A stretch of 64,000 bases of DNA, taken from positions 96,001 through 160,000 of the forward strand of contig JAZDNO010000006.1 in the NCBI GenBank assembly GCA_043799545.1, given 5' to 3'. Made by a program: the position numbers and the translations under genes. This DNA is from Methanobacteriota archaeon (lineage in GTDB: Archaea; Thermoplasmatota; Thermoplasmata; SG8-5; DAIRED01). Under the pieces are notes generated by a model that made no database searches, was not told the origin of the DNA, and worked only from the letters and a program-made list of their open reading frames with translations. Shown piece after piece: positions 1 through 64,000 of the stretch (within the stretch, counting starts at the first letter, position 1; the number at the start of each line of letters is the position of its first letter).

Positions 1-1602
1 GGCATCCTCGATGCGCTCTATTTCCTCAGGCTCGCCAGCCGGCAAATCCGGCTCAAGCTCGGGCTCTTCCGTCTCCCTGAGGTCGGAGCCGCATCCCATG
101 CAGAAGTTATCGCGCTCCCCGACATCGCCCCCGCACTCCGAGCATGTGAACAGGACAGTATCTTCACTCTCGGACTCGCCTGAACCCGGGGCGATGCCCG
201 CGGGCGGCACCTCCGAAACTGACGGGACTGGCTCGGTCATTGAGACCGCTTCGAAAGGTGCAGGCTCGGGAACTGGTAACGGTGCCTGTACTGGAACCTC
301 GACGGGTTTAACGGGGACAGAGCGCTCGGCCTGCTGCTGGCGCTCCTTCGCTTCTCGCTGCTGCCGCAGCCTCTCCTCCTGCTCTTGGCGCAGGGCTCTC
401 TCGGTCTTTTCCCGGAGCTCGATGGCGACATCCCAGCCGGGCTTCATGTCAAGAGCCAGCTCAAGCGAGTCGAGCGCAGCCTTGTACACGCCTGCGGCAA
501 CCAGGGCGCTCGCCTTCTGAGCATGCATCTCAGGCGTTTTGAACTTCTCGAGCACGCGGTCGTACGACTTCACGGCCTCCAGATGTCTGCCAAGGTCCTG
601 GAGGAGCAGCCCGCGGTTCAGCCACGTGTCCAGGTTGTCGCCGCGCAGCTCGAGGGCCTTGTTGAAACTCGCCAGCGCCTCGTCGCTCCTGCCGAGGTGC
701 TTGAGGGCGACGCCCCGGTTCGAGAGCGCGCGCTCGTTCTTCGGGTTTGACCGCAAAGCCTGGTCGAAGCAAAGCACGGCCTCCTCGTCCTTCCCCAGCT
801 CGAGGAGAGTGGCCCCCTTGTTGTTCAACGCTTTTTCGTACGTCTTGTTCAGCTCCAGCGCCTTATCGTAGCAGGCGAGCTCGTCGTCGTGCTTGCCCTT
901 CGAGTACAAAACGGCCCCGAGGTTGAACCAGCCCTCGTCCGAACCCGGGTTCCTGCGCAGCGCCTCCTCGTACGCTTCGACGGCCTTGTCGTTCTGCCCG
1001 AGCGCCGCCTGGCAGTTGCCGAGCATCGCGTGCGGGACGTCGTAGTCCGGCTTCAGCGCCGCCGCCTTGTCGAAGTACTCGATGGCCTTGCGGTAGTTGC
1101 CAGCCTCGTAGAAATCGTAGCCCCATTTCATTATCGAGTCCAGCTGCCCCATGCTCGGCAGCTGCCTGTTCCCGTCCTTCTCGAGGAACGATTCCGTGGA
1201 GCGCCTGTCGAGCTCTTCTGTGAGCCCGAACTTGTCCAGCAGCTGGCCGAACCTCTCGGTGTCTGCGACCGCGACGTCGAACTGGGCGGCGTAGTTTTCC
1301 GCGTCCTTTGAAACGTCCCCGGCAGTGATGTAGATGCCCCTCGGCACGCCGGCCTTGCGCATCCTCTCCACGGACTTCTGTATGTCGTGCGGCCTGGCCG
1401 AATCGAGCCCGCGGGTCGCGAAGACGAGGTACTTGTCGCCGTTTGCGATTAGGTGCGCCTCCATCTCCATCGAGTCCCCCGAGGTTCGGAAACCTTTTGT
1501 CTCCAGCCCCATCCCCTTGAGAACCCTCTCCACGAACGAGCGGAACTCCGGCTCGCTGAGCTCGCGCAGCTCCTTTGCCAGCCTGGCCGGGTCGTGCGTC
1601 AT
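1..1602 (-). CDS. TPR-repeat protein with N-terminal Mrr-like (PD-(D/E)XK fold, apparently degenerate) domain and a zinc ribbon; 3' end runs off the window
   Basis: Absent from the ORF track because no stop lies in the window. Hand translation from ATG 1602 (ATGA overlap with the upstream stop): MTHDPARLAKELRELSEPEFRSFVERVLKGMGLETK...GIYITAGDVSKDAENYAAQFDVAVAD, then multiple TPRs (AIEYFDKAAALKPD, WFNLGAVLY, LNNKGATL) and CSECGG...FCMGCG. Confidence 0.8.
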   Translation of the reverse strand, partial: MTHDPARLAKELRELSEPEFRSFVERVLKGMGLETKGFRTSGDSMEMEAHLIANGDKYLVFATRGLDSARPHDIQKSVERMRKAGVPRGIYITAGDVSKDAENYAAQFDVAVADTERFGQLLDKFGLTEELDRRSTESFLEKDGNRQLPSMGQLDSIMKWGYDFYEAGNYRKAIEYFDKAAALKPDYDVPHAMLGNCQAALGQNDKAVEAYEEALRRNPGSDEGWFNLGAVLYSKGKHDDELACYDKALELNKTYEKALNNKGATLLELGKDEEAVLCFDQALRSNPKNERALSNRGVALKHLGRSDEALASFNKALELRGDNLDTWLNRGLLLQDLGRHLEAVKSYDRVLEKFKTPEMHAQKASALVAAGVYKAALDSLELALDMKPGWDVAIELREKTERALRQEQEERLRQQREAKERQQQAERSVPVKPVEVPVQAPLPVPEPAPFEAVSMTEPVPSVSEVPPAGIAPGSGESESEDTVLFTCSECGGDVGERDNFCMGCGSDLRETEEPELEPDLPAGEPEEIERIEDA

Positions 1603-4343
1603 GCTCCGGCCTCCTCGTCCAAACGCTTGCGGGACCTCTCGCGCCATCGCTTTGCCTCTTCGAGGTTGGGGTTTATTCCGAGCGCCTTGTCATAGGAATC
1701 CAGGGCATCCCGATACCTCTCGAACTCGTGCATCGCGATGCCCCGTTTGAGCCAGATGGCACCGTCTCCGGGGGCAATCTCAATGGCCTTGTCGTACGCA
1801 GCCATCGATTTCTCCTGGTCGCCCATCTCCCGGAACGACTCGGCGACGCCCAGCCAGGCGTTGGAATTGCGGGGCTCCACCTGGGTTGCTATCTTGAATA
1901 TCCTGAGCGACTCGTTGAATCCCCCGTTCTCGAACAGAAGCCAAGACTTCTCCACTAAAGCAGAAGGGTTTTCCGGCTCGATGGAGAGGGCTTTGTCGAA
2001 GTCCGCCATTGACTTGTCGGACTGGCGCTGGTCCTTCAAAATCTGGCCCCTGAGTATCCAGCCCGGCGCGAAGTCCCCGTGCTCCTTCGTCAGGTTGTCC
2101 AATAGCTGCAATGCGGCTCCCCAACGCCCCATCGCCCTGTATGTCGAAGCCTTCCCGGCCATGGCTCTAGGGTCCGTTGGCTTTCTGGACAGCACCTCGT
2201 CGTAGGCCTTCAGCGCGTCGTTGTACTTCTGCCTCTCGGACAAGGCGGCGGCTACACGGAGCCTCGGCTCGAAATAGTCCGGGTCGAGGGCTATCGCCCT
2301 CTCGTAAAGCTGGAGCGCGCCTCCCCAGCGGCCCTTGGCTTCGAGAACGGTTCCCTTCTTGTACCACGCCTCCGAGAGGTCCTCGTCAAGCTCCAGTGCC
2401 TTGTCGAAGCACTTGTACGCCTCGTCGAACTTGCCCAGCCCTTGGAAGGAGTCCCCTATCCCTAGCCAAGCGTCGGCGTAGCGCTCGTCAAGTTCCACCG
2501 CTTCGTTGAACGCGGAAAGCGAATCCTCGTATTTTTTCAATGCCAGCAACACTTCGCCCTTCTTGTTCCACAGTACTTGGTCCTCGTGGTCCTGGGCCAG
2601 CGCGGCCTCGTAGGCCTCGAGGGCGCTGTATGACTTGCCGATGCCGGTTAAGACGTCCCCCTTCGCTTCCAGGAGGATGAGGGATGTCGGCGTAGCGGCC
2701 AGCCACTCGTCCAGCAGCGCGAGCGAATCGTCGCTCCGCCCTGTGCCGGAGAGGGCGTTGGCCTTGCCCGCGATGGCCTCCTCGTTCCCGGGGCTGATGG
2801 CCAGCACTTCCTCGAATGTGGCGAGCGCGGACTCGAACTCGTTTTCTTCCAGAAGCTTGTCTGCCTGGTCCAGAAGGCTCTCGATTCTCGGGTCCGGCGC
2901 TGCCGAGAGAACCTCGTCTATCTCGCTCTCTATTTTATCCGAGTCTGCGCCCGCAGGCGTGGCTACAGGGGATTCGGGCGAGGTTTTGTCAAGCGTAAGG
3001 GGCTCCGGCTCTTTGACTTTTGCAGCGACGGTCTCATGTACGGATGGCTCCGGTTCTTTGGATTTCGGAACAATCTCGGGGGCTGGAGCGAGCGGCTGAG
3101 GTCTTTTTCCTAGATCCAGCTCCGGCAACGGCTCCGAATCATCATCTTCTTTTTCCGGCTCTGAAAGCCCGGAGAGGATGTCTGCAAGGCTGCGCTGCCT
3201 GGCTTGCTCTGCGACCGGGGGCTTCGGTGGTTCTTCATCTTTTGGCTCGGGTTGCGGGGCCAGTTCCGCCGGGATTGGCTGCGGCGGAGAGGCCATCTTT
3301 TCGGGAGGTGCGGGCGCTGTGGATTTGTCTCGTTTGACTTCGGGAGATAACTCCTTCTTTTCCGGTTGAATTACGGTCGCCCTCTCGATGTCTCCCAGCT
3401 TGGCAAGCGTATCCGCTCGTTTCTTAGCAATCGACTGGTCCGCAGGCCTCTTCTCGAGAGCCGCTTCGTAGCAGCGGCCGGCCTCCCTGTAACGCCCAAT
3501 GGCGAAGAGCGAATCGCCCTTGAAAACCCATCCGTCCGGAGAATCTGGCTGCACGGCCAGGGCTCTCTCGAAGCACCGCAAGGCGTCCGGGTGGTTGTTC
3601 GCCTTCGCGAGCGCGGCCCCTCGTTCGAGCCACGTTTCAGGCGTGGGCTCCTCCGTCTCGGCAAGCGCCTCCGAATACTTTGCGGCCTCGCCAGCTCTTC
3701 CCGTCTCCTGGAGCAGGTACACCTTGGCCCGCAGCGCGTCAGGCTCCCTCGGGTCTATGGCCAGGGCGGCGTCGACAAGGGCCATGGAGCCGGATATGTT
3801 CATTGCGTTCGAAGATGCGCACCACTCCTTGTCGAGCACGGAAGAGAGTGCTTCGCCCGGCCGCCTCGCCCGCCACCTCAGCCAAGCGAACTGAAGGCAA
3901 ACGCGGGCAGAGGGAGGGGAATAGCTGAGCTCGAATCCGTGCTCGAGGCGGTCAAGGGCGGCGGACATCCATGCAAGATCCGCCTGCGACATGGGTGGCA
4001 TGGGCTCTTTGGGGTCCAGCGGCACCCCGGCGAGGAGCATCGCGCCCGAAGCCGCGGAAAGGAACTCTGCGAACCTGGCCTGGCCCATCCCCGGCATGTC
4101 GTCCCTGTCCGGAGGGTCGAATCGCCCGGAATCAGATGCGATGGCTTGGCCCGAAGGCGATGGGTGCGCGAGAAAAACCATGGCGTTGCCCTCGCCCAGC
4201 CTACGGGACGCCCCCTTTCCAGAGGTCCCCCAGTCCATCGTCCAGAGTGGCGATTCTCGCGAGAGCTCGTCGCAGCAGCCGCCGCAGATGCGCACGCCCG
4301 AGGGAGCGCCCTCCCCGCATCTGAGGCACGTAGACGGGGCCAT
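1599..4343 (-). CDS. TPR-repeat protein, 914 aa, with N-terminal zinc ribbon and Pro/Glu-rich linker
   Basis: CLRCG...CGGC at the N-terminus; many TPRs (WNKKGEVLLALKKYEDSLSAFNEAVELD, WYKKGTVLEAKGRWGGALQLYERAIALDP). Confidence 0.9.
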   Translation of the reverse strand: MAPSTCLRCGEGAPSGVRICGGCCDELSRESPLWTMDWGTSGKGASRRLGEGNAMVFLAHPSPSGQAIASDSGRFDPPDRDDMPGMGQARFAEFLSAASGAMLLAGVPLDPKEPMPPMSQADLAWMSAALDRLEHGFELSYSPPSARVCLQFAWLRWRARRPGEALSSVLDKEWCASSNAMNISGSMALVDAALAIDPREPDALRAKVYLLQETGRAGEAAKYSEALAETEEPTPETWLERGAALAKANNHPDALRCFERALAVQPDSPDGWVFKGDSLFAIGRYREAGRCYEAALEKRPADQSIAKKRADTLAKLGDIERATVIQPEKKELSPEVKRDKSTAPAPPEKMASPPQPIPAELAPQPEPKDEEPPKPPVAEQARQRSLADILSGLSEPEKEDDDSEPLPELDLGKRPQPLAPAPEIVPKSKEPEPSVHETVAAKVKEPEPLTLDKTSPESPVATPAGADSDKIESEIDEVLSAAPDPRIESLLDQADKLLEENEFESALATFEEVLAISPGNEEAIAGKANALSGTGRSDDSLALLDEWLAATPTSLILLEAKGDVLTGIGKSYSALEAYEAALAQDHEDQVLWNKKGEVLLALKKYEDSLSAFNEAVELDERYADAWLGIGDSFQGLGKFDEAYKCFDKALELDEDLSEAWYKKGTVLEAKGRWGGALQLYERAIALDPDYFEPRLRVAAALSERQKYNDALKAYDEVLSRKPTDPRAMAGKASTYRAMGRWGAALQLLDNLTKEHGDFAPGWILRGQILKDQRQSDKSMADFDKALSIEPENPSALVEKSWLLFENGGFNESLRIFKIATQVEPRNSNAWLGVAESFREMGDQEKSMAAYDKAIEIAPGDGAIWLKRGIAMHEFERYRDALDSYDKALGINPNLEEAKRWRERSRKRLDEEAGA

Positions 4344-4376
4344 TGTCGCTCACTATAAATTGGTAGAATAAAAACG

Positions 4377-5312
4377 TTAGTGAAGCTCCCCTTCAACGCC
4401 GATTAGCGCGCACGCGCGGCTTTTTCGCTCGCCTGGCCGAACCGGCCCGGAGCGTCCGAACGCCAGCACCTCCAGATTCGGCGCGGAATTCCTTAGCTCC
4501 GCAGCGACGGCCTCCTCCACGTCCCCGTCGCCCGGGCCTCCCACCAGCAGATACCCGCTTTTTATGCTCTCCGGTTCAAGCTCCATCCATTCAGAGCCAA
4601 CCAGCGCCCGTGCGAGCTCGAATCCGCGGTCTCCGCCGATGGCCGTCGCCACGTCGGCCTTGAGGAAGGAGGCGCGCGAGAAGACGCTTTTCAGCGCTGG
4701 CCGGTCCCCGTCGGTTCCCGCCGCAGCCACTTCGTGAGGGACCAGGAGTGCGAGTTCGGACACGATTTCCATGGCCCTGAGGAAAGGGAGTTTTGGGGCA
4801 ATCTGGGAAATCCTGTCGTTGCGCAGGACCAGCAGCCCGTCGCACAGCCTCCTGAGCGTTTTGGCCTGCTCCAGCGCCGCCGCCCGCCTGGCGGGGGCTT
4901 CCACAGAGAACGGAAGGATGGCGATACACACAGAGATTGCGCCAGCTTCCTTAGCCACGCGGGACGCCAGGGCTGCGCAGCGCCACCCAGAATTTCCTCC
5001 CAGCCCGCACAAGGAAAAGAATACGTCGGTACCGGAAATTTCGCTAGCCAGCACCGATGCCGACCGCAGGTGAGGCACGACGGGAATCCTCGGGTCCGTG
5101 TCCGAGGCTCCGAGAAGCTCGTGCCCCGGCACCAGCATCGAATGCCCCGCAAGCTTGCCCAGACCTTTTCGGGGATTGCCATTGAGCGCGAAAGTGCCAA
5201 TGCTCAAACGCCCAGACACGAATTTTAGGGAGTTGCATCCCGCTCCCCCGCAACCCGCGATCCCGATTTTCAGCGGTTTCGCGCCATCGCCAACCCTGAA
5301 TATTTCAGTCAT
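4377..5312 (-). CDS. Divergent FtsZ/tubulin-family protein
   Basis: IGIAGCGGAGCNSL (T1 loop), CGLGGNSG where FtsZ has GGGTG, ILPFSVE, LLVLRNDRI; signature and T7 loops degenerate. Confidence 0.75.
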   Translation of the reverse strand: MTEIFRVGDGAKPLKIGIAGCGGAGCNSLKFVSGRLSIGTFALNGNPRKGLGKLAGHSMLVPGHELLGASDTDPRIPVVPHLRSASVLASEISGTDVFFSLCGLGGNSGWRCAALASRVAKEAGAISVCIAILPFSVEAPARRAAALEQAKTLRRLCDGLLVLRNDRISQIAPKLPFLRAMEIVSELALLVPHEVAAAGTDGDRPALKSVFSRASFLKADVATAIGGDRGFELARALVGSEWMELEPESIKSGYLLVGGPGDGDVEEAVAAELRNSAPNLEVLAFGRSGPVRPGERKSRACALIGVEGELH

Positions 5313-6742
5313 GGAAGCCCTCCCGCTGCCCCCTTATTTGCTTTTTCCTCTTCAGGGTTGCGCTTCTCCGTTGGATGATCCTCCGTGGCAAGTCTCCCTC
5401 CTTGCTCGTGCAATGACACGGCATTCGCCGCGTCAAAGTCGGGGACGAGGGTCTCAACGTTGCGAACCGAGGGCATCAGGTAAAATATCGGGACGGCGAG
5501 CGTCGCCGCGAGCCCGCAGAAGAATATCATGAGGGCCATGCCAGCGCCGGGCCCGGAGCCGACAAGCCCTCCGAAAGTGGAAACGAGGGAGCCGCCCTCG
5601 GCCATCGACGGCTCGAAGTAGCCGTCTGCCAGCGGACCCGCCAATATCATCGCAATGGCCATCGACGCCTGCGCTATCAGTCGCCTTGCGGCGAAGACGC
5701 GCCCCTGCTTGTTCGGCGGGACCTTGGATTGCCAAATCGCCTGGCTGGAGCCGTTGCCTATCGGGAGGAACAGCATCGTCAGGAACCCGCCCGCAGTCCA
5801 GACGACGATCCCCCTTCCCAGGCCCAGAGTCAGGGTGATGCCCAGGCCCAGGAAGAAATCGGAAACCAGCAGACCGTAGATCCTCTTTTTCGGCCCGCCC
5901 CAGACCGCCAGCACTATCCCCCCGATGACCCCGCCCGCGCTCATGGCCGCCTGGACCGTCGCGAGGACGACGCCGTCGCTGGCGGTTCGTGCCAGAACCA
6001 TCGGCGTCATCAGAATCATCACCGGCGCTGCAATCATGTTGATGACGAAGAACGACATCTGGAGAGACAGCAACGGCTTCCGTTCGCGGATGAATTTGAA
6101 ACCGTAGAGCGAGTCCTTTAAAACGCCCCTAACTCCCTTGCCGAGGTCAGCGGACTTCTCCGGCTGGGGGACCGTGACGGCAAGCAGCGTGCCGATTGCG
6201 AAGCAGAACGTCAGGATGTCGAAGACGAAGACTCCCGAGTAGCTGAACATCAATATGAACAGGACCGCGATTGGCGGGCCGAATATCCCCGAGGCGGACT
6301 CGGCGGCGGCCATCATCCCGCTCGTCCTGGCATAATGCTTCTTGTCCACGAGGGTCGACACGGCTGCCCCCCAAGCAGGCCACTGGAAAGCGGCAAAGGT
6401 CCCGATGAACGCGGCGAGGATGTAGAGATGCCATATCTGCAGGTTGCCGGTCCAATACAGCGCCAGGGTCGCCACGGTCCCCATCCCTGCAGTCAGGTCG
6501 CTCAGTATCATCGAGGTCTTGAGGTTCCAGCGGTCAACGAGCGCCCCCGCGACAGGGGTCATAATCATCATAGGGGCAAAGCTGCAGAACATCACCAGCG
6601 CGAGCGCCGTGGCCTGTCCGGTCATCTCCCACGCCCACAGGCTGAGGGCGAAGCCGGTCATGGTGCTTCCGAGCATGGAGACGAGCTGGCCGGACCAGAT
6701 GATTGTGAACGCGGCCATGCCCTTCGGGCGCCTGGGAGCCAT
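5309..6742 (-). CDS. MFS transporter (DHA3/macrolide-efflux-like)
   Basis: About 12 hydrophobic segments; WSGQLVSMLGS, GALVDRWNLK (motif A), VPPNKQGRVFA. Confidence 0.9.
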   Translation of the reverse strand: MAPRRPKGMAAFTIIWSGQLVSMLGSTMTGFALSLWAWEMTGQATALALVMFCSFAPMMIMTPVAGALVDRWNLKTSMILSDLTAGMGTVATLALYWTGNLQIWHLYILAAFIGTFAAFQWPAWGAAVSTLVDKKHYARTSGMMAAAESASGIFGPPIAVLFILMFSYSGVFVFDILTFCFAIGTLLAVTVPQPEKSADLGKGVRGVLKDSLYGFKFIRERKPLLSLQMSFFVINMIAAPVMILMTPMVLARTASDGVVLATVQAAMSAGGVIGGIVLAVWGGPKKRIYGLLVSDFFLGLGITLTLGLGRGIVVWTAGGFLTMLFLPIGNGSSQAIWQSKVPPNKQGRVFAARRLIAQASMAIAMILAGPLADGYFEPSMAEGGSLVSTFGGLVGSGPGAGMALMIFFCGLAATLAVPIFYLMPSVRNVETLVPDFDAANAVSLHEQGGRLATEDHPTEKRNPEEEKANKGAAGGLP

Positions 6743-6820
6743 GCTCCAGTCATCGGGCTATGCGCATAATAACCTTGCCTTTCCAGTTTCGGACACCTGC
6801 AATGAACTGCTATAAAACCG

Positions 6821-7783
6821 GTGGCGGATGACGGTCCGATGCCCATTGAGTTTATCGAAGCAAAGTCGCTTGTGCGCGTGAACAAGCGCAGCGGCGACGT
6901 CAACCTCAATCCCTACCAGGGCTGCTTTCACGACTGCGCCTACTGTGACGGCAAGGCCGAGAGGTACAACATGCACGAGGATTTCGCAACAAGACTCCGG
7001 GCGAAGGCGAACGCTCCAGAACTGCTTGAGAAGTTCCTGCGCGGCAAGGGATTCTCGCCGGTGAACAGGGAGAGGACTGGGACGCTGGCCGATTTCAGCG
7101 ACGAAGCCAAAAAGGCACTGAGGGGCGCCTCCCCAAGAAAGTTCACAATCAACATCTCGGGCGGCGTGTGCGACATCTACCAGCCAGCCGAAGCCGAGAT
7201 AGGCCTGTCGCGGAGGCTCATGCAGCTCGTGTACGATTACGACTTCCCGATATTCCTGCTCACGAAGAACAAGCTGGTCCTGAAGGATTTGGACCTGCTG
7301 CGCAAGATAAACGTGAGCCAGGGCGCGACAGTGGCCATGTCTGTGACGCTCGCCGACGAGAGTTTGCGGGAGAAGTTCGAGCCTGGCGCCAGCACCACCC
7401 AGGAACGGTTCGAGACGCTGCGCACGCTCCATGAATCAGGTATCAAAACCGGTATCTGGGCGCTCCCACTTCTTCCGTGGATTGGGGACACGGACGTAAA
7501 CGTAGATGCAATCATCTCGTGCGCGAAAGAATCGGGCGTCGACTGGATGATATTCAGCGGCCTCACTCTCAAGCCAGGAAGGCAAAAGGAGGCCTTCATG
7601 CGGCTCATCGCGAAGGATTTTCCGGGACTCGAGGAGAAGTACCGTCGACTCTACGCCAACGAGAGCAAGTACGGAACGCCTGACCTCGAAGCGGCGAGGG
7701 CGATGGGCCTGCCCGACCCTTGGCTCAAAGGAAAGCGGATGGCAAAGAAATACGGCATCGCCTACAAAAGCTGGCGCGATTGA
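6821..7783 (+). CDS. Radical SAM protein, spore-photoproduct-lyase-like/Rv2578c family
   Basis: NPYQGCFHDCAYCD (CxxxCxxC), DIYQPAE, LLTKN, FEPGASTTQERF. Confidence 0.85.
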   Translation: MADDGPMPIEFIEAKSLVRVNKRSGDVNLNPYQGCFHDCAYCDGKAERYNMHEDFATRLRAKANAPELLEKFLRGKGFSPVNRERTGTLADFSDEAKKALRGASPRKFTINISGGVCDIYQPAEAEIGLSRRLMQLVYDYDFPIFLLTKNKLVLKDLDLLRKINVSQGATVAMSVTLADESLREKFEPGASTTQERFETLRTLHESGIKTGIWALPLLPWIGDTDVNVDAIISCAKESGVDWMIFSGLTLKPGRQKEAFMRLIAKDFPGLEEKYRRLYANESKYGTPDLEAARAMGLPDPWLKGKRMAKKYGIAYKSWRD

Positions 7784-7862
7784 AATACTTTCACTGGAGA
7801 ATCAAGAGATTCTCAAAGCGAAACGAATGGTAACGGTATGTGCCACAGTTTCGCCCGACTCC

Positions 7863-7878
7863 CCTAAACCCTTAAGTA
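7863..7878 (+). promoter_or_regulatory. Putative TATA box for the nurA operon
   Basis: TTAAGTA at 7872-7878, 22 nt before ATG 7901; fits a leaderless archaeal transcript. Confidence 0.45.
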
Positions 7879-7900
7879 TCGCGCGTCCGATTAGTCCGCA

Positions 7901-8926
7901 ATGCGTTCTGTGAGCGGGGACGAGCTCGAGGCGGTCGCCAGGTACGTGGCCAAGGCATCCACCGAGAATTTCGAAGGGGCCGGAGGCTCGGACGCCGAGG
8001 GGGGCATCCTCCAGGTGAAAGGGCCGATACTCCCGGAGCGATTCATTCCGATAAATGGCCCCCGCCCGTGCGAGCGCTCGGCGGCTATAGACGGCGGTTC
8101 GGCGACGGTGCTGGATTGCGGCTCGTTCGTCGTCGGGGCAATCTCGGCCGGGCATGCGATTTCCGACGCTCACGGAGCCTGCCGGACCGATTCGCATATC
8201 CGGCTCATTGGCGCTTCGCATGCGGACAAGAAATCGATATACCGTGAAATTTTCTCGAAAGCCATGGGAGCCGAGCCGACGGACTACCCCAAGAGCCTGG
8301 ACTCGCTCGTCGGCCGCTTGCGCAACATCGCAGAGCTGGAGGAGGCCGCCAAGGTCGTTTCAGGGGCGCCGGAGGGCTCGCTCGTGATGATTGACGGTGC
8401 GCTCTGGGCCGGCCTCGGGGACTTCGCCCCGCTGATAGAGAAGCTGGTAAAATCCGCGAGCCAGCGGAGCGTATGCCTCGCCGGCGTGAGCAAGCGAAGC
8501 ATGCTCTACTTCGGATACCGCCCGCTCGTTCCATATCTCGCGCGGCTGGGGAAAAAAACGCTCGGCGACTCGCTCTGGGCGTATCCAGTCGCCTTGGCCG
8601 AGTACGAGGGCAGGACCTTCGGCGCGACGTACGTGGCGCATCTGCACCCGATGGCCCAGTTCGCCTTCAGGGTCGATGTGAACCCGATGCCTGGGTTTGC
8701 TGCGGACGAGACAATAGCAATGCTCGCAGGGCTTTCTGACGACCCGGGATATGTCGGTTACCCGTACCCCCTGGCTCGGGTGCACAACGAGGTCGCGATA
8801 GGCGAAGAGACGAGACGGGAACTGCAGATGGGACTGAAAAGGACATTGACGTCCTCGGGCGGCGACGCAGCGCTGATTGAGGAGTTCTCGCGCAACTTTC
8901 ATGATATTCTTGACGGAGGGATTTGA
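7901..8926 (+). CDS. nurA: NurA 5'-3' nuclease
   Basis: AAIDGGS, VMIDGAL, GYPYPLARVHNEV; first gene of the herA-mre11-rad50 cluster. Confidence 0.9.
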   Translation: MRSVSGDELEAVARYVAKASTENFEGAGGSDAEGGILQVKGPILPERFIPINGPRPCERSAAIDGGSATVLDCGSFVVGAISAGHAISDAHGACRTDSHIRLIGASHADKKSIYREIFSKAMGAEPTDYPKSLDSLVGRLRNIAELEEAAKVVSGAPEGSLVMIDGALWAGLGDFAPLIEKLVKSASQRSVCLAGVSKRSMLYFGYRPLVPYLARLGKKTLGDSLWAYPVALAEYEGRTFGATYVAHLHPMAQFAFRVDVNPMPGFAADETIAMLAGLSDDPGYVGYPYPLARVHNEVAIGEETRRELQMGLKRTLTSSGGDAALIEEFSRNFHDILDGGI

Positions 8927-10468
8927 TTGGAGTATATCGGTCGTGTTGTGGGGCGGTGCGTTCGGGAAATAAGGTTCAGGGCCGTATACGGGGAGGACTT
9001 CCAGCTCGGCGAAATTCTCGTTGTCGGGGACGAGGAGAGGAAGCGGAGCCTTCTCGCCCGCGTCATCGACATAGAGTACGGCGCCGACGCCTCTGGCGAC
9101 GGCTGGTCCGAGCAGGTCGCGGGGAACATGATGCAGGGCGACTCGAAGGGCGGGTACGAGCTGCGAGAGAAGGAGCGCAGGCTCTTCTCGACCGGAGTTT
9201 GCACCCCGCTGGGCTTCGTGGCGGACGGCAAGTTCAGAAAGCCCAAGTCGCTCGTCCCGCACTTCTCCAAGGTCAGGCGCGCGTCGCAAAGCGACTTCCA
9301 GTTCCTCAGTCAGGAAATGGGCGACGTCGAGGTCGGCGTCCTGAGGAGCGGGGAGCGCAAGCTAGACATCCGCGTGGGCGTCGACGGCTCGAAATTCCCC
9401 AGCCACGTTGGAGTCTTCGCAACGACTGGCATGGGCAAGAGCAACCTCATGAAGACCCTCGTGGCGAGCGTCATGCGCGGGCGGCGCTACGGGATGCTCG
9501 TCCTGGACCCTCATGGGGAATACTTCGCGGGCCAGCCGGAGTACAGGGGGCTGAGCCACCTGGCGGACGCGGCCGAGCGGCTCGTGGTTTTCTCAGGAAG
9601 GAAGCTGCCCGGGGCGCACAACACAATCGCCGTTTCCTCCAGAGAAATCAACATCCAGGACCTCCTGAACCTCCAGGAGTACAGCGACGCCCAGCGGGAA
9701 GCCCTGCACGCCCTGCGGGGCGAGCTCGGGGAGAACTGGCTCATGGATGCGCACGAGGCAGACGCATCTGACCTGGAAACGCGCCTGAGGCGCCGCTTCC
9801 ACATAGATACGATTAACGTCATCAAGCGCAGGATCGAACGGGTGATGTCGAGCGGCAAAATCACAACCGACAGGGGCATCTCCATGACCCGCACGGTAAT
9901 AGGGGCCCTGAAAGATGCGAAGGTCGTCCTGGTCGATACCAGCAGCATGCCGGAAATGGAGGAGCTGCTCGTGAGCACAGTCATTGCGCGGGCAGTGCTC
10001 GAGCATTACCAGCACCTCTACGAAACGCCCGAGGAATTCGCCGCGCTGCCCCCGGTCCTCATAACGTTGGAGGAGGCTCAGCGTGTGCTGGACAAGTCTC
10101 GCGGCACAGTCTTCTCGCGCATAGCCCGCGAGGGGCGAAAATTCAAGGTCGGATTATGCGCCGTTTCGCAGCAGCCCAAGCTGATAGACAACCAGGTCAT
10201 CTCGCAGTTCAACACGCTGTTCGTCATGGGTCTGGCGGACAAGCGCGACCGGGAGATTCTGCGCGACGCGTCGAAGCAGGACATCGCCGACCTGGACAAC
10301 GAGATACAGACGTTGATGGTCGGCGAGGCGCTCGTCACCTCGCCTTTCGTTCCTTTCGCCTTGCCCGCGGCCGTTCACTGTTTTGAAGAATACCTGACAG
10401 CTCTGAACGGACAGAAGGAGAAAGACGGAAAGAGGGCGCGGGCGAAGCCCGACAAGGGGTTCTACTGA
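8927..10468 (+). CDS. herA: HerA DNA translocase (TTG start)
   Basis: HAS-barrel-like N-terminus, Walker A ATTGMGKS, LDPHGEY, LEEAQR, AREGRKF, SQQP. Confidence 0.92.
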   Translation: MEYIGRVVGRCVREIRFRAVYGEDFQLGEILVVGDEERKRSLLARVIDIEYGADASGDGWSEQVAGNMMQGDSKGGYELREKERRLFSTGVCTPLGFVADGKFRKPKSLVPHFSKVRRASQSDFQFLSQEMGDVEVGVLRSGERKLDIRVGVDGSKFPSHVGVFATTGMGKSNLMKTLVASVMRGRRYGMLVLDPHGEYFAGQPEYRGLSHLADAAERLVVFSGRKLPGAHNTIAVSSREINIQDLLNLQEYSDAQREALHALRGELGENWLMDAHEADASDLETRLRRRFHIDTINVIKRRIERVMSSGKITTDRGISMTRTVIGALKDAKVVLVDTSSMPEMEELLVSTVIARAVLEHYQHLYETPEEFAALPPVLITLEEAQRVLDKSRGTVFSRIAREGRKFKVGLCAVSQQPKLIDNQVISQFNTLFVMGLADKRDREILRDASKQDIADLDNEIQTLMVGEALVTSPFVPFALPAAVHCFEEYLTALNGQKEKDGKRARAKPDKGFY

Positions 10469-11589
10469 TGCGATTCGTTCACATCTCTGATACCCACCTG
10501 GGGCACACGGCATACACCAAGCTGGATGAGAACGGTTACAACCAGCGCGAGGCCGACGTTTTCGACGCGTTCAAGCAGGGGGTGGACAAAGCGCTGGCCC
10601 TGAAGGTCGACGCCGTGCTACACACGGGCGACCTGTTCGATTCCATCAGGCCGTCCAACAGGGCGATGCACTTCGCCCTGGAGCAGATTCTGCGCCTCTC
10701 GGAGGCGGAGGTGCCGTTCGTGGCAATCGCCGGCAACCACTCGTCGCCGCGGCTGCGCGAAACGGGGAGCGTCTTCAGGCTCTTCGAGCACTTGAAAGGC
10801 GTCCGCGTAGTCTATGCCGGGGCGTACGAGCAAGTGGACGTCGGGGACGTCGCCGTCCACTGCGTGCCCCACTGCGCCACCCAGGACGCTTTCGCAGAGG
10901 AAGTCCGCAAGGTGTCGCCCTTGCCTGGAAAAACCAACGTGGCCATGCTGCACTGCGGCGTCAGCGGCGTCGAGCGCTTCGCGATGGGGGAGTTCAACGA
11001 GAACCTGCTGCCGAGCGGGCAGCTGTGGCCAGAGATGGAATACATCGCGCTGGGTCATTTCCACGACAGGACAATAGTCGCCGCGAACGCGGCTTACGCC
11101 GGCTCGACCGAGCGGATGAGCTTCAACGAGGCGGGGAAGGAAAAAGGGGTCGTTGAGGTGAGCGTTCCGAGGATGTCCATGGAGTTCCACGGACTGAAAA
11201 TCAGGGAGATGGTAGACTTTGGCAAACTGGATTGCGCCGGTCTGACGAACGCCGACATCATCCGGACAGTCGAAGGGCGGCTTCTTTCCTCAAAGGCGGA
11301 TGGCAAAATCATGCGCATCAGGCTGACGGGCATCCCGCGCAGCCAGGTCGACGGCCTCGACCAAAAACGCCTAAGGAGCGCGGTGAGCGGGGCGCTCCAC
11401 TTCGAGCTCAGAATCGAGACGCTGGAGGAGTGCGCCGGTGCGCAGGGCACGCAGGCTGCAATCGGTGATTTGCGCAACGAGTTCGAGGCGTTCGTATCGG
11501 GGACGCCGGTAGAGCGCTTGGACAAGGCCGAGCTCCTGAAGCTCGGGCGGGGATACATCGACGGAGCCATGAACGAAGCGGGGGGCTAG
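10468..11589 (+). CDS. mre11: Mre11 nuclease
   Basis: HISDTHLG, HTGDLFD, AGNHS, ALGHFH phosphoesterase motifs. Confidence 0.93.
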   Translation: MRFVHISDTHLGHTAYTKLDENGYNQREADVFDAFKQGVDKALALKVDAVLHTGDLFDSIRPSNRAMHFALEQILRLSEAEVPFVAIAGNHSSPRLRETGSVFRLFEHLKGVRVVYAGAYEQVDVGDVAVHCVPHCATQDAFAEEVRKVSPLPGKTNVAMLHCGVSGVERFAMGEFNENLLPSGQLWPEMEYIALGHFHDRTIVAANAAYAGSTERMSFNEAGKEKGVVEVSVPRMSMEFHGLKIREMVDFGKLDCAGLTNADIIRTVEGRLLSSKADGKIMRIRLTGIPRSQVDGLDQKRLRSAVSGALHFELRIETLEECAGAQGTQAAIGDLRNEFEAFVSGTPVERLDKAELLKLGRGYIDGAMNEAGG

Positions 11590-11590
11590 A

Positions 11591-14011
11591 TTGATAGTCC
11601 GGGCAATCTCGCTGCGCAACTACCGCCGCTTCAGGCGCTTGGATTTGGAGCTGCCGGAAGGGGTCATAGCCATCGTCGGCCCGAACGGTTCGGGAAAGAC
11701 GACTCTCGTGGAGGCCGTGGCGTGGGCGCTCTTCGGAAACGAGAGCGAGATAACCCGGGGGGACAAGAAGAGCATCATCCACCAGGGCTCCGGCAAGGGA
11801 GAAAAATGCGAGGCGACGGTCGAGTTCGAGATAGACTCGCGGCTTTATCTTGTGCGGAGGCAGATGAGCGCTTCCGGTGCCGCCACGGCCTCCCTGGAAA
11901 CCGCCGGAAAATCGCTCGCCGAGGGGGCGCTGCCAGTCACCGCCCACGTTGCGAAGCTCCTGGGCATGGACTATCAGGCATTCTTCGCATCGATTTTTGC
12001 CAGGCAGAAGGAGCTGAACGCCCTCTCGAAGCAGACGCAGGGGGAGCGCAGGGCGACCGTGATGCGCCTGCTGGGAGTTGTAGCCTTGGACCAGGCCACG
12101 GCAAGCGCGAGGAAGGACCTGAGCCTCGCGAAGGAGAACGTCACATTCCAGCAGAGGCAGCTCGCCGATTCGGGCACGGGCAAACCTGCAATTGATATTT
12201 GGAGAGGCGAGGCAGAGAGATGCTCCTCGGAACTCACATCCTGGAAGGCGGAGATTGAAAAGGGAGCGGAGGGCCTTGTGGCGGCCCGCGAGTCTGTCCT
12301 CAGGGCCGAGGCGCGTTTGACAAAGTCCAAGGAGAGGAAGGCGAAGCACGATAAACTCCGCGAGATACACATCGCAATCCAGAAAGACGCGGACGAGGCG
12401 TCGCGCAACGTGAAGCGCATCGAAGCGGAACTTGCGGATATTGCGCGAGAAGAGGAGATGCTGGCAAGCCTTGGGCCTCGGGAGCTGCGGTTTTCGGAAG
12501 CCAGGGAGGAGTTCGAGGAGCTGGCCAAGCTTGAGATAGCGCACGCCGAGCGCGCTGGTCTGTCGGAGCGCTTGGAGGCGCTCAAAGCGGACCTCGAAGG
12601 GAAGTCCGCCTCCTTGAAAGGTCTGGCCAAGGAGCTGAAGAAACTGGAGGCGCTGGAAAAGGAAGCCGGCGAGCTCGACAATAAGCTGGCCAAGCTCTCA
12701 GAAGAGCGAGCGGCGCTCATTGGCAAGACCGCGTCCGAGGGGGAAAAACTGCGCGCGCTTGAGAAATCCCTTTCGGAGCTCGAGAAGAGAAAATGCGACA
12801 TCTCATCCCTCGGAGCCGAAGGCAAGTGCCCGACCTGCGAGCGCCCGCTGGGGACGCACCACAAGGCCCTCATGGGCAAGACCGGGGCCGAGCTCGAGGC
12901 AAAGGAGAGGGAAGCCAAAGGCGCAATCCAAATGCTCGAATCCCTCGGCGAAGAGTCCGCCTCCCTGGAAGCGCAAATGCTCGCCCTGGAACGACGCAAA
13001 GCGACTTTGGGGAAATCGTTGGATTCGCTCAAGAGAAAAACCGGGGAAGCGAAAGCCCTGGAATCGGAAGTCGCCGCCTTGGCGCGCTCCGCCGATGCGG
13101 CGGGCAAGAAGCTGGCAAAGCTGGATAAAATACCATTCGACGAGAAGGGATTCGCCACCCTGAAGGCGGAGCTGAGGAAGCTCGAGAAGGCGCACGAGAA
13201 ATACGTCTCTCTCTCCAAGGCCGCGGAGGCCAGGCCGAAGAAGGAGAGCGCGCTAGAGGCGGCGAAGGCGTCGATGGAGAAGGCGAGTGCCGGACTTTCA
13301 TCCCTGGCGAAAGAGCAGCTCTCGCTGGATTTCGATCCGGCGGTGCATTCCTCGATCGAGGCGGAGGAGCGCAAATCCCGGGATGAGGCGCACCGCCTGG
13401 CCATCGGCCTGGAGAAGGCGCGGGGCGACATGGCCGTGGCGATGGAAAAGCTGGGAAGGGCAAAGGCCGAGATATCCCGCCTGGAGGGGGTCGAGCGCGA
13501 AATAGCGGAGCTGGACAGGCGGAGGGAGTACCTCTCGCGGACTGTCGAACTGCTGGACTCGTTCAAGAGGCATGTCGTGGCGCGCATCCGGCCCGTGCTA
13601 ACGGCAACGACGTCGGAGCTGCTGGACAAGCTCAGCTCCGGCAGGTACTCGCAGGTGGAGATAGACGAGGATTACGGAATCAGGGTTCTCGACGACGGCC
13701 AGGCGTTCGGGCTCGAGCGGTTCTCGGGAGGAGAGGAGGACATGGTGAACCTCTGCCTGCGCCTGGCCATCTCGCAGCTCATAGCCGAGCGCGGCGGCGC
13801 CGGGGGCCTCAACATGGTAGTGCTCGACGAGATATTCGGGAGCCAGGACCCTGGGCGCAGAAGGAGCATATTGCTGGCGCTGAACGGGCTCTCGGGCATT
13901 TTCAGGCAAATCCTTCTGATAACTCATATAGAGGACATGCGAGAGAGCGTCAGCGCGGTAGTCCAGGTGGGCGTCGGCGAGGGCGGGGCGAGCAAGGCCG
14001 AATTGGCGTGA
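11591..14011 (+). CDS. rad50: Rad50 ATPase (TTG start)
   Basis: Walker A GPNGSGKT, long coiled coil, zinc hook CPTC, signature FSGGE, Walker B VVLDE. Confidence 0.93.
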   Translation: MIVRAISLRNYRRFRRLDLELPEGVIAIVGPNGSGKTTLVEAVAWALFGNESEITRGDKKSIIHQGSGKGEKCEATVEFEIDSRLYLVRRQMSASGAATASLETAGKSLAEGALPVTAHVAKLLGMDYQAFFASIFARQKELNALSKQTQGERRATVMRLLGVVALDQATASARKDLSLAKENVTFQQRQLADSGTGKPAIDIWRGEAERCSSELTSWKAEIEKGAEGLVAARESVLRAEARLTKSKERKAKHDKLREIHIAIQKDADEASRNVKRIEAELADIAREEEMLASLGPRELRFSEAREEFEELAKLEIAHAERAGLSERLEALKADLEGKSASLKGLAKELKKLEALEKEAGELDNKLAKLSEERAALIGKTASEGEKLRALEKSLSELEKRKCDISSLGAEGKCPTCERPLGTHHKALMGKTGAELEAKEREAKGAIQMLESLGEESASLEAQMLALERRKATLGKSLDSLKRKTGEAKALESEVAALARSADAAGKKLAKLDKIPFDEKGFATLKAELRKLEKAHEKYVSLSKAAEARPKKESALEAAKASMEKASAGLSSLAKEQLSLDFDPAVHSSIEAEERKSRDEAHRLAIGLEKARGDMAVAMEKLGRAKAEISRLEGVEREIAELDRRREYLSRTVELLDSFKRHVVARIRPVLTATTSELLDKLSSGRYSQVEIDEDYGIRVLDDGQAFGLERFSGGEEDMVNLCLRLAISQLIAERGGAGGLNMVVLDEIFGSQDPGRRRSILLALNGLSGIFRQILLITHIEDMRESVSAVVQVGVGEGGASKAELA

Positions 14012-14208
14012 TGGCCTACAATCGAAATGGATGTCTCAACCTGCTGTGACAACCAAGTTCAAAAGACTGCCGCGCGATGACACACCCTTATACCCAAGTG
14101 TGCCGATTCAATCCCGAGCCACATGAGCCGCACAACCGCGCTATGCCGGGGCCTCCGCCCTTTCGCAACGAATATAACAGAGAAGGGCAATCGCGAGGGC
14201 GTGATACG

Positions 14209-15483
14209 ATGACCGAGACGTCCGCCCTTGAGGGGTTTTACAAGAAAAGCGTCGAGGAGCGCCTGAGACTCATTGCGGAATCGGGCGGCCTTACCGAGGA
14301 AGAGGCGAAGCTGCTGGGGCAGTTCGGGGCGCTCGGCCCGGCTCTGGCCAATCGCATGATAGAGAACGTCGTCGGCGTGATGCCGGTGACCCTGGGCTAC
14401 GCGACCAATTTCCTCGTCAACGGCAGGGAGGTGCTCATCCCCATGGCGACGGAGGAGCCTTCCGTCGTCGCCGCGGCGTCGAACGCCGCCAAGATGGCAA
14501 GACCGAGCGGGGGGTTCGAAGCCAGCGCGACCGCTCCCGTCATGATAGGCCAGATACAGCTAACGGGCGTAGTCGACCCCCAATCGGCGCGGTTCGCCGT
14601 GCTGGCCAACAAAGATAAAATCATAGAGATGTCAAACGCGATGGACCCGATGCTGGTCAAGTTCGGGGGCGGAGCGAGGGACGTGGAGGCGAGGGTCCTG
14701 GACAGCCCCGTTGGCAAGCTGCTGGTCGTGCACCTCCTGGTCGATGCGCGCGACGCCATGGGCGCGAACGCGGTGAACACGATGGCCGAAGCTGTCGCCC
14801 CTTACATTGAGGAGATAACCGGCGGGAAGGTCTACCTGCGCATCCTATCAAATCTGGCGATTCACCGCCTGGCGAGGGCTCGCGCGGTCTGGAAGAAGGA
14901 TTTGATTGGGGGGCCAGATGTCGTGGACGGCGTGATAAAGGCATGGGCATTCGCCGCGGCAGACCCGTTCAGGGCCGCGACGCATAACAAAGGGATAATG
15001 AACGGCATTGACGCGGTTGTGCTGGCCACAGGAAACGATTACAGGGCCATAGAGGCTGGAGCGCACGCCTACGCCGCCTGGTCCCACAACGGGCACTACG
15101 GCCCCCTGACGAAATACGAGAAGAACAGCGACGGCGACCTGGTCGGCACGATTGAGCTGCCGATGGCCGTTGGGCTGATAGGCGGCGCGACCGCAGTCCA
15201 CCCCATAGCGAAAATCAACGTCAAAGTGCTCGGCGTGAAAACGGCGTCGGAGCTGGCGCAGATAATCGCATCTGTCGGGCTTGCGCAGAATTTCGCCGCG
15301 CTCCGGGCGCTGTCCACGGAGGGGATACAGCGGGGCCACATGTCGTTGCACGCGCGAAACGTGGCGGCGATGGCTGGGGCGACCGGTGACGAGGTGGAAA
15401 AGGTCGTTGACATCCTCGTCAAGGAGAAGAAGGTAAGGATAGACCGAGCGAAGGAAGTCCTCGACCGGATGAGGAAGAAATGA
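14209..15483 (+). CDS. mvaA: Class II HMG-CoA reductase
   Basis: IENVVG, PMATEEPSVVAAAS, DAMGANAVN, THNKGIMNG, GHMSLH. Start set at ATG 14209 (MTETSALEGFYK) rather than 14077. Confidence 0.93.
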   Translation: MTETSALEGFYKKSVEERLRLIAESGGLTEEEAKLLGQFGALGPALANRMIENVVGVMPVTLGYATNFLVNGREVLIPMATEEPSVVAAASNAAKMARPSGGFEASATAPVMIGQIQLTGVVDPQSARFAVLANKDKIIEMSNAMDPMLVKFGGGARDVEARVLDSPVGKLLVVHLLVDARDAMGANAVNTMAEAVAPYIEEITGGKVYLRILSNLAIHRLARARAVWKKDLIGGPDVVDGVIKAWAFAAADPFRAATHNKGIMNGIDAVVLATGNDYRAIEAGAHAYAAWSHNGHYGPLTKYEKNSDGDLVGTIELPMAVGLIGGATAVHPIAKINVKVLGVKTASELAQIIASVGLAQNFAALRALSTEGIQRGHMSLHARNVAAMAGATGDEVEKVVDILVKEKKVRIDRAKEVLDRMRKK

Positions 15484-15491
15484 GGTGAACG

Positions 15492-17402
15492 GTGCTTCAG
15501 GACGCTACCACGGAATCGAGCCTGGAAAAGATGAAGCTGCGCTACGCGGACAAGTTCGCCAGCGACGAGGCCATATTCAAGAACATACACCGGGGCGACA
15601 GGATATTCATAAGCACCGGGTGCGGCGAGCCGGTCCATCTGGTCTCGCGGCTCATCGAGTACGTCAAAGACCACCCCAAGGCATTCTTCGACGCGGAGGT
15701 TCTGCACATCTGGACGCTCGGCGTGGCGCCGTACGCGGACGAGAAATTCAAGACCAACTTCAGGCACAACGCATTCTTCATAGGCGACAGCACCCGCGAG
15801 GCAGTGAACTCGGGGATGGCCGACTACACCCCGATATTCCTCTCCCAGGTGCCGGACCTGTTCCGCAGAAAGCTCGTCCACACGGACGTGGCGCTGATAC
15901 AGACTTCGATTCCCGACGCGCACGGTTACATGAGCCTCGGCGTGAGCGTCGACATCACCAAGGCAGCTTGCGAGGGGGCGAAGATGGTGGTCGCGCAGAT
16001 AAATCCCAATATGCCGCGAGTCCACGGTGACACCTTCGTCCACATAGAGGACATGGACTACCTCGTCTACCACGAGGAGCCGCTCCTTGTCTACGAGCCC
16101 ACGATTGTGGACGAGGTCGCCCAGAGGATAGGCAAGTACGTGGCGCGAATCGTCGAGGACGGTGACACCATCCAGGTGGGCTACGGCAGTCTCCCTAACG
16201 CGATAATGAGCAACCTTGGGGGAAAGAAGCACCTCGGGGTGCACACGGAGCTGCTCTCGGACGGGCTGGCCAGCCTCATGAGGGCGGGGGTCGTGGACAA
16301 CACCATGAAGACAATAGACAAAGGGAAAACCGTGGCGACTTTCTGCATGGGCTCCAGGCACACGTACGAGTACATCCACGACAACCCCTCCGTGGAGTTC
16401 AAGCCGATAGACTACACCAACAACCCCCTCGTCATCGCGCGGAACGAGAACATGGTGGCAATCAACAGCGCCCTCCAGATAGACCTGACGGGCCAGTCGA
16501 CGGCCGAATCTCTCGGCAAGACGCTCTACAGCGGCGTCGGTGGCCAGGCGGACTTCATGAGGGGGGCGGTCCTCTCCAAGGGAGGGAAGACTATTCTGGC
16601 GTTGCAGTCGACCGCCCAGGAAGGTGCGGCCTCCCGCATCGTTCCCACGATAATGGAGGGCTCCGGAATCACGCTGGTAAGGGGCGACATCCATTACGTG
16701 GTCACCGAGTACGGCATCGCATATCTCCACGGAAAGAACGTCCGGGAGAGGGCCATGGACCTCATCGCAATCGCGCATCCCAAGTTCCGCTCTTGGCTCA
16801 TCGAGGAAGCAAAGAAGAACGGCTTCATTTACAAGGACCAGGCGTTCATACCCGGCAAAAAGGGAGAGTATCCCGAGGAGATGGAAATCTACAAAACTAC
16901 CAGGGCGGGCGAGAACATATTCATGAGGCCGGTCAAGATAAGCGACGAGCCGTTGCTGAAGGAGTTCTTCTACTCGCTCTCAGACCAGAGCATCTACCGC
17001 AGGTTCATCTCCATGCGCAAGGACATGCCGCACGAGCGCCTCCAGGAGTTCTGCATCATCGACTACACGAAGGAGGTTCTCATCCTCGCTGTGAAGCAGT
17101 CGGAGCACCAGGACCATGAGGAAATCGTCGGGGTGGGCCAGTACGGCATAGACGAGGGAGCGCACTCGGCGGAGATAGCGTTCGTCGTGAGGGACGACTA
17201 CCAGAACAAGGGAGTCGGCTCCGAGCTTCTCGCGTACCTGACGCTCCTCGCGAGGAAGCAGGGGCTTCTCGGATTCACGGCAGAGGTTCTGATGGAGAAC
17301 AAGCCGATGCTGCACCTTTTCGAGAGCGCTGGATTCGACGTGGACAAGCGGTTCAGCGACCAGGTTTACGAGCTGAGGATGACGTTCAGAGAGGCGAAAT
17401 GA
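15492..17402 (+). CDS. Acetyl-CoA hydrolase/4-hydroxybutyrate CoA-transferase family protein fused to a C-terminal GNAT domain
   Basis: IQVGYG, GVHTE (catalytic Glu position), SGVGGQADF, VVTEYGIA; C-terminal AFVVRDDYQNKGVGSELL (GNAT motif A); RBS GAGGTGA before GTG. Confidence 0.9.
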   Translation: MLQDATTESSLEKMKLRYADKFASDEAIFKNIHRGDRIFISTGCGEPVHLVSRLIEYVKDHPKAFFDAEVLHIWTLGVAPYADEKFKTNFRHNAFFIGDSTREAVNSGMADYTPIFLSQVPDLFRRKLVHTDVALIQTSIPDAHGYMSLGVSVDITKAACEGAKMVVAQINPNMPRVHGDTFVHIEDMDYLVYHEEPLLVYEPTIVDEVAQRIGKYVARIVEDGDTIQVGYGSLPNAIMSNLGGKKHLGVHTELLSDGLASLMRAGVVDNTMKTIDKGKTVATFCMGSRHTYEYIHDNPSVEFKPIDYTNNPLVIARNENMVAINSALQIDLTGQSTAESLGKTLYSGVGGQADFMRGAVLSKGGKTILALQSTAQEGAASRIVPTIMEGSGITLVRGDIHYVVTEYGIAYLHGKNVRERAMDLIAIAHPKFRSWLIEEAKKNGFIYKDQAFIPGKKGEYPEEMEIYKTTRAGENIFMRPVKISDEPLLKEFFYSLSDQSIYRRFISMRKDMPHERLQEFCIIDYTKEVLILAVKQSEHQDHEEIVGVGQYGIDEGAHSAEIAFVVRDDYQNKGVGSELLAYLTLLARKQGLLGFTAEVLMENKPMLHLFESAGFDVDKRFSDQVYELRMTFREAK

Positions 17403-19525
17403 TGGGCCGCGGCGCCGACGTCAGGACGCTTTTCGAGCCGCGCTCCGTTGCCATTTTCGGAGCCACGCCCGACAGGGATAAAATCGGCTTCAAGATACTG
17501 GACAACTTAGTGTCGGGGGGATTCAAAGGCGAGGTGTACCCCATCAACCCCAAGGGGGGCGAGGTGCTCGGGCTGAAGATTTACAAATCTCTGGACGAGG
17601 TCGAGGGCGATGTGGACATGGGCATCATCGCCATTCCCGCCAAGTTCGTCTTCGACGCGTTGAGGGCGTGCGCCATGAAGGGAGTCAGGCACGTCCCTAT
17701 AATATCGTCCGGTTTCAGCGAGATCGGCAACGGGGAGGAGGAGCGGGCGATGGCCCGGTTCGCCAGGGAGAACGGAATGCGCATCCTCGGACCGAACATC
17801 TTCGGCATTTATTCCCGCTCCTCGTCTTTCAACGCGACGTTCGGTCCTAAGGACGTTACGCCCGGCGGCGTCGCAATAATCACCCAGAGCGGCGCGCTCG
17901 GCATCGCCATGATTGGAAAGTCGGCGGTGGAGAACGTCGGCCTTTCGTGCGTGGTTTCCATGGGTAACAAGGCGGACATCGACGAGGCGGACCTGCTGGA
18001 TTACATCGCCGAGGACGACAACACAAAGATTGTCCTGATGTACATCGAGGGCGTCCAAAACGGAGAGAAGCTCATAGCCTCTCTGCGGAAGTTCACGATG
18101 AGAAAACCCGTCGTCGTCATCAAGTCCGGGCGCTCGAAGCGCGGGGCGATGGCCGCGGCCTCGCACACCGGCTCCCTCGCAGGGAGCGACGCGATATTCG
18201 ACGCTGTGATGAGGCAGTGCGGCGTAATGCGCGCGGAAACTTTGAAGGACGCTTTCAACTGGTGCAAGTTCATCTCGTATTCAGCCACGCCGAAGGGAGA
18301 GAACGCAGTGATTGTCACAAACGGCGGGGGAATCGGGGTGCTCGCTACAGATGCTTGCGAAAAACACGGCGTCAGGCTCTACGACGACCAGCAAGTCCTG
18401 AAAAACGCCTTCGGAAAGGTCACGCCCGAGTTCGGCTCGACCAAAAACCCGATAGACCTCACTGGCCAGGCGACGCCGGAGTTCTACGACGACGCCCTGC
18501 AGGCCGGCATAGAAGGAAGAACGATAGATTCGGTCGTAGGGCTGTATTGCGAGACGGCGGTTTTCGACCCGGAGGGGCTAAAGCGTATGATTGCCGACGC
18601 GTATCGCAAATACGCGAAAGCCGGCAAGCCAGTCGTATTCTCGATTGTCGGCGGTCACAAGGTCGAGACATGCATCAGCTCGCTGAGCAAAGACGGGATT
18701 CCAATATTTCCCGAGGTCTACGAGGCAGTGTCGTGCCTCGGTGCGTCCTACGCCCACCGCAAGCGAGTCTCGGAGTCGGAGGAGCCGATGGCCGAGGTGG
18801 ACATCGACGTCGACGCGATAGGAGAAGTCGCCTCCAAAGCCCGCGCGGAAGGGCGTTACTTCCTGCTATCCAACGAGGCGCAGGAGGTCATGCGCGCCGC
18901 AGGAATCCAGCTCCCGAAGAGCCGCATCGCGAAGAGCATGGAAGAGGCAGTCCGATTCGCCAAGGGGATAGGTTATCCGGTCGTGATGAAGGTCGTTTCG
19001 AAGGACATCGTCCACAAGAGCGACGTGGGGGGTGTGGCGCTGGGCATAGACGACGAGCGCGAGGTCGTCGACGCATACCAGGCGATAATGCAGAGTTGCA
19101 AGTCCCACGATCCGACCGCGGTCATAGAGGGCATACAGGTCGACGAGATGGTGCGGGACGGGACGGAGATAATCGTAGGCGCACGCCGGGACGGGGGTTT
19201 CGGTCCAGTGGTCATGTGCGGCCTCGGGGGCATCTACGTCGAGGTGATGAAAGACGTTGCCTTCAGGGCATTCCCCCTGAGCAGGAAGGAGGCGATGTCG
19301 ATGATAAAGGAGATAAAAACCTACCAGCTCCTCCTGGGCGCAAGGGGCGAGGAGCGAAAGGACATCGAAGGGGTAATAGAAACCCTTATCAAACTCGGAA
19401 CGATAATCAAGAGATGCCGGGGCATCTCCGACATAGAGGTCAACCCCGTGATGGTATACGAGAGCGGGAAAGGAGTGAAAGCCGTCGACGTGAGGATTCT
19501 CCTTTCGAAGCAGGAGGCGGGTTAG
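17399..19525 (+). CDS. ADP-forming acyl-CoA synthetase (alpha+beta fused)
   Basis: FEPRSVAIFGA, LGPNIFG, TQSGALG, ASHTGSLAG (phospho-His), NPIDLTG, ATP-grasp KVVSKDIVHKSDVGGV. Confidence 0.92.
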   Translation: MMGRGADVRTLFEPRSVAIFGATPDRDKIGFKILDNLVSGGFKGEVYPINPKGGEVLGLKIYKSLDEVEGDVDMGIIAIPAKFVFDALRACAMKGVRHVPIISSGFSEIGNGEEERAMARFARENGMRILGPNIFGIYSRSSSFNATFGPKDVTPGGVAIITQSGALGIAMIGKSAVENVGLSCVVSMGNKADIDEADLLDYIAEDDNTKIVLMYIEGVQNGEKLIASLRKFTMRKPVVVIKSGRSKRGAMAAASHTGSLAGSDAIFDAVMRQCGVMRAETLKDAFNWCKFISYSATPKGENAVIVTNGGGIGVLATDACEKHGVRLYDDQQVLKNAFGKVTPEFGSTKNPIDLTGQATPEFYDDALQAGIEGRTIDSVVGLYCETAVFDPEGLKRMIADAYRKYAKAGKPVVFSIVGGHKVETCISSLSKDGIPIFPEVYEAVSCLGASYAHRKRVSESEEPMAEVDIDVDAIGEVASKARAEGRYFLLSNEAQEVMRAAGIQLPKSRIAKSMEEAVRFAKGIGYPVVMKVVSKDIVHKSDVGGVALGIDDEREVVDAYQAIMQSCKSHDPTAVIEGIQVDEMVRDGTEIIVGARRDGGFGPVVMCGLGGIYVEVMKDVAFRAFPLSRKEAMSMIKEIKTYQLLLGARGEERKDIEGVIETLIKLGTIIKRCRGISDIEVNPVMVYESGKGVKAVDVRILLSKQEAG

Positions 19526-20560
19526 ATGGAAAAGCTGGTCATAGCGTCTGTCAGGAAGAGCGCCGGGAAAACGTCCGTCATCATCGGAATGGCAAAGTCG
19601 TTGAAGGGGAAGCCGGGATACATGAAGCCCTTCGGGGACCGCCTTCTGTACAAGAAGAAGCGCCTGTGGGATTACGATGCCGCGCTGGCGACCAACATGC
19701 TGGGGCTGGATCAGGACCCGGAAAACATCACCATCGGCTTCGAGCACTCCAAGCTGAGGTACATGTACGACGAGAAGGCAACGAAGGATAAGCTGGTCGA
19801 GATATCCGCGTGCGCCAGCAAAGGGAAGGAAACGCTCTTTGTCGAGGCCGGAAGGGACCTGTCGTACGGCGTTTCTGTTGGACTGGATGCGATTTCAATC
19901 GCTAAGGCGATAGACGGCAAGGCCGTCGTAATAGTCAGCGGCGACCCAGAGTCGGTCGTGGACGACGTGACCTTCCTGGACAAGTACGTGAACGCCAAGG
20001 GCGCGCGCCTCGCGGGAGTGATAATCAACAAGGTACAGGACGTGCAGGATTTCGGGGACACCTACCTGCCTCGCATCGAGGGAGTGGGCATACCGGTCCT
20101 CGGGATGCTCCCCCACCACCCGGAGCTGTCCAAATTCTCCGTGAGCTACCTGGCCGACCGCCTTTTTGCGAAGGTCATCACAGGCGAGGGGAACATGGGC
20201 CGGACAGTGGACAACGTATTCATCGGCGCCATGTCGGCGACGGCCGCGATGCAGAACGCGCAGTTCAAGAAGGGCGGGAAGCTCATCATCACCAGCGGGG
20301 ACAGGAGCGACATGATTGTGGCGGCGCTGGAAACGGACACGGCAGCGGTGATAATCACCAACAACGTGCTCCCGTCTTCGAGCATCATATCAAAGGCCGC
20401 CGAGCGGAACGTGCCGCTGCTGGTCGTGCCCGGGGACACCTACGGCACCGCGAGGCAAATCGAGGGCATGGAACCCCTTCTCACCAAGGACGATACGGGA
20501 AAGGCGGAGCTGCTGGCAGAGAGCGTGAGGAAGAACATCAACATGAAGGCGCTGCTGTAA
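19526..20560 (+). CDS. DRTGG-domain protein (BioD-like N-terminal part of phosphotransacetylase)
   Basis: SAGKTS P-loop, GYMKPFG, IITSGDRSD, VPGDTY. Confidence 0.85.
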   Translation: MEKLVIASVRKSAGKTSVIIGMAKSLKGKPGYMKPFGDRLLYKKKRLWDYDAALATNMLGLDQDPENITIGFEHSKLRYMYDEKATKDKLVEISACASKGKETLFVEAGRDLSYGVSVGLDAISIAKAIDGKAVVIVSGDPESVVDDVTFLDKYVNAKGARLAGVIINKVQDVQDFGDTYLPRIEGVGIPVLGMLPHHPELSKFSVSYLADRLFAKVITGEGNMGRTVDNVFIGAMSATAAMQNAQFKKGGKLIITSGDRSDMIVAALETDTAAVIITNNVLPSSSIISKAAERNVPLLVVPGDTYGTARQIEGMEPLLTKDDTGKAELLAESVRKNINMKALL

Positions 20561-20612
20561 ATCTTTATCACATCTCGTTCAATGGCTCGGGACTCGAAGA
20601 TAACCAGTGCCC

Positions 20613-21242
20613 CTAGTCCATAAAAATGTATCCGGACACGATGTGGATGTCGAGCTCCACGGTACCCGAAGGAACGGCATCTGAGCTTCTCAGAGGGTTG
20701 TCCGTGTTGTCGAACACTACGATTAGGTTGTACGATCCCGCCGTCTGAAATTCGCAGGCCTGGGAGAGCGTGTCCTCGTCCTCCCACATCTCGGTTGCCG
20801 AGAACACGGCAGGCGTGTAATTGCCGTACGTCCCGTCGTACTGCGGCGCGTTCATCAGATACACGTCGACGTTCGAGCCAGATGTCACGTTCATGAATAT
20901 CCATACCTTAGAGGGGGACCAGCCGGCGTCTACTTTGAAGTGCGCCCCCTCCGAGAGTGTGACGCTGCCTTCAAAGACATCGCTGGTCCCGCCCTGGTCG
21001 AAGCTGGACAGAGCGACGAAGAAGACGGCCGCGGGGATGACGATCATGATTAGCAGTAAAACCACTGCGACTATCGTGGTTCCCTTGATGCGGTCGTCCC
21101 TCGGCGGTTGGAGCGGCGGGTACGGGGGGTAGGGCGCGTAATACGGCGGGTAGTAGTAGGAAGGCGCCTGGATTGGCTGCTGCAGCGGTTCCTGAACCGG
21201 CATTTGACTAACGTCCGGACCCACATTGTTTTCACCGGTCAT
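20613..21242 (-). CDS. Hypothetical membrane-anchored protein
   Basis: Pro/Tyr-rich N-terminus (YYYPPYYAPYPPYPP), one long hydrophobic helix, then a beta-rich domain. Confidence 0.7.
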   Translation of the reverse strand: MTGENNVGPDVSQMPVQEPLQQPIQAPSYYYPPYYAPYPPYPPLQPPRDDRIKGTTIVAVVLLLIMIVIPAAVFFVALSSFDQGGTSDVFEGSVTLSEGAHFKVDAGWSPSKVWIFMNVTSGSNVDVYLMNAPQYDGTYGNYTPAVFSATEMWEDEDTLSQACEFQTAGSYNLIVVFDNTDNPLRSSDAVPSGTVELDIHIVSGYIFMD

Positions 21243-21287
21243 GCATCATCAATGCTCCGCTGCGTTATTAAATTTTATGGATTCAGC

Positions 21288-21752
21288 TCACTCTATCATG
21301 TTCTGGTCAGGCCTGTCGACGACCCTGTCGCAGTAGAGGCACCTGAGCTTCACTGGCTCCTTCGACTCGACTGTGAAAGAGGGCTCTATCGGCTCGTTGA
21401 GGTTGGAGATGCAGGACTGGTTGGGGCAGCGCACTATCCCTTTAACGAGCTCAGGGAGATCCGGCGTGTACTTCTTGATGACCTCGAAGTTGCGGATGAT
21501 GCTTATCGTGGCGTGCGGCGCCACGAGCGCAATCTGGTTCACCTCGCGTTGCTTCAGCTCCCTGCCCTCGACCTTGACGATGTCCTTCCACTTCTGCTTC
21601 TTGCTCGGGGCCTTGATGAGGACCGTCACGGTCCATTCCGGCGCACCCGAGACGAGCCCCATTATCTTCAGAACCTTGAGCGCGTTCCCGCATTCGATGT
21701 GGTCGATTACAGTCCCGTTCTCAATCGGCGGGACCTTCATGTCCTTGCCCAT
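21288..21752 (-). CDS. pyrI: Aspartate carbamoyltransferase regulatory subunit
   Basis: IENGTVIDHI, KDIVKVEG, CPNQSCIS, CLYCD. Confidence 0.96.
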   Translation of the reverse strand: MGKDMKVPPIENGTVIDHIECGNALKVLKIMGLVSGAPEWTVTVLIKAPSKKQKWKDIVKVEGRELKQREVNQIALVAPHATISIIRNFEVIKKYTPDLPELVKGIVRCPNQSCISNLNEPIEPSFTVESKEPVKLRCLYCDRVVDRPDQNMIE

Positions 21753-22682
21753 TCAGTCCACCTCCCCCAGGACCAGTGCCAGGAGCGCCATTCTCACAGG
21801 CACGCCGTAGAACGCCTGCTTGAAGTACATCGCATGCTTCGTCGAATCGACGTCCGGCGATATCTCCGTCACCCTCGGCAGGGGATGCATGACAATGAGC
21901 TTCTCACCGGCGCACTTGAGCAGTTCCGCGTTGACCTGGTACGTGCCTGCGACGCGCTGGTATTCGTTCGGGTCGGGGAACCGCTCCTTCTGTATCCTCG
22001 TCACGTAAAGGGCGTTCGCCTCCTTCACAGCCTCGTCCAGCCTCGTCGTGGTTTTCAGCTCGGCTCCCTGGGCGTTCAGCCTGTCCATTATCTCCTTCGG
22101 CATCTGCAGTTCCTTCGGGGCCACGAAGATTAGCTTTGCGCCGAACATCGCCAGCGCGTACGCAAGGGAGTGCACGGTCCTGCCGTACTTGAGGTCGCCG
22201 ACCATGGCTATGGTCTTGCCGTCTATGGCGCCGAGCTCCTCCCGGAGGGTGAACAAATCGAGCATCGTCTGCGTCGGATGCTGGCCAGCGCCGTCGCCGG
22301 CGTTGATGACCGGCTTGGAGCAGAACTCCGCGGCAAGCCTGGCCGCGCCCTCGTGCGGGTGCCTAAGCACCATCGCGTCCGAGTAAGCCTCGGCCATCTT
22401 CGCCGTGTCGGCGAGAGTCTCGCCCTTCTTCATCGATGTGACGTTCGGGTCTGCGAAACCTATGTATCGTCCGCCGAGCCTGCAAATCGCGCTCTGGAAA
22501 GAGAGCCTGGTGCGCGTGCTGGGTTCGTAGAAGAACGTCGACAGAACGTGGTTCCCCAGCATGTTGCTGCGCTTCTTTCCCTCGGCGATGGGCAGCATCT
22601 CCCTCGCGACGTCGAGGATGTGCTCTATATCCTGGCGCGAAAATTCCCGAATGGACACGATGTCCCGGCCCTTGAAGCTCAT
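21753..22682 (-). CDS. pyrB: Aspartate carbamoyltransferase catalytic subunit
   Basis: FYEPSTRTRLSF, HPTQTMLD, GDLKYGRTVHSL, MHPLPR. Confidence 0.97.
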   Translation of the reverse strand: MSFKGRDIVSIREFSRQDIEHILDVAREMLPIAEGKKRSNMLGNHVLSTFFYEPSTRTRLSFQSAICRLGGRYIGFADPNVTSMKKGETLADTAKMAEAYSDAMVLRHPHEGAARLAAEFCSKPVINAGDGAGQHPTQTMLDLFTLREELGAIDGKTIAMVGDLKYGRTVHSLAYALAMFGAKLIFVAPKELQMPKEIMDRLNAQGAELKTTTRLDEAVKEANALYVTRIQKERFPDPNEYQRVAGTYQVNAELLKCAGEKLIVMHPLPRVTEISPDVDSTKHAMYFKQAFYGVPVRMALLALVLGEVD

Positions 22683-22765
22683 GTCAACCGGGAAAGGTGT
22701 AAGGTCATTTACGATATTACCCTTTGTGAGGAAGCGTTAAATCAGGACTTGCCTTTACGAGCACG

Positions 22766-24139
22766 ATGCCTGAAGCGCAGAAGCCGAGCGGTTTTGAGAA
22801 AGCCTCGACGGTGCTGGCCCCGACGCTCAACACCCTCGTTTTTATAATAATCGCCCGTGAGCTGGGCGCCGAATCCCTGGGCTCCGTGGCGCTGTATCTG
22901 TCTTTGGCGGCTTGCATAACGCTCTCCTTCGACCTCGGTCACGCCTGGGGAGGTGCGGGCGGGAGATCTTTGCGCGCGCTGGTGCACCTCTCGTTCACGA
23001 TGGCGGGTTTCGTGCTGGCGGCCGTGGGATGGCTGGTCGTCGGATGCGACTGCATCATCGCGCTTGGGCTTTACGCCGCTTACCACGGCGCGACTTCCGC
23101 TGCAATCGCCATTTCGCAGGATGGCGGAACCTCGGCGAAGGCGGGGCTGGCAGACGGAATCTTGCGCGTCGCAATTCTCGCGCCGCTTATTTACGTATTT
23201 TGGGAAGGGGGATCAGGACCCTTGACCATTCCCATAGCTTTCATCTTCGCGGTTGGGGGGTTGGCGGCGCTGGCCGTTGCAACAGCTAGATACACTCCGC
23301 TCAGCATCTCGGCTGCGCGCTCCGAGCTGGGCGAGGCATCTGGCGGCGCGTTTGCTTTCTCGATTCTCGCCGGCCTGATGATGTGGGTCGACAAGCCCTT
23401 GCTTTACCTCCTGGATGGAGAAGTCTCGCTCGGTTTCTACTTTGCAGTCCAGCGAACAGTTGTCTTCATCGGTGCGGCTGGCGTGGTGATTGCTGGCATG
23501 GTGTCGGGCAGGTTTTCTTTGATTGACCGAGAAGCGGGCAAGCGTTTGGCGACGCTGATGGAAAGGTACGCCTCGTTGTGCGTCATCCCCATGGGAGCGT
23601 TCTACATCGCCTTTTCCAGGCAAATCGTGGCGACCTTCTTCGGGATGGGCTATGCCGCGCACCACGCGCTCATGTATCCGATGGCGTTTGCCGGAGTTTT
23701 TACCGCACTGGCATCTCCGTCTTTATCGTGGCTTGCGAGCGATTCCAAGTGGCGCGCACTTGCCGTTGCCGCTGGCTCAGCACTAACGGTATTAGTATGC
23801 CTCGCAGTGGCGTTGCTGGAGTCGGAGATCATCGAAGACCCGTCGACAGCGGCGGCGGTCGGCTGCGCCATTTCATCGCTCGCTCTCTACGTGTCGGTGC
23901 GCGCGATTCTCCTGCGCGATGGCGTGCGGATGCATGGAAACATGCCCAAGCACGTCGCATGCGCCGTTGGAATGGCCATCTCTTTGCATTGGGTCTCAAC
24001 CAGCTTCGCAGCATTGGGGCTCGCAGAGCTGGTGTTTTTAGCGCTCGCAGGCGTCCTTGTCTACGGTTTGCTGCTCTACCTCTTCGGAGAATTCATGCAG
24101 GGTGAATACGGCGAGTTCAAGGCATTGCGCGGGGTGTGA
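22766..24139 (+). CDS. Oligosaccharide flippase-like (MOP superfamily) membrane protein
   Basis: 12-14 hydrophobic segments; IARELGAESLG and WVDKPLL...LGFYFAVQR patterns typical of Wzx-like flippases. Confidence 0.65.
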   Translation: MPEAQKPSGFEKASTVLAPTLNTLVFIIIARELGAESLGSVALYLSLAACITLSFDLGHAWGGAGGRSLRALVHLSFTMAGFVLAAVGWLVVGCDCIIALGLYAAYHGATSAAIAISQDGGTSAKAGLADGILRVAILAPLIYVFWEGGSGPLTIPIAFIFAVGGLAALAVATARYTPLSISAARSELGEASGGAFAFSILAGLMMWVDKPLLYLLDGEVSLGFYFAVQRTVVFIGAAGVVIAGMVSGRFSLIDREAGKRLATLMERYASLCVIPMGAFYIAFSRQIVATFFGMGYAAHHALMYPMAFAGVFTALASPSLSWLASDSKWRALAVAAGSALTVLVCLAVALLESEIIEDPSTAAAVGCAISSLALYVSVRAILLRDGVRMHGNMPKHVACAVGMAISLHWVSTSFAALGLAELVFLALAGVLVYGLLLYLFGEFMQGEYGEFKALRGV

Positions 24140-24145
24140 GGAATC

Positions 24146-24586
24146 TCATTTGCAGCCCTTGCAGCTGTCGTGCCCGTCTTGATGGCAATCGATGTCGCGC
24201 GGGGCTGGCCTGGGCTTCCCATCTTTCCTGGCTCTGTAATCCTCGATTGCAGCGTGTAGGGCATCCGCGGCGAGGTTCGAGCAGTGCATCTTGATTGGCG
24301 GCAGTCCGTCAAGCGCTCCCGCGACGTCTCCGCGCGTTATCCTGATGGCTTCGTCGAGCGTCTTGCCCTTTGCAAGCTCCGTGGTCATGCTGCTGGTGGC
24401 AATTGCGGCGGCGCATCCGAAAGTCTTGAACTTGATATCCTCAATGACTCCGTCCTTCACCTTGATGTACATTGTCATCAGGTCGCCACAGGTCGGGTTT
24501 CCCACCTCTCCGACCCCGTCCGCATCCGGGATCTCGACGACGTTCTTCGGGTTCTTGAAATGCTCCATGACCTTTTCGCTGTACAT
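24146..24586 (-). CDS. iscU: IscU/NifU Fe-S cluster scaffold
   Basis: YSEKVMEHFKNPKN, GNPTCGD, FGCAAAIA, KMHCSNLA. Confidence 0.95.
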   Translation of the reverse strand: MYSEKVMEHFKNPKNVVEIPDADGVGEVGNPTCGDLMTMYIKVKDGVIEDIKFKTFGCAAAIATSSMTTELAKGKTLDEAIRITRGDVAGALDGLPPIKMHCSNLAADALHAAIEDYRARKDGKPRPAPRDIDCHQDGHDSCKGCK

Positions 24587-24688
24587 ACTCCTCCCAAAGG
24601 AGCCGTCTCATTAATAATTTCCCCCGCCGCGCAAAGGAATGGATTGGCAACCGTAAAATACTCAGACCTCGATGTGGGCTCAGCCTAG

Positions 24689-25585
24689 GTGATCGTCATG
24701 GATGAGATGAGCATATACATAGACGGAAAGTACTACCCGAAAGCGCAGGCCAAGATATCGGTTTACGACCACGGCCTGCTTTACGGGGACGGGATTTTCG
24801 AGGGAATTCGAATATACGACGGTAATATATACCGATTGAATTCGCATCTTGAGCGGCTTTACGAGTCTGCCAAGACGATAATGCTGACAATCCCTATGAG
24901 CATCGATGAGCTGAGGGATGCGTGCGTCGCGACCGTGAAGAAGAACGGCCTCCGCGATGCGTACATACGCCTGATGGTCACAAGGGGAGTGGGGGATCTG
25001 GGCCTTGACCCGAGGAAGTGCCCCAGGGCGACCGTGATAATCATCGTGGACCGCATCAAGATGTTCCCTGCGGAGTATTACACCAAAGGTTTGGAGGTCG
25101 CCACCGTGCCGACGACCAGGAACATGTCCGACGCCCTCAACCCGAAGATCAAGTCGTTAAACTACCTCAACAACGTCATGGCGAAGATAGAGGCGAACAA
25201 CATGGGCGTGCCAGAGGGTCTATTGCTCAGCGCCCAGGGCTATGTGACCGAGGGGACGGGGGACAACATCTTCATAATCCGGGACAAGATACTCCAGACT
25301 CCGCCGACGTACGACGGCGCTCTGGCCGGCATAACCCGCAGCTCCATCGTCTACATGGCCAAAGACCTGGGCTACACATGCGAAAAGAAAACCCTGACCC
25401 GCCACGACCTCTATAACGCTGAGGAGTGCTTCTTGACCGGGACAGCCGCAGAGCTAATCCCGGTCGTCAAAATCGATGGCAGGGTCATAGGAACGGGAAA
25501 GCCCGGGCCGATATTCAAGAAGCTTCTCGCAGAGTTCAGGAAGCTGACGAAGGTGGATGGTTACAGGGTGTACAAGAAGAAATAA
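24689..25585 (+). CDS. ilvE: Branched-chain amino acid aminotransferase
   Basis: LLYGDGIFEGIR, KSLNYLNN (PLP Lys), EGTGDNIF, LAGITR, LTGTAAE. Confidence 0.95.
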   Translation: MIVMDEMSIYIDGKYYPKAQAKISVYDHGLLYGDGIFEGIRIYDGNIYRLNSHLERLYESAKTIMLTIPMSIDELRDACVATVKKNGLRDAYIRLMVTRGVGDLGLDPRKCPRATVIIIVDRIKMFPAEYYTKGLEVATVPTTRNMSDALNPKIKSLNYLNNVMAKIEANNMGVPEGLLLSAQGYVTEGTGDNIFIIRDKILQTPPTYDGALAGITRSSIVYMAKDLGYTCEKKTLTRHDLYNAEECFLTGTAAELIPVVKIDGRVIGTGKPGPIFKKLLAEFRKLTKVDGYRVYKKK

Positions 25586-25590
25586 TTAGG

Positions 25591-25672
25591 GCCACTGGAG
25601 GGATTTGAACCGACGACCAGTTGGATAGCAATGCTATATGTCCCCTATGGTGGTCTAAGTTCAAATCCCATC
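25591..25672. repeat. Hairpin unit downstream of tRNA-Thr made of sense and antisense copies of its T-arm/3' end
   Basis: 25591-25611 equals 25700-25720 (21 nt exact); GGGATTTGAAC (25600-25610) and GTTCAAATCCC (25659-25669) form an 11-bp inverted repeat; inner GACCA/TGGTC stem. Confidence 0.85.
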
Positions 25673-25698
25673 AAGCTAGGAGCGATATAAATAAATTA

Positions 25699-25772
25699 AG
25701 CCACTGGAGGGATTTGAACCCCCGACCTGCTGATTACAAATCAGCCGCTCCACCGAGCTAAGCTACAGTGGC
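25699..25772 (-). tRNA. tRNA-Thr(UGU), intronless, CCA not encoded
   Basis: GCCACTG-TA-GCTTAGCTCGGTGGAGC-G-GCTGA-TTTGTAA-TCAGC-AGGTC-GGGGGTTCAAATCCCTC-CAGTGGC cloverleaf. Confidence 0.97.
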
Positions 25773-25818
25773 GTTTTATTGCTTATGAATGGATTTGTAT
25801 TTCCGACGGACTCCCGAA

Positions 25819-25911
25819 GCTGAGCCGGAACAAATGCATTGTGGCTCAGCGAGGCACAGACCTTCACCAACCGGAAGGCTGGTCTAGTGCACCGAGCTAA
25901 GCTACAGTGGC
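25819..25911. repeat. Hairpin units upstream of tRNA-Thr made of sense and antisense copies of its 5' end/D-arm
   Basis: 25890-25911 equals 25751-25772 (22 nt exact); GTGGCTCAGC (25841-25850) is an imperfect inverted copy of GCTAAGCTAC (25896-25905); perfect 8-bp IR at 25819-25826/25843-25850. Confidence 0.85.
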
Positions 25912-25965
25912 ATTATACCAGAGCGAAATCATAGGAAACGTTTAAAGTTAATCATTGTTTCGCTG

Positions 25966-26955
25966 TTGCTGATGAAAAAATTCGAAAGATGCATTAGGAA
26001 AGACGAATTCGCCGCAGCCTGGTCCGAGCAAGAAACGGAGACCGAGCGCGCTTTCGTAATCATCCTGAGGACGTCCGGCTGCGCTTGGGCCGCCAGGGGC
26101 GGGTGCCTTATGTGCGGCTACTCGTCCGAATCGCTCCAAGGCGTGTGCCAGGAAGACATCGAGGCGCAGGTGGCGAAGGCGCTGGCGAAGTACTCCGGCG
26201 AGGCCGTTGTCAAGCTCTACACATCCGGGAGCTTCCTCGACGAGAAGGAAATCCCCGACCCAGCGAGGATATGGCAGACGTTGCTCGATGCTGGCGCGCG
26301 CAGGCTTCTGGTGGAATCCCGCCCGGAATTCGTCGAGCCGTCCTTATCCGACATCGAGCCGTTCAAGGGGAAACTCGAAGTTGCCATGGGACTGGAAACG
26401 GCCAACGACAGTGTGCGCGAACGCTGCGTGAGGAAGGGATTTACCTTTGCGGATTTTTCCGCGGCATCCGAATCGCTGAGGGGCGCTGGCTCGACCGTGC
26501 GCACCTACCTCCTTCTCAAGCCACTTTTCCTGGGGGAGGCCGACGCGATGGCGGACGCTCTCTCCTCGGTCGGCACGGCGTCCGCGCATTCTGACGTCAT
26601 TTCACTCAACCCTGTCAACGTCCAGAGGCGGACTCTCGTGGAGCGAATGTGGCGCCGGGCTGAATATAGGCCTCCGTGGCTGTGGTCTATTGCGGAGGTG
26701 CTCTCGAAGGCGGAAAAGGGGAAGGCGCGTTTGGTCTCATCTCCGTCGGGAGGCGGCACGCAGCGCGGCGCTCACAATTGCGGGAAATGCGACGCCGTCT
26801 TCCTGGATGCCGTTTCAAAATATTCCCTGACCCAGGATGCGGATGTTTTCCGCGGGCTCGGATGCGAGTGCTCGGAGCTATGGCGGGACATTCTCGAACT
26901 GGAAAGCCGGGCGATGACGACCACAGATTTGGAGCGCACTTCCTGGCGCGGCTAG
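25966..26955 (+). CDS. Archaeosine biosynthesis radical SAM protein RaSEA (TIGR01210-like)
   Basis: ILRTSGCAWAARGGCLMCGY extended Cys motif, KLYTSGSFLD, ESRPEF, YRPPWLWS, GAHNCGKC. Confidence 0.85.
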   Translation: MLMKKFERCIRKDEFAAAWSEQETETERAFVIILRTSGCAWAARGGCLMCGYSSESLQGVCQEDIEAQVAKALAKYSGEAVVKLYTSGSFLDEKEIPDPARIWQTLLDAGARRLLVESRPEFVEPSLSDIEPFKGKLEVAMGLETANDSVRERCVRKGFTFADFSAASESLRGAGSTVRTYLLLKPLFLGEADAMADALSSVGTASAHSDVISLNPVNVQRRTLVERMWRRAEYRPPWLWSIAEVLSKAEKGKARLVSSPSGGGTQRGAHNCGKCDAVFLDAVSKYSLTQDADVFRGLGCECSELWRDILELESRAMTTTDLERTSWRG

Positions 26956-26992
26956 CGAACCGGTTATATCCGGGCAGGGCATCACCGGCGGC

Positions 26993-27481
26993 ATGACGCT
27001 CCTTTCAGACGCGGAAATCAAGCGGTGGATGACCGATGGCTCGCTCCGCATCGCGCCGTTCGCCGAGAAGAACCTCACTCCCAACGGCTACGACCTCACC
27101 ATCGAGGAAGTGCTGATACCAGGCCAGGCCAAAGCGTTCGACGTGACTGTCCCACCGATGTCACGCTTCGTTGTGAGCACCAGGGAGCGGGTGGAGCTGA
27201 ACGGGCCATTCACTGCGCAGCTGTGGATAAGGACGACATGGGCTCGGCGCGGCGTGCTGGCATCTTTTGGCAGAATAGACGCCGGTTTTAAAGGGACACT
27301 CACCCTGGCGGCATTCAACGCGTCGGCCGAGCCGCTGCCGGTCAGGGCTGGGGAGACTTTCGCGCAATTAGTCTTTGAGCCTCTGGCCGGCGGCGTTGAA
27401 AAGACTTACGCCGAGCGCTCGGGGAATTACCAGGACCAGAAAGGAGTGACCCTGGCAAAAGACAAATCTCGGGTGGTTTGA
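26993..27481 (+). CDS. dcd: dCTP deaminase
   Basis: LSDAEI, TPNGYDL, RTTWARRG, IDAGFKGTLTL, FAQLVF. Confidence 0.85.
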   Translation: MTLLSDAEIKRWMTDGSLRIAPFAEKNLTPNGYDLTIEEVLIPGQAKAFDVTVPPMSRFVVSTRERVELNGPFTAQLWIRTTWARRGVLASFGRIDAGFKGTLTLAAFNASAEPLPVRAGETFAQLVFEPLAGGVEKTYAERSGNYQDQKGVTLAKDKSRVV

Positions 27482-27495
27482 CAAGCCACGTTATC

Positions 27496-28488
27496 TCAAT
27501 CTCTTTTTAAATCGTATGCAACCACCGAAGAGCCAGGCGAATATGGGTGGACGATGTTCCACGACCAGCATGTGGCTCCCCGGGCGAGAGCCTCAAGCTC
27601 CCTGGCGCGCCCCCCCTCCGCACCCTTGTCGACAACCTGATAGACGTGAAGCCATGCGCCTGGCGCCGAGGCCTTTAACGCTTCTGGCAGGAACTCGTGA
27701 GCGCTGTGCGGCAGGTTCATGATTATCCGGTCCGCAGGACCGAGCTTCGGGGCCAGTTCCCGGGCGTCCCCGTGGTGCGCGCTAACGGAGCCCGCCTTGT
27801 TCCTGGCGATGTTCGCGCGCAGGAATTCAATGGCGTGGGCGTTCGCGTCCACGCAGGTGACCGACGAGGGCTTGGCTTTCTTCGCGATGAGTATTGAGAA
27901 CGGGCCGACCCCGCAGAACATGTCCAGCACGCGCTCCCCCTTTGCCACGAGCTGGGCGATTCGCCACCGCTCGTTCGCGAGCCTGGGAGAGAAATAGACC
28001 TGGGCCAGGTCGAGCTCCAGCTCGATGCCGTACTCCCTGTGGACGGTGCGCGTGCTCTGCCTTCCGGCGACGACCTTCAGGGATCGGACGCGAAGCTCTC
28101 CCTCTACGCCCTGGTCAAGCGCTGCGGAGGCCAGGTTCCTGTTCGCCGCAAGCATGGCCTTTCCGATCTCAGTCGCGTGCGGTGCAAGCTCGTCAGGGAG
28201 TTTGAAGATGGCAACGTCCCCGACGATGTCGAACGAAGACGGCAAGAGCGCCTTCAACCCATCGGGAACTTCAGCCACATCCTTGTAGCTTTTGATACGG
28301 CTGGGAGCTGGTTCGAAATCGTCCTCGCCAACAGGGTAACCCATTGCGGGCCCATCGAGGACGGGCATGTAGACATGGGTCCCATCGGACTTTATGCTGA
28401 GGTCTCCTCTCAGTAGCCTTGCCTCTGAAAGCTTTTTACGGGCGGACTCGCCTTCCCCTCTGGGCACGATAACGCATCGGGCTCTCAC
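27496..28488 (-). CDS. trm5: tRNA m1G37 methyltransferase, Trm5/Met-10+ family
   Basis: SFDIVGDVA, YFSPRLANER, DMFCGVGPF, IIMNLPHSA. Start placed at GTG 28488 to avoid overlap with dph5. Confidence 0.85.
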   Translation of the reverse strand: MRARCVIVPRGEGESARKKLSEARLLRGDLSIKSDGTHVYMPVLDGPAMGYPVGEDDFEPAPSRIKSYKDVAEVPDGLKALLPSSFDIVGDVAIFKLPDELAPHATEIGKAMLAANRNLASAALDQGVEGELRVRSLKVVAGRQSTRTVHREYGIELELDLAQVYFSPRLANERWRIAQLVAKGERVLDMFCGVGPFSILIAKKAKPSSVTCVDANAHAIEFLRANIARNKAGSVSAHHGDARELAPKLGPADRIIMNLPHSAHEFLPEALKASAPGAWLHVYQVVDKGAEGGRARELEALARGATCWSWNIVHPYSPGSSVVAYDLKRD

Positions 28489-28498
28489 GGTGCAACGC

Positions 28499-29287
28499 AT
28501 GGGCGAATTGGTATTTGTCGGTTTAGGTCTCGGTCCGGGAGGCGTCAGCCAAGCAGGGCTGGAGGAATTGAAGGGCTGCGGCAAGGTCTTCGCAGAGACC
28601 TACACCGCGCCAGTCGAAAAAGGCATGCTTCCGGAGCTGGCAAAGCTCATAGGGAAGGACATCGCGCTTCTGGGGAGGAAGGATGTCGAGGACGGGAAGC
28701 TCATTCTGATGGAGGCGAGCCGGGGCAGGTGCAGCATCCTGGTCCCGGGCGACCCGATGGTGGCGACGACCCACGTAGACCTGAGGCTCAGGGCTGTGGA
28801 AAGGGGCATCGTGACCAAAATAATCCACGCGGCGAGCATAGGCACGGCCGCCGCTGGCCTTCTGGGGCTCCAGAGCTACAAGTTCGGCCGGACCACCACG
28901 CTGCCTTTCTGGAAACCAGGCTACGAACCGACCAGCCCTTACGACGTCGTCGAGGCCAATCGCAATGAAGGACTGCACACTCTGGTGCTTCTCGACATCG
29001 ACGCAGAAGGCGGCGCGGCCATGACTGCGACCCAAGGCATGGCGCAACTGATTGCATTGGAGGCAAAGCTCGGCCGTGGAGTATTCAAAGCCGACACTCT
29101 CGCATGCGTGGTGGCCCGTGCCGGCCACGACGACGTTCTCGTGAAAGCGGGTGAAATAACCGTTCTCGCAAGAGAGGATTTCGGGCGGCCACCGCACTGC
29201 ATCGTCATCCCGGGCAAGCTGCATTTCATGGAATCGGGGGCGCTGGTCGCGCTCGCGGGAGCGCCGAAAACGATATTGAAGGATTAA
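28499..29287 (+). CDS. dph5: Diphthine synthase
   Basis: MGELVFVGLGLG, ETYT, GDPMVATTHVDL, LQSYKFGRTTTL, LHTLVLLDI, PPHCIVIPG. Confidence 0.93.
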   Translation: MGELVFVGLGLGPGGVSQAGLEELKGCGKVFAETYTAPVEKGMLPELAKLIGKDIALLGRKDVEDGKLILMEASRGRCSILVPGDPMVATTHVDLRLRAVERGIVTKIIHAASIGTAAAGLLGLQSYKFGRTTTLPFWKPGYEPTSPYDVVEANRNEGLHTLVLLDIDAEGGAAMTATQGMAQLIALEAKLGRGVFKADTLACVVARAGHDDVLVKAGEITVLAREDFGRPPHCIVIPGKLHFMESGALVALAGAPKTILKD

Positions 29288-29934
29288 ATCCCCAGCGCCT
29301 GTTTCAACTCATCCATTCCGACGCCGTGCTTCGCATCCGTGAGAATAACCGGAGCCCTCGAATTGAGGTTTTTAGCATCTGACACAAGGACCTGCGGGTC
29401 CACTTCGACCGCGCCAGCCAGGTCAATCTTGTTTATCACGATGAGGTCGGCGATTGTGAAAATCAACGGGTGCTTCCTCACCATGTCGTCTCCTTCAGTC
29501 ACGGAGATTACAACGACGCGCTTGTCGGTGCCGAGGGGGAAATCCCCCGGGCATACGAGGTTGCCCACGTTCTCGATGAAGAGGATGTCCAGCTCTTCCA
29601 ACTTTAGGTGCTCCAGGGCGTGGTCGACCATGTGCGCGTCTAGGTGGCATTCTTTCCCGGTATTGACGTTCTCGGCTGTCGCACCCCTATTGACAAAACG
29701 CCTGTAATCGTCATCCCCCGCCACATCGCCAGCGATGCACCCCACCCTTTTCCCGTTTGCTTTCAACGCCTCTATCATCTTCTCGATGATGAGCGTCTTG
29801 CCAGAGCCTATTGAGCCGACGAAATCAAACGACTTGATTCCTTTGGATTTCAGGCGGACGTGGTTGTCGTCTGCGATGCGCAAATTCGCACCTAGTACGT
29901 TGGCCCCGAGATCCACGTCCACGACCTTGTGCAG
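29284..29934 (-). CDS. hypB: HypB Ni-insertion GTPase; probable CTG start
   Basis: GSIGSGKT, ECHLDAHMV, ENVGNLVCP, EGDDMVRKHP, NKID; RBS GGGGTGA 4 nt before CTG-CAC-AAG (HKVVDV, a HypB-type N-terminus). Confidence 0.9.
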   Translation of the reverse strand: MHKVVDVDLGANVLGANLRIADDNHVRLKSKGIKSFDFVGSIGSGKTLIIEKMIEALKANGKRVGCIAGDVAGDDDYRRFVNRGATAENVNTGKECHLDAHMVDHALEHLKLEELDILFIENVGNLVCPGDFPLGTDKRVVVISVTEGDDMVRKHPLIFTIADLIVINKIDLAGAVEVDPQVLVSDAKNLNSRAPVILTDAKHGVGMDELKQALGI

Positions 29935-29938
29935 GCGC

Positions 29939-30112
29939 TCACCCCTTTCGCTTGGGGATGCTGCAGATGGCATACTCGTCCCCGTCCAAAAACACATCCA
30001 GATCGGGATGCTTCTCCTGGATCTGCCTGATGTTCTCCATGACCTCCGAGATGGTCTTCGTGCCGTCCCGGCTGAGCTTCACATGCACCCTCTTTTCGGT
30101 CAGGCTTAACAC
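29939..30112 (-). CDS. Small hypothetical protein, ~57 aa, below the ORF-track cutoff
   Basis: Hand translation (V/M)LSLTEKRVHVKLSRDGTKTISEVMENIRQIQEKHPDLDVFLDGDEYAICSIPKRKG*; its stop lies inside the hypB RBS; TTTATATA upstream at about 30161-30168 on the minus strand. Confidence 0.7.
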   Translation of the reverse strand: MLSLTEKRVHVKLSRDGTKTISEVMENIRQIQEKHPDLDVFLDGDEYAICSIPKRKG

Positions 30113-30265
30113 CCCGCCAGACGCTTCGCGCGCCTAGATACCACCAATCCTTGCCGGGGTATATAAACCTAACCTCGGGCGGACATCGGTCACTCTAGCA
30201 TGAATTCGTCATTGCTTCAGGTCAATTTATTTATACCATCTCGCTCATCAGCATCGCGGCCAATC

Positions 30266-30272
30266 TTTTTAT
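30266..30272 (+). promoter_or_regulatory. Putative TATA box for the KaiC-like gene
   Basis: TTTTTAT about 27 nt upstream of GTG 30300. Confidence 0.4.
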
Positions 30273-30299
30273 CCATTGGCCGGCGCGAGGTGCACCTAG

Positions 30300-32714
30300 G
30301 TGGTTCCCAAAGCTGGCAAAGACGAAGAAGCGACCTGTCCGGTCTGCGGTGGGCCCATAGACGAGGCTGGCGCGAAATGCGCCCGGTGCGGCGCGGCCTA
30401 TGTCGCCCCTGGAGACAGAAAGGCGAAAAAGAAGGTCCAGATTGCCCACGGCAGCAAGCCCGAGAAAAAGGAGGCTGCACCCGAGAAACCTCCCCAGGCA
30501 GCGAACGATTCTAAGAATGCGGCCGCCAAGGAAAGCAACGCCGACCTGGCCAAATGGCTGAGCGGCGAGGAGGAGGAAAAGGGCCTGACGGACTGGCTTG
30601 GTGGCGGCAAGACTGAGGCGAAACAGCCGTCCAGGCCCAGCGCAAAGCCAGCTCCGGCACAAGATGCCAAGGACTCCAACGTCGACGCTCTCAAAGCCTG
30701 GCTCAGCGGTGAGGAGGACACGCTTACTTCGTGGCTTGGTGAAGACCCCACGGCGAAACCCAAGGCCGCCTCGGTCCCGTCAGTGGTCTCGGACGAGGTC
30801 AGCAAGGAGCTGGGGGAGCGGGAGAGCGCCCTCGCTGAGAAGGAGACCGCCTTGAAAAAGCGCGAGGAAGACCTCGATGCCATGAGGGGGGCGCTTCAGG
30901 AGCAGCTTTCAAAGGTCCAGACGGGCGAGTTCGATCCGATGGTCCTAATAGAAGAGACGGCCAGGCTCAACAGGGATCTCCAGGCGGAGGTGAGGAAGCG
31001 CAAGGAGCTGGACGACGAAATTGTCCAGGTCAAGAAGGGAAGCATCGCGGTCATCAAGTACGTCAAAGCGCAGCAGATGCAGCGCGGCGGGGACGCGGCC
31101 CGCTCCATCCACAAGCGTCTGGACGAGGTCACCGCGGAGAAGGAGAGGCTCACAGTCGAACTCAAGAAGACCATGGAAATAAACGAAAAGATGAAGGCGG
31201 ACATGGCCGAGGGGCTGAAAGCCCTGCCCGACGGCGACCGGGCCATCAAGGAGAAGGAGATGGCCCTGATGGAGCAGGAAAAGCAGCTGGAAGCATCGAA
31301 AGCGGAGCTGCATGAGAAGGAAAAGCAGATGCGCGAAGCGGTGATTTCCTCCGGCGGGGGGGTAGGGGCGGCTTCGGCTGAGTTGCAGCAGCGCTTGATG
31401 GCCGAGCTCGGGGAGAAAGAGAAGGAATGGCTCAAGAACGAGGGCGAGCTGAAGAAGCGCATACTCGACCTTGAAGCCAACATACAGGAGCTTAAGATTA
31501 ACCAGAAGCAGGTCCAGGAGGCGGCGGAGCTCAAGGGCAAGGGTGCGGAGGTCAACGCAGAGCTCGAGCGCAAGATACGCGAGCTTCAGATAAAAGAGAA
31601 GGCGATGCTCCTCAGGGAGGAGGAGATAAGGAGGCTGTCCCAGCAGCTGAAGGACAAGGACGAGGAGCTCAAGAAGGTCAAGGAGCCCTTGAAGTACAAG
31701 GAGGAGGAGCTGCTGAGGCGCGAAGAGGACCTGCTCCACCGCGAGAAGATATTGATGGAGGAGCGCAGGAAGTACGAGGAGGCGGTGAAAGACACCGGCA
31801 GCCTCCAGACGCACGACATGAAGATGAAGATTGAGGAGCTGAACCAGGAGATAAACCGCAAGGAGGAGCAGATACGCACCAAGGAGCAGTACCTCAACGC
31901 CAAGATGGAGGACCTTAAGCTGAGGGAGCAGGGGCTCATAGGCCAGGAAATCGAGGCGCGCGAGGAAGACCGCAAGCTGGAGCTGAAAATCGAGAAGGTC
32001 AAAACGGGCACTTCGAGACTGGACGACCTTCTGCTCGGAGGCATACCTTTCGGGACGAACGTCCTGGTCTACGGTCCGCCTTTCGCCGGAAAGGAGATTG
32101 CCATCAACGCCTTCATCGCAGACGGCCTGAAGAAGGGCGTTCCGGCAATCTGGGTCATCACCGACAAGCTCCCCTCCGAGATACGCGAGGAGATGATGTT
32201 CATAGTGTCAGGGTACGAGGAATACGAAAAGCTCGGCCTGGTCAAATACGTAGATGCGTATTCCAAGAGCATCGGCGAGGTCACGCCTGACCCCAATGTC
32301 ACTTACATCGAAGAGGCCACGGACCACGTGGGCATCTTGAAGGCAGTGGACGCGGTGGCGAAGGAGCTGCTGCAGAAGCACAAGTACTACCGGGTGGGGT
32401 TCAGGTCGATTTCCACCCTGATAGCGTACCTGGATTCGAACGCCGCATTCAAATTCCTACAGCCGTTCGTCGGCAGGCGCAAGCGCGAGCGCGCCGTATC
32501 CCTCTTCTCCATCGAGAAGGGAATGCACAGCGACCAGGACATCCAGATGATCGGAAGCCAGATGGACGGGGCCATAGAATTCAAGATCGAGCAGCTGAAG
32601 ACCTTCCTTTGCATCAAGGGAATCGGCGACGTGCAGTCGAAGGCGTGGATAGAATACACATACAGCAAGCAGGGCATGGCAGTTGGCTCATTCAGCTTGG
32701 ACCATATACGTTAA
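30300..32714 (+). CDS. Zinc ribbon + long coiled coil + C-terminal KaiC/RAD55-family ATPase
   Basis: CPVCG...CARCG; about 420 aa rich in E/K/L heptads; KTGTSRLDDLLLGGIP, GPPFAGKE, VKYVDAYS, QMDGAIEFK. Confidence 0.88.
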   Translation: MVPKAGKDEEATCPVCGGPIDEAGAKCARCGAAYVAPGDRKAKKKVQIAHGSKPEKKEAAPEKPPQAANDSKNAAAKESNADLAKWLSGEEEEKGLTDWLGGGKTEAKQPSRPSAKPAPAQDAKDSNVDALKAWLSGEEDTLTSWLGEDPTAKPKAASVPSVVSDEVSKELGERESALAEKETALKKREEDLDAMRGALQEQLSKVQTGEFDPMVLIEETARLNRDLQAEVRKRKELDDEIVQVKKGSIAVIKYVKAQQMQRGGDAARSIHKRLDEVTAEKERLTVELKKTMEINEKMKADMAEGLKALPDGDRAIKEKEMALMEQEKQLEASKAELHEKEKQMREAVISSGGGVGAASAELQQRLMAELGEKEKEWLKNEGELKKRILDLEANIQELKINQKQVQEAAELKGKGAEVNAELERKIRELQIKEKAMLLREEEIRRLSQQLKDKDEELKKVKEPLKYKEEELLRREEDLLHREKILMEERRKYEEAVKDTGSLQTHDMKMKIEELNQEINRKEEQIRTKEQYLNAKMEDLKLREQGLIGQEIEAREEDRKLELKIEKVKTGTSRLDDLLLGGIPFGTNVLVYGPPFAGKEIAINAFIADGLKKGVPAIWVITDKLPSEIREEMMFIVSGYEEYEKLGLVKYVDAYSKSIGEVTPDPNVTYIEEATDHVGILKAVDAVAKELLQKHKYYRVGFRSISTLIAYLDSNAAFKFLQPFVGRRKRERAVSLFSIEKGMHSDQDIQMIGSQMDGAIEFKIEQLKTFLCIKGIGDVQSKAWIEYTYSKQGMAVGSFSLDHIR

Positions 32715-32718
32715 GCCA

Positions 32719-32871
32719 TCATTTTTTCCGCTTCCAAAGGAATAACGGCAACGGAACGAATAGGAAGAAAAACAGCCAGCCAGTTAATATGAATACAGTT
32801 ATCGAGGCTGCCATGGTTAGGATTAGAATCCCCATAAGAAACCAAGGCGAGAAAACCCAGTCCGCCTTCAT
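32719..32871 (-). CDS. Small membrane protein, 50 aa
   Basis: MKADWVFSPWFLMGILILTMAASITVFILTGWLFFFLFVPLPLFLWKRKK; ATGA overlap with the upstream stop at 32868. Confidence 0.6.
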   Translation of the reverse strand: MKADWVFSPWFLMGILILTMAASITVFILTGWLFFFLFVPLPLFLWKRKK

Positions 32872-33290
32872 GCGACTTCGATTCCGGATGAGGGCTTGGG
32901 TCCCGGGCTCTTCCCGATGTTGACCTGCGGCATCGGAATCGGCGGGGGCATCTTCAGGTCCCTGGAGACCATGACCGCCTCTGGCACGCAGTTCATCATT
33001 ATCGCCTGGTGAACCTGCGTCGCCACGTCGTCCGGCATCTTGTGCTCGGTCTGCCACTGCTTGGCGACCGCGCTGGCATTGCCTTCGAAGACCATCTTGC
33101 CCTCGATTTTAATGAAGCCGATGCTCGAGTAGTTGGCTGTGAATCTGAACTCCACGTTGGCCTCCTTGTTATTGATTTCGGAGATGAGCGTTATACTGCT
33201 GTTGTGGTCTATCCTGATGTTGCCCATGGCCTCACCCAGCTTCGTGAAGCGCCGCGCGTCAATCGAGGTGAACTCGAAATTCGTTATCAT
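32868..33290 (-). CDS. Conserved-looking archaeal protein, possibly SecB-like fold
   Basis: Alternating beta pattern (NVEFRFTANYSSIGFIKIEGKMVFEG) followed by helix and PPPIPMPQV; family recognised only tentatively. Confidence 0.65.
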   Translation of the reverse strand: MITNFEFTSIDARRFTKLGEAMGNIRIDHNSSITLISEINNKEANVEFRFTANYSSIGFIKIEGKMVFEGNASAVAKQWQTEHKMPDDVATQVHQAIMMNCVPEAVMVSRDLKMPPPIPMPQVNIGKSPGPKPSSGIEVA

Positions 33291-33375
33291 GCACTATGCC
33301 AATGACCCGAGGTGGATTAATAACTTTCGCTTCTAATCGCTGCCGCCACAGCGCCATTATGTATGGTGCATCTCA

Positions 33376-33557
33376 AGGCCGTACTTGAACTGCCGACCTT
33401 CGACGGAAGGTGTGATTGGCGGTCAGCTGTGTTCAAGCCCTATGTTCGAGCATCGAATACGCTCCGATGGTGGCAAATAAATCCGGACTTGAACCGCAGA
33501 ATCGCTTCGTTTAGCAATCAAGTTCGATGATTCTGCAAGTTCAAGTCCCCTGCGGCA
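33376..33557. repeat. Two tandem hairpin units downstream of tRNA-Phe bounded by inverted copies of its T-loop
   Basis: ACTTGAAC 33383-33390 / GTTCAAG 33431-33437 and GGACTTGAAC 33485-33494 / GTTCAAGTCC 33539-33548; inner stems GCAGAATC/GATTCTGC and GCCGACC/GGTCAGC. Confidence 0.85.
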
Positions 33558-35633
33558 TGAATAGCTGAAAAAATAAAACCTAATGCCGCAGGCCGGACTT
33601 GAACCAGCGACAACTTGATCTTCAGTCAAGCACTCTCCCAGCTGAGTTACTGCGGCACCGTCTCCGGGAAGCCCGCCAGCGTTGCGCTCCTCTGTGGCGG
33701 AGGGGGTTGATTGGACTGCCCCTACATTAAGCTTGCCTTCCCCACCTCTGGTGACCTCGGTGATATTCTCAACAAAGCTCCAGTTCACGGCGTAGATTTC
33801 CGCCCACGTCCCGCGGGTTTCGTTCTCGAACGAGGCGGCCAATACGAACGGCTCCTCCCTCAGCATCGCGAGCGTCTCGTCCGAGACCGGGGGAAGGCTC
33901 ATGCCGGCCAGGGAGACCCCGCTGACGCGCATCACGTCGTCCACGAGCACGCAGCCCACGCGGGTCCCGTTCGTTCCGTTTAGTACGTCCATGCAGTCGC
34001 GCCATTGTGTGGCGTTCCAGATGGCGGCGCCTCCCTCGAACGTCGCCCGGAGTCCCATGGCCTCCAGCTGCGTTCCGAGCCTGTGGTCGGTTGCGACAGA
34101 ATATCCAGGGGTGGCGTTCTGGCCAAGCCAATCTAGCGCCGCCAGGTCTTCGTCGCTTATCCGTTCGTCGAAGCCAATCTCAGGCGCCAAACGGTAGCTT
34201 GCCAGAGCGCTCCCGACAAGCAATGCGACGACCAGGACGGGGACGACGGCGCGCGAACCGACCCTCCAACCCTTTTCATCGATCCAGACGCCCCTGCCCT
34301 CCCACTGTTGCCGTGTGTCCAAGGATGCTGGCCGCAGGTCCGAAATGAATGCCGCATCGCTTCCCCCGACCGTTCCTCCACTCTTGGGCAGGAAGGGGAT
34401 GAACCTTCTGGTGGTCTCCATGGAAAAGGCCCTCTCAATGCTTGGCGCAAGCAGGAAAGCCATCCCCATGGCCGCGAAGAGCGACAGTGGCTCCATCAGG
34501 TACTCGAGGTGCCTCTCCGGCAAAAGAATGTCGCTGCCGACTGCGAGCGCAACCGCCATAGAGAGTCCAACCGCCGCGAACCATCCTACGATTTCAGAAC
34601 CCCTTTCAAGCATGGCGGTCCTGCTCAACCCAACAGCGCCGAAGGCCAGGATGGCGAAGACAGGCACAGAATAGACCGCGAGCATGGGAGTGGCCCTCGA
34701 TGCTATGGCCGGGCTGTCGGCGATTACCAGCAATGCAATCGTGAAGGTAAGGGCTGAGAACGCGAGTATGAATTTCATTTTTTCATAGCCTCGCGACACG
34801 GGGTCGGAAAGCCAATCCAAGACCGACCTGAACCGTCTCCTGAGAACCAGCAAAGCCGCGGCGAACACCGCATATGCCAGAACGATTGCCGGCCAGGGGA
34901 GCCTGGTTCCTGTTTTCACGAAGGAGAGCACCTCGGTCGCGACGAGCCCCCAGTAAGCGAACGCGAGACATGCGGCGAACGCGATGTATGCTAGCTGGGC
35001 CTTCGAGGGGGCTCGGCGCTGAAGCGCAACCATAGCCGGAAGGGACGCCAGATACAGGTAGGTTGTGAAGTGGTGGGAGCCCACCAGCAGAGCCGTCGAA
35101 GCGATGAGGAGCGCCCAGTCCGCCCTGCCCATCGAGGGCTTGGTCAGCAGGAACATGCATGCCAGGAAGAAGAAATGGCCCATCGTCAAAGGAGCCGCGT
35201 GGCTCGTCTGGTAGACGTGGACGGAATTGACAGCCAAGAGAGCCATGGCGAGAAGCGCGGTTCGGCGCCCCATTCCCGCATTCCTGGCTATGAAGTACAC
35301 GAAGGCCACGGATAGCCCGCCGAACACAGGCGCGACCTTCGTCATCAGCCAGAACGCGTCCGAACCCGTGAGCAGGTGCGGTAATGCCGTAACCAAATAG
35401 AGCACCGGAAAATGCTCGTACGATTGCCCCCATCCGATATATGGCGGGAACAGCGCCCCGTTGTTTATGACCGAAGATGTGAGACCGTAATAAATTCCCA
35501 TATCGCTTCCCCATCCAGAATATATCCAGGCTGGAACTGAGCGAAGGGCGATTGCGAGGGCGCAGAGCCCGATGAAAGCGAGGGCGTGCGGATTTCGCAG
35601 ATGCCGCCCGAGAAGCGCCCCCGTTCGAGACAT
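33423..35633 (-). CDS. Multi-pass membrane protein, GT-C/PMT-like glycosyltransferase architecture; frame runs through tRNA-Phe
   Basis: SGWGSDMGIYY acidic loop after TM1, YEHFPVLY, >12 TM helices, LPERHLEY, soluble C-terminal domain. Start set at ATG 35633; true 3' end uncertain. Confidence 0.7.
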   Translation of the reverse strand: MSRTGALLGRHLRNPHALAFIGLCALAIALRSVPAWIYSGWGSDMGIYYGLTSSVINNGALFPPYIGWGQSYEHFPVLYLVTALPHLLTGSDAFWLMTKVAPVFGGLSVAFVYFIARNAGMGRRTALLAMALLAVNSVHVYQTSHAAPLTMGHFFFLACMFLLTKPSMGRADWALLIASTALLVGSHHFTTYLYLASLPAMVALQRRAPSKAQLAYIAFAACLAFAYWGLVATEVLSFVKTGTRLPWPAIVLAYAVFAAALLVLRRRFRSVLDWLSDPVSRGYEKMKFILAFSALTFTIALLVIADSPAIASRATPMLAVYSVPVFAILAFGAVGLSRTAMLERGSEIVGWFAAVGLSMAVALAVGSDILLPERHLEYLMEPLSLFAAMGMAFLLAPSIERAFSMETTRRFIPFLPKSGGTVGGSDAAFISDLRPASLDTRQQWEGRGVWIDEKGWRVGSRAVVPVLVVALLVGSALASYRLAPEIGFDERISDEDLAALDWLGQNATPGYSVATDHRLGTQLEAMGLRATFEGGAAIWNATQWRDCMDVLNGTNGTRVGCVLVDDVMRVSGVSLAGMSLPPVSDETLAMLREEPFVLAASFENETRGTWAEIYAVNWSFVENITEVTRGGEGKLNVGAVQSTPSATEERNAGGLPGDGAAVTQLGECLTEDQVVAGSSPACGIRFYFFSYSCRRGLELAESSNLIAKRSDSAVQVRIYLPPSERIRCSNIGLEHS
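33584..33656 (-). tRNA. tRNA-Phe(GAA), intronless, CCA not encoded
   Basis: GCCGCAG-TA-ACTCAGCTGGGAGAGT-G-CTTGA-CTGAAGA-TCAAG-TTGTC-GCTGGTTCAAGTCCGGC-CTGCGGC-A. Confidence 0.97.
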
Positions 35634-35758
35634 CACGTTCCCCAAGTGCGAAGCCTCCTTCAAATTCGCAACAGGATTTAGTGGTTTTGTGAGGATATAA
35701 GCATATTTGTAAAGCGGTGCCGGGAAGCGCTGAAATGCATATCGTAACCAGCGACATC

Positions 35759-35785
35759 TATATATATATAATAGGCTATAATTGG
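35759..35785. promoter_or_regulatory. AT-rich divergent promoter region, (TA)6 run
   Basis: TATATATATATAATAGGCTATAATT between the divergent membrane-protein and pilin genes. Confidence 0.45.
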
Positions 35786-35831
35786 TAAAGCGCGAGCCTA
35801 GCCAAGGAAATAAGTTTTGGGGCTTGAGAAG

Positions 35832-36764
35832 ATGTATAGAGGAAGGCGAGGAGAGGGTGGGCGCATAAACCCCTCCCCGAGATGGGGGAGCGAGGGTGTA
35901 GCTTCCACCGTGGGAACGATAATGGCCCTGATGGTTTTCATGGCGATGCTCTCCGTCTTCACTAACCAGTACGTCCCGGTCTGGATGGAGGACAACGAAG
36001 CGAAGCATATGAACGTCGTCGAATCCCAGATGGGAATGCTCAAGCACGGGATTGACACGCAGATACTGGTGGGCCAGCTCGGTGGCGCCACGGACATCTC
36101 GGTGTACAGTCCCATTACACTGGGTTCGGAGGGCGTTCCGATGTTCGCAGCCCCGACTCAGGGTTATCTGGACGTGCTCCCGGACAGGGGGCGAAGCACG
36201 GTTAATTTCCAGTTCGACCCCAACCCCACGGACCCGACCAGCACACCGGTATCGATTACCTCCTCAAGCACCGGCAGCATAGCCATGGAAGCCCCGAACC
36301 GGTACTACGTTCCGCAGATACTCACATACGAGAACGATGCAATCATCCTCAAGCAGGGCGATGGGGTCATCATGAAGAGCGTTCCCCAGTTCAGTGTGAG
36401 GCAGGAGGGCAACAACTTCCGCGTCTCCTTCACGCAAGTCACTCTCTACGGTGTCAATAAATCGTACGTTGGAAGCGGGACGACCGGGGTGCACACATCC
36501 CTGAGGTACACGAATTCCAGCACGTACAACAACCTCACGACAGATGTCACGATAACGATAACGAGCACGTACGCAAACGCATGGAATGCCTATTTTAGCG
36601 ACTACTTGCCCAGAGCGGGTCTCCTTCCGGCGGAATACACGATAGTGCTCAATCCCCCGTTGGCGCCCACACAGCTTGTTCTCACGCTGCGTATGAACTC
36701 TTTCTCCAGCGTCACGGTGAACCAGGCGTATTTCGAAATCCTCATGGGGGAGGTGGGCGAGTAA
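35832..36764 (+). CDS. Archaeal type IV pilin-like protein, ~310 aa
   Basis: Basic leader, then SEG|VASTVGTIMALMVFMAMLSVF (class III signal peptide-like); beta-rich body. Confidence 0.8.
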   Translation: MYRGRRGEGGRINPSPRWGSEGVASTVGTIMALMVFMAMLSVFTNQYVPVWMEDNEAKHMNVVESQMGMLKHGIDTQILVGQLGGATDISVYSPITLGSEGVPMFAAPTQGYLDVLPDRGRSTVNFQFDPNPTDPTSTPVSITSSSTGSIAMEAPNRYYVPQILTYENDAIILKQGDGVIMKSVPQFSVRQEGNNFRVSFTQVTLYGVNKSYVGSGTTGVHTSLRYTNSSTYNNLTTDVTITITSTYANAWNAYFSDYLPRAGLLPAEYTIVLNPPLAPTQLVLTLRMNSFSSVTVNQAYFEILMGEVGE

Positions 36765-38446
36765 TGGGCCTGAAAGAATCGTACATTGGGGCGGTGATGA
36801 AGGCCGGTTCAAAGAAGATAAAGAAGATGGTCCCCAAAGGCGAGCTGGTCCTGGAGCAGGATTGGAAGGAAGGCCGCGGTTCGCCGCTCTCCCCAATACC
36901 AGAGCTGACGAAAACGACGATGGAGGAGCTGGAGCTGGCTCCGATCAACCCTCCGTTCAGCTATTCGAGGATATTTTACGATTCCGAGACCGCAGAATAT
37001 ATATATCAGACCATAGAGCCCCCGATGAGCGACAAGGAGCTGGACCTGCTCCGCCTGATAAAGGACTCGTTGGGCCGGACTCTGGAGTACGAGCTGGACA
37101 AAATGGGCAACAAGGACAAGGAGGAGTACCTGAAGCGCAGCATAGAGAGCTTCCTGAAAACGCGCAGCCTCAGGATAGACCCCCAGTCAAAGGAGAAGAT
37201 TGTGTATTACATAGTCAGAGACTACGTTGGCTACGGCCCGATAGACGTCCTGATGTCGGACCCAAAGATTGAAGATATTTCGTGCGACGGCGTCAACGTC
37301 CCGCTTTTCATATTCCACCAGAAGTACGAATCGATCAAGACGAGCGTCAAGTTCCCGAACGAGGCGGAGCTGAACAGCTTTGTAGTCCAGCTGGGACAGA
37401 GGTGCGGCAAGCAGATTTCCGTCGCCACGCCTATCTTAGACGGTACGACTGGCGAGGGCCACCGCGTCCAGGCGACGTACTCCCGCGAGGTAACGACCCG
37501 CGGCTCGTCGTACACCATCCGCCGTTTCAAGGAGAAGCCTTTCACTCCGGTGGAAATGATAAAGTTCAACACCGCGAACGCGGAGATGATAGCATACATG
37601 TGGCTGGCGGTCGAGCACGGGAAGTCGATGATAATATGCGGCGGCACGGCGAGCGGAAAAACGGCCACTCTCAATGCGTCCGCCATATTCATCGCCCCTG
37701 GCAAGAAGATAGTCACGATGGAGGATACGAGAGAGATTAACCTTCCTCACGAAAACTGGATTCCGGGCACGACGCGCACGGGGGTGGGGGAGCGCGGGCC
37801 GGACGGGAAGGCGCCAGGCGAGATAGACATGTTCGAGCTCGTCAGGGCGGCGCTGAGGCAGAGGCCGAACTACATCATCGTCGGAGAGGTTCGTGGAAAG
37901 GAGACCTCGACGATGTTCCAGGCGATGGCTACGGGTCATACGACATTCTCGACGATGCACGCCGACTCGGTGAAGAGCATGGTGACAAGGCTGGAGAACC
38001 CGCCAATCAGCACGCCCAGGATTCTCTTGACGGCGCTGAACTTCGTCATCATCCAGCTCCACGTCCGAGTCAAGGACAGCGAGGTCAGGCGTATCACCCA
38101 AATAGTCGAATTGGTGGGATTCGAGCCCGAAACCAACGAGCTGATAACCAACACGGTCTACGAGTGGGACCAGCGCACGGACTCTTTCATCTACAAGGGG
38201 CACAGCTTCATCCTGGACGGTCTCATGGAGATGAAGAACATGACCCACGAGGAGATGCAGCGGGAGTTCACCCAGCGCGTGGACGTCATCAAGTATCTGG
38301 TCGAGAAGGACATCACGGATTACAGGGAGATAAACAACCTTATCGTGCTTTACTACAAGGATGCCACGGCGACTGTCACCAAAATAAGGGAGGAAATGGG
38401 CTGGACAGTCCAGGTCCAGATGGAGGGCGGCGAAGTTGGCGCATGA
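36764..38446 (+). CDS. Type IV pilus assembly ATPase 1 (VirB11/TadA/FlaI family)
   Basis: IEDISCDG, GGTASGKT, EDTREINL, RQRPNYIIVGEVRG, TMHA. Confidence 0.93.
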   Translation: MGLKESYIGAVMKAGSKKIKKMVPKGELVLEQDWKEGRGSPLSPIPELTKTTMEELELAPINPPFSYSRIFYDSETAEYIYQTIEPPMSDKELDLLRLIKDSLGRTLEYELDKMGNKDKEEYLKRSIESFLKTRSLRIDPQSKEKIVYYIVRDYVGYGPIDVLMSDPKIEDISCDGVNVPLFIFHQKYESIKTSVKFPNEAELNSFVVQLGQRCGKQISVATPILDGTTGEGHRVQATYSREVTTRGSSYTIRRFKEKPFTPVEMIKFNTANAEMIAYMWLAVEHGKSMIICGGTASGKTATLNASAIFIAPGKKIVTMEDTREINLPHENWIPGTTRTGVGERGPDGKAPGEIDMFELVRAALRQRPNYIIVGEVRGKETSTMFQAMATGHTTFSTMHADSVKSMVTRLENPPISTPRILLTALNFVIIQLHVRVKDSEVRRITQIVELVGFEPETNELITNTVYEWDQRTDSFIYKGHSFILDGLMEMKNMTHEEMQREFTQRVDVIKYLVEKDITDYREINNLIVLYYKDATATVTKIREEMGWTVQVQMEGGEVGA

Positions 38447-39461
38447 GACCGTCGATGCCTTCAGAAGCCTGGAGGCGAAGGACCAGCACCTCAAGACGAA
38501 GCGCCTTCGCTCGGACGAGGAAAGGGAGGCCGGGCCGCACGTGGTCCTGCTTCCGAAGGGCGCGGTGCCGGAGTACATCAAGCTCACTCCGTACCAGGAG
38601 TTCTGCTGGCGCACCATGGGCAACTACGTCAAGCGTCGTGGCATGAGGGACGAGTTGATGGAGGAGAACCTCGTGAAGGCGCATATGAAGATACGCCCCG
38701 AGGAGTACTTCGCGCTCATCTACATGACGACCATTATAGCGGCCATAGGAGGCGTCGTGGCTGGCACTGTCATGGCAATATTATTCTTCGTGGTTTTCAC
38801 CACCACCGCCATGGTGCTGGGTATTATGTTGACCGTGCTGCCCCCAATCTTGATTCCCATTCTGGTATTCAACGTCCTCAAGGGCTCGCCGAAGAGCAAG
38901 GCGAAGGGCCGCGCGCGGAATATTGATAAAAGGATGGCCAGCGCGATGAGCTTCATTTCCGCGATGGCATCGGCGAACGTTCCCATCGACGTGATATTCA
39001 AGGAGCTTGGAAGGCAGCCAGTCTACGGCGAAATCAAGTCCGAGGCCGAGTGGATTACCCGTGACACGGAGCTGCTGGGTGTTGACATCATCACCGCCGT
39101 CAAGAGCGGCTCCCTGCGGTCGCCCTCGACGAAGTTCCAGGACTTCCTCCAGGGCGTCGTCACAACCACGACATCCGGGGGCCAGCTGAAACCGTACTTC
39201 ATGACGAAGGTGGACCAGTTCGAGAAGGAAGACAAGCTTTTGATGAAGCAGACTATGGAAACGCTCTCGATGCTCGCAGAAAGCTACGTGACGGTCGTGG
39301 TCGCGTTCCCGCTTTTCCTTGTCGTCATCCTCGCGATTATGGCAATCATAGGCGGCACGGCGGCGTCGACTGTAATGATACTATGGCTGGTAGTGGGACT
39401 GATGATTCCGATGGCTATGTTCGGCTTCATATTCGTGATTTGGAACATCAGCCAGGACTGA
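38436..39461 (+). CDS. TadC/FlaJ-like membrane platform protein 1
   Basis: Two TM pairs around the T2SSF domain IDKRMASAMSFISAMASANVPI...SPSTKFQDFL. Confidence 0.88.
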   Translation: MAHETVDAFRSLEAKDQHLKTKRLRSDEEREAGPHVVLLPKGAVPEYIKLTPYQEFCWRTMGNYVKRRGMRDELMEENLVKAHMKIRPEEYFALIYMTTIIAAIGGVVAGTVMAILFFVVFTTTAMVLGIMLTVLPPILIPILVFNVLKGSPKSKAKGRARNIDKRMASAMSFISAMASANVPIDVIFKELGRQPVYGEIKSEAEWITRDTELLGVDIITAVKSGSLRSPSTKFQDFLQGVVTTTTSGGQLKPYFMTKVDQFEKEDKLLMKQTMETLSMLAESYVTVVVAFPLFLVVILAIMAIIGGTAASTVMILWLVVGLMIPMAMFGFIFVIWNISQD

Positions 39462-39465
39462 TAGC

Positions 39466-40506
39466 ATGGCCAAACAACAGCAGCAGATGACCAATGAGGA
39501 GATGAAGAGGGTCGTGATGTCGACCAAGCGCGACCTCACCAGGGTAATCCTTGGCGTCAGCATAGCCGTGGCTATGATATTCGTCATCCTCGGCGTCCTT
39601 AACCTGACCAACCCCCAAGAGTTCGATCACTCGATGAAGGCTTTGAAGCTCAAGGACACCAACCTGGACGGCAGGATAGACTATCTGGACATCAACGCGG
39701 GTTACGACAGCAACGGGGACGACGTTCCAGACCAGGGTGAGTACCCCATCAAGCGCTTGGCCAACTTCGTGGTTTTCGCGATGATGGTCATGATAGGGCC
39801 TTATGCATTCTACAAGTCGAAACAGGATGCCAACATAGTCGCCATCGAGCGCAGGCTTCCAGAGTTCCTCAGGGACGTGGCGGAGGCCGGGCGCTTCGGC
39901 ATGACCCTCGCCGACGCCATCGTGGTCGCCGCCAACGGCCGCTACGGCAAGCTTACCATCGAAATCAAGAAGATGGCCGCGCAGATAGAGTGGGGCGTGC
40001 CCGCCTCCGAAGCTCTGAGGCTCTTCGCGGTGCGCATCAACACGCCGGGCGTAAACAGGCTCGTGGCTGTCATCATCAAGGCGAGCGATGCGGGCGGAAA
40101 CGTCGCCGACGTTCTGACGATGGTGTCGCACGACGCTCGCGAGACGCAGCTGTCGAAGGACGAGCGGGCGATATCGATGAGCACGTACCTGGCGGTTGTT
40201 TACATCTCTTTCTTCGTTTTCCTCGTGACCATCATCATCTTGAACGCGACGTTCCTACCGAAGATACGCGAGGCGGGAACGATGGTCACCAGGGCATCGG
40301 CCGAGGCGGGGGTTTCCGGCGGAATGGCAACGCTGGACGTCACGGTCATACCCCAGATTGAGCTGGCGTTCTTCGTCTCATCGATGATTCACGCGGTCGG
40401 CGACGGCATTATGGCCGGCGTGCTGACGAACGGAAAGGTGGCTGCCGGACTGAAGCACTCGTTCATCCTTCTGCTCCTGGGATTCGTCGTCCTGCAGGTG
40501 ACCTGA
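39466..40506 (+). CDS. TadC/FlaJ-like membrane platform protein 2 with acidic Ca-binding-like loop
   Basis: IERRLPEFLRDVAEAGRFGMTL, IEWGVPASEAL, ERAISMSTY; loop DTNLDGRIDYLD...DSNGDDVPD after TM1. Confidence 0.88.
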   Translation: MAKQQQQMTNEEMKRVVMSTKRDLTRVILGVSIAVAMIFVILGVLNLTNPQEFDHSMKALKLKDTNLDGRIDYLDINAGYDSNGDDVPDQGEYPIKRLANFVVFAMMVMIGPYAFYKSKQDANIVAIERRLPEFLRDVAEAGRFGMTLADAIVVAANGRYGKLTIEIKKMAAQIEWGVPASEALRLFAVRINTPGVNRLVAVIIKASDAGGNVADVLTMVSHDARETQLSKDERAISMSTYLAVVYISFFVFLVTIIILNATFLPKIREAGTMVTRASAEAGVSGGMATLDVTVIPQIELAFFVSSMIHAVGDGIMAGVLTNGKVAAGLKHSFILLLLGFVVLQVT

Positions 40507-40516
40507 GGTGAGATGA

Positions 40517-42268
40517 ATGGCGTCCGAGTCCGCGTTGGAGGAAAAGGGGAAGCCCGAAGCCCAGGCCGTGGTGGAAGACGACCAGGCCGTCGACGAGAGC
40601 GGTTTCATGCAGGCGGTGCATTCCGCTCGCGCCAAGCTCGCCAAAAGGATGATGGGCGAGGGCAAGGGCTACAAGATAATGAATGCGAAGGTGGACGACT
40701 CCTTCAAAGGCGAGGTCACAACCATACCCAAGCTAACTGACAAGCACATGAGCGAGATAGAGATTGTGCCGGCTATCAAGGGATTTTCGTACATCCGGAT
40801 TAAGTACGACAACGTTTCCAACGAGTACATCTACGAGGCAATCGAACCGCAGCTCAGCAGCGAGGAGGAGAACCTGCTCTCCATTTTCAAGGAGATACTC
40901 GTGGAGGCGCTGGAGTTTCTGGCGGACACCAGGGTGGAGGCTAAGGAGAAGTACCTCAAGGGGGCCGTCTCCAGCATCCTGGCCGACCTCGGCATCACGC
41001 TCAACCCAGCCTCGAAGGAGCGCATCACCTACTACATCATGAGGGATTTCATCCGCTACGCGGCGCTCGACGTGGCAATGATAGACCCCGAGGTGGAGGA
41101 CGTATCCTGCGACGGAGTGAACGTTCCGATATATATCTATCACAGGAAATACGGCTCTATCCAGTCGAACATCCGGTTCAAGACGGCCCCGGAGCTGGAC
41201 AGCTTCGTCGTCTGGCTGGCCCAAAAGTGTGGCAAGCACATCTCCGTCGCCGAGCCTATGCTCGACGCGACTATTCCAGACGGCTCGAGGCTGCAGGCCA
41301 CGCTGGGGATGCACGTCACCAAGCGCGGCTCCTCATTCACAATCCGCAGGTTCAAGGAGAACCCTTTCACCCCGCTGGACCTCATCCGGTTCAAGACCAT
41401 GTCGCTAGACATGATGGCTTACCTCTGGCTCTGCATCGAGAACGGGAAATCGATGCTCGTATGCGGAGGCACTGCGAGCGGTAAAACGACCACGCTCAAC
41501 GCGATTCTTCTGTTCATCCCGCCTCAGATGAAGATTGTCAGCATCGAGGACACGCGCGAGCTGAACCTCCCGCACGAGAACTGGGTCCCGACCCTGACCA
41601 GGGCAGGTTTCGGCGGGAAGAACCCGGTGACGGGAAAGGCTGCTGGCGAGATAGACATGTTCGACCTGCTCACGGCCGCGCTGAGGCAGCGCCCCCAGTA
41701 CCTGATGGTCGGCGAGGTCCGTGGTTCGGAGGCGTACGTCGTGTTCCAGGCCATGGCTACGGGCAAGACCGCATACACCACGTTCCACGCCGAAGACGTC
41801 CAGTCGATGGTCCACAGGATGGAGAACCCGCCGATATCGCTGCCGAGGGCGCTAATCGGGGCTCTGAACCTGGTGATGATGCAGGCACAGGTGAAGGTTG
41901 GCACGAAGATGACGAGGCGCGTCAAGTCCCTCACGGAGGTCGTGGGCATGGACCCCGAGACGAACGAGCTCATTACGAACTCGGTCTACACGTGGAACCC
42001 GGCGGACGACACGTTCAACTACTCCGGTCACAGCTACATTTACGAGGACATCACGATGAGGAAGAACTGGTCCCCGAGGGAGATGCAGCGCGAGGTCAAG
42101 CGCCGGATAGACGTTCTATCGTGGATGAGCAAAGCCAATATGAACAACTACCGCCAGGTCGCGAGGATTGTCTCCGGGTACTACAAGGACAAGGACCGGG
42201 TCATCGAGGAGCTCAACAAGTACGCCGCAGACGAAGAGGCTAAGAAGGCTGCGGCCCCGAAAGCGTAG
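40517..42268 (+). CDS. Type IV pilus assembly ATPase 2 (VirB11/TadA/FlaI family)
   Basis: VEDVSCDG, GGTASGKTT, EDTRELNL, RQRPQYLMVGEVRG, TFHA; RBS GAGGTGA. Confidence 0.93.
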   Translation: MASESALEEKGKPEAQAVVEDDQAVDESGFMQAVHSARAKLAKRMMGEGKGYKIMNAKVDDSFKGEVTTIPKLTDKHMSEIEIVPAIKGFSYIRIKYDNVSNEYIYEAIEPQLSSEEENLLSIFKEILVEALEFLADTRVEAKEKYLKGAVSSILADLGITLNPASKERITYYIMRDFIRYAALDVAMIDPEVEDVSCDGVNVPIYIYHRKYGSIQSNIRFKTAPELDSFVVWLAQKCGKHISVAEPMLDATIPDGSRLQATLGMHVTKRGSSFTIRRFKENPFTPLDLIRFKTMSLDMMAYLWLCIENGKSMLVCGGTASGKTTTLNAILLFIPPQMKIVSIEDTRELNLPHENWVPTLTRAGFGGKNPVTGKAAGEIDMFDLLTAALRQRPQYLMVGEVRGSEAYVVFQAMATGKTAYTTFHAEDVQSMVHRMENPPISLPRALIGALNLVMMQAQVKVGTKMTRRVKSLTEVVGMDPETNELITNSVYTWNPADDTFNYSGHSYIYEDITMRKNWSPREMQREVKRRIDVLSWMSKANMNNYRQVARIVSGYYKDKDRVIEELNKYAADEEAKKAAAPKA

Positions 42269-42318
42269 CGCTAGCCATTGTAACAAATTGAAAATAAAAA
42301 GGTTTTGCAGGTTATTAT

Positions 42319-45300
42319 TCAGCTCTGCTGCTGGCCGCCTTCCTTCTTCTCTTCCTCGCCCGGCTTCTTCACGACCACGCGCTGCATCGGCATCGGCGTC
42401 CTGACTATCTTCTTGACGACCGGCCTAGGCTCGCCTGGCTGACCTCCGGCCTGCTGCTGCGCGGGTGGCTGCTGAACGGGCGGCTGCGGGGCTGCGACGG
42501 GTTGCGGCGAAGGGGCTCTCTGCTGGGGCTGCGGCGGCGTTCCGGACTTCCTCTCGAAGTCGTTTCCGCAGACCGGGCATATGGGCTCCTTCACGTCCAC
42601 CTGCATGTTGCAGTTCGGGCACTTCTTCGTCTCCTTCGGAGCCGTTGCAGGAGCGGGCACGGCCGTCGGTTTGGCCGCGGCTACCGGGGTTGGCGTAGGC
42701 ATCTTGCCCTTGGGGGCCTCGGCCTTCAGCCCGGTCCCGCACTTGTGGCAGACCCTGCCAGAGATGTTGTTGGGGGTTCCGCACTGCGGGCACGGCTTGG
42801 AGCCCATCTTGCGCATCTCCTCCTCCTCCCTGAGCCACTCGTCGAAGGTTATGAAGGTCGGCTGCGCCTTCCACCAGTTCTGGAACTGCTCGTCGGTCAT
42901 CTTGGGGCCCAGCGTCTTCTTGGCCTGGACCTTTATCTGGCCGAGCATCTCGTCGTACTGGGCACGCATCTTCACCTCGTAGCCCTCGCCCTCCTCGTCT
43001 CCGGTGGTGAACTCGGCGCCGCACTCCGGGCACTTCTTCGCATCGATTGGTATCCAGGCGGAGCAGACGCTGCATTTGGCGGTCTCGCTTTCGAACTCGA
43101 TTCCGCACTTGGGGCACTTGTGCGCCCCGTCGGGTATGAACGCTCCGCAGCTGCCGCACTCGACGAGCTTGCCTATGCCGACGAAGTATGTGTATGCCGT
43201 GAATCCGCCCACGACCGCCACCACGATGATGATTATGATGACGATGTAAATCCAGAGCGGAGTCGGAGTCGGCGCTGTCTCGAACTGCAATGCAACGATG
43301 ACGTCTTCCGTGTTGGTGGAGTTGAGGGTGATGGTGTACTGCCCCTCGGCATCCGCGGGAACGGCGAGTCCTCCGTTGAACACACCGTCCGACCCGGAAG
43401 TCAGCGTCGTCTGCCTGATGATTGCCGTGCTTCCCTCGGCTCTCAGGATGACCGTTATCACGACCCCGCTTGCTGGTGTGCTCAGTGCGAGGTTGATTAC
43501 CTCTCCAGCCACGTTGAGGTTGATTCCGGGTTCCAGAATGACCCCCTGGGAAGGAGACGTAACATGGATTTGGAAGTCCGGCATCCTCACCGTGAAGTTC
43601 TTTGAGGCGTTGTTGTCCGTCTCATTGAATTCGTTGACCAGGCCGTATGCCGTGTTCACGTCCCACCCCCCGTCGAGGATTGCTATGAGGTTGTGGTCTC
43701 CGGCTGTGTTGACGCCGCTGCATTGTATGGTGACGGTCGAGCTGGCATTCGCGGGCAAAAGATTGATTTTCGCAGAGCCGAGCCTCGAGGCGTTGACAAT
43801 CGACATTATGTTGCGCGTGACGATTGTGAAGTTGTAGACAGTAACATTTGCAAGGTACTCCTCGATATCGGCCATGAACGAGTCCCCGTCGAACAGGTCG
43901 ACGGTGACGTTGTCGGCATCCCACAGCCCATTGCTATAGTTCACTATGGGTTTGGCCGTGTTGTGGACGGTGACGTTGACCTGGAACCCTTTCATGGTTA
44001 TGATTTCTTCCGTGAGCACGACGATGTCCGTTTCGTTCAATGTGAGGTCTGGCCTCGTGTCAACGACAGTGAAGTTCTCCGTGAGCTGGTTGCTCAGACC
44101 TGGAACCCCCTCGTAGATGTCCGTCGATGCGACCGCCGTTATCTGGTGGACCCTCTCCCGGTCGTTCGTCCTCGCCATCCAAAGCACGTCGGCGTCCCCC
44201 GCGATTCCGCTGGGCAGATACGCGATGGTGTCGGCCGGCCCGATGAGGTTGGCAACAAGTATGGGGCCGTCGTAGAACCTGACGATCACGGAGCTGGCTG
44301 GCGCCCCGCCGAGGTTGTGGACCCTGGCGGTGACCTTGACAGCCGTGTTGTTTTCCACGGGCGAGGTCTTGTCAAAGATGAGGTCGCTGATGTATATATC
44401 CGAGTACTCGAGCACGTCCAGGACGCCGGTCACGTTGTTGTTCAGGGTCGAGGTTTCATTGACCTTTCCCCACTGGTCGATGACGACCGAGATGTTGAAC
44501 CTGCCAGCGCGGCGCGGGGTCCAGTCGACGCTAACAGTCTCCATGTTGCCGTTGCCCAGGATGGTGACGTTCACGACTCCCAGCCTTGTCTGCTGGGATG
44601 GCGTGCCGTTGTAGAACGTGACGTTGAACCCAATGGCAGGTATGTCGCCGATGTTGTGCACGTTGGCGTTGATTGTGAGCTCGTGCCCTATGACGTACGG
44701 GGCGGGGGAGTAGTAGAGGTCGTATGTGTACGGGAATGCAAGGTCAGCGAGGCCGATGACCGTCATGTTCAGCCAGCCCCAGTTGTCATTCTCGTTGAAT
44801 TCGGTGATGTAATCGAACGGGTCGACCATGACGCTGATGGTGTGGTTGCCAAGCTTGTCGAAGGACCAGGGCATCGCTATATTCTGGACGCTTCCAGCCG
44901 CGATATCAACCGGGCTGGAATAACCGATGGTTTGTCCAGTCGTCTCGTCCCTGAACCGCACGATGACGTCGTAGGCCGTCGTTATGCCGTTTGCGTTCGA
45001 CACGCTGGTCCAGATGGTGACCTGCTCTCCGCGTCCAGGCAATGTGGGAATCATCCACACAGGCGGGTCCAGGTCGGGCAAGATTCCCGTCATCCGTATC
45101 TGAAACTCCGGGTAGTTGGATGCAGTGACGAGCGACGGGTAGGGGGTCAGGGCCAGGGTGCCGTTCTCCCATGCCGGGTAGGTCAAGTACGTCGCCCTTA
45201 TGATGTAGTTGCCTACGAAGAAGCTCGTTGGATACACGGTAGGAGTTAGGATGTCGCTAAGAGCCGCGAACGACACCTTTCCGTTCGTGCCAGTCGTTCC

Positions 45301-48300
45301 AGCCCTGTGGATAATCGGGGCCCAGACCGGGTCGTTGAATGCGTAGCTCAGATCTATCGCGACGTTGGGCACGGAGTGCGGGTATAAATCTTGCCCGTCC
45401 AGGGCGTCGATTGTGAGCCAGCGGTAGATGTATGCGGTCGCCGTGTCGTATGTCCGTATTGTCGATGCCGAGACCGCGGTGAGGTCGTAGCGCGAGCTGC
45501 CCCTGATGTTGAGCGTGCCTGTGAACGTCGTGTTCCCGGCAATCATCCTCACGTTGGAGCCGGTGCTGCTGTCGAAGAGGCCCATCACGCTTGTCCCATT
45601 CAAGTTGACTATGACGTTGGCGCCTGAGGCGTAGATGTTGATGTTGGGGCCGAAATAGCTTCCTGAGGATGCGCTTAGCCGGGCGTTGTCCTCGAGATAG
45701 AACGGGGTCGATGGGTTGGCCGAGACGATGGAGCCGCCGTTAAGAGTAATGCTTCCCGACTCCCTCACCTTGATGCTGAATGGCGTTCCAGTAGTCTGGA
45801 GGATTGCCAGACTGCCGTTGATGATGAGATTTCCATTCTGCTCCACGAGGACGAAGCCTCTCCTTCCCACTGCCCCGTTGATATAGTACGGGCTGTTCGC
45901 ATTGTTGACTATCAGGTCCTGCGAAACGTTGTAGATGGCTATGTCGATGTAAGCCTGGTTATCCGTTTGCAAACCAATTGGCGCGTTGACTGTGACGTAT
46001 ATCCTGTGGAAACCGAGGACGTTCGGGACCCAGGGGTTTATCGAGACGACCTGGTTGCCGTTCGCCGGCACGTCAGTGACGGTTCTGGTTCCAATGACGT
46101 TCGACGTGCTGTCGAGCGCGAAGACGACGTCGCACGTTCCGGTGGCTACGACGCCTCCGAGGTTCCTGACCGTGGCCGTTATGCTTGTGGACACGCCCTG
46201 GACCGGCGTGGGGTCGCCGACTACGATGTCCGCAGCGGCTATCGCCAGGTTCGGCTTGGGCTGCACGATGTATTGCTGGCTGGCCAGGTTGCCTACGTAT
46301 TCGTCCACCAGCTCGGGTACGTCGTAGTTGGGGTCCACCCAGACGTAAAGTCTGTACGTGCCGTCCAGCGGCGGGGCGTATTGTATCTCGGAGTTTGTCC
46401 AATCGGGAAGCCAGATGCCGTCGCCGACATCGATGTTGTCTGTGCCGATGAGATGCGTGGACGCGTTCACGTCCAGTATTTCGTCGCCGTTCCAGTCCGG
46501 GCCGCCCCAGCTGAGATTGCCCCAGTAGAAGTGGACCGGGACGCCGGTGGCGTTCGCCGTTCCCACGTTGTGGATTATGGCGGTGACGGTGAGCGTCGTT
46601 CCGAAGGAGACTGTGTTACTTGGCGGCGTGATTGATATGTCGCTGGTGTCGACAAGCAGGTCGGGCATGAACGGCCTGACGTAGATGGACTGGCCCGGAG
46701 AGTTGGTGTTGTTCAATTCCTCCGTGCTGTTTACAGGTCCCTCGTAGACGTTTTTACCATTGTCCACCGTGACTTTGATGTAGTGGGTTCCGCTCGGTTT
46801 GGCGGTCCACGGGATGCTCTGGTTTATGAAGCTACCGGCTCCAAGCGAGGCATAATTTTGTGTGAAAATCGTAGTCGTTGTAGGGCCGCTGATGTCCTCC
46901 ACGAGCACATCGAAGTTCAGAGCGGTGCTGCTTCCGACGTTCTCGATGATGGCAAATATCGTGATGCCTTCATCCTGGTCCGGAGCCGGGTTCGAGAACC
47001 ACACCGGTCCGGGAATGAGGTCCGGCAACGGGACCGCCAGGCCATCGATGACTAGGAGCGGTACCGACGAATCGTCAACGAGAGCATCGGAGTTCTTCTC
47101 CGCGCGGATGTCCGGGAATGGCGCGAAGCTCCTTTTTATACTCTTAGAGAAGCCACCGGAAGTCGCGGTAAACTTGTAATTGCCAATGAACTGGCTATTC
47201 GGCATGGTGGTTGTATTAATAATGTCGGTTATTACGGGCAGGCTCAATTGTCCGCTGCGGTCCGTCTGGGTGTAATTCAGTCCCGTCACCTCGAGAGCGG
47301 AAATTCTGTCCATATAGGCGATGATGCGCTTGTCCGAACTCGACCCATCGGTGAAGTTGTTGGCGGCTTTGATGTAGTTGATGGCCGTTAGATTCAGGTA
47401 ATCTCCCTTGGCCGTCACGGTGGCATCGTTGACCGGGTTGCCGTTCATGTCCAGAACCGGGGTGCTGATCCAGCGGTAGTAGAATACCTGGCTCGTCGCA
47501 TCGAAGAGGTTGAATGGGCTCTGAGGCGGGAGCGGCAGATTGGTAATCGGGTCAATCGGCAGCTCGAGACGGTCGTCAACGCCAAGGCCATCATCGTTTT
47601 GCGAAACGGTAACATTGTACATGTAAACGTTGCTGGTCCCGTTCAGGCGCAATTTATTGTCTTTGCCGACGATGTAGTCCGGGTTCAGATAATCGACATC
47701 TATGAACGAGTTCATAATCGATAGTTCCGAGTTATCGACTGAGATGTAGCCTGAAGGGGCGGGGTCGATTTGAGTAATATTTAGTATCAATTTATCAAAA
47801 GAAATAGCTGCGGGTACACCGTCATCGTCACAATTTTTATAGTAAACATCCAAGCTTGAGGCAATATTAATTGTGTTTACTCCTAATGAAAACACATCAA
47901 TAATTTCTGGTGTGAGTGAACCATCGTCTTCCGAGGGCTGAAACAAGCTAATATTATTCATACCTTCGTCGATGCTAATGTTAACCCACTCATCCCAAAC
48001 ACTTGGCATATTGGTGTAATTATAATTAGTTGAATCATATACAATTTCTATATCAATTCCAATAATCGGCCAGCCAGGTAGCGTTGAGGTATCAAATCCA
48101 TCAATTCCTAATTTTGCAGGGGGATTTGTTAAAGTATAGTATGCTCCATCGGTTATATTTAAATCATATGTATTTGGTTCACCAGAAGTGTCAACAGCAT
48201 CTTTTGAGTTGGGAAACACTTGCGTCGTAATAGTTTTCGGAGGGCATATACCCTTCGTCTGCTCATACAAATTGTCTATTCTGCTGTCCGCTATTGTCAC

Positions 48301-49080
48301 GTCGGCGCAATCGAAGAACCTGATGACAGGGCAGTCGTCTTCCATGTCCTTCAAGCCGTCAAGTATGCCGTCGGCCAGGTCTTCTGCATTGAGATTGGTG
48401 TAGTATTTTGCCAGTGCGTCCTTGTAGTCCTCATCGCCTACGATGGGGCTCCACTTGAAATCGTCCAACCATCCCGGAGCCTCGTAGTCGGCATCGTTTT
48501 CCGACGGATCTTGGTTTGTTATCCACGAGTCGTTGATGTACGTTATCGTATTTCTTATCTGGAGGTCGCCCGGGAAGGCGATTACGGAGTTGTCCGTGAG
48601 CGTCATCGTTGAGTCGTTGACATACATGCCGAATTTAACGTATGGGTGAAGCATTCTGGCATCGGTCACGATTGTTGCGTTGCTCATCAGAAGGGTGCTG
48701 CTGGTGTCTACCGTGAGTTTGAAATGGTGATCATCCGATGTGCCTTCGATGCCGTCCAATCCGTTGTCCTGAGTGAAGTCAAGGGTGGCGTTGGTAATTC
48801 TCAATTGGCCACCGTTCCTGACGATGATGCTGCGATCTGCATAGTAGATGCCATAGTTTTCAGTAATCGGGGACCACATGTATTCGGTGATGTTGAAATA
48901 ATCGTTGTTAGGGTCCGCATCCCCCGCATCGATTATCATCTCGTCCCAAATTCCCTGAATTTCAGGTTGTTCTTCCTTGGACCCCACCGCCATCCCCAGC
49001 AGTCCGGGGACTACCAGACAGAGCACGATCCCAAGGCATATCACACGCTTCTGGGCCACGTGGCCCGAGAGAGTCGTCAT
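42319..49080 (-). CDS. Giant cell-surface protein, 2253 aa: signal peptide, beta-helix-like region, multiple CARDB-like Ig domains, C-terminal TM, cytoplasmic zinc ribbons and Pro/Gln tail
   Basis: N-terminal hydrophobic leader; repeated (L)PDL...I.A.IHN.G...A..V.V.FY...VD....I.E.NE.NN CARDB pattern; TM LWIYIVIIIIIVVAVVGG; 8 CxxC after the TM; RBS GAGGGGTGA. Confidence 0.88.
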   Translation of the reverse strand: MTTLSGHVAQKRVICLGIVLCLVVPGLLGMAVGSKEEQPEIQGIWDEMIIDAGDADPNNDYFNITEYMWSPITENYGIYYADRSIIVRNGGQLRITNATLDFTQDNGLDGIEGTSDDHHFKLTVDTSSTLLMSNATIVTDARMLHPYVKFGMYVNDSTMTLTDNSVIAFPGDLQIRNTITYINDSWITNQDPSENDADYEAPGWLDDFKWSPIVGDEDYKDALAKYYTNLNAEDLADGILDGLKDMEDDCPVIRFFDCADVTIADSRIDNLYEQTKGICPPKTITTQVFPNSKDAVDTSGEPNTYDLNITDGAYYTLTNPPAKLGIDGFDTSTLPGWPIIGIDIEIVYDSTNYNYTNMPSVWDEWVNISIDEGMNNISLFQPSEDDGSLTPEIIDVFSLGVNTINIASSLDVYYKNCDDDGVPAAISFDKLILNITQIDPAPSGYISVDNSELSIMNSFIDVDYLNPDYIVGKDNKLRLNGTSNVYMYNVTVSQNDDGLGVDDRLELPIDPITNLPLPPQSPFNLFDATSQVFYYRWISTPVLDMNGNPVNDATVTAKGDYLNLTAINYIKAANNFTDGSSSDKRIIAYMDRISALEVTGLNYTQTDRSGQLSLPVITDIINTTTMPNSQFIGNYKFTATSGGFSKSIKRSFAPFPDIRAEKNSDALVDDSSVPLLVIDGLAVPLPDLIPGPVWFSNPAPDQDEGITIFAIIENVGSSTALNFDVLVEDISGPTTTTIFTQNYASLGAGSFINQSIPWTAKPSGTHYIKVTVDNGKNVYEGPVNSTEELNNTNSPGQSIYVRPFMPDLLVDTSDISITPPSNTVSFGTTLTVTAIIHNVGTANATGVPVHFYWGNLSWGGPDWNGDEILDVNASTHLIGTDNIDVGDGIWLPDWTNSEIQYAPPLDGTYRLYVWVDPNYDVPELVDEYVGNLASQQYIVQPKPNLAIAAADIVVGDPTPVQGVSTSITATVRNLGGVVATGTCDVVFALDSTSNVIGTRTVTDVPANGNQVVSINPWVPNVLGFHRIYVTVNAPIGLQTDNQAYIDIAIYNVSQDLIVNNANSPYYINGAVGRRGFVLVEQNGNLIINGSLAILQTTGTPFSIKVRESGSITLNGGSIVSANPSTPFYLEDNARLSASSGSYFGPNINIYASGANVIVNLNGTSVMGLFDSSTGSNVRMIAGNTTFTGTLNIRGSSRYDLTAVSASTIRTYDTATAYIYRWLTIDALDGQDLYPHSVPNVAIDLSYAFNDPVWAPIIHRAGTTGTNGKVSFAALSDILTPTVYPTSFFVGNYIIRATYLTYPAWENGTLALTPYPSLVTASNYPEFQIRMTGILPDLDPPVWMIPTLPGRGEQVTIWTSVSNANGITTAYDVIVRFRDETTGQTIGYSSPVDIAAGSVQNIAMPWSFDKLGNHTISVMVDPFDYITEFNENDNWGWLNMTVIGLADLAFPYTYDLYYSPAPYVIGHELTINANVHNIGDIPAIGFNVTFYNGTPSQQTRLGVVNVTILGNGNMETVSVDWTPRRAGRFNISVVIDQWGKVNETSTLNNNVTGVLDVLEYSDIYISDLIFDKTSPVENNTAVKVTARVHNLGGAPASSVIVRFYDGPILVANLIGPADTIAYLPSGIAGDADVLWMARTNDRERVHQITAVASTDIYEGVPGLSNQLTENFTVVDTRPDLTLNETDIVVLTEEIITMKGFQVNVTVHNTAKPIVNYSNGLWDADNVTVDLFDGDSFMADIEEYLANVTVYNFTIVTRNIMSIVNASRLGSAKINLLPANASSTVTIQCSGVNTAGDHNLIAILDGGWDVNTAYGLVNEFNETDNNASKNFTVRMPDFQIHVTSPSQGVILEPGINLNVAGEVINLALSTPASGVVITVILRAEGSTAIIRQTTLTSGSDGVFNGGLAVPADAEGQYTITLNSTNTEDVIVALQFETAPTPTPLWIYIVIIIIIVVAVVGGFTAYTYFVGIGKLVECGSCGAFIPDGAHKCPKCGIEFESETAKCSVCSAWIPIDAKKCPECGAEFTTGDEEGEGYEVKMRAQYDEMLGQIKVQAKKTLGPKMTDEQFQNWWKAQPTFITFDEWLREEEEMRKMGSKPCPQCGTPNNISGRVCHKCGTGLKAEAPKGKMPTPTPVAAAKPTAVPAPATAPKETKKCPNCNMQVDVKEPICPVCGNDFERKSGTPPQPQQRAPSPQPVAAPQPPVQQPPAQQQAGGQPGEPRPVVKKIVRTPMPMQRVVVKKPGEEEKKEGGQQQS

Positions 49081-49179
49081 TTCTTCACCCCTCTGTATAT
49101 CCTTTCAAAGTTCCCGCGCAACATCATACCATACAATTTAGTCGCTTGTATAGTAGTAAAAGTATCCGTATATATATAG

Positions 49180-52158
49180 CTATCCATGAAGCTCGCCTCC
49201 GCCATCCGAAACTGCCTTGAGAGCCAGTGACTCCGCCCTCTCCGCGGCTCTTTCCGCCCATTCGACCCTCCCCGAGCCAAGGTACTCCCTGGCCGATTCA
49301 AGCTCCCTGCGCGCCCCGGAAACGTCGTAGCCCCCGATTTCCAAATCCGCCACGAGGCTCTCCGCGTGATTAAGCCTGCCCGCCGCGCGCCCCCGTTTCC
49401 TGCGGGCGGCCGACACTGCATAAAACGCCGCGGCGATGGCAACGGTGGCGAGGGCAACCCCTAAAAGGGCAGCGACCGGCAGCTCGAAACGCTTTGCGAC
49501 CTCCGGCTCCACTGAGATTTGCAGCCTCGCCGAATTGTTCGACACAGAGAAATCGACGACGGTGCAGTTGACCGGGACTATCGTGGCCAGGATGGTCGCG
49601 TTGCCGGCCGAGATGGGTGTCCAATTCAGCGCGAAGGCGGCGTTCCTGCCGTTTGAGAGAAACACGGTCCGGTTGGTGAGCAAGCCATCGGGGGAATAGA
49701 GCTTCACCTCTGCCAGGCAGGGCTCCATCCCGGCGTTACCAGCAGTCAATTCCAATCCAACAGGTTCGCCGACCCGGTTCTCACCGCTCGTGTTGAAGAC
49801 CCCGACGTACAGGTCGAGGAAAGCGCTCACGACCACGCTCAGATACGAGCCCGCGCTCGGCGCCCTGGACTGAAAACCGGAGGGGTCGACGGATTCGAAG
49901 TAGTAGCTTATAGTCGTTCCGTCCGGCTGTCCCGGAATCTCGGCGGAGTACCCGCCGTTCCCCGACGGCGCCATGGCGGAAACGTTCCACCTTCCAGCCT
50001 GGGTATAGTGCAGGGTCACGTTGGCGCCCGCCGGGCCCGAGAACCACGCCTCGAACGGGTATGGACCAGTCGTGTTCTGGGCGGCGGGCGCGGCTCCGGC
50101 GGTCACCAGCGCGCGCGGCGTCGGGTTATCGAGTTCCGAGAGGTACTGGCGCCAGGACGCCGCCGAATCGAATTCCAAATAACCTAGGTCGAAGCCACCT
50201 AAAAGCGGATGGTAGACGTACAGGCCTTTGACGCCGCTCGCCGAGAAACCCGAGAAGATGGCGACGGTCGAAAGCTCGAGGGACTGGAGCAAATTCTCCG
50301 ACCTTTCCCTTATCAACGGTACTAGCGTGCCCTCCAAAATCAGCCTTTCGCACAGCGATGCCACGTCTACAAGGTTCGGCTTGGAAGACCAAAGCCCTCC
50401 CGTCGCGTTTCTCGCGGCGAGGATGGCAGAGAGGTTGTAATACGCATAACCGGACAGCGCATCCGACAGGGAGCGCCAGGAGTCGAGAGCGTCGCCGAGC
50501 AAAGGCAGGGAGAACGCCCCCATCGAGCCGTACCCGACCCAGGAATATTTGCCGGCGTAGGCTTCCACCAGCGATTTGCCGAGGGCGTCCGGCCCGGCGT
50601 TGGTGTTCGCGCCCAAACGTCCGAGTACGGCCGTGTAGTCCCAGCCCGTGTCCGGCTCCTCCAGCTCCGAAGCGACGAACGCCCTCGCGCTGCCCGACAG
50701 CTCCGCGGCCATCTCCAGGCTCGCCCCCCAGCACAGGTCCAGGCCGACGAGGTCGATGGGAGCGGCGCCCCGCAGGACCTCGCAGGCGTCCGCCGTTCCG
50801 AGCCACATCCCGGCATCGAGGCAGAGCCCGCCCAGCACGTCGTTCCCGTGGTCCCAAAGAACGACGGCGAAGCGCTGCGACGGGTAAGCGGCCCGCGTCC
50901 AGTCCATGAACCGCTCCAGCGTGGACGGTTCGCTCATCGCTACCTCGCGGGAAGGGGCGCCGATGACCTCCCCTCCGTCGTCGAGGGCCGGGGACATGAC
51001 GTTTGCGCTGTCCATGTCATGGGCGATGCGGTACAGCTTCGAGTCACCGTTTCCAGGGCCGTCGTAAAGCACGACGACGTTGGCATCGACGACCGCCGGC
51101 GCCGCCTCCATCTCGTTCAGGTCCAGGAGAGCCTGGTCCGCCAGGTTGTTGTCGGCGGCCATGTAAACCGCCACAGTCCAGTCGGGCAGCGAAGAATCAT
51201 CCGCGCGCCCGGCCATCTCGCAGGCGTAGAGCGCCGCCTCGACGTTCCCAGGTGTCATGCCATCAATCTCCGGTTGGTCTGGGAAGAATCCCGTCCCGAT
51301 TTCCACGGTGACGGGGGCGGCGGACATGTTGGCATAGAGCCAGTCGTCGCTGTCGCCGAAGGTCTGGTAGGTTGTGTGCCCTTCCACGGCCGTGTAGCCG
51401 TTCCGCTCCGCGACTTCGGACGCAAGGGCTTCCAGGGTGGCGTTGGAGCCCGTGTCCTGGCCGTTGTTCCACGGATAGTAGACAAGCTCGCCGTACGAGT
51501 GGAACGATACCGACGTTGAGAACTTCTCCCTCTCCGCCAGCATCCTGATGGCATTTGTCTCGACCTCGGAGAATGGCCCCGGCCCGCAGTACTCCTGCGA
51601 CGCCGGGTCGTGGACTGAATTACCCTCGCCCCAGAGATGGCCGTAGTTCCTGTTGAGGTCCACGCCCACGCCGTCCGTGATGCCGTCTCCGTTGGAGTCC
51701 ACGGGCCTGCGGTTCTTGCGCCATTCCGTGTCCCCGGTGCCGAGCACGTGCTCGATGCCGTCCGGGTTGACCATCGGCACGAGCCAGATTTCGCGGTTGT
51801 CCAGCAGCCAGCGTATTGTGCCGTTCGATCCGTATCCGTCGGCGAGGGTGCGGGCAACGGCGAGGGCGACCGCGACGGACGCTGGCTCACGCGCATGATG
51901 CCCGCCCATGACGAGCGCCGCCGGACCGGCTCCAGCGCAGAGCCGAAGCCCCAGCACGCCGCGCCCCTCGAACGTTGTGCCGAGGGTTTCCAAGGTGGCG
52001 AAACCGGGATGCTGCGCGGCGATGCCCTGCAGGGCAGATTTCACGTCGTCGTAGCCTGCATATCCGTCCAGCGCGCGGTTCTCCGGCGTTGTGGCAGCCA
52101 GAGGCGCCGCTGCGACGAACAGCATCGCGATGGCCACGCCCAGCGCCGCAGTCCTCAT
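49180..52158 (-). CDS. Secreted, membrane-anchored fusion of an M14 zinc carboxypeptidase and a C11 (clostripain-family) cysteine peptidase
   Basis: M14: HHARE, NPDG, RKNR, GVDLNRNY, SFHSYG, VEIG. C11: VYMAADNNL, LWDHG, LDLCWG, ASELEEP. Then an Ig/CARDB-like domain and a C-terminal TM. Confidence 0.88.
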   Translation of the reverse strand: MRTAALGVAIAMLFVAAAPLAATTPENRALDGYAGYDDVKSALQGIAAQHPGFATLETLGTTFEGRGVLGLRLCAGAGPAALVMGGHHAREPASVAVALAVARTLADGYGSNGTIRWLLDNREIWLVPMVNPDGIEHVLGTGDTEWRKNRRPVDSNGDGITDGVGVDLNRNYGHLWGEGNSVHDPASQEYCGPGPFSEVETNAIRMLAEREKFSTSVSFHSYGELVYYPWNNGQDTGSNATLEALASEVAERNGYTAVEGHTTYQTFGDSDDWLYANMSAAPVTVEIGTGFFPDQPEIDGMTPGNVEAALYACEMAGRADDSSLPDWTVAVYMAADNNLADQALLDLNEMEAAPAVVDANVVVLYDGPGNGDSKLYRIAHDMDSANVMSPALDDGGEVIGAPSREVAMSEPSTLERFMDWTRAAYPSQRFAVVLWDHGNDVLGGLCLDAGMWLGTADACEVLRGAAPIDLVGLDLCWGASLEMAAELSGSARAFVASELEEPDTGWDYTAVLGRLGANTNAGPDALGKSLVEAYAGKYSWVGYGSMGAFSLPLLGDALDSWRSLSDALSGYAYYNLSAILAARNATGGLWSSKPNLVDVASLCERLILEGTLVPLIRERSENLLQSLELSTVAIFSGFSASGVKGLYVYHPLLGGFDLGYLEFDSAASWRQYLSELDNPTPRALVTAGAAPAAQNTTGPYPFEAWFSGPAGANVTLHYTQAGRWNVSAMAPSGNGGYSAEIPGQPDGTTISYYFESVDPSGFQSRAPSAGSYLSVVVSAFLDLYVGVFNTSGENRVGEPVGLELTAGNAGMEPCLAEVKLYSPDGLLTNRTVFLSNGRNAAFALNWTPISAGNATILATIVPVNCTVVDFSVSNNSARLQISVEPEVAKRFELPVAALLGVALATVAIAAAFYAVSAARRKRGRAAGRLNHAESLVADLEIGGYDVSGARRELESAREYLGSGRVEWAERAAERAESLALKAVSDGGGELHG

Positions 52159-52164
52159 CGGCCC

Positions 52165-55100
52165 TCAGTTGAACTTGGTCAGCCCGGTCAGGGTCACGTC
52201 GTCTATGTAGACCCCCCACGGGGCGCCGTTCGATGCGTAGTGCGCGTATGAGGCGTCGTTATTTGTGACGATTCTGAAACGGAGCTGTATCTGCTTCCCG
52301 CGCCAGGAGTTCAGGTCGACGTTGAGCCTCGTCAGCGTGTCCGCAGAGACCCAACCGTTGGCCCCGTTCAGTCCCGTGTAAGTCTTCCCGTCCAGCTTTC
52401 CGTCGTCGATGTCGGCGCCCGTATTGGACAGGCTCCACGCGCACCTCACGCCGAGGTTGAGGGTATGCCAGCTCGCCCCCTTGTCGGGCGTGACCTCGAC
52501 GCGGAGGCAGTCCGGCGGCACGCCCTCGGCGGTGTTGATGTTGAACTTGAAGTAAGCGCTGAGGGTGACCTGGACCGCGCTCGTGAGGTCGATGGGGGTG
52601 GTGATTAGGGCGTTGTCGATGCCCGGCTTGAGGCCGTTCGCGGCTACGTCATGGCTCCACCATGCGTGGGTCGGCGCGCCGTAGCGGTCAGTAGTGTAAT
52701 TCATGTCCCAGACGTCTTTGTGCGCCGCCAGCAGGGTCGCGTTGCCCCTGCCCACCCTGAGCTGCACGTCGTCGAGGTACCAGCCCACGCCCGTTCCCCC
52801 TCCGAACTGGATGTACTTGAAAGCGACCCTGACGCTGGAACGGTATTGGACCGGGATGTATGGCATTATATCTAGCTCCACACGGTCCCAGGCGTAGGTC
52901 CCGGCGCCGCTGACGCCGTTGAAGCACCACTTGATTTGGTTGCCGAACCCGTCGTATTCGTTCTCGAGGAAATACAACCCGCCGGTGTAGATGCCGTTCG
53001 GGATGATGTACAGGAACTTCCAGGGCCCCACGATGGGCGGGTCCCGGACCTCGACGCCTATGACCCCGCCGTTGCCGCCGGGGAGCATGTTGTACTTGTG
53101 CGAGAACGACAGCTTCGCAGTCTGGTACCCGCTCAGGTCGACGGCGGGCGAGACGGCCTGCTTGTCAACGTTGGCCGCGTTGGGCGATGGCTGCGCCGGG
53201 GCAGAGCGGGTCTGGTTGAAGCCGCCCGAGTTGATGATGCCGCTGATGTTGATGAAGATGTCCTCGAGGTTGGTGCCGTCCTCTGAATAGTAATAATCGC
53301 CGTCTGATGTGTCGGCAATCCTCCACAGGTTGTATTCGACAGTCCCGGATTCAGTCCCAATTATATGCGTGTATGGGTTCGTGGCGTATTCCGCCGGCGT
53401 GCTCGCGACGCCGTTGCTGGCCGGTCCAGCCGGATAGTGCTCGATACCGACGCCGATTGTGAACATGGGCACATCAGAGTACAGCAGCCCCTTCCTGTCG
53501 TTGAACCAGGCGCCTCCGTGAGTTCCTGCCCGAATCCACTCACCCCACTCGCCTATGACCTGGTCCTGGTAGTACCAGTATTTCCCCCAGTGGTTCGGAT
53601 AGTCGCCCTCGACGCCGATGGAGGTTCCCCACGGAGCCCACTCATCACTCCCGCATTCCAGCTTGTTGTACCCATACGAAGACGAATCAGCAGACTGCAG
53701 GTCGAAACCGTCCGTGAGGGCAACGACGGCCGCGAAATGCTCCGGGTATGTAGGGATGGCCGCCTGCACGGCCTCCCAGCCCAGCCCTATCGCGTCCCAG
53801 ATGGCGGTGTTCGTGTTACCCTGGTCTAGGTCGCTGTAAATCATATTGGTTACATTCTCCCGGCCAGTACCCGCGAGGAGCGTCATGCCGATGAGCGGCC
53901 TCTCGTTCGCACCCTGGAAATGGTAGACTCCAACGACCGAATTGTCGCTGAACGCATTGACCATCGAGGCGGCCGCATCTTGGGTCACCTCGAGTAGGGT
54001 CCTTCCTGAACCGTCCGTGCATATCCTGTCGGTCATCGAAGGGGAGTTGTCCAACACTATCGCCACGAGGACGTCGGCTGTCCCGAACACACCCTGCGGC
54101 TCCTCCATGTAGTACGATTCGTTGTAGCTGTGGTACTGCGCCGAGGTGTTCGTCACTCCGCTGGTGAACCGAACCGTGCTGCTCGGGTAGGTGCCGTAGT
54201 CCCAGTCCTTTTTGACGTCCGTTTTGACGTTCGTGTACGATGCGCCCAGGAAGTTCAGCGGCCCCTCGCTGTTGATGTTGAGGAGCGTCGCCTCGTGCTC
54301 CCACTTGCCCGTCCCGCTCTCCATGTCGTCGAAGAAGAAGTAAACCTTGGTCTCGTAGGAGGCGTTGTTGTTGAACCACTCGAAGACCTCCCCCGTCTCG
54401 TTTAGAGGGTCCACCAGCACGCGTATCGTGCGGCTCCCGGTGGCCAGGGGGCGCCAGATTATCTCCGCCGTCGTCTCGTTGTCCGGGCTGATGCCTATCG
54501 AGTCCGAGCCTATGGTGGTGTTCTCGTCCATGAATCTTACCAGAGCGCTCGCCTCCGCGTATCCCGCGAGGTTGCGCACGGTCGCCTGGAGCACGTACGA
54601 GTTGCCTATCTGCGGGTGGAGGTCCGAGACCTTCACGTCGATGCAGGAGACCTTCAGCTCGCTCCGCGTCTCAGGGCGACCGAACCAGTCGAGGACGAGG
54701 AAGGCAATCTCCTTCCGGGCCTCGCCGGCCGTCGGCAGCTGCCATCCGCCGTCCGCCAGGTCCAGGAGCGAGAACGAGTTCAAAACGGTGGAAAAGTCCG
54801 ATGTCCTGACCCGGACGCCGAGGAACCTGCCGGGCGTCGCGCTGAGGATGTAGCCGGTCGCGCCCGCCGCCGGCGTGATTGCGTCGCAAGTCCCCGCGCC
54901 GGCCCCGTAGTGGATGCCGTGGCCGAGTTCGTCGTCGGTGATTCCCGAGATGTCGTCCGGCAGTGCCTGGGGCACCGCCGCGCCGACTCCGAAGTGGGAG
55001 CTCATGAAAACCGAATCGGACTGCTGCGTGGAGTTCTTGCCCTGGAGCCAGACCCTTCCGCTTTTGTTGAAGTAGTCTGCCAGCTTGACCTGGTCCTGAG

Positions 55101-57516
55101 GCGCTATGCTGTTGGCCGCGTCGCCGGAGACCCAGATGACTACGTTATAGTCTCCCAGGTTCCTCGTGTCCGGCAGATAGCTGCCCACGCTCACGTTTTC
55201 CTGCTCGTACTTGCAGGCGAAGCCGTCGAGCGCTTTGGTCAGGTTTCCGGTCTCGTCTCGGAGAACCCCGCCGTTGTTGGGGCTCTCGTCGTCGTCGACG
55301 ACCAGCAGCCGGAACAGCACGTTTATCGTCGTCGCAGTCACCAGCCCGCCGGCCTGATTGTTGTTCTCGTTGGATTCAGTCTTCGCCCCGTCGGGGTCGA
55401 CCCTGACGACGAGCGTGTGCACGCCGGGGCTGGAGGCGTTCCAGGTCCAGCTTTTCACGACCTTTCCGCCGTGGCCGGGAACGAATATCGAGGCGTTGTA
55501 GCTCCCGGCGAGCGGGGCGCCGTCGAGCGCGACGTCGGCAGAGACGTTGTCGTCTTTCGCGCCGTTGTTCCTTATCCAGGCGGTCACGGTCACCTGCTCC
55601 TTGTAATAGACCACTTCGGGCTCGATGGTCTGGCCCGTGACGGCGAAGTCTATGATGTTCTTCTCCGTGAGGTTGCCGAGCCACAGGATGACGGCGTACG
55701 CGGCGTCAGTTTGGACCGAGAGGTCAGCTATCCTGCTGAAGTCCCAGCCGAAAGTTATGATGCGGGAGTCGAGCGCGTCATTCTCGTACGAAACGGCGTC
55801 CGAGCCGCCCGTCCGGTTGAACATGCTGACCGCCCCGGCGCCAGGCCCCAGGATGGTGCTGGTTTTCTGGCTGTCGAGCCTGTACGTCGTGTTGATGGAC
55901 GTGACTGGCGTGGACCAGTTCCTGGCGACCGGGTGCCCCGGGTTGCCGGCGAGGGGCGTGGTGAGGCTGGCGGACGTGCCAGCGTTCGAAAGGTGCAGGT
56001 ACGTAGATGCGAAGGTGGATGCGGAGACGCTCGGGTCGTCCAGGAAACTCTGCCCTATCATCCAGAGGCTCCCGGTCGATGTGCGCCCCGTCGTATCGGC
56101 GAGGTATTTCCCCAGATTTGTCCTGTCCTCGGCCGTCAGGGTTCCCGCGTTTTCGTAGCCGCAGTTCCAGACAACGACGTCGTAGCTTATCAGCTGCGTC
56201 ATCCCCGAGTTGAAGGCGGGGCCGTTCCCGCCCGGGACGACGAACATGTCGTATTCGAATCCGCCGCTGTCCAGCGCCTCGCGCAGGTACCTTGTGGAGT
56301 CACGGTCCCCGCCGTCGTTCTGGTCGTCGTCGACGAGCAGCACCGTAGGCAGGATTGTCAGCGTGTAGTTGAGGTAGTTGTCAGTCGTGCCGCCCTCCGG
56401 CTCGGCAACCGGCGATGTTACGACCGCCGAGATGAAGATGATATGGTTTCCGCCAGGGCCAGCATTCCTCCATGTGAACTTCTCGGTTATCTGGTCGGAG
56501 ATGCCGAGGAACGGGGTGTCGCGCGCCCACCAGCTGCCGGACCTGTCCGCTACCGTGAGGTTAATTCTGGCGGCCCCTCCGCCGTAGTTGCTCACAGTCA
56601 CCTCCAGCGTGAGGTCGTCGCCGTTCTGCGGGTCCTGGGGATTGACGAAGACCTTGTCCATGCTGAGGTGTATCTCAGGGCGGGCGCCTATCTCCCTGCC
56701 CAGAGTCAGCAGCACGACTCTCGTCGCGACGTGGCCTGCCATGTCGGTGGCCCTGACCGTCGCAGGATAGTAGCCGTCGTGGGTGACGTACGTCCCCATC
56801 ATCCTCGAAACCTGGAAGACGCCCGCGGCGCCCTCGGTCAGGGGTATTGCGGTCTCCAGCGGCCCGAGGAGGTGGCTCAGGTCCACGGTCGGCGTTGCGG
56901 TGTTGAGGTCGCCGTTCGGGTCCGAGAGCCGGACGTAGAACGTGAACGGTTCGTCGTTCTGGATGGGGTCCCTGGCCAGCGTCGTCAGGTCCGAGTCCGC
57001 CCAGGCGTCCATGATGAGGGGCGCGTAGGACTCGTTCCCGCCCTGGAGCTTGCTGCCCCAGACGTAGGTGTTGCGCTCCATGTCTACAACGGAGGCGTCC
57101 ATGGTGGAGGTCGGCCAGACCGACAGCGGGGGAAGGTGTATCTTCCAGACGTCCGACGGGTCCCAGGTGTCGTCCGCGGCGTTGTTGATGAACGTCACGC
57201 CGCTGTACGTGGCCACGTCGTACGAAGTTGAGGTCCCGTTGATTGTGATGATGACCTTGGCCTCCAGCGCGACCAGGCTCCGCCCGCCGATGTGCGTTAT
57301 GAAGACCTCCGCCCCGTTTGACCACTCTGGCACGCCAGATGGCTGGACGCGCCCTATGAACGACACCTGCGTGTTTCTGGTGGGCGCGGGCATCCGTCCC
57401 ACGAAAGCGATGATGCTGGAGAACAGCAGCACCGTGAGTCCGAGGATCAGGATGGTGCTGACAACCTCGGAGACGCCCCCCGAATCCCAGCCCCGTTTCC
57501 TCGTCAGCCTTTTCAT
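52165..57516 (-). CDS. Giant type IV pilin-like adhesin, ~1780 aa, with CARDB-like, (L/I)LVDDD alpha/beta, vWA and beta-sandwich domains
   Basis: MKRLTRKRGWDSGG|VSEVVSTILILGLTVLLFSS (class III signal peptide-like); vWA MIDAS VLDNSPSM and ALTDG; FFFDDMESG and GWYLDDV beta-sandwich motifs; RBS GGGGTGAG before ATG 57516. Confidence 0.85.
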   Translation of the reverse strand: MKRLTRKRGWDSGGVSEVVSTILILGLTVLLFSSIIAFVGRMPAPTRNTQVSFIGRVQPSGVPEWSNGAEVFITHIGGRSLVALEAKVIITINGTSTSYDVATYSGVTFINNAADDTWDPSDVWKIHLPPLSVWPTSTMDASVVDMERNTYVWGSKLQGGNESYAPLIMDAWADSDLTTLARDPIQNDEPFTFYVRLSDPNGDLNTATPTVDLSHLLGPLETAIPLTEGAAGVFQVSRMMGTYVTHDGYYPATVRATDMAGHVATRVVLLTLGREIGARPEIHLSMDKVFVNPQDPQNGDDLTLEVTVSNYGGGAARINLTVADRSGSWWARDTPFLGISDQITEKFTWRNAGPGGNHIIFISAVVTSPVAEPEGGTTDNYLNYTLTILPTVLLVDDDQNDGGDRDSTRYLREALDSGGFEYDMFVVPGGNGPAFNSGMTQLISYDVVVWNCGYENAGTLTAEDRTNLGKYLADTTGRTSTGSLWMIGQSFLDDPSVSASTFASTYLHLSNAGTSASLTTPLAGNPGHPVARNWSTPVTSINTTYRLDSQKTSTILGPGAGAVSMFNRTGGSDAVSYENDALDSRIITFGWDFSRIADLSVQTDAAYAVILWLGNLTEKNIIDFAVTGQTIEPEVVYYKEQVTVTAWIRNNGAKDDNVSADVALDGAPLAGSYNASIFVPGHGGKVVKSWTWNASSPGVHTLVVRVDPDGAKTESNENNNQAGGLVTATTINVLFRLLVVDDDESPNNGGVLRDETGNLTKALDGFACKYEQENVSVGSYLPDTRNLGDYNVVIWVSGDAANSIAPQDQVKLADYFNKSGRVWLQGKNSTQQSDSVFMSSHFGVGAAVPQALPDDISGITDDELGHGIHYGAGAGTCDAITPAAGATGYILSATPGRFLGVRVRTSDFSTVLNSFSLLDLADGGWQLPTAGEARKEIAFLVLDWFGRPETRSELKVSCIDVKVSDLHPQIGNSYVLQATVRNLAGYAEASALVRFMDENTTIGSDSIGISPDNETTAEIIWRPLATGSRTIRVLVDPLNETGEVFEWFNNNASYETKVYFFFDDMESGTGKWEHEATLLNINSEGPLNFLGASYTNVKTDVKKDWDYGTYPSSTVRFTSGVTNTSAQYHSYNESYYMEEPQGVFGTADVLVAIVLDNSPSMTDRICTDGSGRTLLEVTQDAAASMVNAFSDNSVVGVYHFQGANERPLIGMTLLAGTGRENVTNMIYSDLDQGNTNTAIWDAIGLGWEAVQAAIPTYPEHFAAVVALTDGFDLQSADSSSYGYNKLECGSDEWAPWGTSIGVEGDYPNHWGKYWYYQDQVIGEWGEWIRAGTHGGAWFNDRKGLLYSDVPMFTIGVGIEHYPAGPASNGVASTPAEYATNPYTHIIGTESGTVEYNLWRIADTSDGDYYYSEDGTNLEDIFINISGIINSGGFNQTRSAPAQPSPNAANVDKQAVSPAVDLSGYQTAKLSFSHKYNMLPGGNGGVIGVEVRDPPIVGPWKFLYIIPNGIYTGGLYFLENEYDGFGNQIKWCFNGVSGAGTYAWDRVELDIMPYIPVQYRSSVRVAFKYIQFGGGTGVGWYLDDVQLRVGRGNATLLAAHKDVWDMNYTTDRYGAPTHAWWSHDVAANGLKPGIDNALITTPIDLTSAVQVTLSAYFKFNINTAEGVPPDCLRVEVTPDKGASWHTLNLGVRCAWSLSNTGADIDDGKLDGKTYTGLNGANGWVSADTLTRLNVDLNSWRGKQIQLRFRIVTNNDASYAHYASNGAPWGVYIDDVTLTGLTKFN

Positions 57517-57520
57517 TTGC

Positions 57521-60500
57521 TCACCCCAGTATCGTGTTGCCCCTAACTTGCACGTCGTCAACGTAGAAGCCGCCGAAGCCCACGGTGTTGCTCTTGTATG
57601 CGTAATAGCCCGCGACGCTGTTGGTGACCATCCTGAACCTCAGCATTATCGCGTTGCCGCCGAACGACGAGAGGTCGACGTTCAGGCGCGTTAGGGAGCT
57701 GGCGGAGACCCAATAGTTGCCGGAATCGATTCCGCTGTAGGACCTGTCCGGCGTGTCGTCCTTTCCGTCCGAGAGGTCGCCTTCGACCCCCGAGACGTTC
57801 CAGGCGGCGCGGACGCCCAGGTTGATGGCGGACCAGCTCAGGCCGTTGTCCTTGCTTATCTCGACCCTGAAGCCGTCCGGCGGCGCGCCGTCCGCGGTGT
57901 TGATGTTGAACTTGAAGTAGGCGCTGAGCGTCGCGCTCCTGGCATTGGTCAGGTCGATGGGCCCGCACATCAGCGAGTTGTCTATGCCCTTCTTCATGTA
58001 GCCAGTGGCGCTGTCGCCGTTCCACCAGGCGTAGGTGCCGCTGTGGGCGGTGTGGAGCATCGTGCCTCCGGGGCCGTACGCCCATCCGGACGTTACGAGC
58101 CTCCAGGCGTCGGCCGTGACGTTCTCCGCATTGCCGCGGGCGACCGCGACCTTGACGTCGTCTATGTACCATCCGTAGCCCGTCCCGCCGCCGTACTGGT
58201 AGTACTGGAACCTGACGCGGACGTTGCTTAGCGGGTTGTAACCGGCGATGCCCGTCTGGTTGACCCACGGCAGGAGGTCGACGCTGACCTTCTCCCAGGC
58301 AAACGTTCCGCGCCCGCTGACGCCGTTCCAGCCCCACTGCATGAACGTTCCCATGCTGTCGGACCTCAGAGCTCTGGCGGTCACGTTGGCCGCGTCCGCG
58401 CCGTTGAACAGCCTCAGGTTGCCGGTGTATGCGCTGCTCGGGACGACGTAGCGCCACTTCCAGGCGCCCACGGCGCTCTCCTTGTACCCGACCATCAGGA
58501 CCCCGCCGTTCACGCCCGGCACCATGTTGTACTTGTGCCAGAAGCTGAGCGTTGCCGTTTCCAGGTTGGTCAGGTTCATTCCCTTCGTCACCGCGGACTT
58601 GTTGGAGTTCGGACCGGCGGGGGAGAGGCCTGGAATGGAGGAGCCGGTGCCCCCTCCTCCGGAGGATGCCGCCCCGGTGGTGAATGTCCACGAGTACGGT
58701 GTGCCGGTCAGGGGGAGCCCGTCAGCCGAGTCGGAGCCGGCCGTGACGGTGACAGTGTATGTGGTCGAGTAGGCGAAGGCCGTGTGGGCTATCGTCAGGG
58801 CGGTGTTTCCGCTCGTCCAGGCGTTGGCAAGCCCGCCGGGGTTCGGGTTGACGGTGTAGGCCACCGTCCCGGTGCTCATCGCCTTGCTGAAGACTATGCC
58901 GATCGAGGTGGTGATTCCGACACCCGTCGCGCCGTTGGACGGCGAGACGTAGACTATCGACGGGGCCGTCGGGCCCGAGGCGGTTGTGAAATGGAATGGG
59001 TTCGGGGCCGCGCTATAGCCGCCGATGGAGATGTCGTCTATCGCCCAGCCGTCGTCGTTGCCGCTTCCGTCGCTGGACATCCAGAACCTGATGATGATGG
59101 ACTGGCCGTCGTAGGCCGAGAGGTCCACCGTGTCCTGCTGCCACACCCCCCAGTCCCCGGTCCAGCCCTGGCTCTGGCCGTGCTTGGTGTTGTAGTCTCC
59201 GTTGCCGTCGATGCTCGCGTCCCAGCCCTGGCTCGGCAGGTTCGGGGCGGCCAGGTTCCAGGTAGTTCCGCCGTCGTTTGAGACCATGACGCACCCGCCG
59301 TCGTAGTTGTTCTCGAACTCGAAGTAGTTCCAGAACGTCATCACGGTGCTGGAGGAGCCGGCAAGGTTGAAGGACTGCTCCAGCCAGTTGTTCGCGTCGT
59401 CGTCATAGTTGTTGTTCAGGTCCAATTCGAGGCAGTTGGAGCCGGAATGTGGAGCTATGCCTGGGTCGCTCGGGTCCCCCCGCTCCCACTCGTCCTGAGT
59501 CCCGCCATGGCTCCAGCCGTCCCATCCTGCCTCGAAATCGGTCGCGTGCAGGGTGATGCTGGTGCCGCCGGACAGTGGCACGCCCGCCTTGGAGCTGCCT
59601 CCGGTAATAGTGAACGTGTAGAGCATGGCGTAATCGAAGTTCGCGTGCGTGTAGGTTGCGACCGTGTCGCCGCTGCTCCACGATACCGCCCAGCCGCCCG
59701 GGCTGGGGGCGCAGGTGTAAGTTACGGTTGCGATGTTCATGGGGACGCTGAATGCGACGGATACTGCGGCGTTGATTGCTATTCCGGTGGCCCCGTTGGA
59801 CGGGTACGTGTAGGTTATGTAGGTGCCGACCGAGGGTACGGCGGTGGCGAAGGCCCAGACCGGGCCGTTTGTCGTCGCCGAACCGTCGTTGGCAATCACG
59901 TACCAGTAGTAGAGGGTGGATGCCGCAAGGGCGGGAGATGTGGTCGTCGCCGCGATGTCGTTCGCGACTAGAACGGTCGGCGGGTTTGTCGTTCCCAGGT
60001 ACACGTCGTAGGTCAGCGGGTCGCCGTCCGGGTCGCTGCAGGTCCAGGATAGGGCCGAGGTCGTCGCCACGTTCACGGTTCCGTCGGCCGGGCTCGGGTT
60101 GGACGGCGCGTTCGGCGGCAGGTTGGGGCGGGTCCAGCGGAAGCCCTCGATTCTGGTGTCGTACGGGGTTATCCCCCAGTATATCCTGTCGTTTCCAGCC
60201 CCGGCCGAATTGGCTATTAGATAGTACCTGACTGTCCACATATTGTTGTCTAGCTGGCTAGCCCCGAGTTGCTCGGTCGTGAACGTCGCCCTCAGGGTCG
60301 CTGGCGGGTTTGTGTTTCTGTCGGCGTATACCCTGACAACGATGGAATCTGTGGACGCAAGGCCAGTTGACGGAGGGGTCCATGTAGCCGAGTATATTCC
60401 TGCGCCATTGGCGGTCACGGAAGCTATCGCGGATACGGCGCCGGTTATCTGCGTTTCCGCCCCTCCCGACGAACGTTGGTACACGCGGATTCCAGCGTAC

Positions 60501-63500
60501 ACCGTACCGCCGTCGCCCATCGAACCAGGGCCCGCCTGAGTGCCAGACTGCGTAGTACCAAGCGAGTAGGCGGTCAAACCGTTCACATTCGCCTCCAAAT
60601 TCACGCCTCTCATGTACCTAGTCTCTGTGACCGTCGCCAATGGAGCCGGCCCCGGGAAGGCCCGCGTCCCAGGCTGCGGACCGGAAACGCCCTGCGTCCC
60701 CGGCGGAGGGTTGCCCGAGCGGGTGATGTTCTGGCCGGAGAGCTGGGTGGATATCTGGGAGAATATAAACTGGAAGATGGTGCTCAAGTTGCTGCTCGCA
60801 GCTTCATAGAAGTACTGGCCGTGAATGCCTTTCTGGACGGATGTATTGGCTATCTTCCAGAGGTCGTATTCGGTTGTGAACGGCGCCCATGCCTCTGTCA
60901 TTGTTGGCGAGTGCGGGTTGACTCCTAGCCCCACGGTGTAGACGATTGCGGGGGCGTAGATGAGGCCGGTTCTCGACTGTCCTGCCACGTTTGTGGTGAC
61001 GTCGTACACGTCAGGGTTGTCGGGTTCTCCGTTGCCGCTGTCGGCGGTGTTTATATCCGACCAAGCGTACGCCCCTGCCCTGTACCGGTAAACATCGTGT
61101 CCGTTCGTTCCATCTACGTTGTCATAGCGAACCGTCGTGTCCCCCCATTTAAGACCGGCTGCGCGTCCCCACGAGGATGTCGACCACAAACTCCCGACCT
61201 CGGAGCCTGGGCAGTAGTACTCGCTCCCCTCTTCGTTATTGTCACCGCCCCACCCATCATCTGGACCGTAGTCGTCCCCGTCCGTCAGTGCAACGAGCAC
61301 CTGTACATAATCTGAGCCAGCAGTTCCTGTGGCTCTTGGATTGTTCTTAACGTAGTTTAAGGAAAAACCTATAGTGTCCCAGATGGGGGTATAGGTGTTT
61401 GTGAAAAAAGCAGCGTTGTCGATTGTGGTGTTGAACGATGTTCTGTTGGCCTGCACCATCCAGGCGAAGGTTCTGGCTTGATTGTATGTGGGGTCGCCAT
61501 CCGTAGTCTGGAAGTTATACAGGGTGCACCGATCCGTCGAGCCCAGCTTCGCTATAAAATCCTTAGCAGCGTTCCTTGCATTGGTGAAATCAGTACCACT
61601 CATACTTCCACTCGAGTCTATAACTATCGCAACATCCATCGGTACTCTTGTCGTAGTCGTTGTTGTCGTACTCCCCGCCGGCTCCTGCAGCCAGTACGAC
61701 TTGTCGAAAGTGTGGTAGAAGCCCGCGTCCGTGCTGTTCGTCACGTTAGTGTAGGGCAGCCCAGTGAGCGGGTTGACGAGGGCGCGGTCCCAGTCCTTCT
61801 CGATGTTCATCGAGACCACGGTCCCGGAGATGTAGTCCAGCGGCTGCTCGCCGTTGATGAGCGTGACGGTGCTGTCGTGGTTCCATTTCGACTCGCCGTT
61901 CTCCATGTCGTCGTAGAAGAAGTAGACGTAGGTCGGGTAGGAGATGAGATTGTTGAACCACTCGATTATCTCCCCGGTCTCGTTTATCGGGTCCACCAAC
62001 ACATACAGGGTGCGCTGCCCCGCGAAGAGCGGCGTCCAGATGACCTCCGCGGTCGTGAAGCCGGCGGGCGACACGGTTATCGAGTCCGAGCCTATCTGGG
62101 TCGTCCCGTCCATGAAGCGCACCAGCGCGTTCCCGCTCGTTCCGCCGGTGTTCTGCACCTTCGCCTGGAGCACGTACGAGTCGCCGAGCTGCGGGTTGAC
62201 CGCGGCTCCGGACGCGACCTTGACGCCGTCTATGAAGAAGTCCGTGAGGGCCGTGCGAAGCTCCACCCGGAGCTCCGGCAGGCCGAACCAGCGCAGCACC
62301 ATCTGCGCGAGCTCGGCGCTCGCGTTCGCGTTGCCCGGGAACTCCGAGGAGCCGTTGAGGTCCTGGAACGAGAACGATGTAGTCACTGACTTGAAGCCGC
62401 CCGTCGAGATGTTTACGGCGTTGAACCAGGACCCGTTGTAGGGGAACATCCCCCTCGCCAAAAACGTCGGGAAGATGGCCTGGCTGGTTCCGGCCTTCAG
62501 CCTGTACGACGTGCCGTGGGTGATGTTGTGGCCGTCCACCCCCGCTAGGGACGCGGGCGCGACCACCGCCGCGGCCGATGCAACCCCCAGGTAGTTCTGC
62601 TGGAAGACGCTGGCCCCGGTGTTCAGGCAGTTCCTTCCGACCAGCCAGAGGCATCCACTGTTGTTCAGGTAGGCGCCGAGGTTCGTCGTGTCAGCAGGCA
62701 GCAGCGGGTTCGCCGCGTTTCCCGTGGACCATATCACCACGTTGAAGTCCTTCATGTAATCAAAGATTGGTCCGGGCTGGCCCGGGAGGACGGACCACGA
62801 CTCGTTGAAGTGGCCGAGGCGCGTGAGCGCGTTCCTGATGGCGGTCGTCTCGTTCCCTGGCGCAATGTCCGTCTCGTCGTCGTCTACGACAAGTATGCGG
62901 AACTGGACGTTGATTGTTCCCGAGGCGAGATAGTTAGACACTACGTTGTTGTTCTCGTTGGTCTCCGTAATCAGCTTGTCGGGGTCGACTTCGAGGACTA
63001 TGGTGTGGTACCCGACCAGTACGGGCGTCCAGACGAACGGCCCGACAGAAATCCAGTTCGAGCCGATCGTGTTGCTCACGGTAATCTGGATGTCCGGGAT
63101 GATGCCCTGGTCGTTCAGGGGCATGCCGTTGTAGTAGATTGTGAGCCTCACGGACGAAGTTTCGAGCTGCATTCCGTTGTTGCGGACTATGCCGGAGATT
63201 TGGACGGGCTGGCGGTAGTAGACGACGTCTTTATCTATGGTCTGTTCGGATATGGCGAGGTCCCGCCCGAAGGAGGTGTTGATGTTGCCGAGCCAGCGTA
63301 TCACCTGGTAGGCGAGCTGAGCCTGGTCTGACGTGTCTTTAATCCTGGAGAACGCCCAGGGAGTGAAGTACGTTCTGGTGTTGTTGTTGATGTCGAATCC
63401 GACTCCGTAGCAGTCGCCGGTCGAGGTGTTGACCAGGGAGTTGAACGACCTGGGGTCTGCCCCCTTGTTGATCGCCCAGCCGTTCGTGAAACCCGTCTTG

Positions 63501-64000
63501 CGCGTGACGATGTCTATGCCGCCCCCGTTGAGGTATCCTGTCACGTTGTCCGACGGGCTCCCGCACGTGAGGTAGGTAGCCATCGAAGTCCTGTTTATCG
63601 CCCCGCCGCCTATGCTGAGGTTGGACTGCAAGAACGCGTTGATGCCCGGGTTGGCGGTGTCTGCGAGGATTCCCTGGCCTATCAGCCAGAGGCTGCCGGG
63701 GTTTAGACCGACTCCGAGGAACCTCTTGAGGTTGGTAACATCGTTGCTCGTGAGGGTGTTCCTCGTCGAGTAGCCAGTCATCCACACGACGACGTCGTAG
63801 TTGACCATCTTGAAGTCCCCTGTGCTATACCCCGGCCCGTCGCCCACGGCGACGCTGGTGAAGTCGTAGTCGAAGTTGCCCGCGGACAGCGCCGCCCTCA
63901 TGAAGCTCGACGTGTCCTGGTCGGTTTTGTCGTTCGGGTAGCCGTCGTCGTCGACCACCAGTATCGTCGGCTGCACTGTGACCGTGATGTTTGCCTCGTG
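57521..64000 (-). CDS. Paralogous giant adhesin, >2150 aa, 5' end outside the window; vWA, two Big_5-like Ig, FN3-like and MAM-like domains
   Basis: Frame open to 64000; colinear with the 1780-aa protein (ILVVDDD, FFYDDMENG, TNARSATLSAYFKFNINT); MIDAS VIDSSGSMS; PSNGATG...FS..M Ig repeats; DFEAGWDGW...GWAIDDI. Confidence 0.88.
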   Translation of the reverse strand, partial: HEANITVTVQPTILVVDDDGYPNDKTDQDTSSFMRAALSAGNFDYDFTSVAVGDGPGYSTGDFKMVNYDVVVWMTGYSTRNTLTSNDVTNLKRFLGVGLNPGSLWLIGQGILADTANPGINAFLQSNLSIGGGAINRTSMATYLTCGSPSDNVTGYLNGGGIDIVTRKTGFTNGWAINKGADPRSFNSLVNTSTGDCYGVGFDINNNTRTYFTPWAFSRIKDTSDQAQLAYQVIRWLGNINTSFGRDLAISEQTIDKDVVYYRQPVQISGIVRNNGMQLETSSVRLTIYYNGMPLNDQGIIPDIQITVSNTIGSNWISVGPFVWTPVLVGYHTIVLEVDPDKLITETNENNNVVSNYLASGTINVQFRILVVDDDETDIAPGNETTAIRNALTRLGHFNESWSVLPGQPGPIFDYMKDFNVVIWSTGNAANPLLPADTTNLGAYLNNSGCLWLVGRNCLNTGASVFQQNYLGVASAAAVVAPASLAGVDGHNITHGTSYRLKAGTSQAIFPTFLARGMFPYNGSWFNAVNISTGGFKSVTTSFSFQDLNGSSEFPGNANASAELAQMVLRWFGLPELRVELRTALTDFFIDGVKVASGAAVNPQLGDSYVLQAKVQNTGGTSGNALVRFMDGTTQIGSDSITVSPAGFTTAEVIWTPLFAGQRTLYVLVDPINETGEIIEWFNNLISYPTYVYFFYDDMENGESKWNHDSTVTLINGEQPLDYISGTVVSMNIEKDWDRALVNPLTGLPYTNVTNSTDAGFYHTFDKSYWLQEPAGSTTTTTTTRVPMDVAIVIDSSGSMSGTDFTNARNAAKDFIAKLGSTDRCTLYNFQTTDGDPTYNQARTFAWMVQANRTSFNTTIDNAAFFTNTYTPIWDTIGFSLNYVKNNPRATGTAGSDYVQVLVALTDGDDYGPDDGWGGDNNEEGSEYYCPGSEVGSLWSTSSWGRAAGLKWGDTTVRYDNVDGTNGHDVYRYRAGAYAWSDINTADSGNGEPDNPDVYDVTTNVAGQSRTGLIYAPAIVYTVGLGVNPHSPTMTEAWAPFTTEYDLWKIANTSVQKGIHGQYFYEAASSNLSTIFQFIFSQISTQLSGQNITRSGNPPPGTQGVSGPQPGTRAFPGPAPLATVTETRYMRGVNLEANVNGLTAYSLGTTQSGTQAGPGSMGDGGTVYAGIRVYQRSSGGAETQITGAVSAIASVTANGAGIYSATWTPPSTGLASTDSIVVRVYADRNTNPPATLRATFTTEQLGASQLDNNMWTVRYYLIANSAGAGNDRIYWGITPYDTRIEGFRWTRPNLPPNAPSNPSPADGTVNVATTSALSWTCSDPDGDPLTYDVYLGTTNPPTVLVANDIAATTTSPALAASTLYYWYVIANDGSATTNGPVWAFATAVPSVGTYITYTYPSNGATGIAINAAVSVAFSVPMNIATVTYTCAPSPGGWAVSWSSGDTVATYTHANFDYAMLYTFTITGGSSKAGVPLSGGTSITLHATDFEAGWDGWSHGGTQDEWERGDPSDPGIAPHSGSNCLELDLNNNYDDDANNWLEQSFNLAGSSSTVMTFWNYFEFENNYDGGCVMVSNDGGTTWNLAAPNLPSQGWDASIDGNGDYNTKHGQSQGWTGDWGVWQQDTVDLSAYDGQSIIIRFWMSSDGSGNDDGWAIDDISIGGYSAAPNPFHFTTASGPTAPSIVYVSPSNGATGVGITTSIGIVFSKAMSTGTVAYTVNPNPGGLANAWTSGNTALTIAHTAFAYSTTYTVTVTAGSDSADGLPLTGTPYSWTFTTGAASSGGGGTGSSIPGLSPAGPNSNKSAVTKGMNLTNLETATLSFWHKYNMVPGVNGGVLMVGYKESAVGAWKWRYVVPSSAYTGNLRLFNGADAANVTARALRSDSMGTFMQWGWNGVSGRGTFAWEKVSVDLLPWVNQTGIAGYNPLSNVRVRFQYYQYGGGTGYGWYIDDVKVAVARGNAENVTADAWRLVTSGWAYGPGGTMLHTAHSGTYAWWNGDSATGYMKKGIDNSLMCGPIDLTNARSATLSAYFKFNINTADGAPPDGFRVEISKDNGLSWSAINLGVRAAWNVSGVEGDLSDGKDDTPDRSYSGIDSGNYWVSASSLTRLNVDLSSFGGNAIMLRFRMVTNSVAGYYAYKSNTVGFGGFYVDDVQVRGNTILG

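Follow-up and report, generated by a model that had tools for sequence, protein, structure and literature searches.

The window, a stretch of 64,000 nt (contig C10:96001-160000), comes from an archaeal metagenome-assembled genome (MAG) of 2.06 Mb in 31 contigs, 94% complete, which is referred to below as G000. It contains an intact tRNA-Thr(UGU) gene at 25699-25772 on the minus strand, called by ARAGORN and matched over the full length of the Rfam tRNA model (RF00005) with 67.5 bits; its sequence is identical in G001, an independently assembled MAG of the same genus. The gene stands between exact copies of its own two ends, as had been claimed from the sequence, and a repeat search agrees for both copies. 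The outer 5' copy (25890-25911, also minus strand, found in addition by the flank scan described below) duplicates the 22 nt of tRNA positions 1-22, that is, the acceptor 5' strand, the D-stem 5' strand and the D-loop. The outer 3' copy (25591-25611, same strand) duplicates the 21 nt of positions 53-73, from the T-loop to the 3' end. By our own arithmetic the chance expectation for such a 21-mer is about 1e-8 in 64 kb, and no further copy of the outer 21- and 22-mer words is found in the whole 2.06-Mb genome.

The remaining features, all on the minus strand, are arranged around these copies. About 30 nt ahead of the outer 5' copy is an A/T box (P1, 25941-25950), which lies inside a 21-nt block identical between G000 and G001 and has the same form and distance as the A/T boxes ahead of other tRNA genes of this genome; it is presumably the original promoter. 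After the outer 5' copy come two hairpins, A (25854-25890) and B (25813-25853), the latter built from an invariant 4-bp base with one U-G pair, a bulge of 2-3 nt and a covarying upper stem. These are followed by a second promoter-like A/T box (P2, 25793-25802) that ends about 20 nt ahead of the tRNA; a box at this position is present in most of the aligned modules, is degenerate in G001, and would serve as a promoter carried by the module. The upstream module thus measured is 117 nt between the two 5'-end copies.

The downstream module is of about 87 nt. It starts directly behind the gene with a T-rich tract (25686-25698), read from the sequence as a putative inner terminator; such tracts are found 3' of nearly all tRNA genes in the genome. 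Next is a long fold-back hairpin (25600-25672), identified by repeat search, folding and alignment, which consists of an inverted copy of the T-arm (25669-25659), an internal stem and the first half of the outer 3' copy, which forms its 3' arm. The two arms are perfectly complementary over 11 nt (25659-25669 with 25600-25610), with the 48-nt interior that had been described for the T-loop pair. The outer 3' copy extends back to the anticodon loop as a weaker similarity (77% over 53 nt), and on reading its sequence its T-stem is broken. It is followed by an outer T-rich tract (25574-25590) that overlaps the last codons and the stop codon of the convergent ilvE gene (Aminotran_4). This tract is probably the original terminator, by analogy with the clean case of tRNA-Met, where the orthologous terminator comes after the outer copy. 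As had been noted, ilvE ends 5 nt from the outer 3' copy, with its stop at 25585. No ORF exceeding 46 aa is fully contained in the interval bounded by the outer copies, and in a search of 24000-27500 against Rfam, in which RtT (RF00391) has no match, the tRNA was the sole passing family, all other hits having E >0.05.

Folding of the 331-nt region, proposed as a check by the sequence-only reading, gives a structure better than that of shuffles (z = -4.8), with the downstream hairpin at z = -3.5. Two of the smaller pairings proposed at the same time fared less well. The outer 5' copy was said to be locked against an antisense partner of the D-arm; this pairing is of 7 bp with one G-U and is not above chance. 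It appears in the single-sequence fold, is missing from the paralogous and orthologous copies (alignment A1), and the segment of the supposed partner is in relatives the conserved hairpin B. At 25792-25799 there is indeed an inverted 8-mer of the anticodon loop, but about 0.4 matches are expected by chance (our own estimate); it lies inside the A/T box, and in the paralogues at tRNA-Thr(CGU) and tRNA-Asn it does not track the anticodon.

Some further features of the locus and the window may be recorded here. In the 3' arm of the downstream hairpin, 19 nt (25601-25619) are identical to positions 45-63 of tRNA-Met(CAU), not of tRNA-Thr. This may be a coincidence, T-arms being alike, or a relic of the unit's origin. 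A CCA is encoded after tRNA-Thr(UGU) in G001 (locus L002, contig G001:C91), and the outer 3' copy there has a CCA too; in this window the gene has none and the outer 3' copy has a decayed one. A Trm5/TYW2 gene is encoded near the locus. The nearest homologues of ilvE (24689-25585) beyond close relatives are bacterial (Bacillota, Verrucomicrobiota; 53-60% identity), suggesting an old lateral transfer. On the minus strand at 42319-49080, a single ORF of 2253 aa covers the one stretch of low GC in the window, at 47-49 kb (GC 47-49%, compared with about 60% elsewhere).

The flanks of all 42 tRNA genes of the genome were scanned for exact self-copies with a minimum length of 11 nt, over 230 nt on the upstream side and 200 nt on the downstream side. 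The scan had been suggested together with the original description, and it shows that the tRNA-Thr(UGU) locus is not isolated: 31 of the 42 genes have self-derived copies, compared with 4.3% for mismatched pairs in which tRNA and flank belong to different amino acids. Direct copies of the 5' end are found upstream in 8 cases and of the 3' end downstream in 18, and inverted copies of the 3' end downstream in 17. This supports one of the earlier suggestions, a tRNA-derived repeat family. At tRNA-Thr(CGU), on another contig, the full arrangement of 329 nt is found again with 81% identity. At tRNA-Asn only the upstream module is present, opening with the first 21 nt of tRNA-Asn itself, and at tRNA-Thr(GGU) only the downstream module, with compensatory changes in its hairpin. 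By our count, direct copies on both sides occur at 4 of the 42 genes, where independence predicts 3.4. It follows that the nesting of the tRNA is the result of two modules that happen to share one gene. The independent distribution likewise rules out a coupling between the upstream and downstream modules; the complementarity between the tail of one and the head of the other is a 6-mer, seen in this genome only.

Covariation in relatives, also named at the outset as a check, was analysed using an alignment (A1) of eleven upstream-module instances from six genomes and three tRNA species, all with the order 5' copy, hairpin A, hairpin B. In hairpins A and B, which were delimited from this alignment by alifold and by pair counts, 96.7% of cells are paired, compared with 83.5% in shuffles (0/500), and there are 29 double-change cells where 9.7 are expected (0/500); in slid controls pairing is at most 45%. 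Of the nine pairs of hairpin A, six have changes on both sides. The hairpin pairing is thus kept through two-sided changes, and the structure is constrained.

A covariance model (R1) built from A1, which also recovers hairpin B, has matches in 16 of 22 genomes of the order, across four families, with Thr, Asn, Ser-like, Ile, Lys and Met tRNA genes as hosts. In a class-wide sample it matches 12 of 20 genomes of the order, as against 2 weak matches in 131 others. Strong matches lie 27-38 nt ahead of a tRNA gene and start with an exact copy of 20-22 nt of its 5' end; matches farther away are distal members of tandem arrays, with decayed copies. Five loci with a match and no ARAGORN tRNA call were inspected (L071, L059, L066, L072 and L070). 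The modules at L071 and L059 precede tRNA genes with unusual introns, and those at L066 and L072 run to the contig end. The gene at L071 (G003:C4) is tRNA-Lys(CUU)-like and that at L059 (G013:C367) tRNA-Met-like, with apparent introns in the T-loop or at two sites; both genes are missed by ARAGORN and by Rfam.

The downstream unit, aligned separately (A2), is 90.7% paired, compared with 83.4% in shuffles (0/500), and its lower stem tracks the T-arm of each tRNA, for example that of tRNA-Phe. Folding energy is uninformative as to the strand, because both strands fold equally well. The selected structure may thus be RNA or single-stranded DNA, and only the conserved U-G pairs favour the tRNA-sense strand. 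The window itself holds a second example: tRNA-Phe(GAA) (33583-33657) is followed on the minus strand, at 33381-33558, by a tandem pair of fold-back units like that of tRNA-Thr in type. In the proximal one the tRNA's own 3' part is copied in inverted form over 20 nt and directly over 13 nt; the distal one is decayed.

Thirty tRNA loci of G001 were paired and compared with those of G000. The gene for tRNA-Thr(CGU) is 100% identical in the two genomes. In G001 the orthologous promoter and leader run directly into the tRNA, whereas in G000 the orthologous promoter is followed by a 21-nt outer copy, a 106-nt module and then the tRNA. The same pattern of a filled site in G000 and an empty one in G001 is seen at tRNA-Asn. 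On the other side of the gene, tRNA-Met(CAU) of G000 is followed by an 85-nt downstream unit and a 16-nt duplication before the orthologous terminator is reached, whereas in G001 the gene is bare. Further differences are found: G001 has at tRNA-Phe an extra unit of another type, placed between the tRNA and an older, more decayed unit, and at tRNA-Thr(CGU) and tRNA-Thr(GGU) the downstream units of the two genomes differ in type. A filled site thus differs from an empty one by the module plus a target duplication of 16-21 nt, with the old promoter or terminator left outside. Discrete units with precise boundaries, a duplicated end, signals of their own and the newest copy nearest the gene imply site-specific insertion, or precise excision; the empty sites of G001 could be precise deletions between direct repeats rather than the ancestral state.

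At tRNA-Thr(UGU) both modules are present in both genomes, which allows their conservation to be set against a neutral yardstick. Four-fold sites of the flanking genes are only 0.52 (ilvE) and 0.43 (a radical-SAM gene) identical between G000 and G001, whereas the intergenic region is about 80-85% identical (our count, alignment A3), and the outer copies are unchanged (22/22 and 21/21). Hairpin A shows 4 compensatory changes between the two genomes, hairpins A and B together have by our count 5 compensatory double changes, and in the structural alignment no pair of one orthologous row is broken in the other. At such divergence a neutral scar could no longer be recognised; the structures and outer copies are either selected in place or homogenised. 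This clashes with the suggestion, made in the original description, that the copies are scars of repeated integrase attack, if scars are taken to be neutral. We note also that, since P2 is degenerate in G001, the tRNA there is probably transcribed from P1 through the module, and the upstream module of G001 would then be a 5' leader released by RNase P.

On balance we favour the proposal that the tRNA-Thr(UGU) gene has received two separate, gene-less insertion modules, members of a family restricted to this lineage and directed at tRNA gene ends, and that these are retained under constraint; we regard this as moderately probable. The original argument that a single att duplication could explain one terminal copy, and not both ends, is borne out to the extent that two independent insertions are called for, one per end. 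The upstream module would have entered at the segment from the D-loop to the 5' end, duplicating positions 1-22, leaving the old promoter ahead of the outer copy, and bringing, together with two hairpins, a new promoter-like box that lies about 20 nt ahead of the intact gene. The downstream module would have entered at the segment from the T-loop to the 3' end, duplicating positions 53-73, and would have brought the T-rich tract directly 3' of the gene together with the long fold-back hairpin, of which one arm would be the inverted T-arm copy and the other would run into the outer direct copy; the old terminator would then come after that copy. Each insertion would rebuild the gene end and supply expression signals, and the tRNA would therefore stay functional. 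The insertions would be made in trans by a site-specific recombinase or transposase, the modules themselves encoding none, and the modules would share a transcript with the tRNA, from which RNase P and tRNase Z would cut them away. Their long-term conservation at this locus implies that they are now retained for something, possibly as a structured leader and trailer.

Integration at tRNA genes is a real process in this genome. A 20.6-kb element lies at tRNA-Trp (C12:53839-74695), with its integrase gene adjoining the tRNA and a 17-nt repeat of the 3' end at its far side, and older mini-units are displaced behind this repeat. The genome encodes three Y1 transposases and four tyrosine integrases, and three of the latter adjoin tRNA genes. 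No recombinase or transposase was found in or beside the modules, and the flanks of the four integrase and three Y1-transposase genes have no similarity to them. One of the Y1 genes (IS200/IS605 type, C25:29957-30582) is about 200 nt before tRNA-Leu(GAG), with a partial copy of the 5' half of that tRNA between the two. An IS200/IS605 partner for the modules was rejected on the dissimilarity of the Y1-gene flanks. Neither Cas1 nor reverse transcriptase was found in the 94%-complete genome. A casposon or Cas1-made insertion was accordingly set aside, the duplication being in addition 21 nt where 14-15 bp at tRNA 3' ends would be expected, as was a SINE-like retro-element.

Some features sit badly with insertion by any known route. 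Inverted and direct copies, both specific to the tRNA, fit no known mechanism when taken together. The same applies to the ends of the duplication, which follow the tRNA boundary and the D- or T-loop and not a fixed length. A target-duplication mechanism accounts for the direct copies, not for the inverted ones. A plain integrase model explains the 3' repeat from T-loop to end, but not the constant tiny size or the inverted copies, and it fails where a module at a new tRNA has the acceptor strand of that tRNA in both copies. A bolder version, which we put forward tentatively and regard as somewhat improbable, is that the modules are a new kind of element, unlike those moved by integrase, DDE, HUH or Cas1 enzymes and unlike retroelements, spread or renewed by templating on the target, the leader and trailer RNAs having been co-opted for tRNA maturation or for protection of the gene. 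Each new copy would then gain the neighbouring tRNA end in direct and inverted form, bounded by the mature terminus and by the D- or T-loop.

The main rival to the insertion of modules is that they originated as host-functional leaders and trailers, and the two are partly compatible. According to this rival, the modules are RNA elements of the tRNA transcription unit selected by the host, a structured 5' leader and 3' trailer that arose by local partial duplication and act in processing, folding control, stability, termination or insulation, the self-copies mimicking or competing with the arms of the tRNA; mobility plays no part. The conservation in place far above the neutral yardstick, the compensatory changes, the unchanged outer copies and the conserved U-G pairs on the tRNA-sense strand are all as it would predict, as are the probable transcription from P1 through the module in G001, where P2 is degenerate, and the persistence of the family across four families of the order. 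Indeed the strong conservation, which includes the loop of the downstream unit, fits host function better than a selfish element, although the two are not exclusive. As a complete account it is nevertheless rather unlikely. Sister genomes with identical tRNAs manage without the module, orthologous tRNAs of G000 and G001 bear units of different types, units pile up in tandem with their distal copies decayed, and one module core is found at more than one tRNA, always joined to the end of the tRNA concerned, for which local duplication alone is insufficient. There is also no match to an Rfam family. A guide RNA of the C/D-box or H/ACA type was considered separately and rejected: no boxes were seen on reading the paralogous modules, and the sole hint from Rfam is a snoRNA model with E = 4.5.

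It might also be supposed that the outer copies are ordinary attL/attR scars, tRNA ends displaced by a virus or plasmid with a tyrosine integrase, the interior having been lost to leave a CIME-like remnant. The 3' duplication, from T-loop to 3' end, does correspond to the T-loop sublocation of integration, which is classical according to Williams (2002), as cited in PMC9897764. The integrase element at tRNA-Trp with its 17-nt repeat shows that such events take place in this genome, and tandem accretion of decayed elements is known for bacterial CIMEs (PMC5704250). We nevertheless consider this quite improbable. The modules keep the same length and content from locus to locus and from genus to genus, with no ragged remnants; their hairpins show covariation and conservation; the real integrated element has ends unlike the modules; three quarters of the tRNA genes are affected; and integrase recombination does not yield inverted self-copies. 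Moreover, reasoning from the paralogues at tRNA-Asn and tRNA-Thr, an attP borne by the element would bring the wrong acceptor strand to a new tRNA.

The sequence-only reading had further proposed that the two outer copies could pair with each other as a second acceptor stem around the tRNA. Taken literally this makes the locus a nested, split or intron-bearing precursor, cut by the splicing endonuclease or by RNase P/Z to give the tRNA itself or a second tRNA-like RNA. A 7-bp pairing of the outer acceptor strands is present in the minimum-free-energy fold of the whole region, and tRNA introns in odd positions exist in the order, but the proposal is very hard to sustain. The inner gene is complete, contiguous and of normal tRNA score, and the broken T-stem spoils the outer 3' copy. 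Upstream and downstream copies are distributed independently among the tRNA genes, the modules occurring singly at other tRNAs, and the acceptor strand decays in the outer copies of distal tandem units. Loose candidates for bulge-helix-bulge motifs number 10, compared with 8.1 in shuffles, and none is at the junctions (25890/25889 and 25751/25750). A split, permuted or intron-containing tRNA was therefore rejected. Finally, chimeric joining of tRNA-containing reads, conceivable in a metagenome-assembled draft of 31 contigs, can be dismissed almost completely, since the same layout, with substitutions and compensatory changes, is found in the independently assembled G001 and at paralogous loci of the same genome. 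An unsupported assembly, or ordinary att ends with no conserved hairpins elsewhere, had been named in advance as grounds for abandoning the arrangement; instead the layout recurs in the same-genus MAG and conserved hairpins are found elsewhere.

A full-text literature search did not find small self-matched modules around archaeal tRNA genes described; it yielded only the tRNA fragments of classical integration (PMC9897764) and bacterial CIME accretion (PMC5704250). The family, which is found next to the majority of tRNA genes in an order of uncultured Thermoplasmata, is thus apparently undescribed, and comparison with the nearest known systems is instructive. The modules resemble att sites and CIMEs in that a direct repeat of the tRNA gene end brackets an insert and leaves the gene intact (PMC5704250; PMC9897764), the newest insert is next to the gene with older ones pushed outward, and the 3' repeat covers the segment from T-loop to 3' end. 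They differ in being only about 90-120 nt long and of constant design, with covarying hairpins and no integrase, in using both gene ends, in carrying tRNA-specific inverted copies, in being found at about three quarters of the tRNA genes, and in having hairpins conserved well above neutral in place of a variable, decaying interior. The tRNA-Thr(UGU) locus accordingly has the end repeats of that class (22 nt and 21 nt), but nothing of an integrase or of the remnant of a large element.

In E. coli, the 178-bp repeats of tyrT (RtT RNA, RF00391) are units downstream of a tRNA, each with a copy of its 3' end. In this they are similar to the downstream modules, but there is no match of sequence or model, and the E. 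coli case is a single operon with no upstream counterpart and no inverted copies, whereas the modules are genome-wide and matched to their own tRNA. MITEs, REP and BIME sequences and IS200/IS605 derivatives are, like the modules, small, gene-less and hairpin-rich, vary in presence among close relatives, and are presumably moved in trans. However, the modules lack element-terminal inverted repeats among the pairs listed, which are either internal to the modules or match a tRNA-derived segment to its complement, and their duplication, of 16-24 nt, is anchored to tRNA landmarks and is not of the fixed short length of the MITE/DDE type. Elements of the IS200/IS605-REP type make no duplication at all; hairpins and three Y1 genes are present here, yet the Y1 flanks share nothing with the modules.

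The split, permuted and multi-intron tRNAs of archaea (Nanoarchaeum, Caldivirga, Thermofilum; PMC3978253) likewise have pieces of tRNA next to structured non-tRNA sequence, with acceptor strands able to pair. Here, by contrast, the gene is complete and contiguous, the extra pieces are redundant, and the bulge-helix-bulge motif is absent. In plant mitochondria, tRNA-like stem-loops known as t-elements serve as processing signals for RNase P and RNase Z. They too are acceptor- or T-arm-like helices outside tRNAs, and a similar role could explain the release of leader and trailer. However, t-elements are not copies of the ends of the neighbouring tRNA, and they are not insertion-polymorphic.

What is new in this analysis is the alignment, by computational tools, of filled with empty sites, the use of a neutral yardstick to reveal long-term constraint at the tRNA-Thr(UGU) locus, the evidence that the two modules are independent of each other, and the restriction of the two-hairpin module to one order. 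At a practical level, such fragments confuse tRNA gene finders and predictors of att sites. Genes for tRNA are classic landing sites for mobile DNA, the known cases being kilobase-sized elements with an integrase. Here, by contrast, an entire archaeal order has tiny, gene-less, constrained modules at both ends of most of its tRNA genes, each tailored to its own tRNA and equipped with signals resembling a promoter or a terminator, and sister genomes differ by their gain or loss. Mobility of the modules would imply an unrecognised route of DNA insertion, one by which the target is copied in both orientations; as functional RNAs, they would represent a new layer of tRNA expression and processing in archaea.

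Follow-up and report, generated by a model that had tools for sequence, protein, structure and literature searches.

Two tRNA loci in the window, a 64,000-nt stretch of a 94%-complete genome (G000), carry hairpin units built partly from segments of the resident tRNA, which raises the question of what these units are and how they came to lie there. Four such units had been described beside tRNA-Thr and tRNA-Phe in the initial annotation, and all four are present at the coordinates claimed. The annotation's proposal of a new tRNA-associated element is borne out, in that the family is real, is linked to tRNA genes far above background and has no Rfam match. In a Rfam search at permissive thresholds covering the window region and 27 further loci, only tRNA and SRP RNA pass, and matches that overlap units are weak chance matches below the thresholds. 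The units contain no ORF and their neighbours in the window are housekeeping genes. We consider it fairly probable that they form an apparently undescribed class of gene-less mobile DNA elements of ~95–140 bp in an uncultured order of Thermoplasmata; no published description of such a family was found in the literature searched. The elements likely target tRNA and other stable-RNA genes and carry a spare copy of the gene end that they displace.

Units at the tRNA-Thr and tRNA-Phe loci

All features at the two loci lie on the minus strand. The intact tRNA-Thr(UGU) gene (25699–25772; ARAGORN; Rfam tRNA, 67.5 bits) is followed directly on its 3′ side by an AT-rich spacer with a T-tract (25670–25698), recognized from the sequence and conserved in position in G001, the congeneric comparison genome (a fragmented MAG, 84% complete). 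Beyond it lies a mirror, an exact 11-nt reverse complement of tRNA-Thr positions 53–63 in the T-loop and T-stem (25659–25669), detected as an inverted repeat. The mirror leads into the inner stem-loop of the Thr downstream unit (25612–25658; z = −3.2), a family B core also kept in G001 and in the paralogue at tRNA-Thr(CGU). The unit closes with a direct repeat of the tRNA-Thr 3′ end, exact over 21 nt (25591–25611), which has its own T-tract at 25575–25590. The 3′ spacer would be element-borne and act as a terminator source, and the 21-nt copy with its T-tract would be the older, displaced 3′ end and terminator of the gene.

The tRNA-Phe(GAA) locus is arranged similarly. The intact gene (33583–33657; ARAGORN; Rfam tRNA, 65.4 bits) is separated by a 24-nt T-rich loop (33559–33582), whose length fits the rule given below, from a mirror that covers the terminal 22 nt of tRNA-Phe and one base of the trailer (33539–33558; two exact 10-nt blocks and a 2-nt bulge). 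Next comes the inner stem-loop of unit Phe-2 (33496–33538; z = −4.6), a family B core with an orthologous copy in G001 and a match to covariance model R2, and then, from a repeat search, a 13-nt direct copy of the tRNA-Phe T-arm (33483–33495) and a T-tract, together 33474–33495, where the acceptor portion of the old tRNA-Phe 3′ end is lost. Unit Phe-1 (33376–33445; R2 match of 50 bits) is an older, degenerate family B member with a decayed tRNA-Phe 3′-end copy and a weak fold (z = −1.9), and is absent at the G001 locus. Long hairpins are supported for three units.

The annotation had assigned a single architecture to all four units. This holds for Thr-downstream, Phe-2 and Phe-1, which share the order mirror of the T-arm or 3′ end, inner stem-loop and direct 3′-end copy; the Thr-upstream unit is a different module. 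As compared with three orthologues and paralogues, the latter (25786–25915, upstream in gene sense) comprises a copy of the gene's 5′ end and two separate hairpins. The copy is an exact 22-nt direct repeat of the acceptor and the start of the D-arm (25890–25911), and would be an older, displaced tRNA-Thr 5′ end. In hairpin 1 (25855–25889), compensatory changes keep the stem while the sequence is not conserved, as seen against G001, the C6 paralogue and a further genome, G002. Hairpin 2 (25811–25854), a palindrome resembling the tRNA D-arm region, has compensatory changes among four copies and only three genomic copies, at Thr(UGU), Thr(CGU) and Asn. Directly 5′ of the tRNA lies an AT-rich, promoter-like spacer (25773–25810), which would also be element-borne; its conserved A/T box stands ~22–31 nt ahead of the tRNA in three copies, and in G002 it is a clear TATA-like box.

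Hairpin 1 and Phe-1 each hold the 'shared core' GACCTTC..CGGAAGG..GGTC, which had been read as a switch-like motif. The core is indeed present at 25859–25884 and 33395–33424, but a functional switch is not upheld. Among random 81-mers of the genome, 0.8% share two 7-mers in the same order, or ~5% allowing for six unit pairs, such that the sharing is only weakly beyond chance. As a family motif the core was rejected: neither the orthologue within the genus nor the paralogue nor the orthologue in G002 has it, compensatory substitutions having changed the stem there, and the genome holds the CCTTC...GAAGG stem 53 times and GACCTTCACC ~30 times. The TGGTCTA common to both Thr units is a single 7-mer at chance level, since 60% of random pairs share one.

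A genome-wide rule and lineage-specific families

A covariance model made from the units retrieves more tRNA-adjacent copies, at tRNA-Thr(CGU), at tRNA-Thr(GGU) and in two other genomes, and the association with tRNA genes is general: 29 of 37 tRNAs have a self-copy (≥10 nt) no more than 500 nt away, versus 24% of random 74-mers, and 19 of 37 have an inverted self-copy (7% of random 74-mers). The mirror usually lies 23–24 nt past the segment that it copies, even where that segment is the trailer. In 21 of 30 first cassettes from four genomes the loop measures 23–25 nt, irrespective of which portion of gene or trailer makes up the arm. The mirrored segment itself shifts between loci among T-loop, acceptor and trailer, and mirrors copy genomic DNA including trailer bases and T-tracts, never the CCA-tailed mature tRNA end. 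An origin by reverse transcription of mature tRNA or from a tRNA-primed retro-element was discarded, as the mirrors hold trailer rather than CCA and the 94%-complete genome has no RVT_1 match. Two accounts of the loop were also discarded. It is no better than shuffled sequence as part of one long palindrome (symmetry 56 vs 59.9 ± 6.2), and a promoter whose start is fixed at the cassette does not suit a distance from tRNA end to cassette hairpin that varies, by eye, from ~+33 to +47 while the loop is constant. At every multi-copy locus the direct copies are shorter farther from the gene (Arg 23/19/10, Pro 15/12, Cys 14/10 and Gly 14/11 nt).

The element cores form lineage-specific repeat families of 8–27 copies each, with locus-specific arms, and ~20–30 loci per genome share covarying hairpin cores. 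Family A consists of two helices in which 98% of cells are paired and 13 of 17 pairs are changed on both sides; the family B inner stem is supported by folding and by comparison of copies. In this lineage units also adjoin the SRP RNA gene.

Filled and empty sites

Evidence for mobility comes from pairs of filled and empty sites. On contig C10 of G000 (162557–162669), with no tRNA near, GGTTCAAG is followed by 97 nt and a second GGTTCAAG, a 105-nt insertion; the 97 nt hold a copy of the tRNA-Phe 3′ end (2 mismatches) along with a 23-nt loop, a mirror and a family B stem-loop. In G001 the orthologous site, aligned on both flanks, contains GGTTCAAG only once and represents the empty site. This is the only filled/empty pair away from tRNA genes with both flanks cleanly aligned, the other pairs being at repeat-rich tRNA loci. 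Neither excised forms nor polymorphism at the level of reads were observed. At tRNA-Thr(CGU), the G001 promoter lies directly ahead of the tRNA with no upstream module, whereas G000 has the same promoter, a 21-nt 5′-end copy, the module, a second promoter-like box and then the tRNA; on this comparison the upstream module in G000 is an insertion bounded by 21-nt repeats. A unit 3′ of a rubredoxin gene in G001, with a downstream flank not alignable with G000, is only suggestive of a second insertion.

Turnover is rapid. Between G000 and G001, 24 orthologous tRNA loci were compared and no fewer than 10 show flank differences of 100 nt or more, tRNA-Gln(CUG) has a clean extra module of 143 nt, and different families occupy the same 3′ end at Thr(CGU) and at Phe.

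Mechanism, enzyme and competing explanations

The structure of the units, the spacing rule, the lineage-specific families, the compensatory changes and the site comparisons are best read, with reasonable though not strong confidence, as miniature insertion elements, each restoring the gene end that its arrival displaces. As for the direction of events, we infer that an element would insert at a tRNA gene end by exchange at a short shared core. Its own gene-end copy, with a terminator on the 3′ side or a promoter on the 5′ side, would leave the gene intact, and the original end, once displaced, would stay as the outer direct repeat. Newer insertions would adjoin the gene and move earlier, decaying units away from it; Phe-2, with Phe-1 beyond it, would be an example. 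The mirror and the conserved stem-loop would let the element fold into a rod-like hairpin; this folded form, probably single-stranded DNA, would be the recombination substrate, and the mirror may aid target choice through base pairing, like the IS608 guide sequence. At tRNA-Leu and tRNA-Gly, family A units lack an outer direct copy, so that a simple exchange model needs either loss of the old end or a mode of insertion without duplication, and the exchange model gives no mechanistic account of the 23–24-nt spacing. The annotation had envisaged hairpins made anew on the resident tRNA as template; the evidence instead favours elements that carry a gene-end copy, the older end being left as a flanking repeat. 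Its idea of a folded single-stranded substrate fares better, suiting the insertion evidence more closely than an RNA-regulatory reading does, and decoy or antisense functions found no support because the mirror can be trailer or T-tract alone.

No cognate enzyme is encoded in the window, as had been remarked, and candidates are found elsewhere in the genome. G000 has three PF01797 matches for a Y1 HUH transposase, including an IS200-type TnpA (NF033573 at 109 bits; ISHp608 TnpA, E = 5e-16). One or two copies occur in most genomes of the order, and the gene is mostly absent in the class's other families. This conserved IS200-type transposase is a candidate for the enzyme acting on the units. 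Weighing against this, the module cores were not found at the TnpA genes' own flanks (contigs C25 and C12; loci L102–L108), where other hairpins lie, and no IS200-type transposase was found in genomes outside the order that have direct 3′-end copies. The flanks of the transposase gene are not conserved between families, and TnpB has no match above cut-off.

Like IS200/IS605 elements (IS608, ISDra2) and the gene-less PATEs, the units are small and hairpin-based, and like the subterminal palindromes of PATEs their hairpins are conserved among copies (family A helices, family B stem). In IS608, target and cleavage sites are recognised through base pairing to a guide that stands at a set distance, beside the foot of the subterminal hairpin, and the element has been retargeted by engineered pairing of 12–17 nt (PMC5934647). 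Compared with that layout, the units have target segment, 23–24-nt linker, complement and hairpin, and the geometry of family B, with the complement of GGTTCAAG 5′ of the inner hairpin and GGTTCAAG itself 3′, may correspond to that of IS608. The pairing in the units is 10–22 nt and different at every locus, in contrast to 4 nt in IS608. Unlike IS200/IS605 elements, the units duplicate or carry a functional gene end with promoter or terminator, and an 8–21-nt direct repeat bounds the insert; unlike those of PATEs, their ends are not found on a TnpA-encoding master copy. We offer as a tentative possibility that this is natural base-pair-programmed transposition of single-stranded DNA, in which each element would bear a 10–22-nt mirror guide for the end of a single stable-RNA gene and the order's conserved Y1 transposase, acting in trans, would place it there. 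If true, the element would be hard to lose, as it supplies the gene's working end, promoter or terminator, and the system would parallel, in nature, the engineered long-guide IS608.

Other known systems share parts of this pattern. Archaeal tRNA integration of the SSV and pNOB8 types, and cis-mobilisable accretion, bring in a tRNA-end copy that restores the gene and leave the old end as a flank (PMC3293823, PMC8371274, PMC5704250). Gene restoration, the old end as flanking direct repeat and tandem accretion at the same gene recur here. Unlike those integrants, the units are ~100 nt and gene-less, have mirror copies and conserved hairpins, and use the 5′ and 3′ ends of many tRNAs and SRP RNA; a single sequence-specific integrase is not expected to recognise so many gene ends. 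The E. coli tyrT 178-bp repeats (rtT) are a tRNA-linked comparison case, and the set compared also includes rrA, rrB and rrF after rRNA operons. The likeness is that short direct copies of a stable-RNA 3′ end recur downstream of the gene, with dual terminators (PMC8144298). Those repeats differ in lacking mirror copies and hairpin cores common to a whole family; they do not extend through the genome and come without presence/absence evidence for insertion. Gene-less, hairpin-forming DNA is also typical of integron attC sites, although no R/L boxes or integron context were seen here, and of REP/REPIN repeats, which are extragenic and thought to be handled by RAYT transposases as folded single strands (PMC8266576). 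Unlike REPs, with their constant sequence and high copy number, the units have few copies and locus-specific arms, and a REP/RAYT system was rejected on the local Y1 protein, which scores 19 bits on the RAYT model against a cut-off of 80.

The units might alternatively be transcribed with or beside the tRNA and act as RNA, their gene-matched arms being kept by selection. Many compensatory changes in the hairpins, the conserved loop and bulge bases of family A, and the sense orientation of every copy 3′ of stable-RNA genes, SRP RNA included, are consistent with this, as are mirror and direct copies that are exact between G000 and G001 though the whole locus is ~80% identical. On the tRNA-sense strand of family A, G-U exceeds A-C (3:2 in one genome, 10:4 in four), which hints at an additional RNA-level constraint; folding energy, used as a strand test, gave no consistent sense/antisense difference. 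Yet module content differs at 10 or more of the 24 orthologous loci within one genus, core sequences are swapped out between families of one order, units also occupy non-RNA sites, a T-tract stands between tRNA and unit, and a mirror of trailer or T-tract only addresses no constant tRNA nucleotide. C/D or H/ACA guide sRNAs were rejected on the same lack of a constant target nucleotide, the absence by eye of boxes in the alignments, and the lack of a Rfam snoRNA-type match. We regard this functional-RNA reading, with roles such as acceptor/T-arm minihelix mimics that act as RNase P or RNase Z processing signals, back-up terminators or 3′-end protectors, as unlikely; it can be compatible with mobility rather than replacing it.

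Ordinary scars, that is attL/attR remnants of large integrase-encoded viruses or plasmids in tRNA genes, later almost entirely deleted, would account for the direct duplication of tRNA ends, the classic signature of integrase-mediated insertion (PMC3293823, PMC8371274), and three of the four tyrosine recombinase genes in G000 adjoin tRNA genes. This explanation is very improbable and was set aside: the units are of uniform ~100-nt size without coding remnants among housekeeping neighbours, integration yields neither mirror copies nor the 23–24-nt rule, covarying cores recur at ~20–30 loci per genome, SRP RNA is affected too, and the orphan insertion at C10 is only 105 nt. Template switching at microhomologies and gene conversion beside highly transcribed genes could also make palindromic partial duplications with no enzyme of their own. 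The 8-nt microhomology flanking the C10 orphan is what a templated insertion predicts, tandem arrays are present, and nearby direct and inverted repeats are conversion-prone, which could keep arms identical. Such by-products leave unexplained why each family conserves a stem-loop of its own in which bulges and loops are fixed, why the 23–24-nt spacing is constant in four families of genomes, and why the units are strictly oriented and confined to stable-RNA gene ends; we think this origin improbable.

If the reading as end-restoring insertion elements is correct, tiny selfish elements have remodelled the ends of most tRNA genes, and of at least the SRP RNA gene, in a whole archaeal order, and supply the promoter, terminator and terminal nucleotides in actual use. 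The units also matter for annotation, since they resemble tRNA fragments, att sites and structured sRNAs. They would represent a new route by which mobile DNA becomes hard to lose, would give rise to tRNA-gene fragments and nested tRNA ends, perhaps also to genes that are split or permuted, and may be a natural case of long-guide, base-pair-directed DNA insertion.

Hairpin units at tRNA-Thr and tRNA-Phe

The tRNA-Thr(UGU) gene (25699–25772, minus strand) and the tRNA-Phe(GAA) gene (33583–33657, minus strand), both called by ARAGORN and Rfam, are flanked by gene-less hairpin modules of about 100 nt, here termed units. Directly 3′ of tRNA-Thr in the gene sense lie a 29-nt AT-rich spacer, an exact 11-nt inverted copy, or mirror, of the T-loop/T-stem (25659–25669), a 47-nt inner stem-loop, and an exact 21-nt direct copy of the tRNA 3′ end with its own T-tract (25591–25611). 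The upstream side holds an exact 22-nt direct copy of the 5′ end (25890–25911), a pair of hairpins, and a spacer that is AT-rich and promoter-like. At tRNA-Phe, a T-rich loop of 24 nt adjoins the 3′ end of the gene; then come a mirror of 20 nt, which covers the last 22 nt of the gene and one trailer base, a stem-loop of 43 nt, and a direct copy of 13 nt. Outward of this unit (Phe-2) sits a second, more degenerate one (Phe-1). The folds of the long hairpins have z-scores of −3.2 (Thr-downstream), −4.6 (Phe-2), and −1.9 (Phe-1). The initial annotation had assigned a single architecture to all four units; its observation is real but correctly described only in part, as the architecture holds for these three long hairpins, while the Thr-upstream unit is a different module. 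The same annotation saw no cognate enzyme in the window, and indeed the ORFs around the units, which include an aminotransferase, Trm5/TYW2, and a KaiC-like ATPase, are housekeeping genes; none encodes a recombinase.

Two ordered 7-mers, previously read as a meaningful core shared between units, are present. Such a pair is common to the Thr unit and a random 81-mer of the genome in 0.8% of trials, a borderline rate when the six possible unit pairs are taken into account. The core-bearing Thr hairpin differs in sequence, with compensatory substitutions, from its counterparts in the orthologue of the same genus, the paralogue at tRNA-Thr(CGU), and an orthologue in genome G002, and no relative examined carries the motif. 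We treat the shared core as a coincidence inside a variable stem and do not retain its proposed significance.

A genome-wide pattern at tRNA genes

The window's own genome (G000), a 2.06-Mb metagenome-assembled genome of 31 contigs from an uncultured Thermoplasmata lineage, contains 37 credible tRNAs. For 29 of them, a self-copy of 10 nt or longer lies within 500 nt, versus 24% of random 74-mers; inverted self-copies occur at 19, versus 7%. These counts leave out three ARAGORN calls (C7:38437-38529, C18:49248-49326, and C27:9766-9841) that are of odd length, GC-rich, and repeat-like, without tRNA-like features, and are likely false positives.

The mirror typically starts 23–24 nt past the copied segment, which may stop as early as 14 nt before the end of the tRNA or as late as 5 nt after it. 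The loop measures 23–25 nt in 21 of 30 first cassettes from four genomes, and by eye the same mirror spacing recurs in another two of the order's families. Cassette loops are T-rich in their first half and lack palindromic symmetry. Because the copied arm is at times no more than a CCA-like end plus T-tract or trailer, the mirror is a copy of genomic DNA rather than of mature tRNA and targets no constant nucleotide. The SRP RNA gene carries the same unit design.

Two core families were modelled. Family A (covariance model R1) is a cassette of two hairpins with 20–23 copies in G000, 27 in the same-genus genome G001, 8 in G002, and 17 in G005, and no copy was found in the other 37 genomes searched; 98% of cells in its helices are paired, and 13 of 17 pairs show change on both sides. 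Family B (model R2), which comprises the window's Thr and Phe units, has 8, 3, and 2 matches in G000, G001, and G002, the strong ones confined to tRNA-Thr and tRNA-Phe genes and two orphan sites. Other families of the order have an equal layout with unrelated cores. No Rfam family matches the units. The earlier proposal of a new tRNA-associated element is right in spirit.

A further repeat of about 95 nt (e.g., L092:1720-1815, G000 C28:16276-16371), counted 9 times in G000 and at least 12 times in G001, probably represents another small mobile element; look-alikes were seen by eye 5′ of tRNA-Ala(GGC) and 3′ of tRNA-Met. Separately, three family-A-like units form a tandem array at L061:150-500 (G000 C12:98050-98400, minus strand), each repeating the same 16-nt end of a short transcript-like region that lies upstream of the array and 3′ of a TATA-like box. 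This region has no Rfam match and may be an unannotated small RNA gene.

Evidence for insertion and turnover, and alternative explanations

An orphan family B unit lies 2.6 kb past the window end (G000 C10:162557-162669; L199:1445-1557), far from any tRNA. Its site is an intergenic promoter region, and a copy of GGTTCAAG borders the unit on each side. Within the unit are the 15-nt remainder of a tRNA-Phe 3′ end, a loop of 23 nt, a mirror, and a stem-loop. Both flanks align to an orthologous site in G001 that is empty and holds a single GGTTCAAG. At tRNA-Thr(CGU), the promoter is directly 5′ of the gene in G001, whereas in G000 a 21-nt copy of the 5′ end, the upstream module, and a new promoter-like box stand, in this order, between the same promoter and the gene; this arrangement indicates that the outer copy is the old gene end and that the working end is element-borne. 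The 3′ side of this gene carries family A in G001 versus two family B units in G000. An extra family A unit adjoins tRNA-Phe in G001, a 5′-end module occurs at tRNA-Lys only in G001, and tRNA-Gln(CUG) shows a clean extra module of 143 nt. The Lys and Gln loci are part of a wider set: of 24 orthologous tRNA loci compared, at least 10 show a difference of 100 nt or more. At multi-copy loci the direct copies are shorter farther from the gene, as expected if new units enter beside it. As a side observation, a family B unit at L195 (G001 C40:11074-11190, minus strand) lies 19 nt past a T-loop-like word that forms the final codons of a rubredoxin gene. In G000, the orthologue (C31:74021-74176) lacks the unit and encodes another C-terminus, so this may be an insertion that rewrote the protein end.

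The best-supported mechanism, which we favour with some reserve, is that the units are mobile mini-elements that replace gene ends. Such miniature insertion elements would exchange at a short core common to element and target (for family B, the T-loop word), bringing the remainder of the gene end with a terminator or promoter and leaving the previous end outside. Under this model, 25591–25611 and 25890–25911 would be displaced older tRNA-Thr ends, and Phe-1 a layer older than Phe-2. The units' rod-like fold, and the position of the mirror next to a conserved hairpin, suggest that the substrate may be a folded single strand and that its target may be chosen by pairing.

Alternatively, the units could act as RNA, as a processing signal or minihelix mimic, and such a role could coexist with mobility. 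Conserved loops and an excess of G-U over A-C (10:4) favour some sense-strand constraint, but turnover, orphans, and trailer-only mirrors oppose RNA function as the primary explanation. Three features, namely the families of hairpins, the spacing rule, and the constancy of size, are left unexplained both by plain integrase scars and by template switching without an enzyme. Literature searches on tRNA-linked repeats, RAYT, PATE/IS200, tRNA trailer or acceptor-stem mirrors, and archaeal integrase/att sites yielded no description of such elements; the nearest parallels are an integrating element that scatters tRNA fragments in Caldiarchaeum (PMC3293823) and the E. coli rrA/rrB/rrF read-through sRNAs (PMC8144298).

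Candidate enzymes and linked tRNAs

Neither a reverse transcriptase nor TnpB was found in G000. Three of its four tyrosine recombinase genes adjoin tRNA genes (C10:219117-219668, C12:73938-74411, and C25:2690-3220, beside tRNA-Glu(UUC), tRNA-Arg(UCU), and tRNA-Val(GAC), respectively) and probably belong to ordinary elements integrated there. Another candidate enzyme is an IS200/IS605-family TnpA (NF033573, 109 bits), homologous to the TnpA of ISHp608 and ISDra2; most of the order's genomes carry one or two copies of it, and in the class's other families it is mostly absent or multi-copy. In IS608, a guide beside a hairpin recognizes the target through base pairing, and engineered pairing of 12–17 nt is accepted (PMC5934647); this is the closest working analogy for the units. 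Against IS200/IS605 membership, however, the module hairpins are absent from the TnpA gene's own flanks, and 3′-end copies occur without this TnpA in some genomes outside the order.

In the segment L243:316-982 (G000 C25:29915-30581), the conserved TnpA gene (L243:316-768) has on its downstream side, within about 200 nt, a hairpin, then a truncated copy of a tRNA, a promoter, and a tRNA that is intact, an arrangement also seen at L244:306-390, L230, L104, L105, and L108. The linked tRNA combines serine-like identity features, a long variable arm and a G discriminator, with an anticodon for Leu or Phe (GAG in both G000 and G001, GAA in G004 and G007, CAG in G011); a second tRNA of this kind, with anticodon GAA, is on C24. 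Charging of these tRNAs with serine, if it occurs, would cause misreading of Leu or Phe codons.

Follow-up and report, generated by a model that had tools for sequence, protein, structure and literature searches.

The minus-strand reading frame at positions 52165-57516 of the window, which is the whole 64,000-nucleotide stretch of DNA that was analysed, encodes a 1783-amino-acid protein in which a complete archaeal pilin module is followed by a long chain of adhesion-type domains that includes a divergent vWA domain. The host is an uncultured Thermoplasmata archaeon, and the protein belongs to a large, widespread family. The explanation that we favour, with a probability of roughly 55%, is that this giant is a modular minor pilin or adhesin that is processed by an A24-type prepilin peptidase and displayed by the neighbouring type IV pilus machinery, probably at the pilus tip.

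The gene is intact. Its frame is open on the minus strand from 57561 to 52165 and contains no interruption over 5.3 kb. Translation probably begins with the ATG at 57516, which follows the TGA of the upstream gene (57521-57523) by 4 nt and occupies the position at which orthologues also start. This choice gives a product of 1783 aa, in agreement with the approximately 1780 aa of the initial annotation, and the small pilins of the same genome, which measure 149-170 aa, bear out its estimate that the protein is about ten times as large as a typical pilin. Full-length orthologues with 36-62% identity are present in many genomes, and the order of genes is kept. No family was returned when NCBIfam was searched with the protein. 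Some family members already carry the labels ‘type IV pilin’ or ‘FlaG/FlaF family flagellin’ from the NCBI and JGI pipelines. For structural analysis the protein was folded with AF2 in two halves, an N-terminal model of 965 residues and a second model (part B), with pLDDT values of 82 and 69.

Residues 1-162 constitute a complete archaeal pilin module, made up of a leader, a hydrophobic helix and a beta head. The leader (residues 1-14, 57475..57516, minus strand) reads MKRLTRKRGWDSGG, with the hydrophobic helix VSEVVSTILILGLTVLLFSSII directly after it. It is basic, with five K/R among its 14 residues, and ends in WDSGG, such that class III cleavage is predicted after the last residue, G14. The remainder of the module (residues 15-162, 57031..57474, minus strand) is supported by Pfam Pilin_N, a PDB profile match, AF2 secondary structure and hhalign. 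It consists of the hydrophobic helix at 15-40 and, beyond a PAP break, a beta-sandwich head at 52-157 in which an H-x-GG motif is conserved. The Pilin_N match (PF07790) covers residues 14-94 and profile positions 2-77 of 78 with 39.1 bits, against a cut-off of 25.2, and a genome-wide scan gave 44.9 bits for the same protein. When profile A3 was compared with the PDB, the filament pilin 8fj5_A was matched over both helix and head at an E value of 1.7e-7, with profile positions 10-123 corresponding to chain residues 8-128 and the H-x-GG head motif included; further matches were to Natrinema PilA2, 8gi2, 9myg and 8rey. The module is also related by hhalign to the small pilin of this genome (probability 96%, cleavage site in register), and in a weak profile alignment (E 0.088) V15 is paired with the first residue of mature CdiPB (chain 8rey_M). 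The class III, pilin-type N terminus that had been proposed for this protein is thereby upheld.

The predicted processing site is conserved. The pattern W-[DEN]-x-x-G/V-S-E (the slash marks the predicted cut) is kept in aligned orthologues and paralogues, and among 24 relatives the helix and the residues G(-1), V(+1), S(+2) and E(+3) hardly vary. In most relatives a K/R stands at -2 or -3; in the present leader these positions are Gly (-2) and Ser (-3). Val at +1 and Glu at +3 also set the site apart from the bacterial class III motif (IPR012902, G/[FM]xxxE, Glu5). From these sequence features we infer that an A24 prepilin peptidase cuts after G14, and a candidate gene with Peptidase_A24 and Arc_PepC_II matches is found elsewhere in the genome (G000:C2, L002:1820-2719, minus strand). 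A Sec signal peptide was rejected as an explanation of the N terminus because the cleavage-type motif is conserved and stands before the hydrophobic stretch, not after it.

Ten further domains, together about 1600 residues of adhesion type, extend beyond the pilin module, all of them encoded on the minus strand. They are arranged as an Ig-like domain, three CARDB domains that alternate with two GATase1-like domains, a jelly roll with the nested vWA domain, and a MAM-like jelly roll at the C-terminal end. In the AF2 model, Ig-like domain 2 (residues 165-292, 56641..57024) is all beta, with pLDDT of about 80-85; it forms with the pilin module a conserved ‘carrier’ that is common to 116 of the 150 best representative proteins. 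In other proteins the same carrier is joined to passengers of unrelated kinds, FG-GAP propellers for example. CARDB domain 1 (residues 295-390, 56347..56634) is supported by Pfam and by a PDB profile match to 2kut, CARDB domain 2 (residues 620-728, 55333..55659) by Pfam at 623-721 and by PDB entry 2l0d at E 1.1e-9, and the CARDB-like domain 3 (residues 960-1061, 54334..54639) by a beta sandwich in the part B model and a family HMM (‘CARDB3’) that recurs among relatives.

Foldseek returned only generic multi-Ig chains (complement, macroglobulins) for the 965-residue model, and thus wide VIA-align comparisons were needed to name the GATase1-like domains. Domain A, a ThuA/GIFT-like alpha/beta domain (residues 391-616, 55669..56346; model range 390-616), has no Pfam family match and aligns to 2gk3 and 3rht, each with Z 17.2. 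Domain B (residues 732-952, 54661..55323), likewise alpha/beta, aligns to 5xb7 (Z 18.5), 7vkw (Z 17.9) and the ThuA-like 4jqs (Z 15.9). The ESM Atlas lists low-feature matches for domain A (DUF4960, DUF2194 and LBP_M), a lead only, which agrees with VIA-align.

The two halves of jelly roll 1, at residues 1062-1143 (54088..54333) and 1444-1594 (52735..53187), are both seen in the part B model, and the C-terminal half was also mapped by HMM in relatives. In one relative (P0035) these halves are separated by only 14 aa. The C-terminal MAM-like jelly roll (residues 1599-1783, 52168..52722) is recognized by Pfam InhA-like_MAM, with 30.8 bits on the C-terminal segment alone, and by Foldseek matches to the reelin-repeat fold. 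An InhA-like (M6) metallopeptidase was considered and rejected because there is no catalytic domain; InhA-like_MAM matched alone, with no peptidase family among the Pfam results. A hydropathy scan revealed no C-terminal membrane anchor. Strongly hydrophobic 19-aa windows form an N-terminal cluster, the last begins near residue 722, and the C-terminal half has none.

The vWA domain (residues 1146-1433, 53218..54081, minus strand) lies inside jelly roll 1, more than 1000 residues from the pilin module, and is not a direct graft onto the pilin. Its sequence is divergent: Pfam VWA_2 remains below its cut-off of 27, with 21.5 bits for the whole protein and 24.5 bits for the segment, and neither profile A2, built on the C-terminal half, nor the isolated vWA segment gave a match in PDB sequence searches. 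The upstream paralogue passes PF00092 at 38.8 bits. The assignment in the 1783-aa protein therefore rests on the predicted fold, from VIA-align and Foldseek, and on the MIDAS motif. Residues 187-474 of part B, which are protein residues 1146-1433, align best to 4fx5 (Z 20.5, rmsd 2.5 Å, 180 residues aligned), and about 50 other vWA entries reach Z of at least 17.5; solved vWA domains superpose on the model at Z 18-20.5 and rmsd of about 2.5 Å over some 175-180 residues. The MIDAS is complete (D1156, S1158, S1160, T1237 and D1269), and its positions, the DxSxS and Thr among them, are kept in all ten aligned orthologues. A low-confidence insert of about 70 aa occupies 1272-1342. The model aligns as well to Mfa5, a tip protein of type V pili (6tnj, Z 19.8), to Streptococcus sanguinis PilB (7b7p, Z 19.0) and to sortase-pilus tip adhesins. 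Two proposals of the initial annotation, a MIDAS-bearing vWA domain and a likeness to bacterial vWA pilus adhesins, agree with these models, and a modelled fold like that of pilus tip adhesins, together with the conserved MIDAS, counts in favour of the proposed role as a tip adhesin.

Two giant paralogues stand in tandem here, of which the gene is the second, and it is part of a four-gene operon, without a transporter gene, that is conserved order-wide. The upstream paralogue (57521..64000, minus strand) has 2555 aa with Pilin_N, CARDB, VWA, MAM and Big_5 matches, a leader that reads NKKG/VSEVVG and a DSSGS...LTDG MIDAS; its first 1188 nt are outside the window (G000:C10:160001-161188). Directly downstream of the giants at every locus examined is a gene for an M14 carboxypeptidase fused to a C11 clostripain, here 992 aa long (49180..52158, minus strand), for which hydropathy indicates a signal of the Sec type and a TM anchor at the C terminus. 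The last gene (42319..49080, minus strand) encodes a CARDB-rich surface protein of 2253 aa that has a TM segment around residue 1950 and whose zinc ribbons are cytoplasmic. These two assignments were made from Pfam, hydropathy and synteny. The C-terminally anchored partners fit a cell-surface complex and a pilus equally well.

About 10 kb away, and convergent to the operon, lies the only type IV pilus platform found in the genome. The assembly genes (36764..42268, plus strand), recognized by T2SSE/PilB3_C and T2SSF matches, comprise ATPase E1 (36764-38446), a platform split into Fa (38436-39461) and Fb (39466-40506), and ATPase E2 (40517-42268). By this layout the machinery is of the CdiP type. 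The two T2SSF matches of the whole genome (94% complete) are both in this cluster. Giants and machinery share a contig in five genomes (G000, G002, G006, G012 and G022), and smaller proteins with the same pilin module share one with the machinery in three more (G023, G028 and G040); the giants are apart from it in family f4 (G004 and G007) and in G033. Operon and machinery are linked in at least five families. The machinery was found in 37 of 37 relatives matching the giant and also in 39 of 41 sampled genomes of the class, and with such near universality its co-occurrence carries little power.

A pilin-like protein is also encoded next to the machinery. This DUF7289 protein (35817..36764, plus strand; probable start ATG 35832) is named from its Pfam match and is called pilin-like by its leader and helix only. 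Its leader, ...W-G-S-E-G/V-A-S-T-V-G-T, is of the same type as that of the giant and is kept in six orthologues. The gene adjoins the machinery here, is a neighbour of the giant pair in G004, G007 and G022, and stays by the pair even at loci where the machinery is elsewhere. An hhalign comparison of the pilin-module profile with mature DUF7289 detected no relation (probability 3%), and a complex prediction with the mature pilin modules of both giants and DUF7289 scored 0.01, which is uninformative either way.

If the giant is a tip-displayed minor pilin, the preprotein would enter the membrane and be cut after G14 by the A24/Arc_PepC_II prepilin peptidase, and the two-ATPase, split-platform machine would then pull its helix out of the membrane. 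The giant, its paralogue and DUF7289 might together prime the filament, and as a consequence of this priming they would cap the pilus, with a shaft built from the remotely encoded small pilins (149-170 aa). A passenger of about 170 kDa is too big for the filament shaft, and hence a tip or a very short stub would be the sole compatible site. Protein or glycan ligands could be bound at the tip by the MIDAS of the vWA domain and by the jelly-roll and GATase1-like domains.

The main alternative, possible but less probable, is that the giant is instead a membrane-tethered envelope adhesin that never polymerizes and whose class III N terminus, cleaved or not, serves for export and anchoring only. 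Both giants would then, along with the anchored peptidase and the zinc-ribbon protein, make up part of the glycoprotein surface layer of a Thermoplasmata cell that lacks an S-layer. Each of the four operon products is a surface protein with a membrane anchor, both the size and the Ig-like/CARDB chains are typical of envelope proteins, and N-glycosylation sequons are modestly enriched (26 versus 16.5 ± 4.1 expected). The giants that are unlinked from the machinery in three genomes and the Gly at -2, in place of the usual charged residue, also count against a filament role, and some archaeal class III proteins are not filament subunits, for example the sugar-binding proteins of Sulfolobus. However, a plain anchor would not need the near-invariant G/VSE motif, and a conserved pilin head that is homologous to filament-forming pilins would be superfluous to it. 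The linkage of the operon to pilus machinery and to the DUF7289 gene argues further for a minor pilin over a tether.

An unlikely alternative invokes a bindosome-like or pseudopilus device in which a short stub, raised by the machinery, holds the giants near the membrane for nutrient capture rather than attachment. The giants would retain detrital protein or glycan for the co-encoded anchored clostripain/carboxypeptidase. The invariable position of that endopeptidase-carboxypeptidase fusion is in keeping with this idea, vWA domains do bind proteins, and the Sulfolobus bindosome offers a precedent for class III proteins in uptake. Yet the operon has no transporter gene, the peptidase could equally mature the giants, and a stub and a full pilus look alike at the level of sequence. 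Similarly speculative, and improbable as a whole, is a bolder combination in which the giants and DUF7289 prime a CdiP-type pilus as its tip complex and the pilus works as a capture-and-digest device: the passenger domains would catch detrital protein or glycan and deliver it to the anchored clostripain/carboxypeptidase, and the nested cassette site of the jelly roll would be a hot spot at which ligand specificity is exchanged. A non-functional gene, whether chance ORF, pseudogene or assembly chimera, is refuted by the conservation of full-length orthologues in the same gene order, and the unbroken frame and the confident AF2 models speak against it as well.

For the favoured role as a tip-displayed minor pilin, bacterial systems offer precedents by analogy. 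The S. sanguinis tip complex consists of one small pilin (PilA) and two modular pilins, PilB (pilin plus vWA) and PilC (pilin plus lectin), and the gene set described here similarly includes one smaller pilin-like protein and two modular ones. As in PilB and PilC, an adhesive passenger is carried on a pilin module, and as in PilB the vWA has a full MIDAS. The giant has a functional module on a pilin module, as modular pilins do, and by its sequence it is an analogue of the bacterial modular type IV pilins, not a member: its N terminus is an archaeal Pilin_N rather than IPR012902, it has 1783 aa compared with about 460 in the S. sanguinis proteins and 860 in the largest modular pilin of a bacterial survey, and its distant vWA within a jelly roll contrasts with the short linker to the pilin in PilB. 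PilY1/PilC of bacterial type IVa pili are likewise large modular adhesins that are tip-associated, and some members have a vWA-like N-terminal domain. PilY1 is not itself a pilin, and its C-terminal beta-propeller rides on four minor pilins, whereas the giant carries its own pilin module and has no PilY1-type domain among Pfam matches at E ≤ 0.01.

Another analogue is TadG/CpaL, a vWA minor pilin of bacterial Tad pili, which combines a pilin-like N terminus with a MIDAS vWA that has a beta-rich insertion, and whose predicted place is at the tip, alongside two minor pilins (PMC12607857). The split platform described here also resembles TadB/TadC of that system (PMC12607857). TadG/CpaL differs in being bacterial and about 600 aa long, no sequence similarity to the giant was detected, and the mechanosensing and holdfast control roles of CpaL have no known archaeal counterpart.

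Among archaeal systems, the closest machinery in the portions of the literature covered is that of the CdiP pilus of Cuniculiplasma divulgatum (Gaines et al. 2025, PMC12448462), where two ATPases flank a platform split in two genes and the major pilins are encoded at a distance. The small pilin of our genome weakly matches CdiPB (8rey). The available part of that article mentions no giant pilin, tip protein or adhesin, and the words ‘adhesin’ and ‘tip’ do not occur in it. Large secreted proteins whose genes, like that of the giant, lie beside archaeal pilus genes have been predicted, on the model of PilY1, to act as tip adhesins, and KaiC-like ATPases occur at archaeal type IV pilus loci with such large predicted adhesins (Makarova, Koonin & Albers 2016, PMC4858521). 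In the passages of that survey covered here, the examples are methanogen DUF2341 proteins and unnamed Thermoproteales proteins, which are unlike the giant, and the vWA proteins are cytoplasmic regulators (ArnB), in contrast to the surface vWA of this family; no link between pilin and vWA was found in them, and ‘Thermoplasma’ and ‘Thermoplasmata’ are absent. Our literature search found no paper on this protein family, no archaeal pilin-vWA equivalent and no characterized archaeal pilus tip adhesin, which accords with the earlier statement that no characterized archaeal equivalent of this size is known.

Adhesion by archaeal type IV pili is largely unexplained, and the giants provide a concrete candidate family for it, in which an identifiable pilin carrier is combined with a MIDAS vWA and further ligand-binding modules, and which comes with a conserved operon and a defined machinery of the CdiP type recently solved in Cuniculiplasma. 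The present locus is of particular value in that the giants, the machinery and the DUF7289 gene are on one contig. If the giants do cap pili, the modular-pilin strategy of bacteria would also hold in archaea, with proteins three to five times as large, and it would have to be asked how a subunit of 190-280 kDa is handled by a machine that has no secretin in a cell that has no S-layer. The use of detrital protein by sediment Thermoplasmata is a further subject on which the giants may have a bearing, through their conserved association with a surface-anchored C11/M14 peptidase.

The giant protein is encoded by the second gene of a tight minus-strand operon in a host genome of 2.06 Mb (94% complete; window G000:C10:96001-160000). 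Its reading frame is open from 57561 to a stop codon at 52165-52167. The TGA of the upstream paralogue gene occupies 57521-57523, and an ATG follows 4 nt further, at 57516. Given this placement and the equivalent MK(R/N)... site at which the orthologues start, the product of window 52165-57516 (-) is therefore 1783 aa long, in agreement with the ~1780 aa of the initial annotation. It has a pI of 4.6, contains 26 N-x-S/T sequons, which is a modest enrichment over the 16.5 +/- 4.1 expected, and lacks a C-terminal anchor.

The first operon gene, 4 nt from the giant gene, encodes a 2555-aa paralogue (-) with Pilin_N, CARDB, VWA, MAM and Big_5 domains. The third (window 49180-52158 (-), 6 nt from the giant gene) encodes a 992-aa peptidase in which an M14 carboxypeptidase (residues 41-299) is fused to a C11 clostripain (331-544); this protein has a Sec-type signal, a C-terminal transmembrane anchor near residues 890-912 and a cytoplasmic tail of ~80 aa. 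After a gap of ~100 nt, the last gene (-) specifies a CARDB protein of 2253 aa whose zinc ribbons are cytoplasmic. All related genomes examined, about a dozen, keep the four-gene order, and the peptidase gene follows the giant pair in all related loci examined. The gene directly upstream of the paralogue codes for a 399-aa protein that has three zinc ribbons (locus L001:1289-2488 (-)), accompanied by one for a 332-aa KaiC-like ATPase (L001:2665-3663 (-); the pair spans G000:C10:161289-163663). KaiC-like and zinc-ribbon parts are abundant at this locus, occurring also in the tail of the 2253-aa protein and in a KaiC-like gene at window 30300-32714.

The type IV pilin N-terminus proposed earlier is confirmed. 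Pfam Pilin_N aligns to residues 14-94 over 76 of 78 model positions (39.1 bits, cut-off 25.2), and a profile of residues 1-162 built from 24 orthologues and paralogues matches 8fj5_A, a 145-aa subunit from an archaeal pilus filament of solved structure, with an E value of 1.7e-7. The latter alignment spans the leader, helix and beta head, including a common 'itH-x-GG-x-s' motif. The profile also matches Natrinema PilA2 (8gi2), 9myg and, weakly, the Cuniculiplasma pilin CdiPB (8rey), where V15, the predicted +1 residue, falls opposite the first residue of the chain as deposited in mature form. In an AF2 model (pLDDT 82), residues 15-40 form a helix, the conserved PAP marks a break, and residues 52-157 fold as a beta sandwich. 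Among 24 relatives, G14, V15, S16, G20, L23, T28, V29, L31 and F32 show little or no variation. Taken as a whole, the N-terminus is a full pilin module and more than a hydrophobic anchor.

Only five proteins of pilin kind are found in the genome, namely the two giants and three small pilins of 149-170 aa. The small pilins read ...G/A↓VSPVIATILMV (arrow, predicted cleavage site), and the giants have ...G↓VSEVV. With a probability of 96%, hhalign aligns the giants' profile and a small pilin in the same register on both sides of this site. A gene with Peptidase_A24 and Arc_PepC_II matches is present. One oddity of the giant protein's leader is that Gly and Ser occupy positions -2 and -3; K/R at -2 or -3 is the rule among its relatives, and its own paralogue (NKKG↓V) follows it.

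Domain parsing, which the initial annotation had suggested, used AF2 models of residues 1-965 (pLDDT 82) and 960-1783 (pLDDT 69), each with family alignments, and yielded a modular chain. The pilin module (1-162) is followed by an Ig-like domain (165-292), a CARDB domain (295-390), a GATase1/ThuA-like alpha/beta domain (391-616, window 55669-56346 (-); 2gk3 and 3rht, both Z 17.2), a second CARDB domain (620-728), a second GATase1-like domain (732-952, window 54661-55323 (-); 5xb7 Z 18.5, ThuA-like 4jqs Z 15.9), a CARDB-like domain (960-1061), a jelly roll in two parts (1062-1143 and 1444-1594) with a vWA domain between these halves (1146-1433), and a C-terminal MAM-like jelly roll (1599-1783; InhA-like_MAM, 30.8 bits on the isolated segment). 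The two GATase1/ThuA/GIFT-like domains are extracellular and alternate with the CARDB domains, and no Pfam family covers either.

Pfam VWA_2 scores only 21.5-24.5 bits on the giant protein, below its cut-off of 27, and alone would be insufficient to call the domain. The MIDAS-bearing vWA domain anticipated from the sequence is supported by alignment of the predicted fold (4fx5, Z 20.5; Mfa5, a tip protein of type V pili, through its vWF domain, Z 19.8; Streptococcus sanguinis PilB, Z 19.0; also ITIH1, BatB and others) and by five MIDAS residues, D1156, S1158, S1160, T1237 and D1269, which are conserved in 10 of 10 aligned orthologues. Foldseek also matches PitA, SpaC and RrgA, which are tip adhesins of sortase pili, and the paralogue has an intact MIDAS of its own. 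When an HMM for each domain was run on the 150 best database representatives, the jelly-roll halves were found separated by only 14 aa in one relative (P0035). In others this position holds inserts of 232-1115 aa, some with a vWA domain that can be recognised and some without. Inserts are ~300 aa (vWA) in orthologues and reach 1115 aa (vWA plus more) in larger paralogues. The vWA domain is thus a cassette at a fixed insertion site in the jelly roll. The loop between the halves is an insertion hot spot, both here (window 53188-54087 (-)) and in the relatives P0035, P0016 and P0021.

The pilin-module profile matches 2986 representative clusters when the threshold is E <= 1e-3; the number falls to 792 at <= 1e-10 and to 88 at <= 1e-30. 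Among the best 150 representatives, 83 are at least 1000 aa long and 116 share the pair formed by the pilin module and the Ig-like domain, while the remaining architecture occurs in only ~30 and the vWA cassette in 17. Because this pair is widespread and its passengers differ, the unit behaves as a carrier for exchangeable passengers, a logic that has been described for bacterial modular pilins; the bacterial survey covered bacteria only, and its largest protein has 860 aa. In 88 of the best 150, the carrier precedes a passenger unrelated to that of the giant protein. Eight sampled proteins of ~1150 aa (P0038, P0040, P0046, P0052, P0058, P0066, P0085 and P0099) carry FG-GAP (integrin-alpha-like) repeats in place of the CARDB/GATase1/vWA chain. 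Annotation pipelines label proteins of the family as 'type IV pilin', 'FlaG/FlaF family flagellin', 'Ig-like domain-containing protein' or 'hypothetical protein'.

A pilus machinery cluster is convergent to the operon, with the closest gene ends 50 nt apart. It consists of a DUF7289 gene (35817-36764 (+)) followed by two T2SSF half-platforms, Fa and Fb, between two T2SSE/PilB3_C ATPases, E1 and E2 (36764-42268 (+)). Fa and Fb are the sole T2SSF matches in the genome. For a third T2SSE-type ATPase (633-aa frame, G000:C10:54496-55182 (-)), the whole genome yielded no T2SSF partner. The same E1-Fa-Fb-E2 layout, with major pilins encoded remotely as they are here, is reported for the CdiP pilus of Cuniculiplasma (PMC12448462). 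Of 41 class relatives, 39 have the machinery. It is on the same contig as the giants in this genome and in G002, G006, G012 and G022, and on that of smaller proteins with the same pilin module in G023, G028 and G040. In G004 and G007 the giants are on separate contigs, and on the single contig of G033 they lie far from it.

DUF7289 proteins have a class III-like leader, ...W-[DN]-x-E-G↓V-[AS]-S-T-[VI]-G-T, of the W-D-x-x-G type common to the giants and not found in the small VSPVIATILMV pilins. A QYVP-x-WMEDNEA-x-HM segment after the helix is strongly conserved (window 35817-36764 (+); loci L013, L015, L017, L019 and L032). In G004, G007 and G022, DUF7289 sits directly beside the giant pair rather than next to the machinery.

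The giant protein joins a pilin module to adhesion-type passenger domains, and its gene lies in an operon that is kept among relatives and linked to the sole pilus platform detected. Assembly of type IV filaments begins with minor pilins at the tip and proceeds towards the base. On this basis, and by analogy with PilA/PilB/PilC of S. sanguinis and CpaJ/CpaK/CpaL of Caulobacter (PMC12607857 for the latter), we suggest, with a probability of roughly 0.55, that the prepilin giant would be cut after G14, extracted by the type IV pilus machine and co-assembled with the paralogue and DUF7289 as a priming complex, which would end at the tip of a small-pilin shaft. The main alternative, which is less likely, is that the giant is a tethered envelope adhesin that borrows the class III route alone. 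The membrane-anchored operon partners and an envelope without an S-layer favour it; the conserved cleavage motif, the conserved pilin head and the linkage to pilus machinery argue against it. A third and improbable reading is a capture-and-digest stub working with the operon peptidase.

For bacteria, both modular pilins and minor pilins with a vWA domain are established (PMC12607857 for the latter), and a 2016 paper predicts large adhesin-like proteins in archaeal pilus loci (PMC4858521). No paper emerged from full-text searches that paired archaeal pilins with vWA, FG-GAP, CARDB or 'giant'. The locus is a good specimen in that one contig holds the giants, DUF7289 and the machinery.
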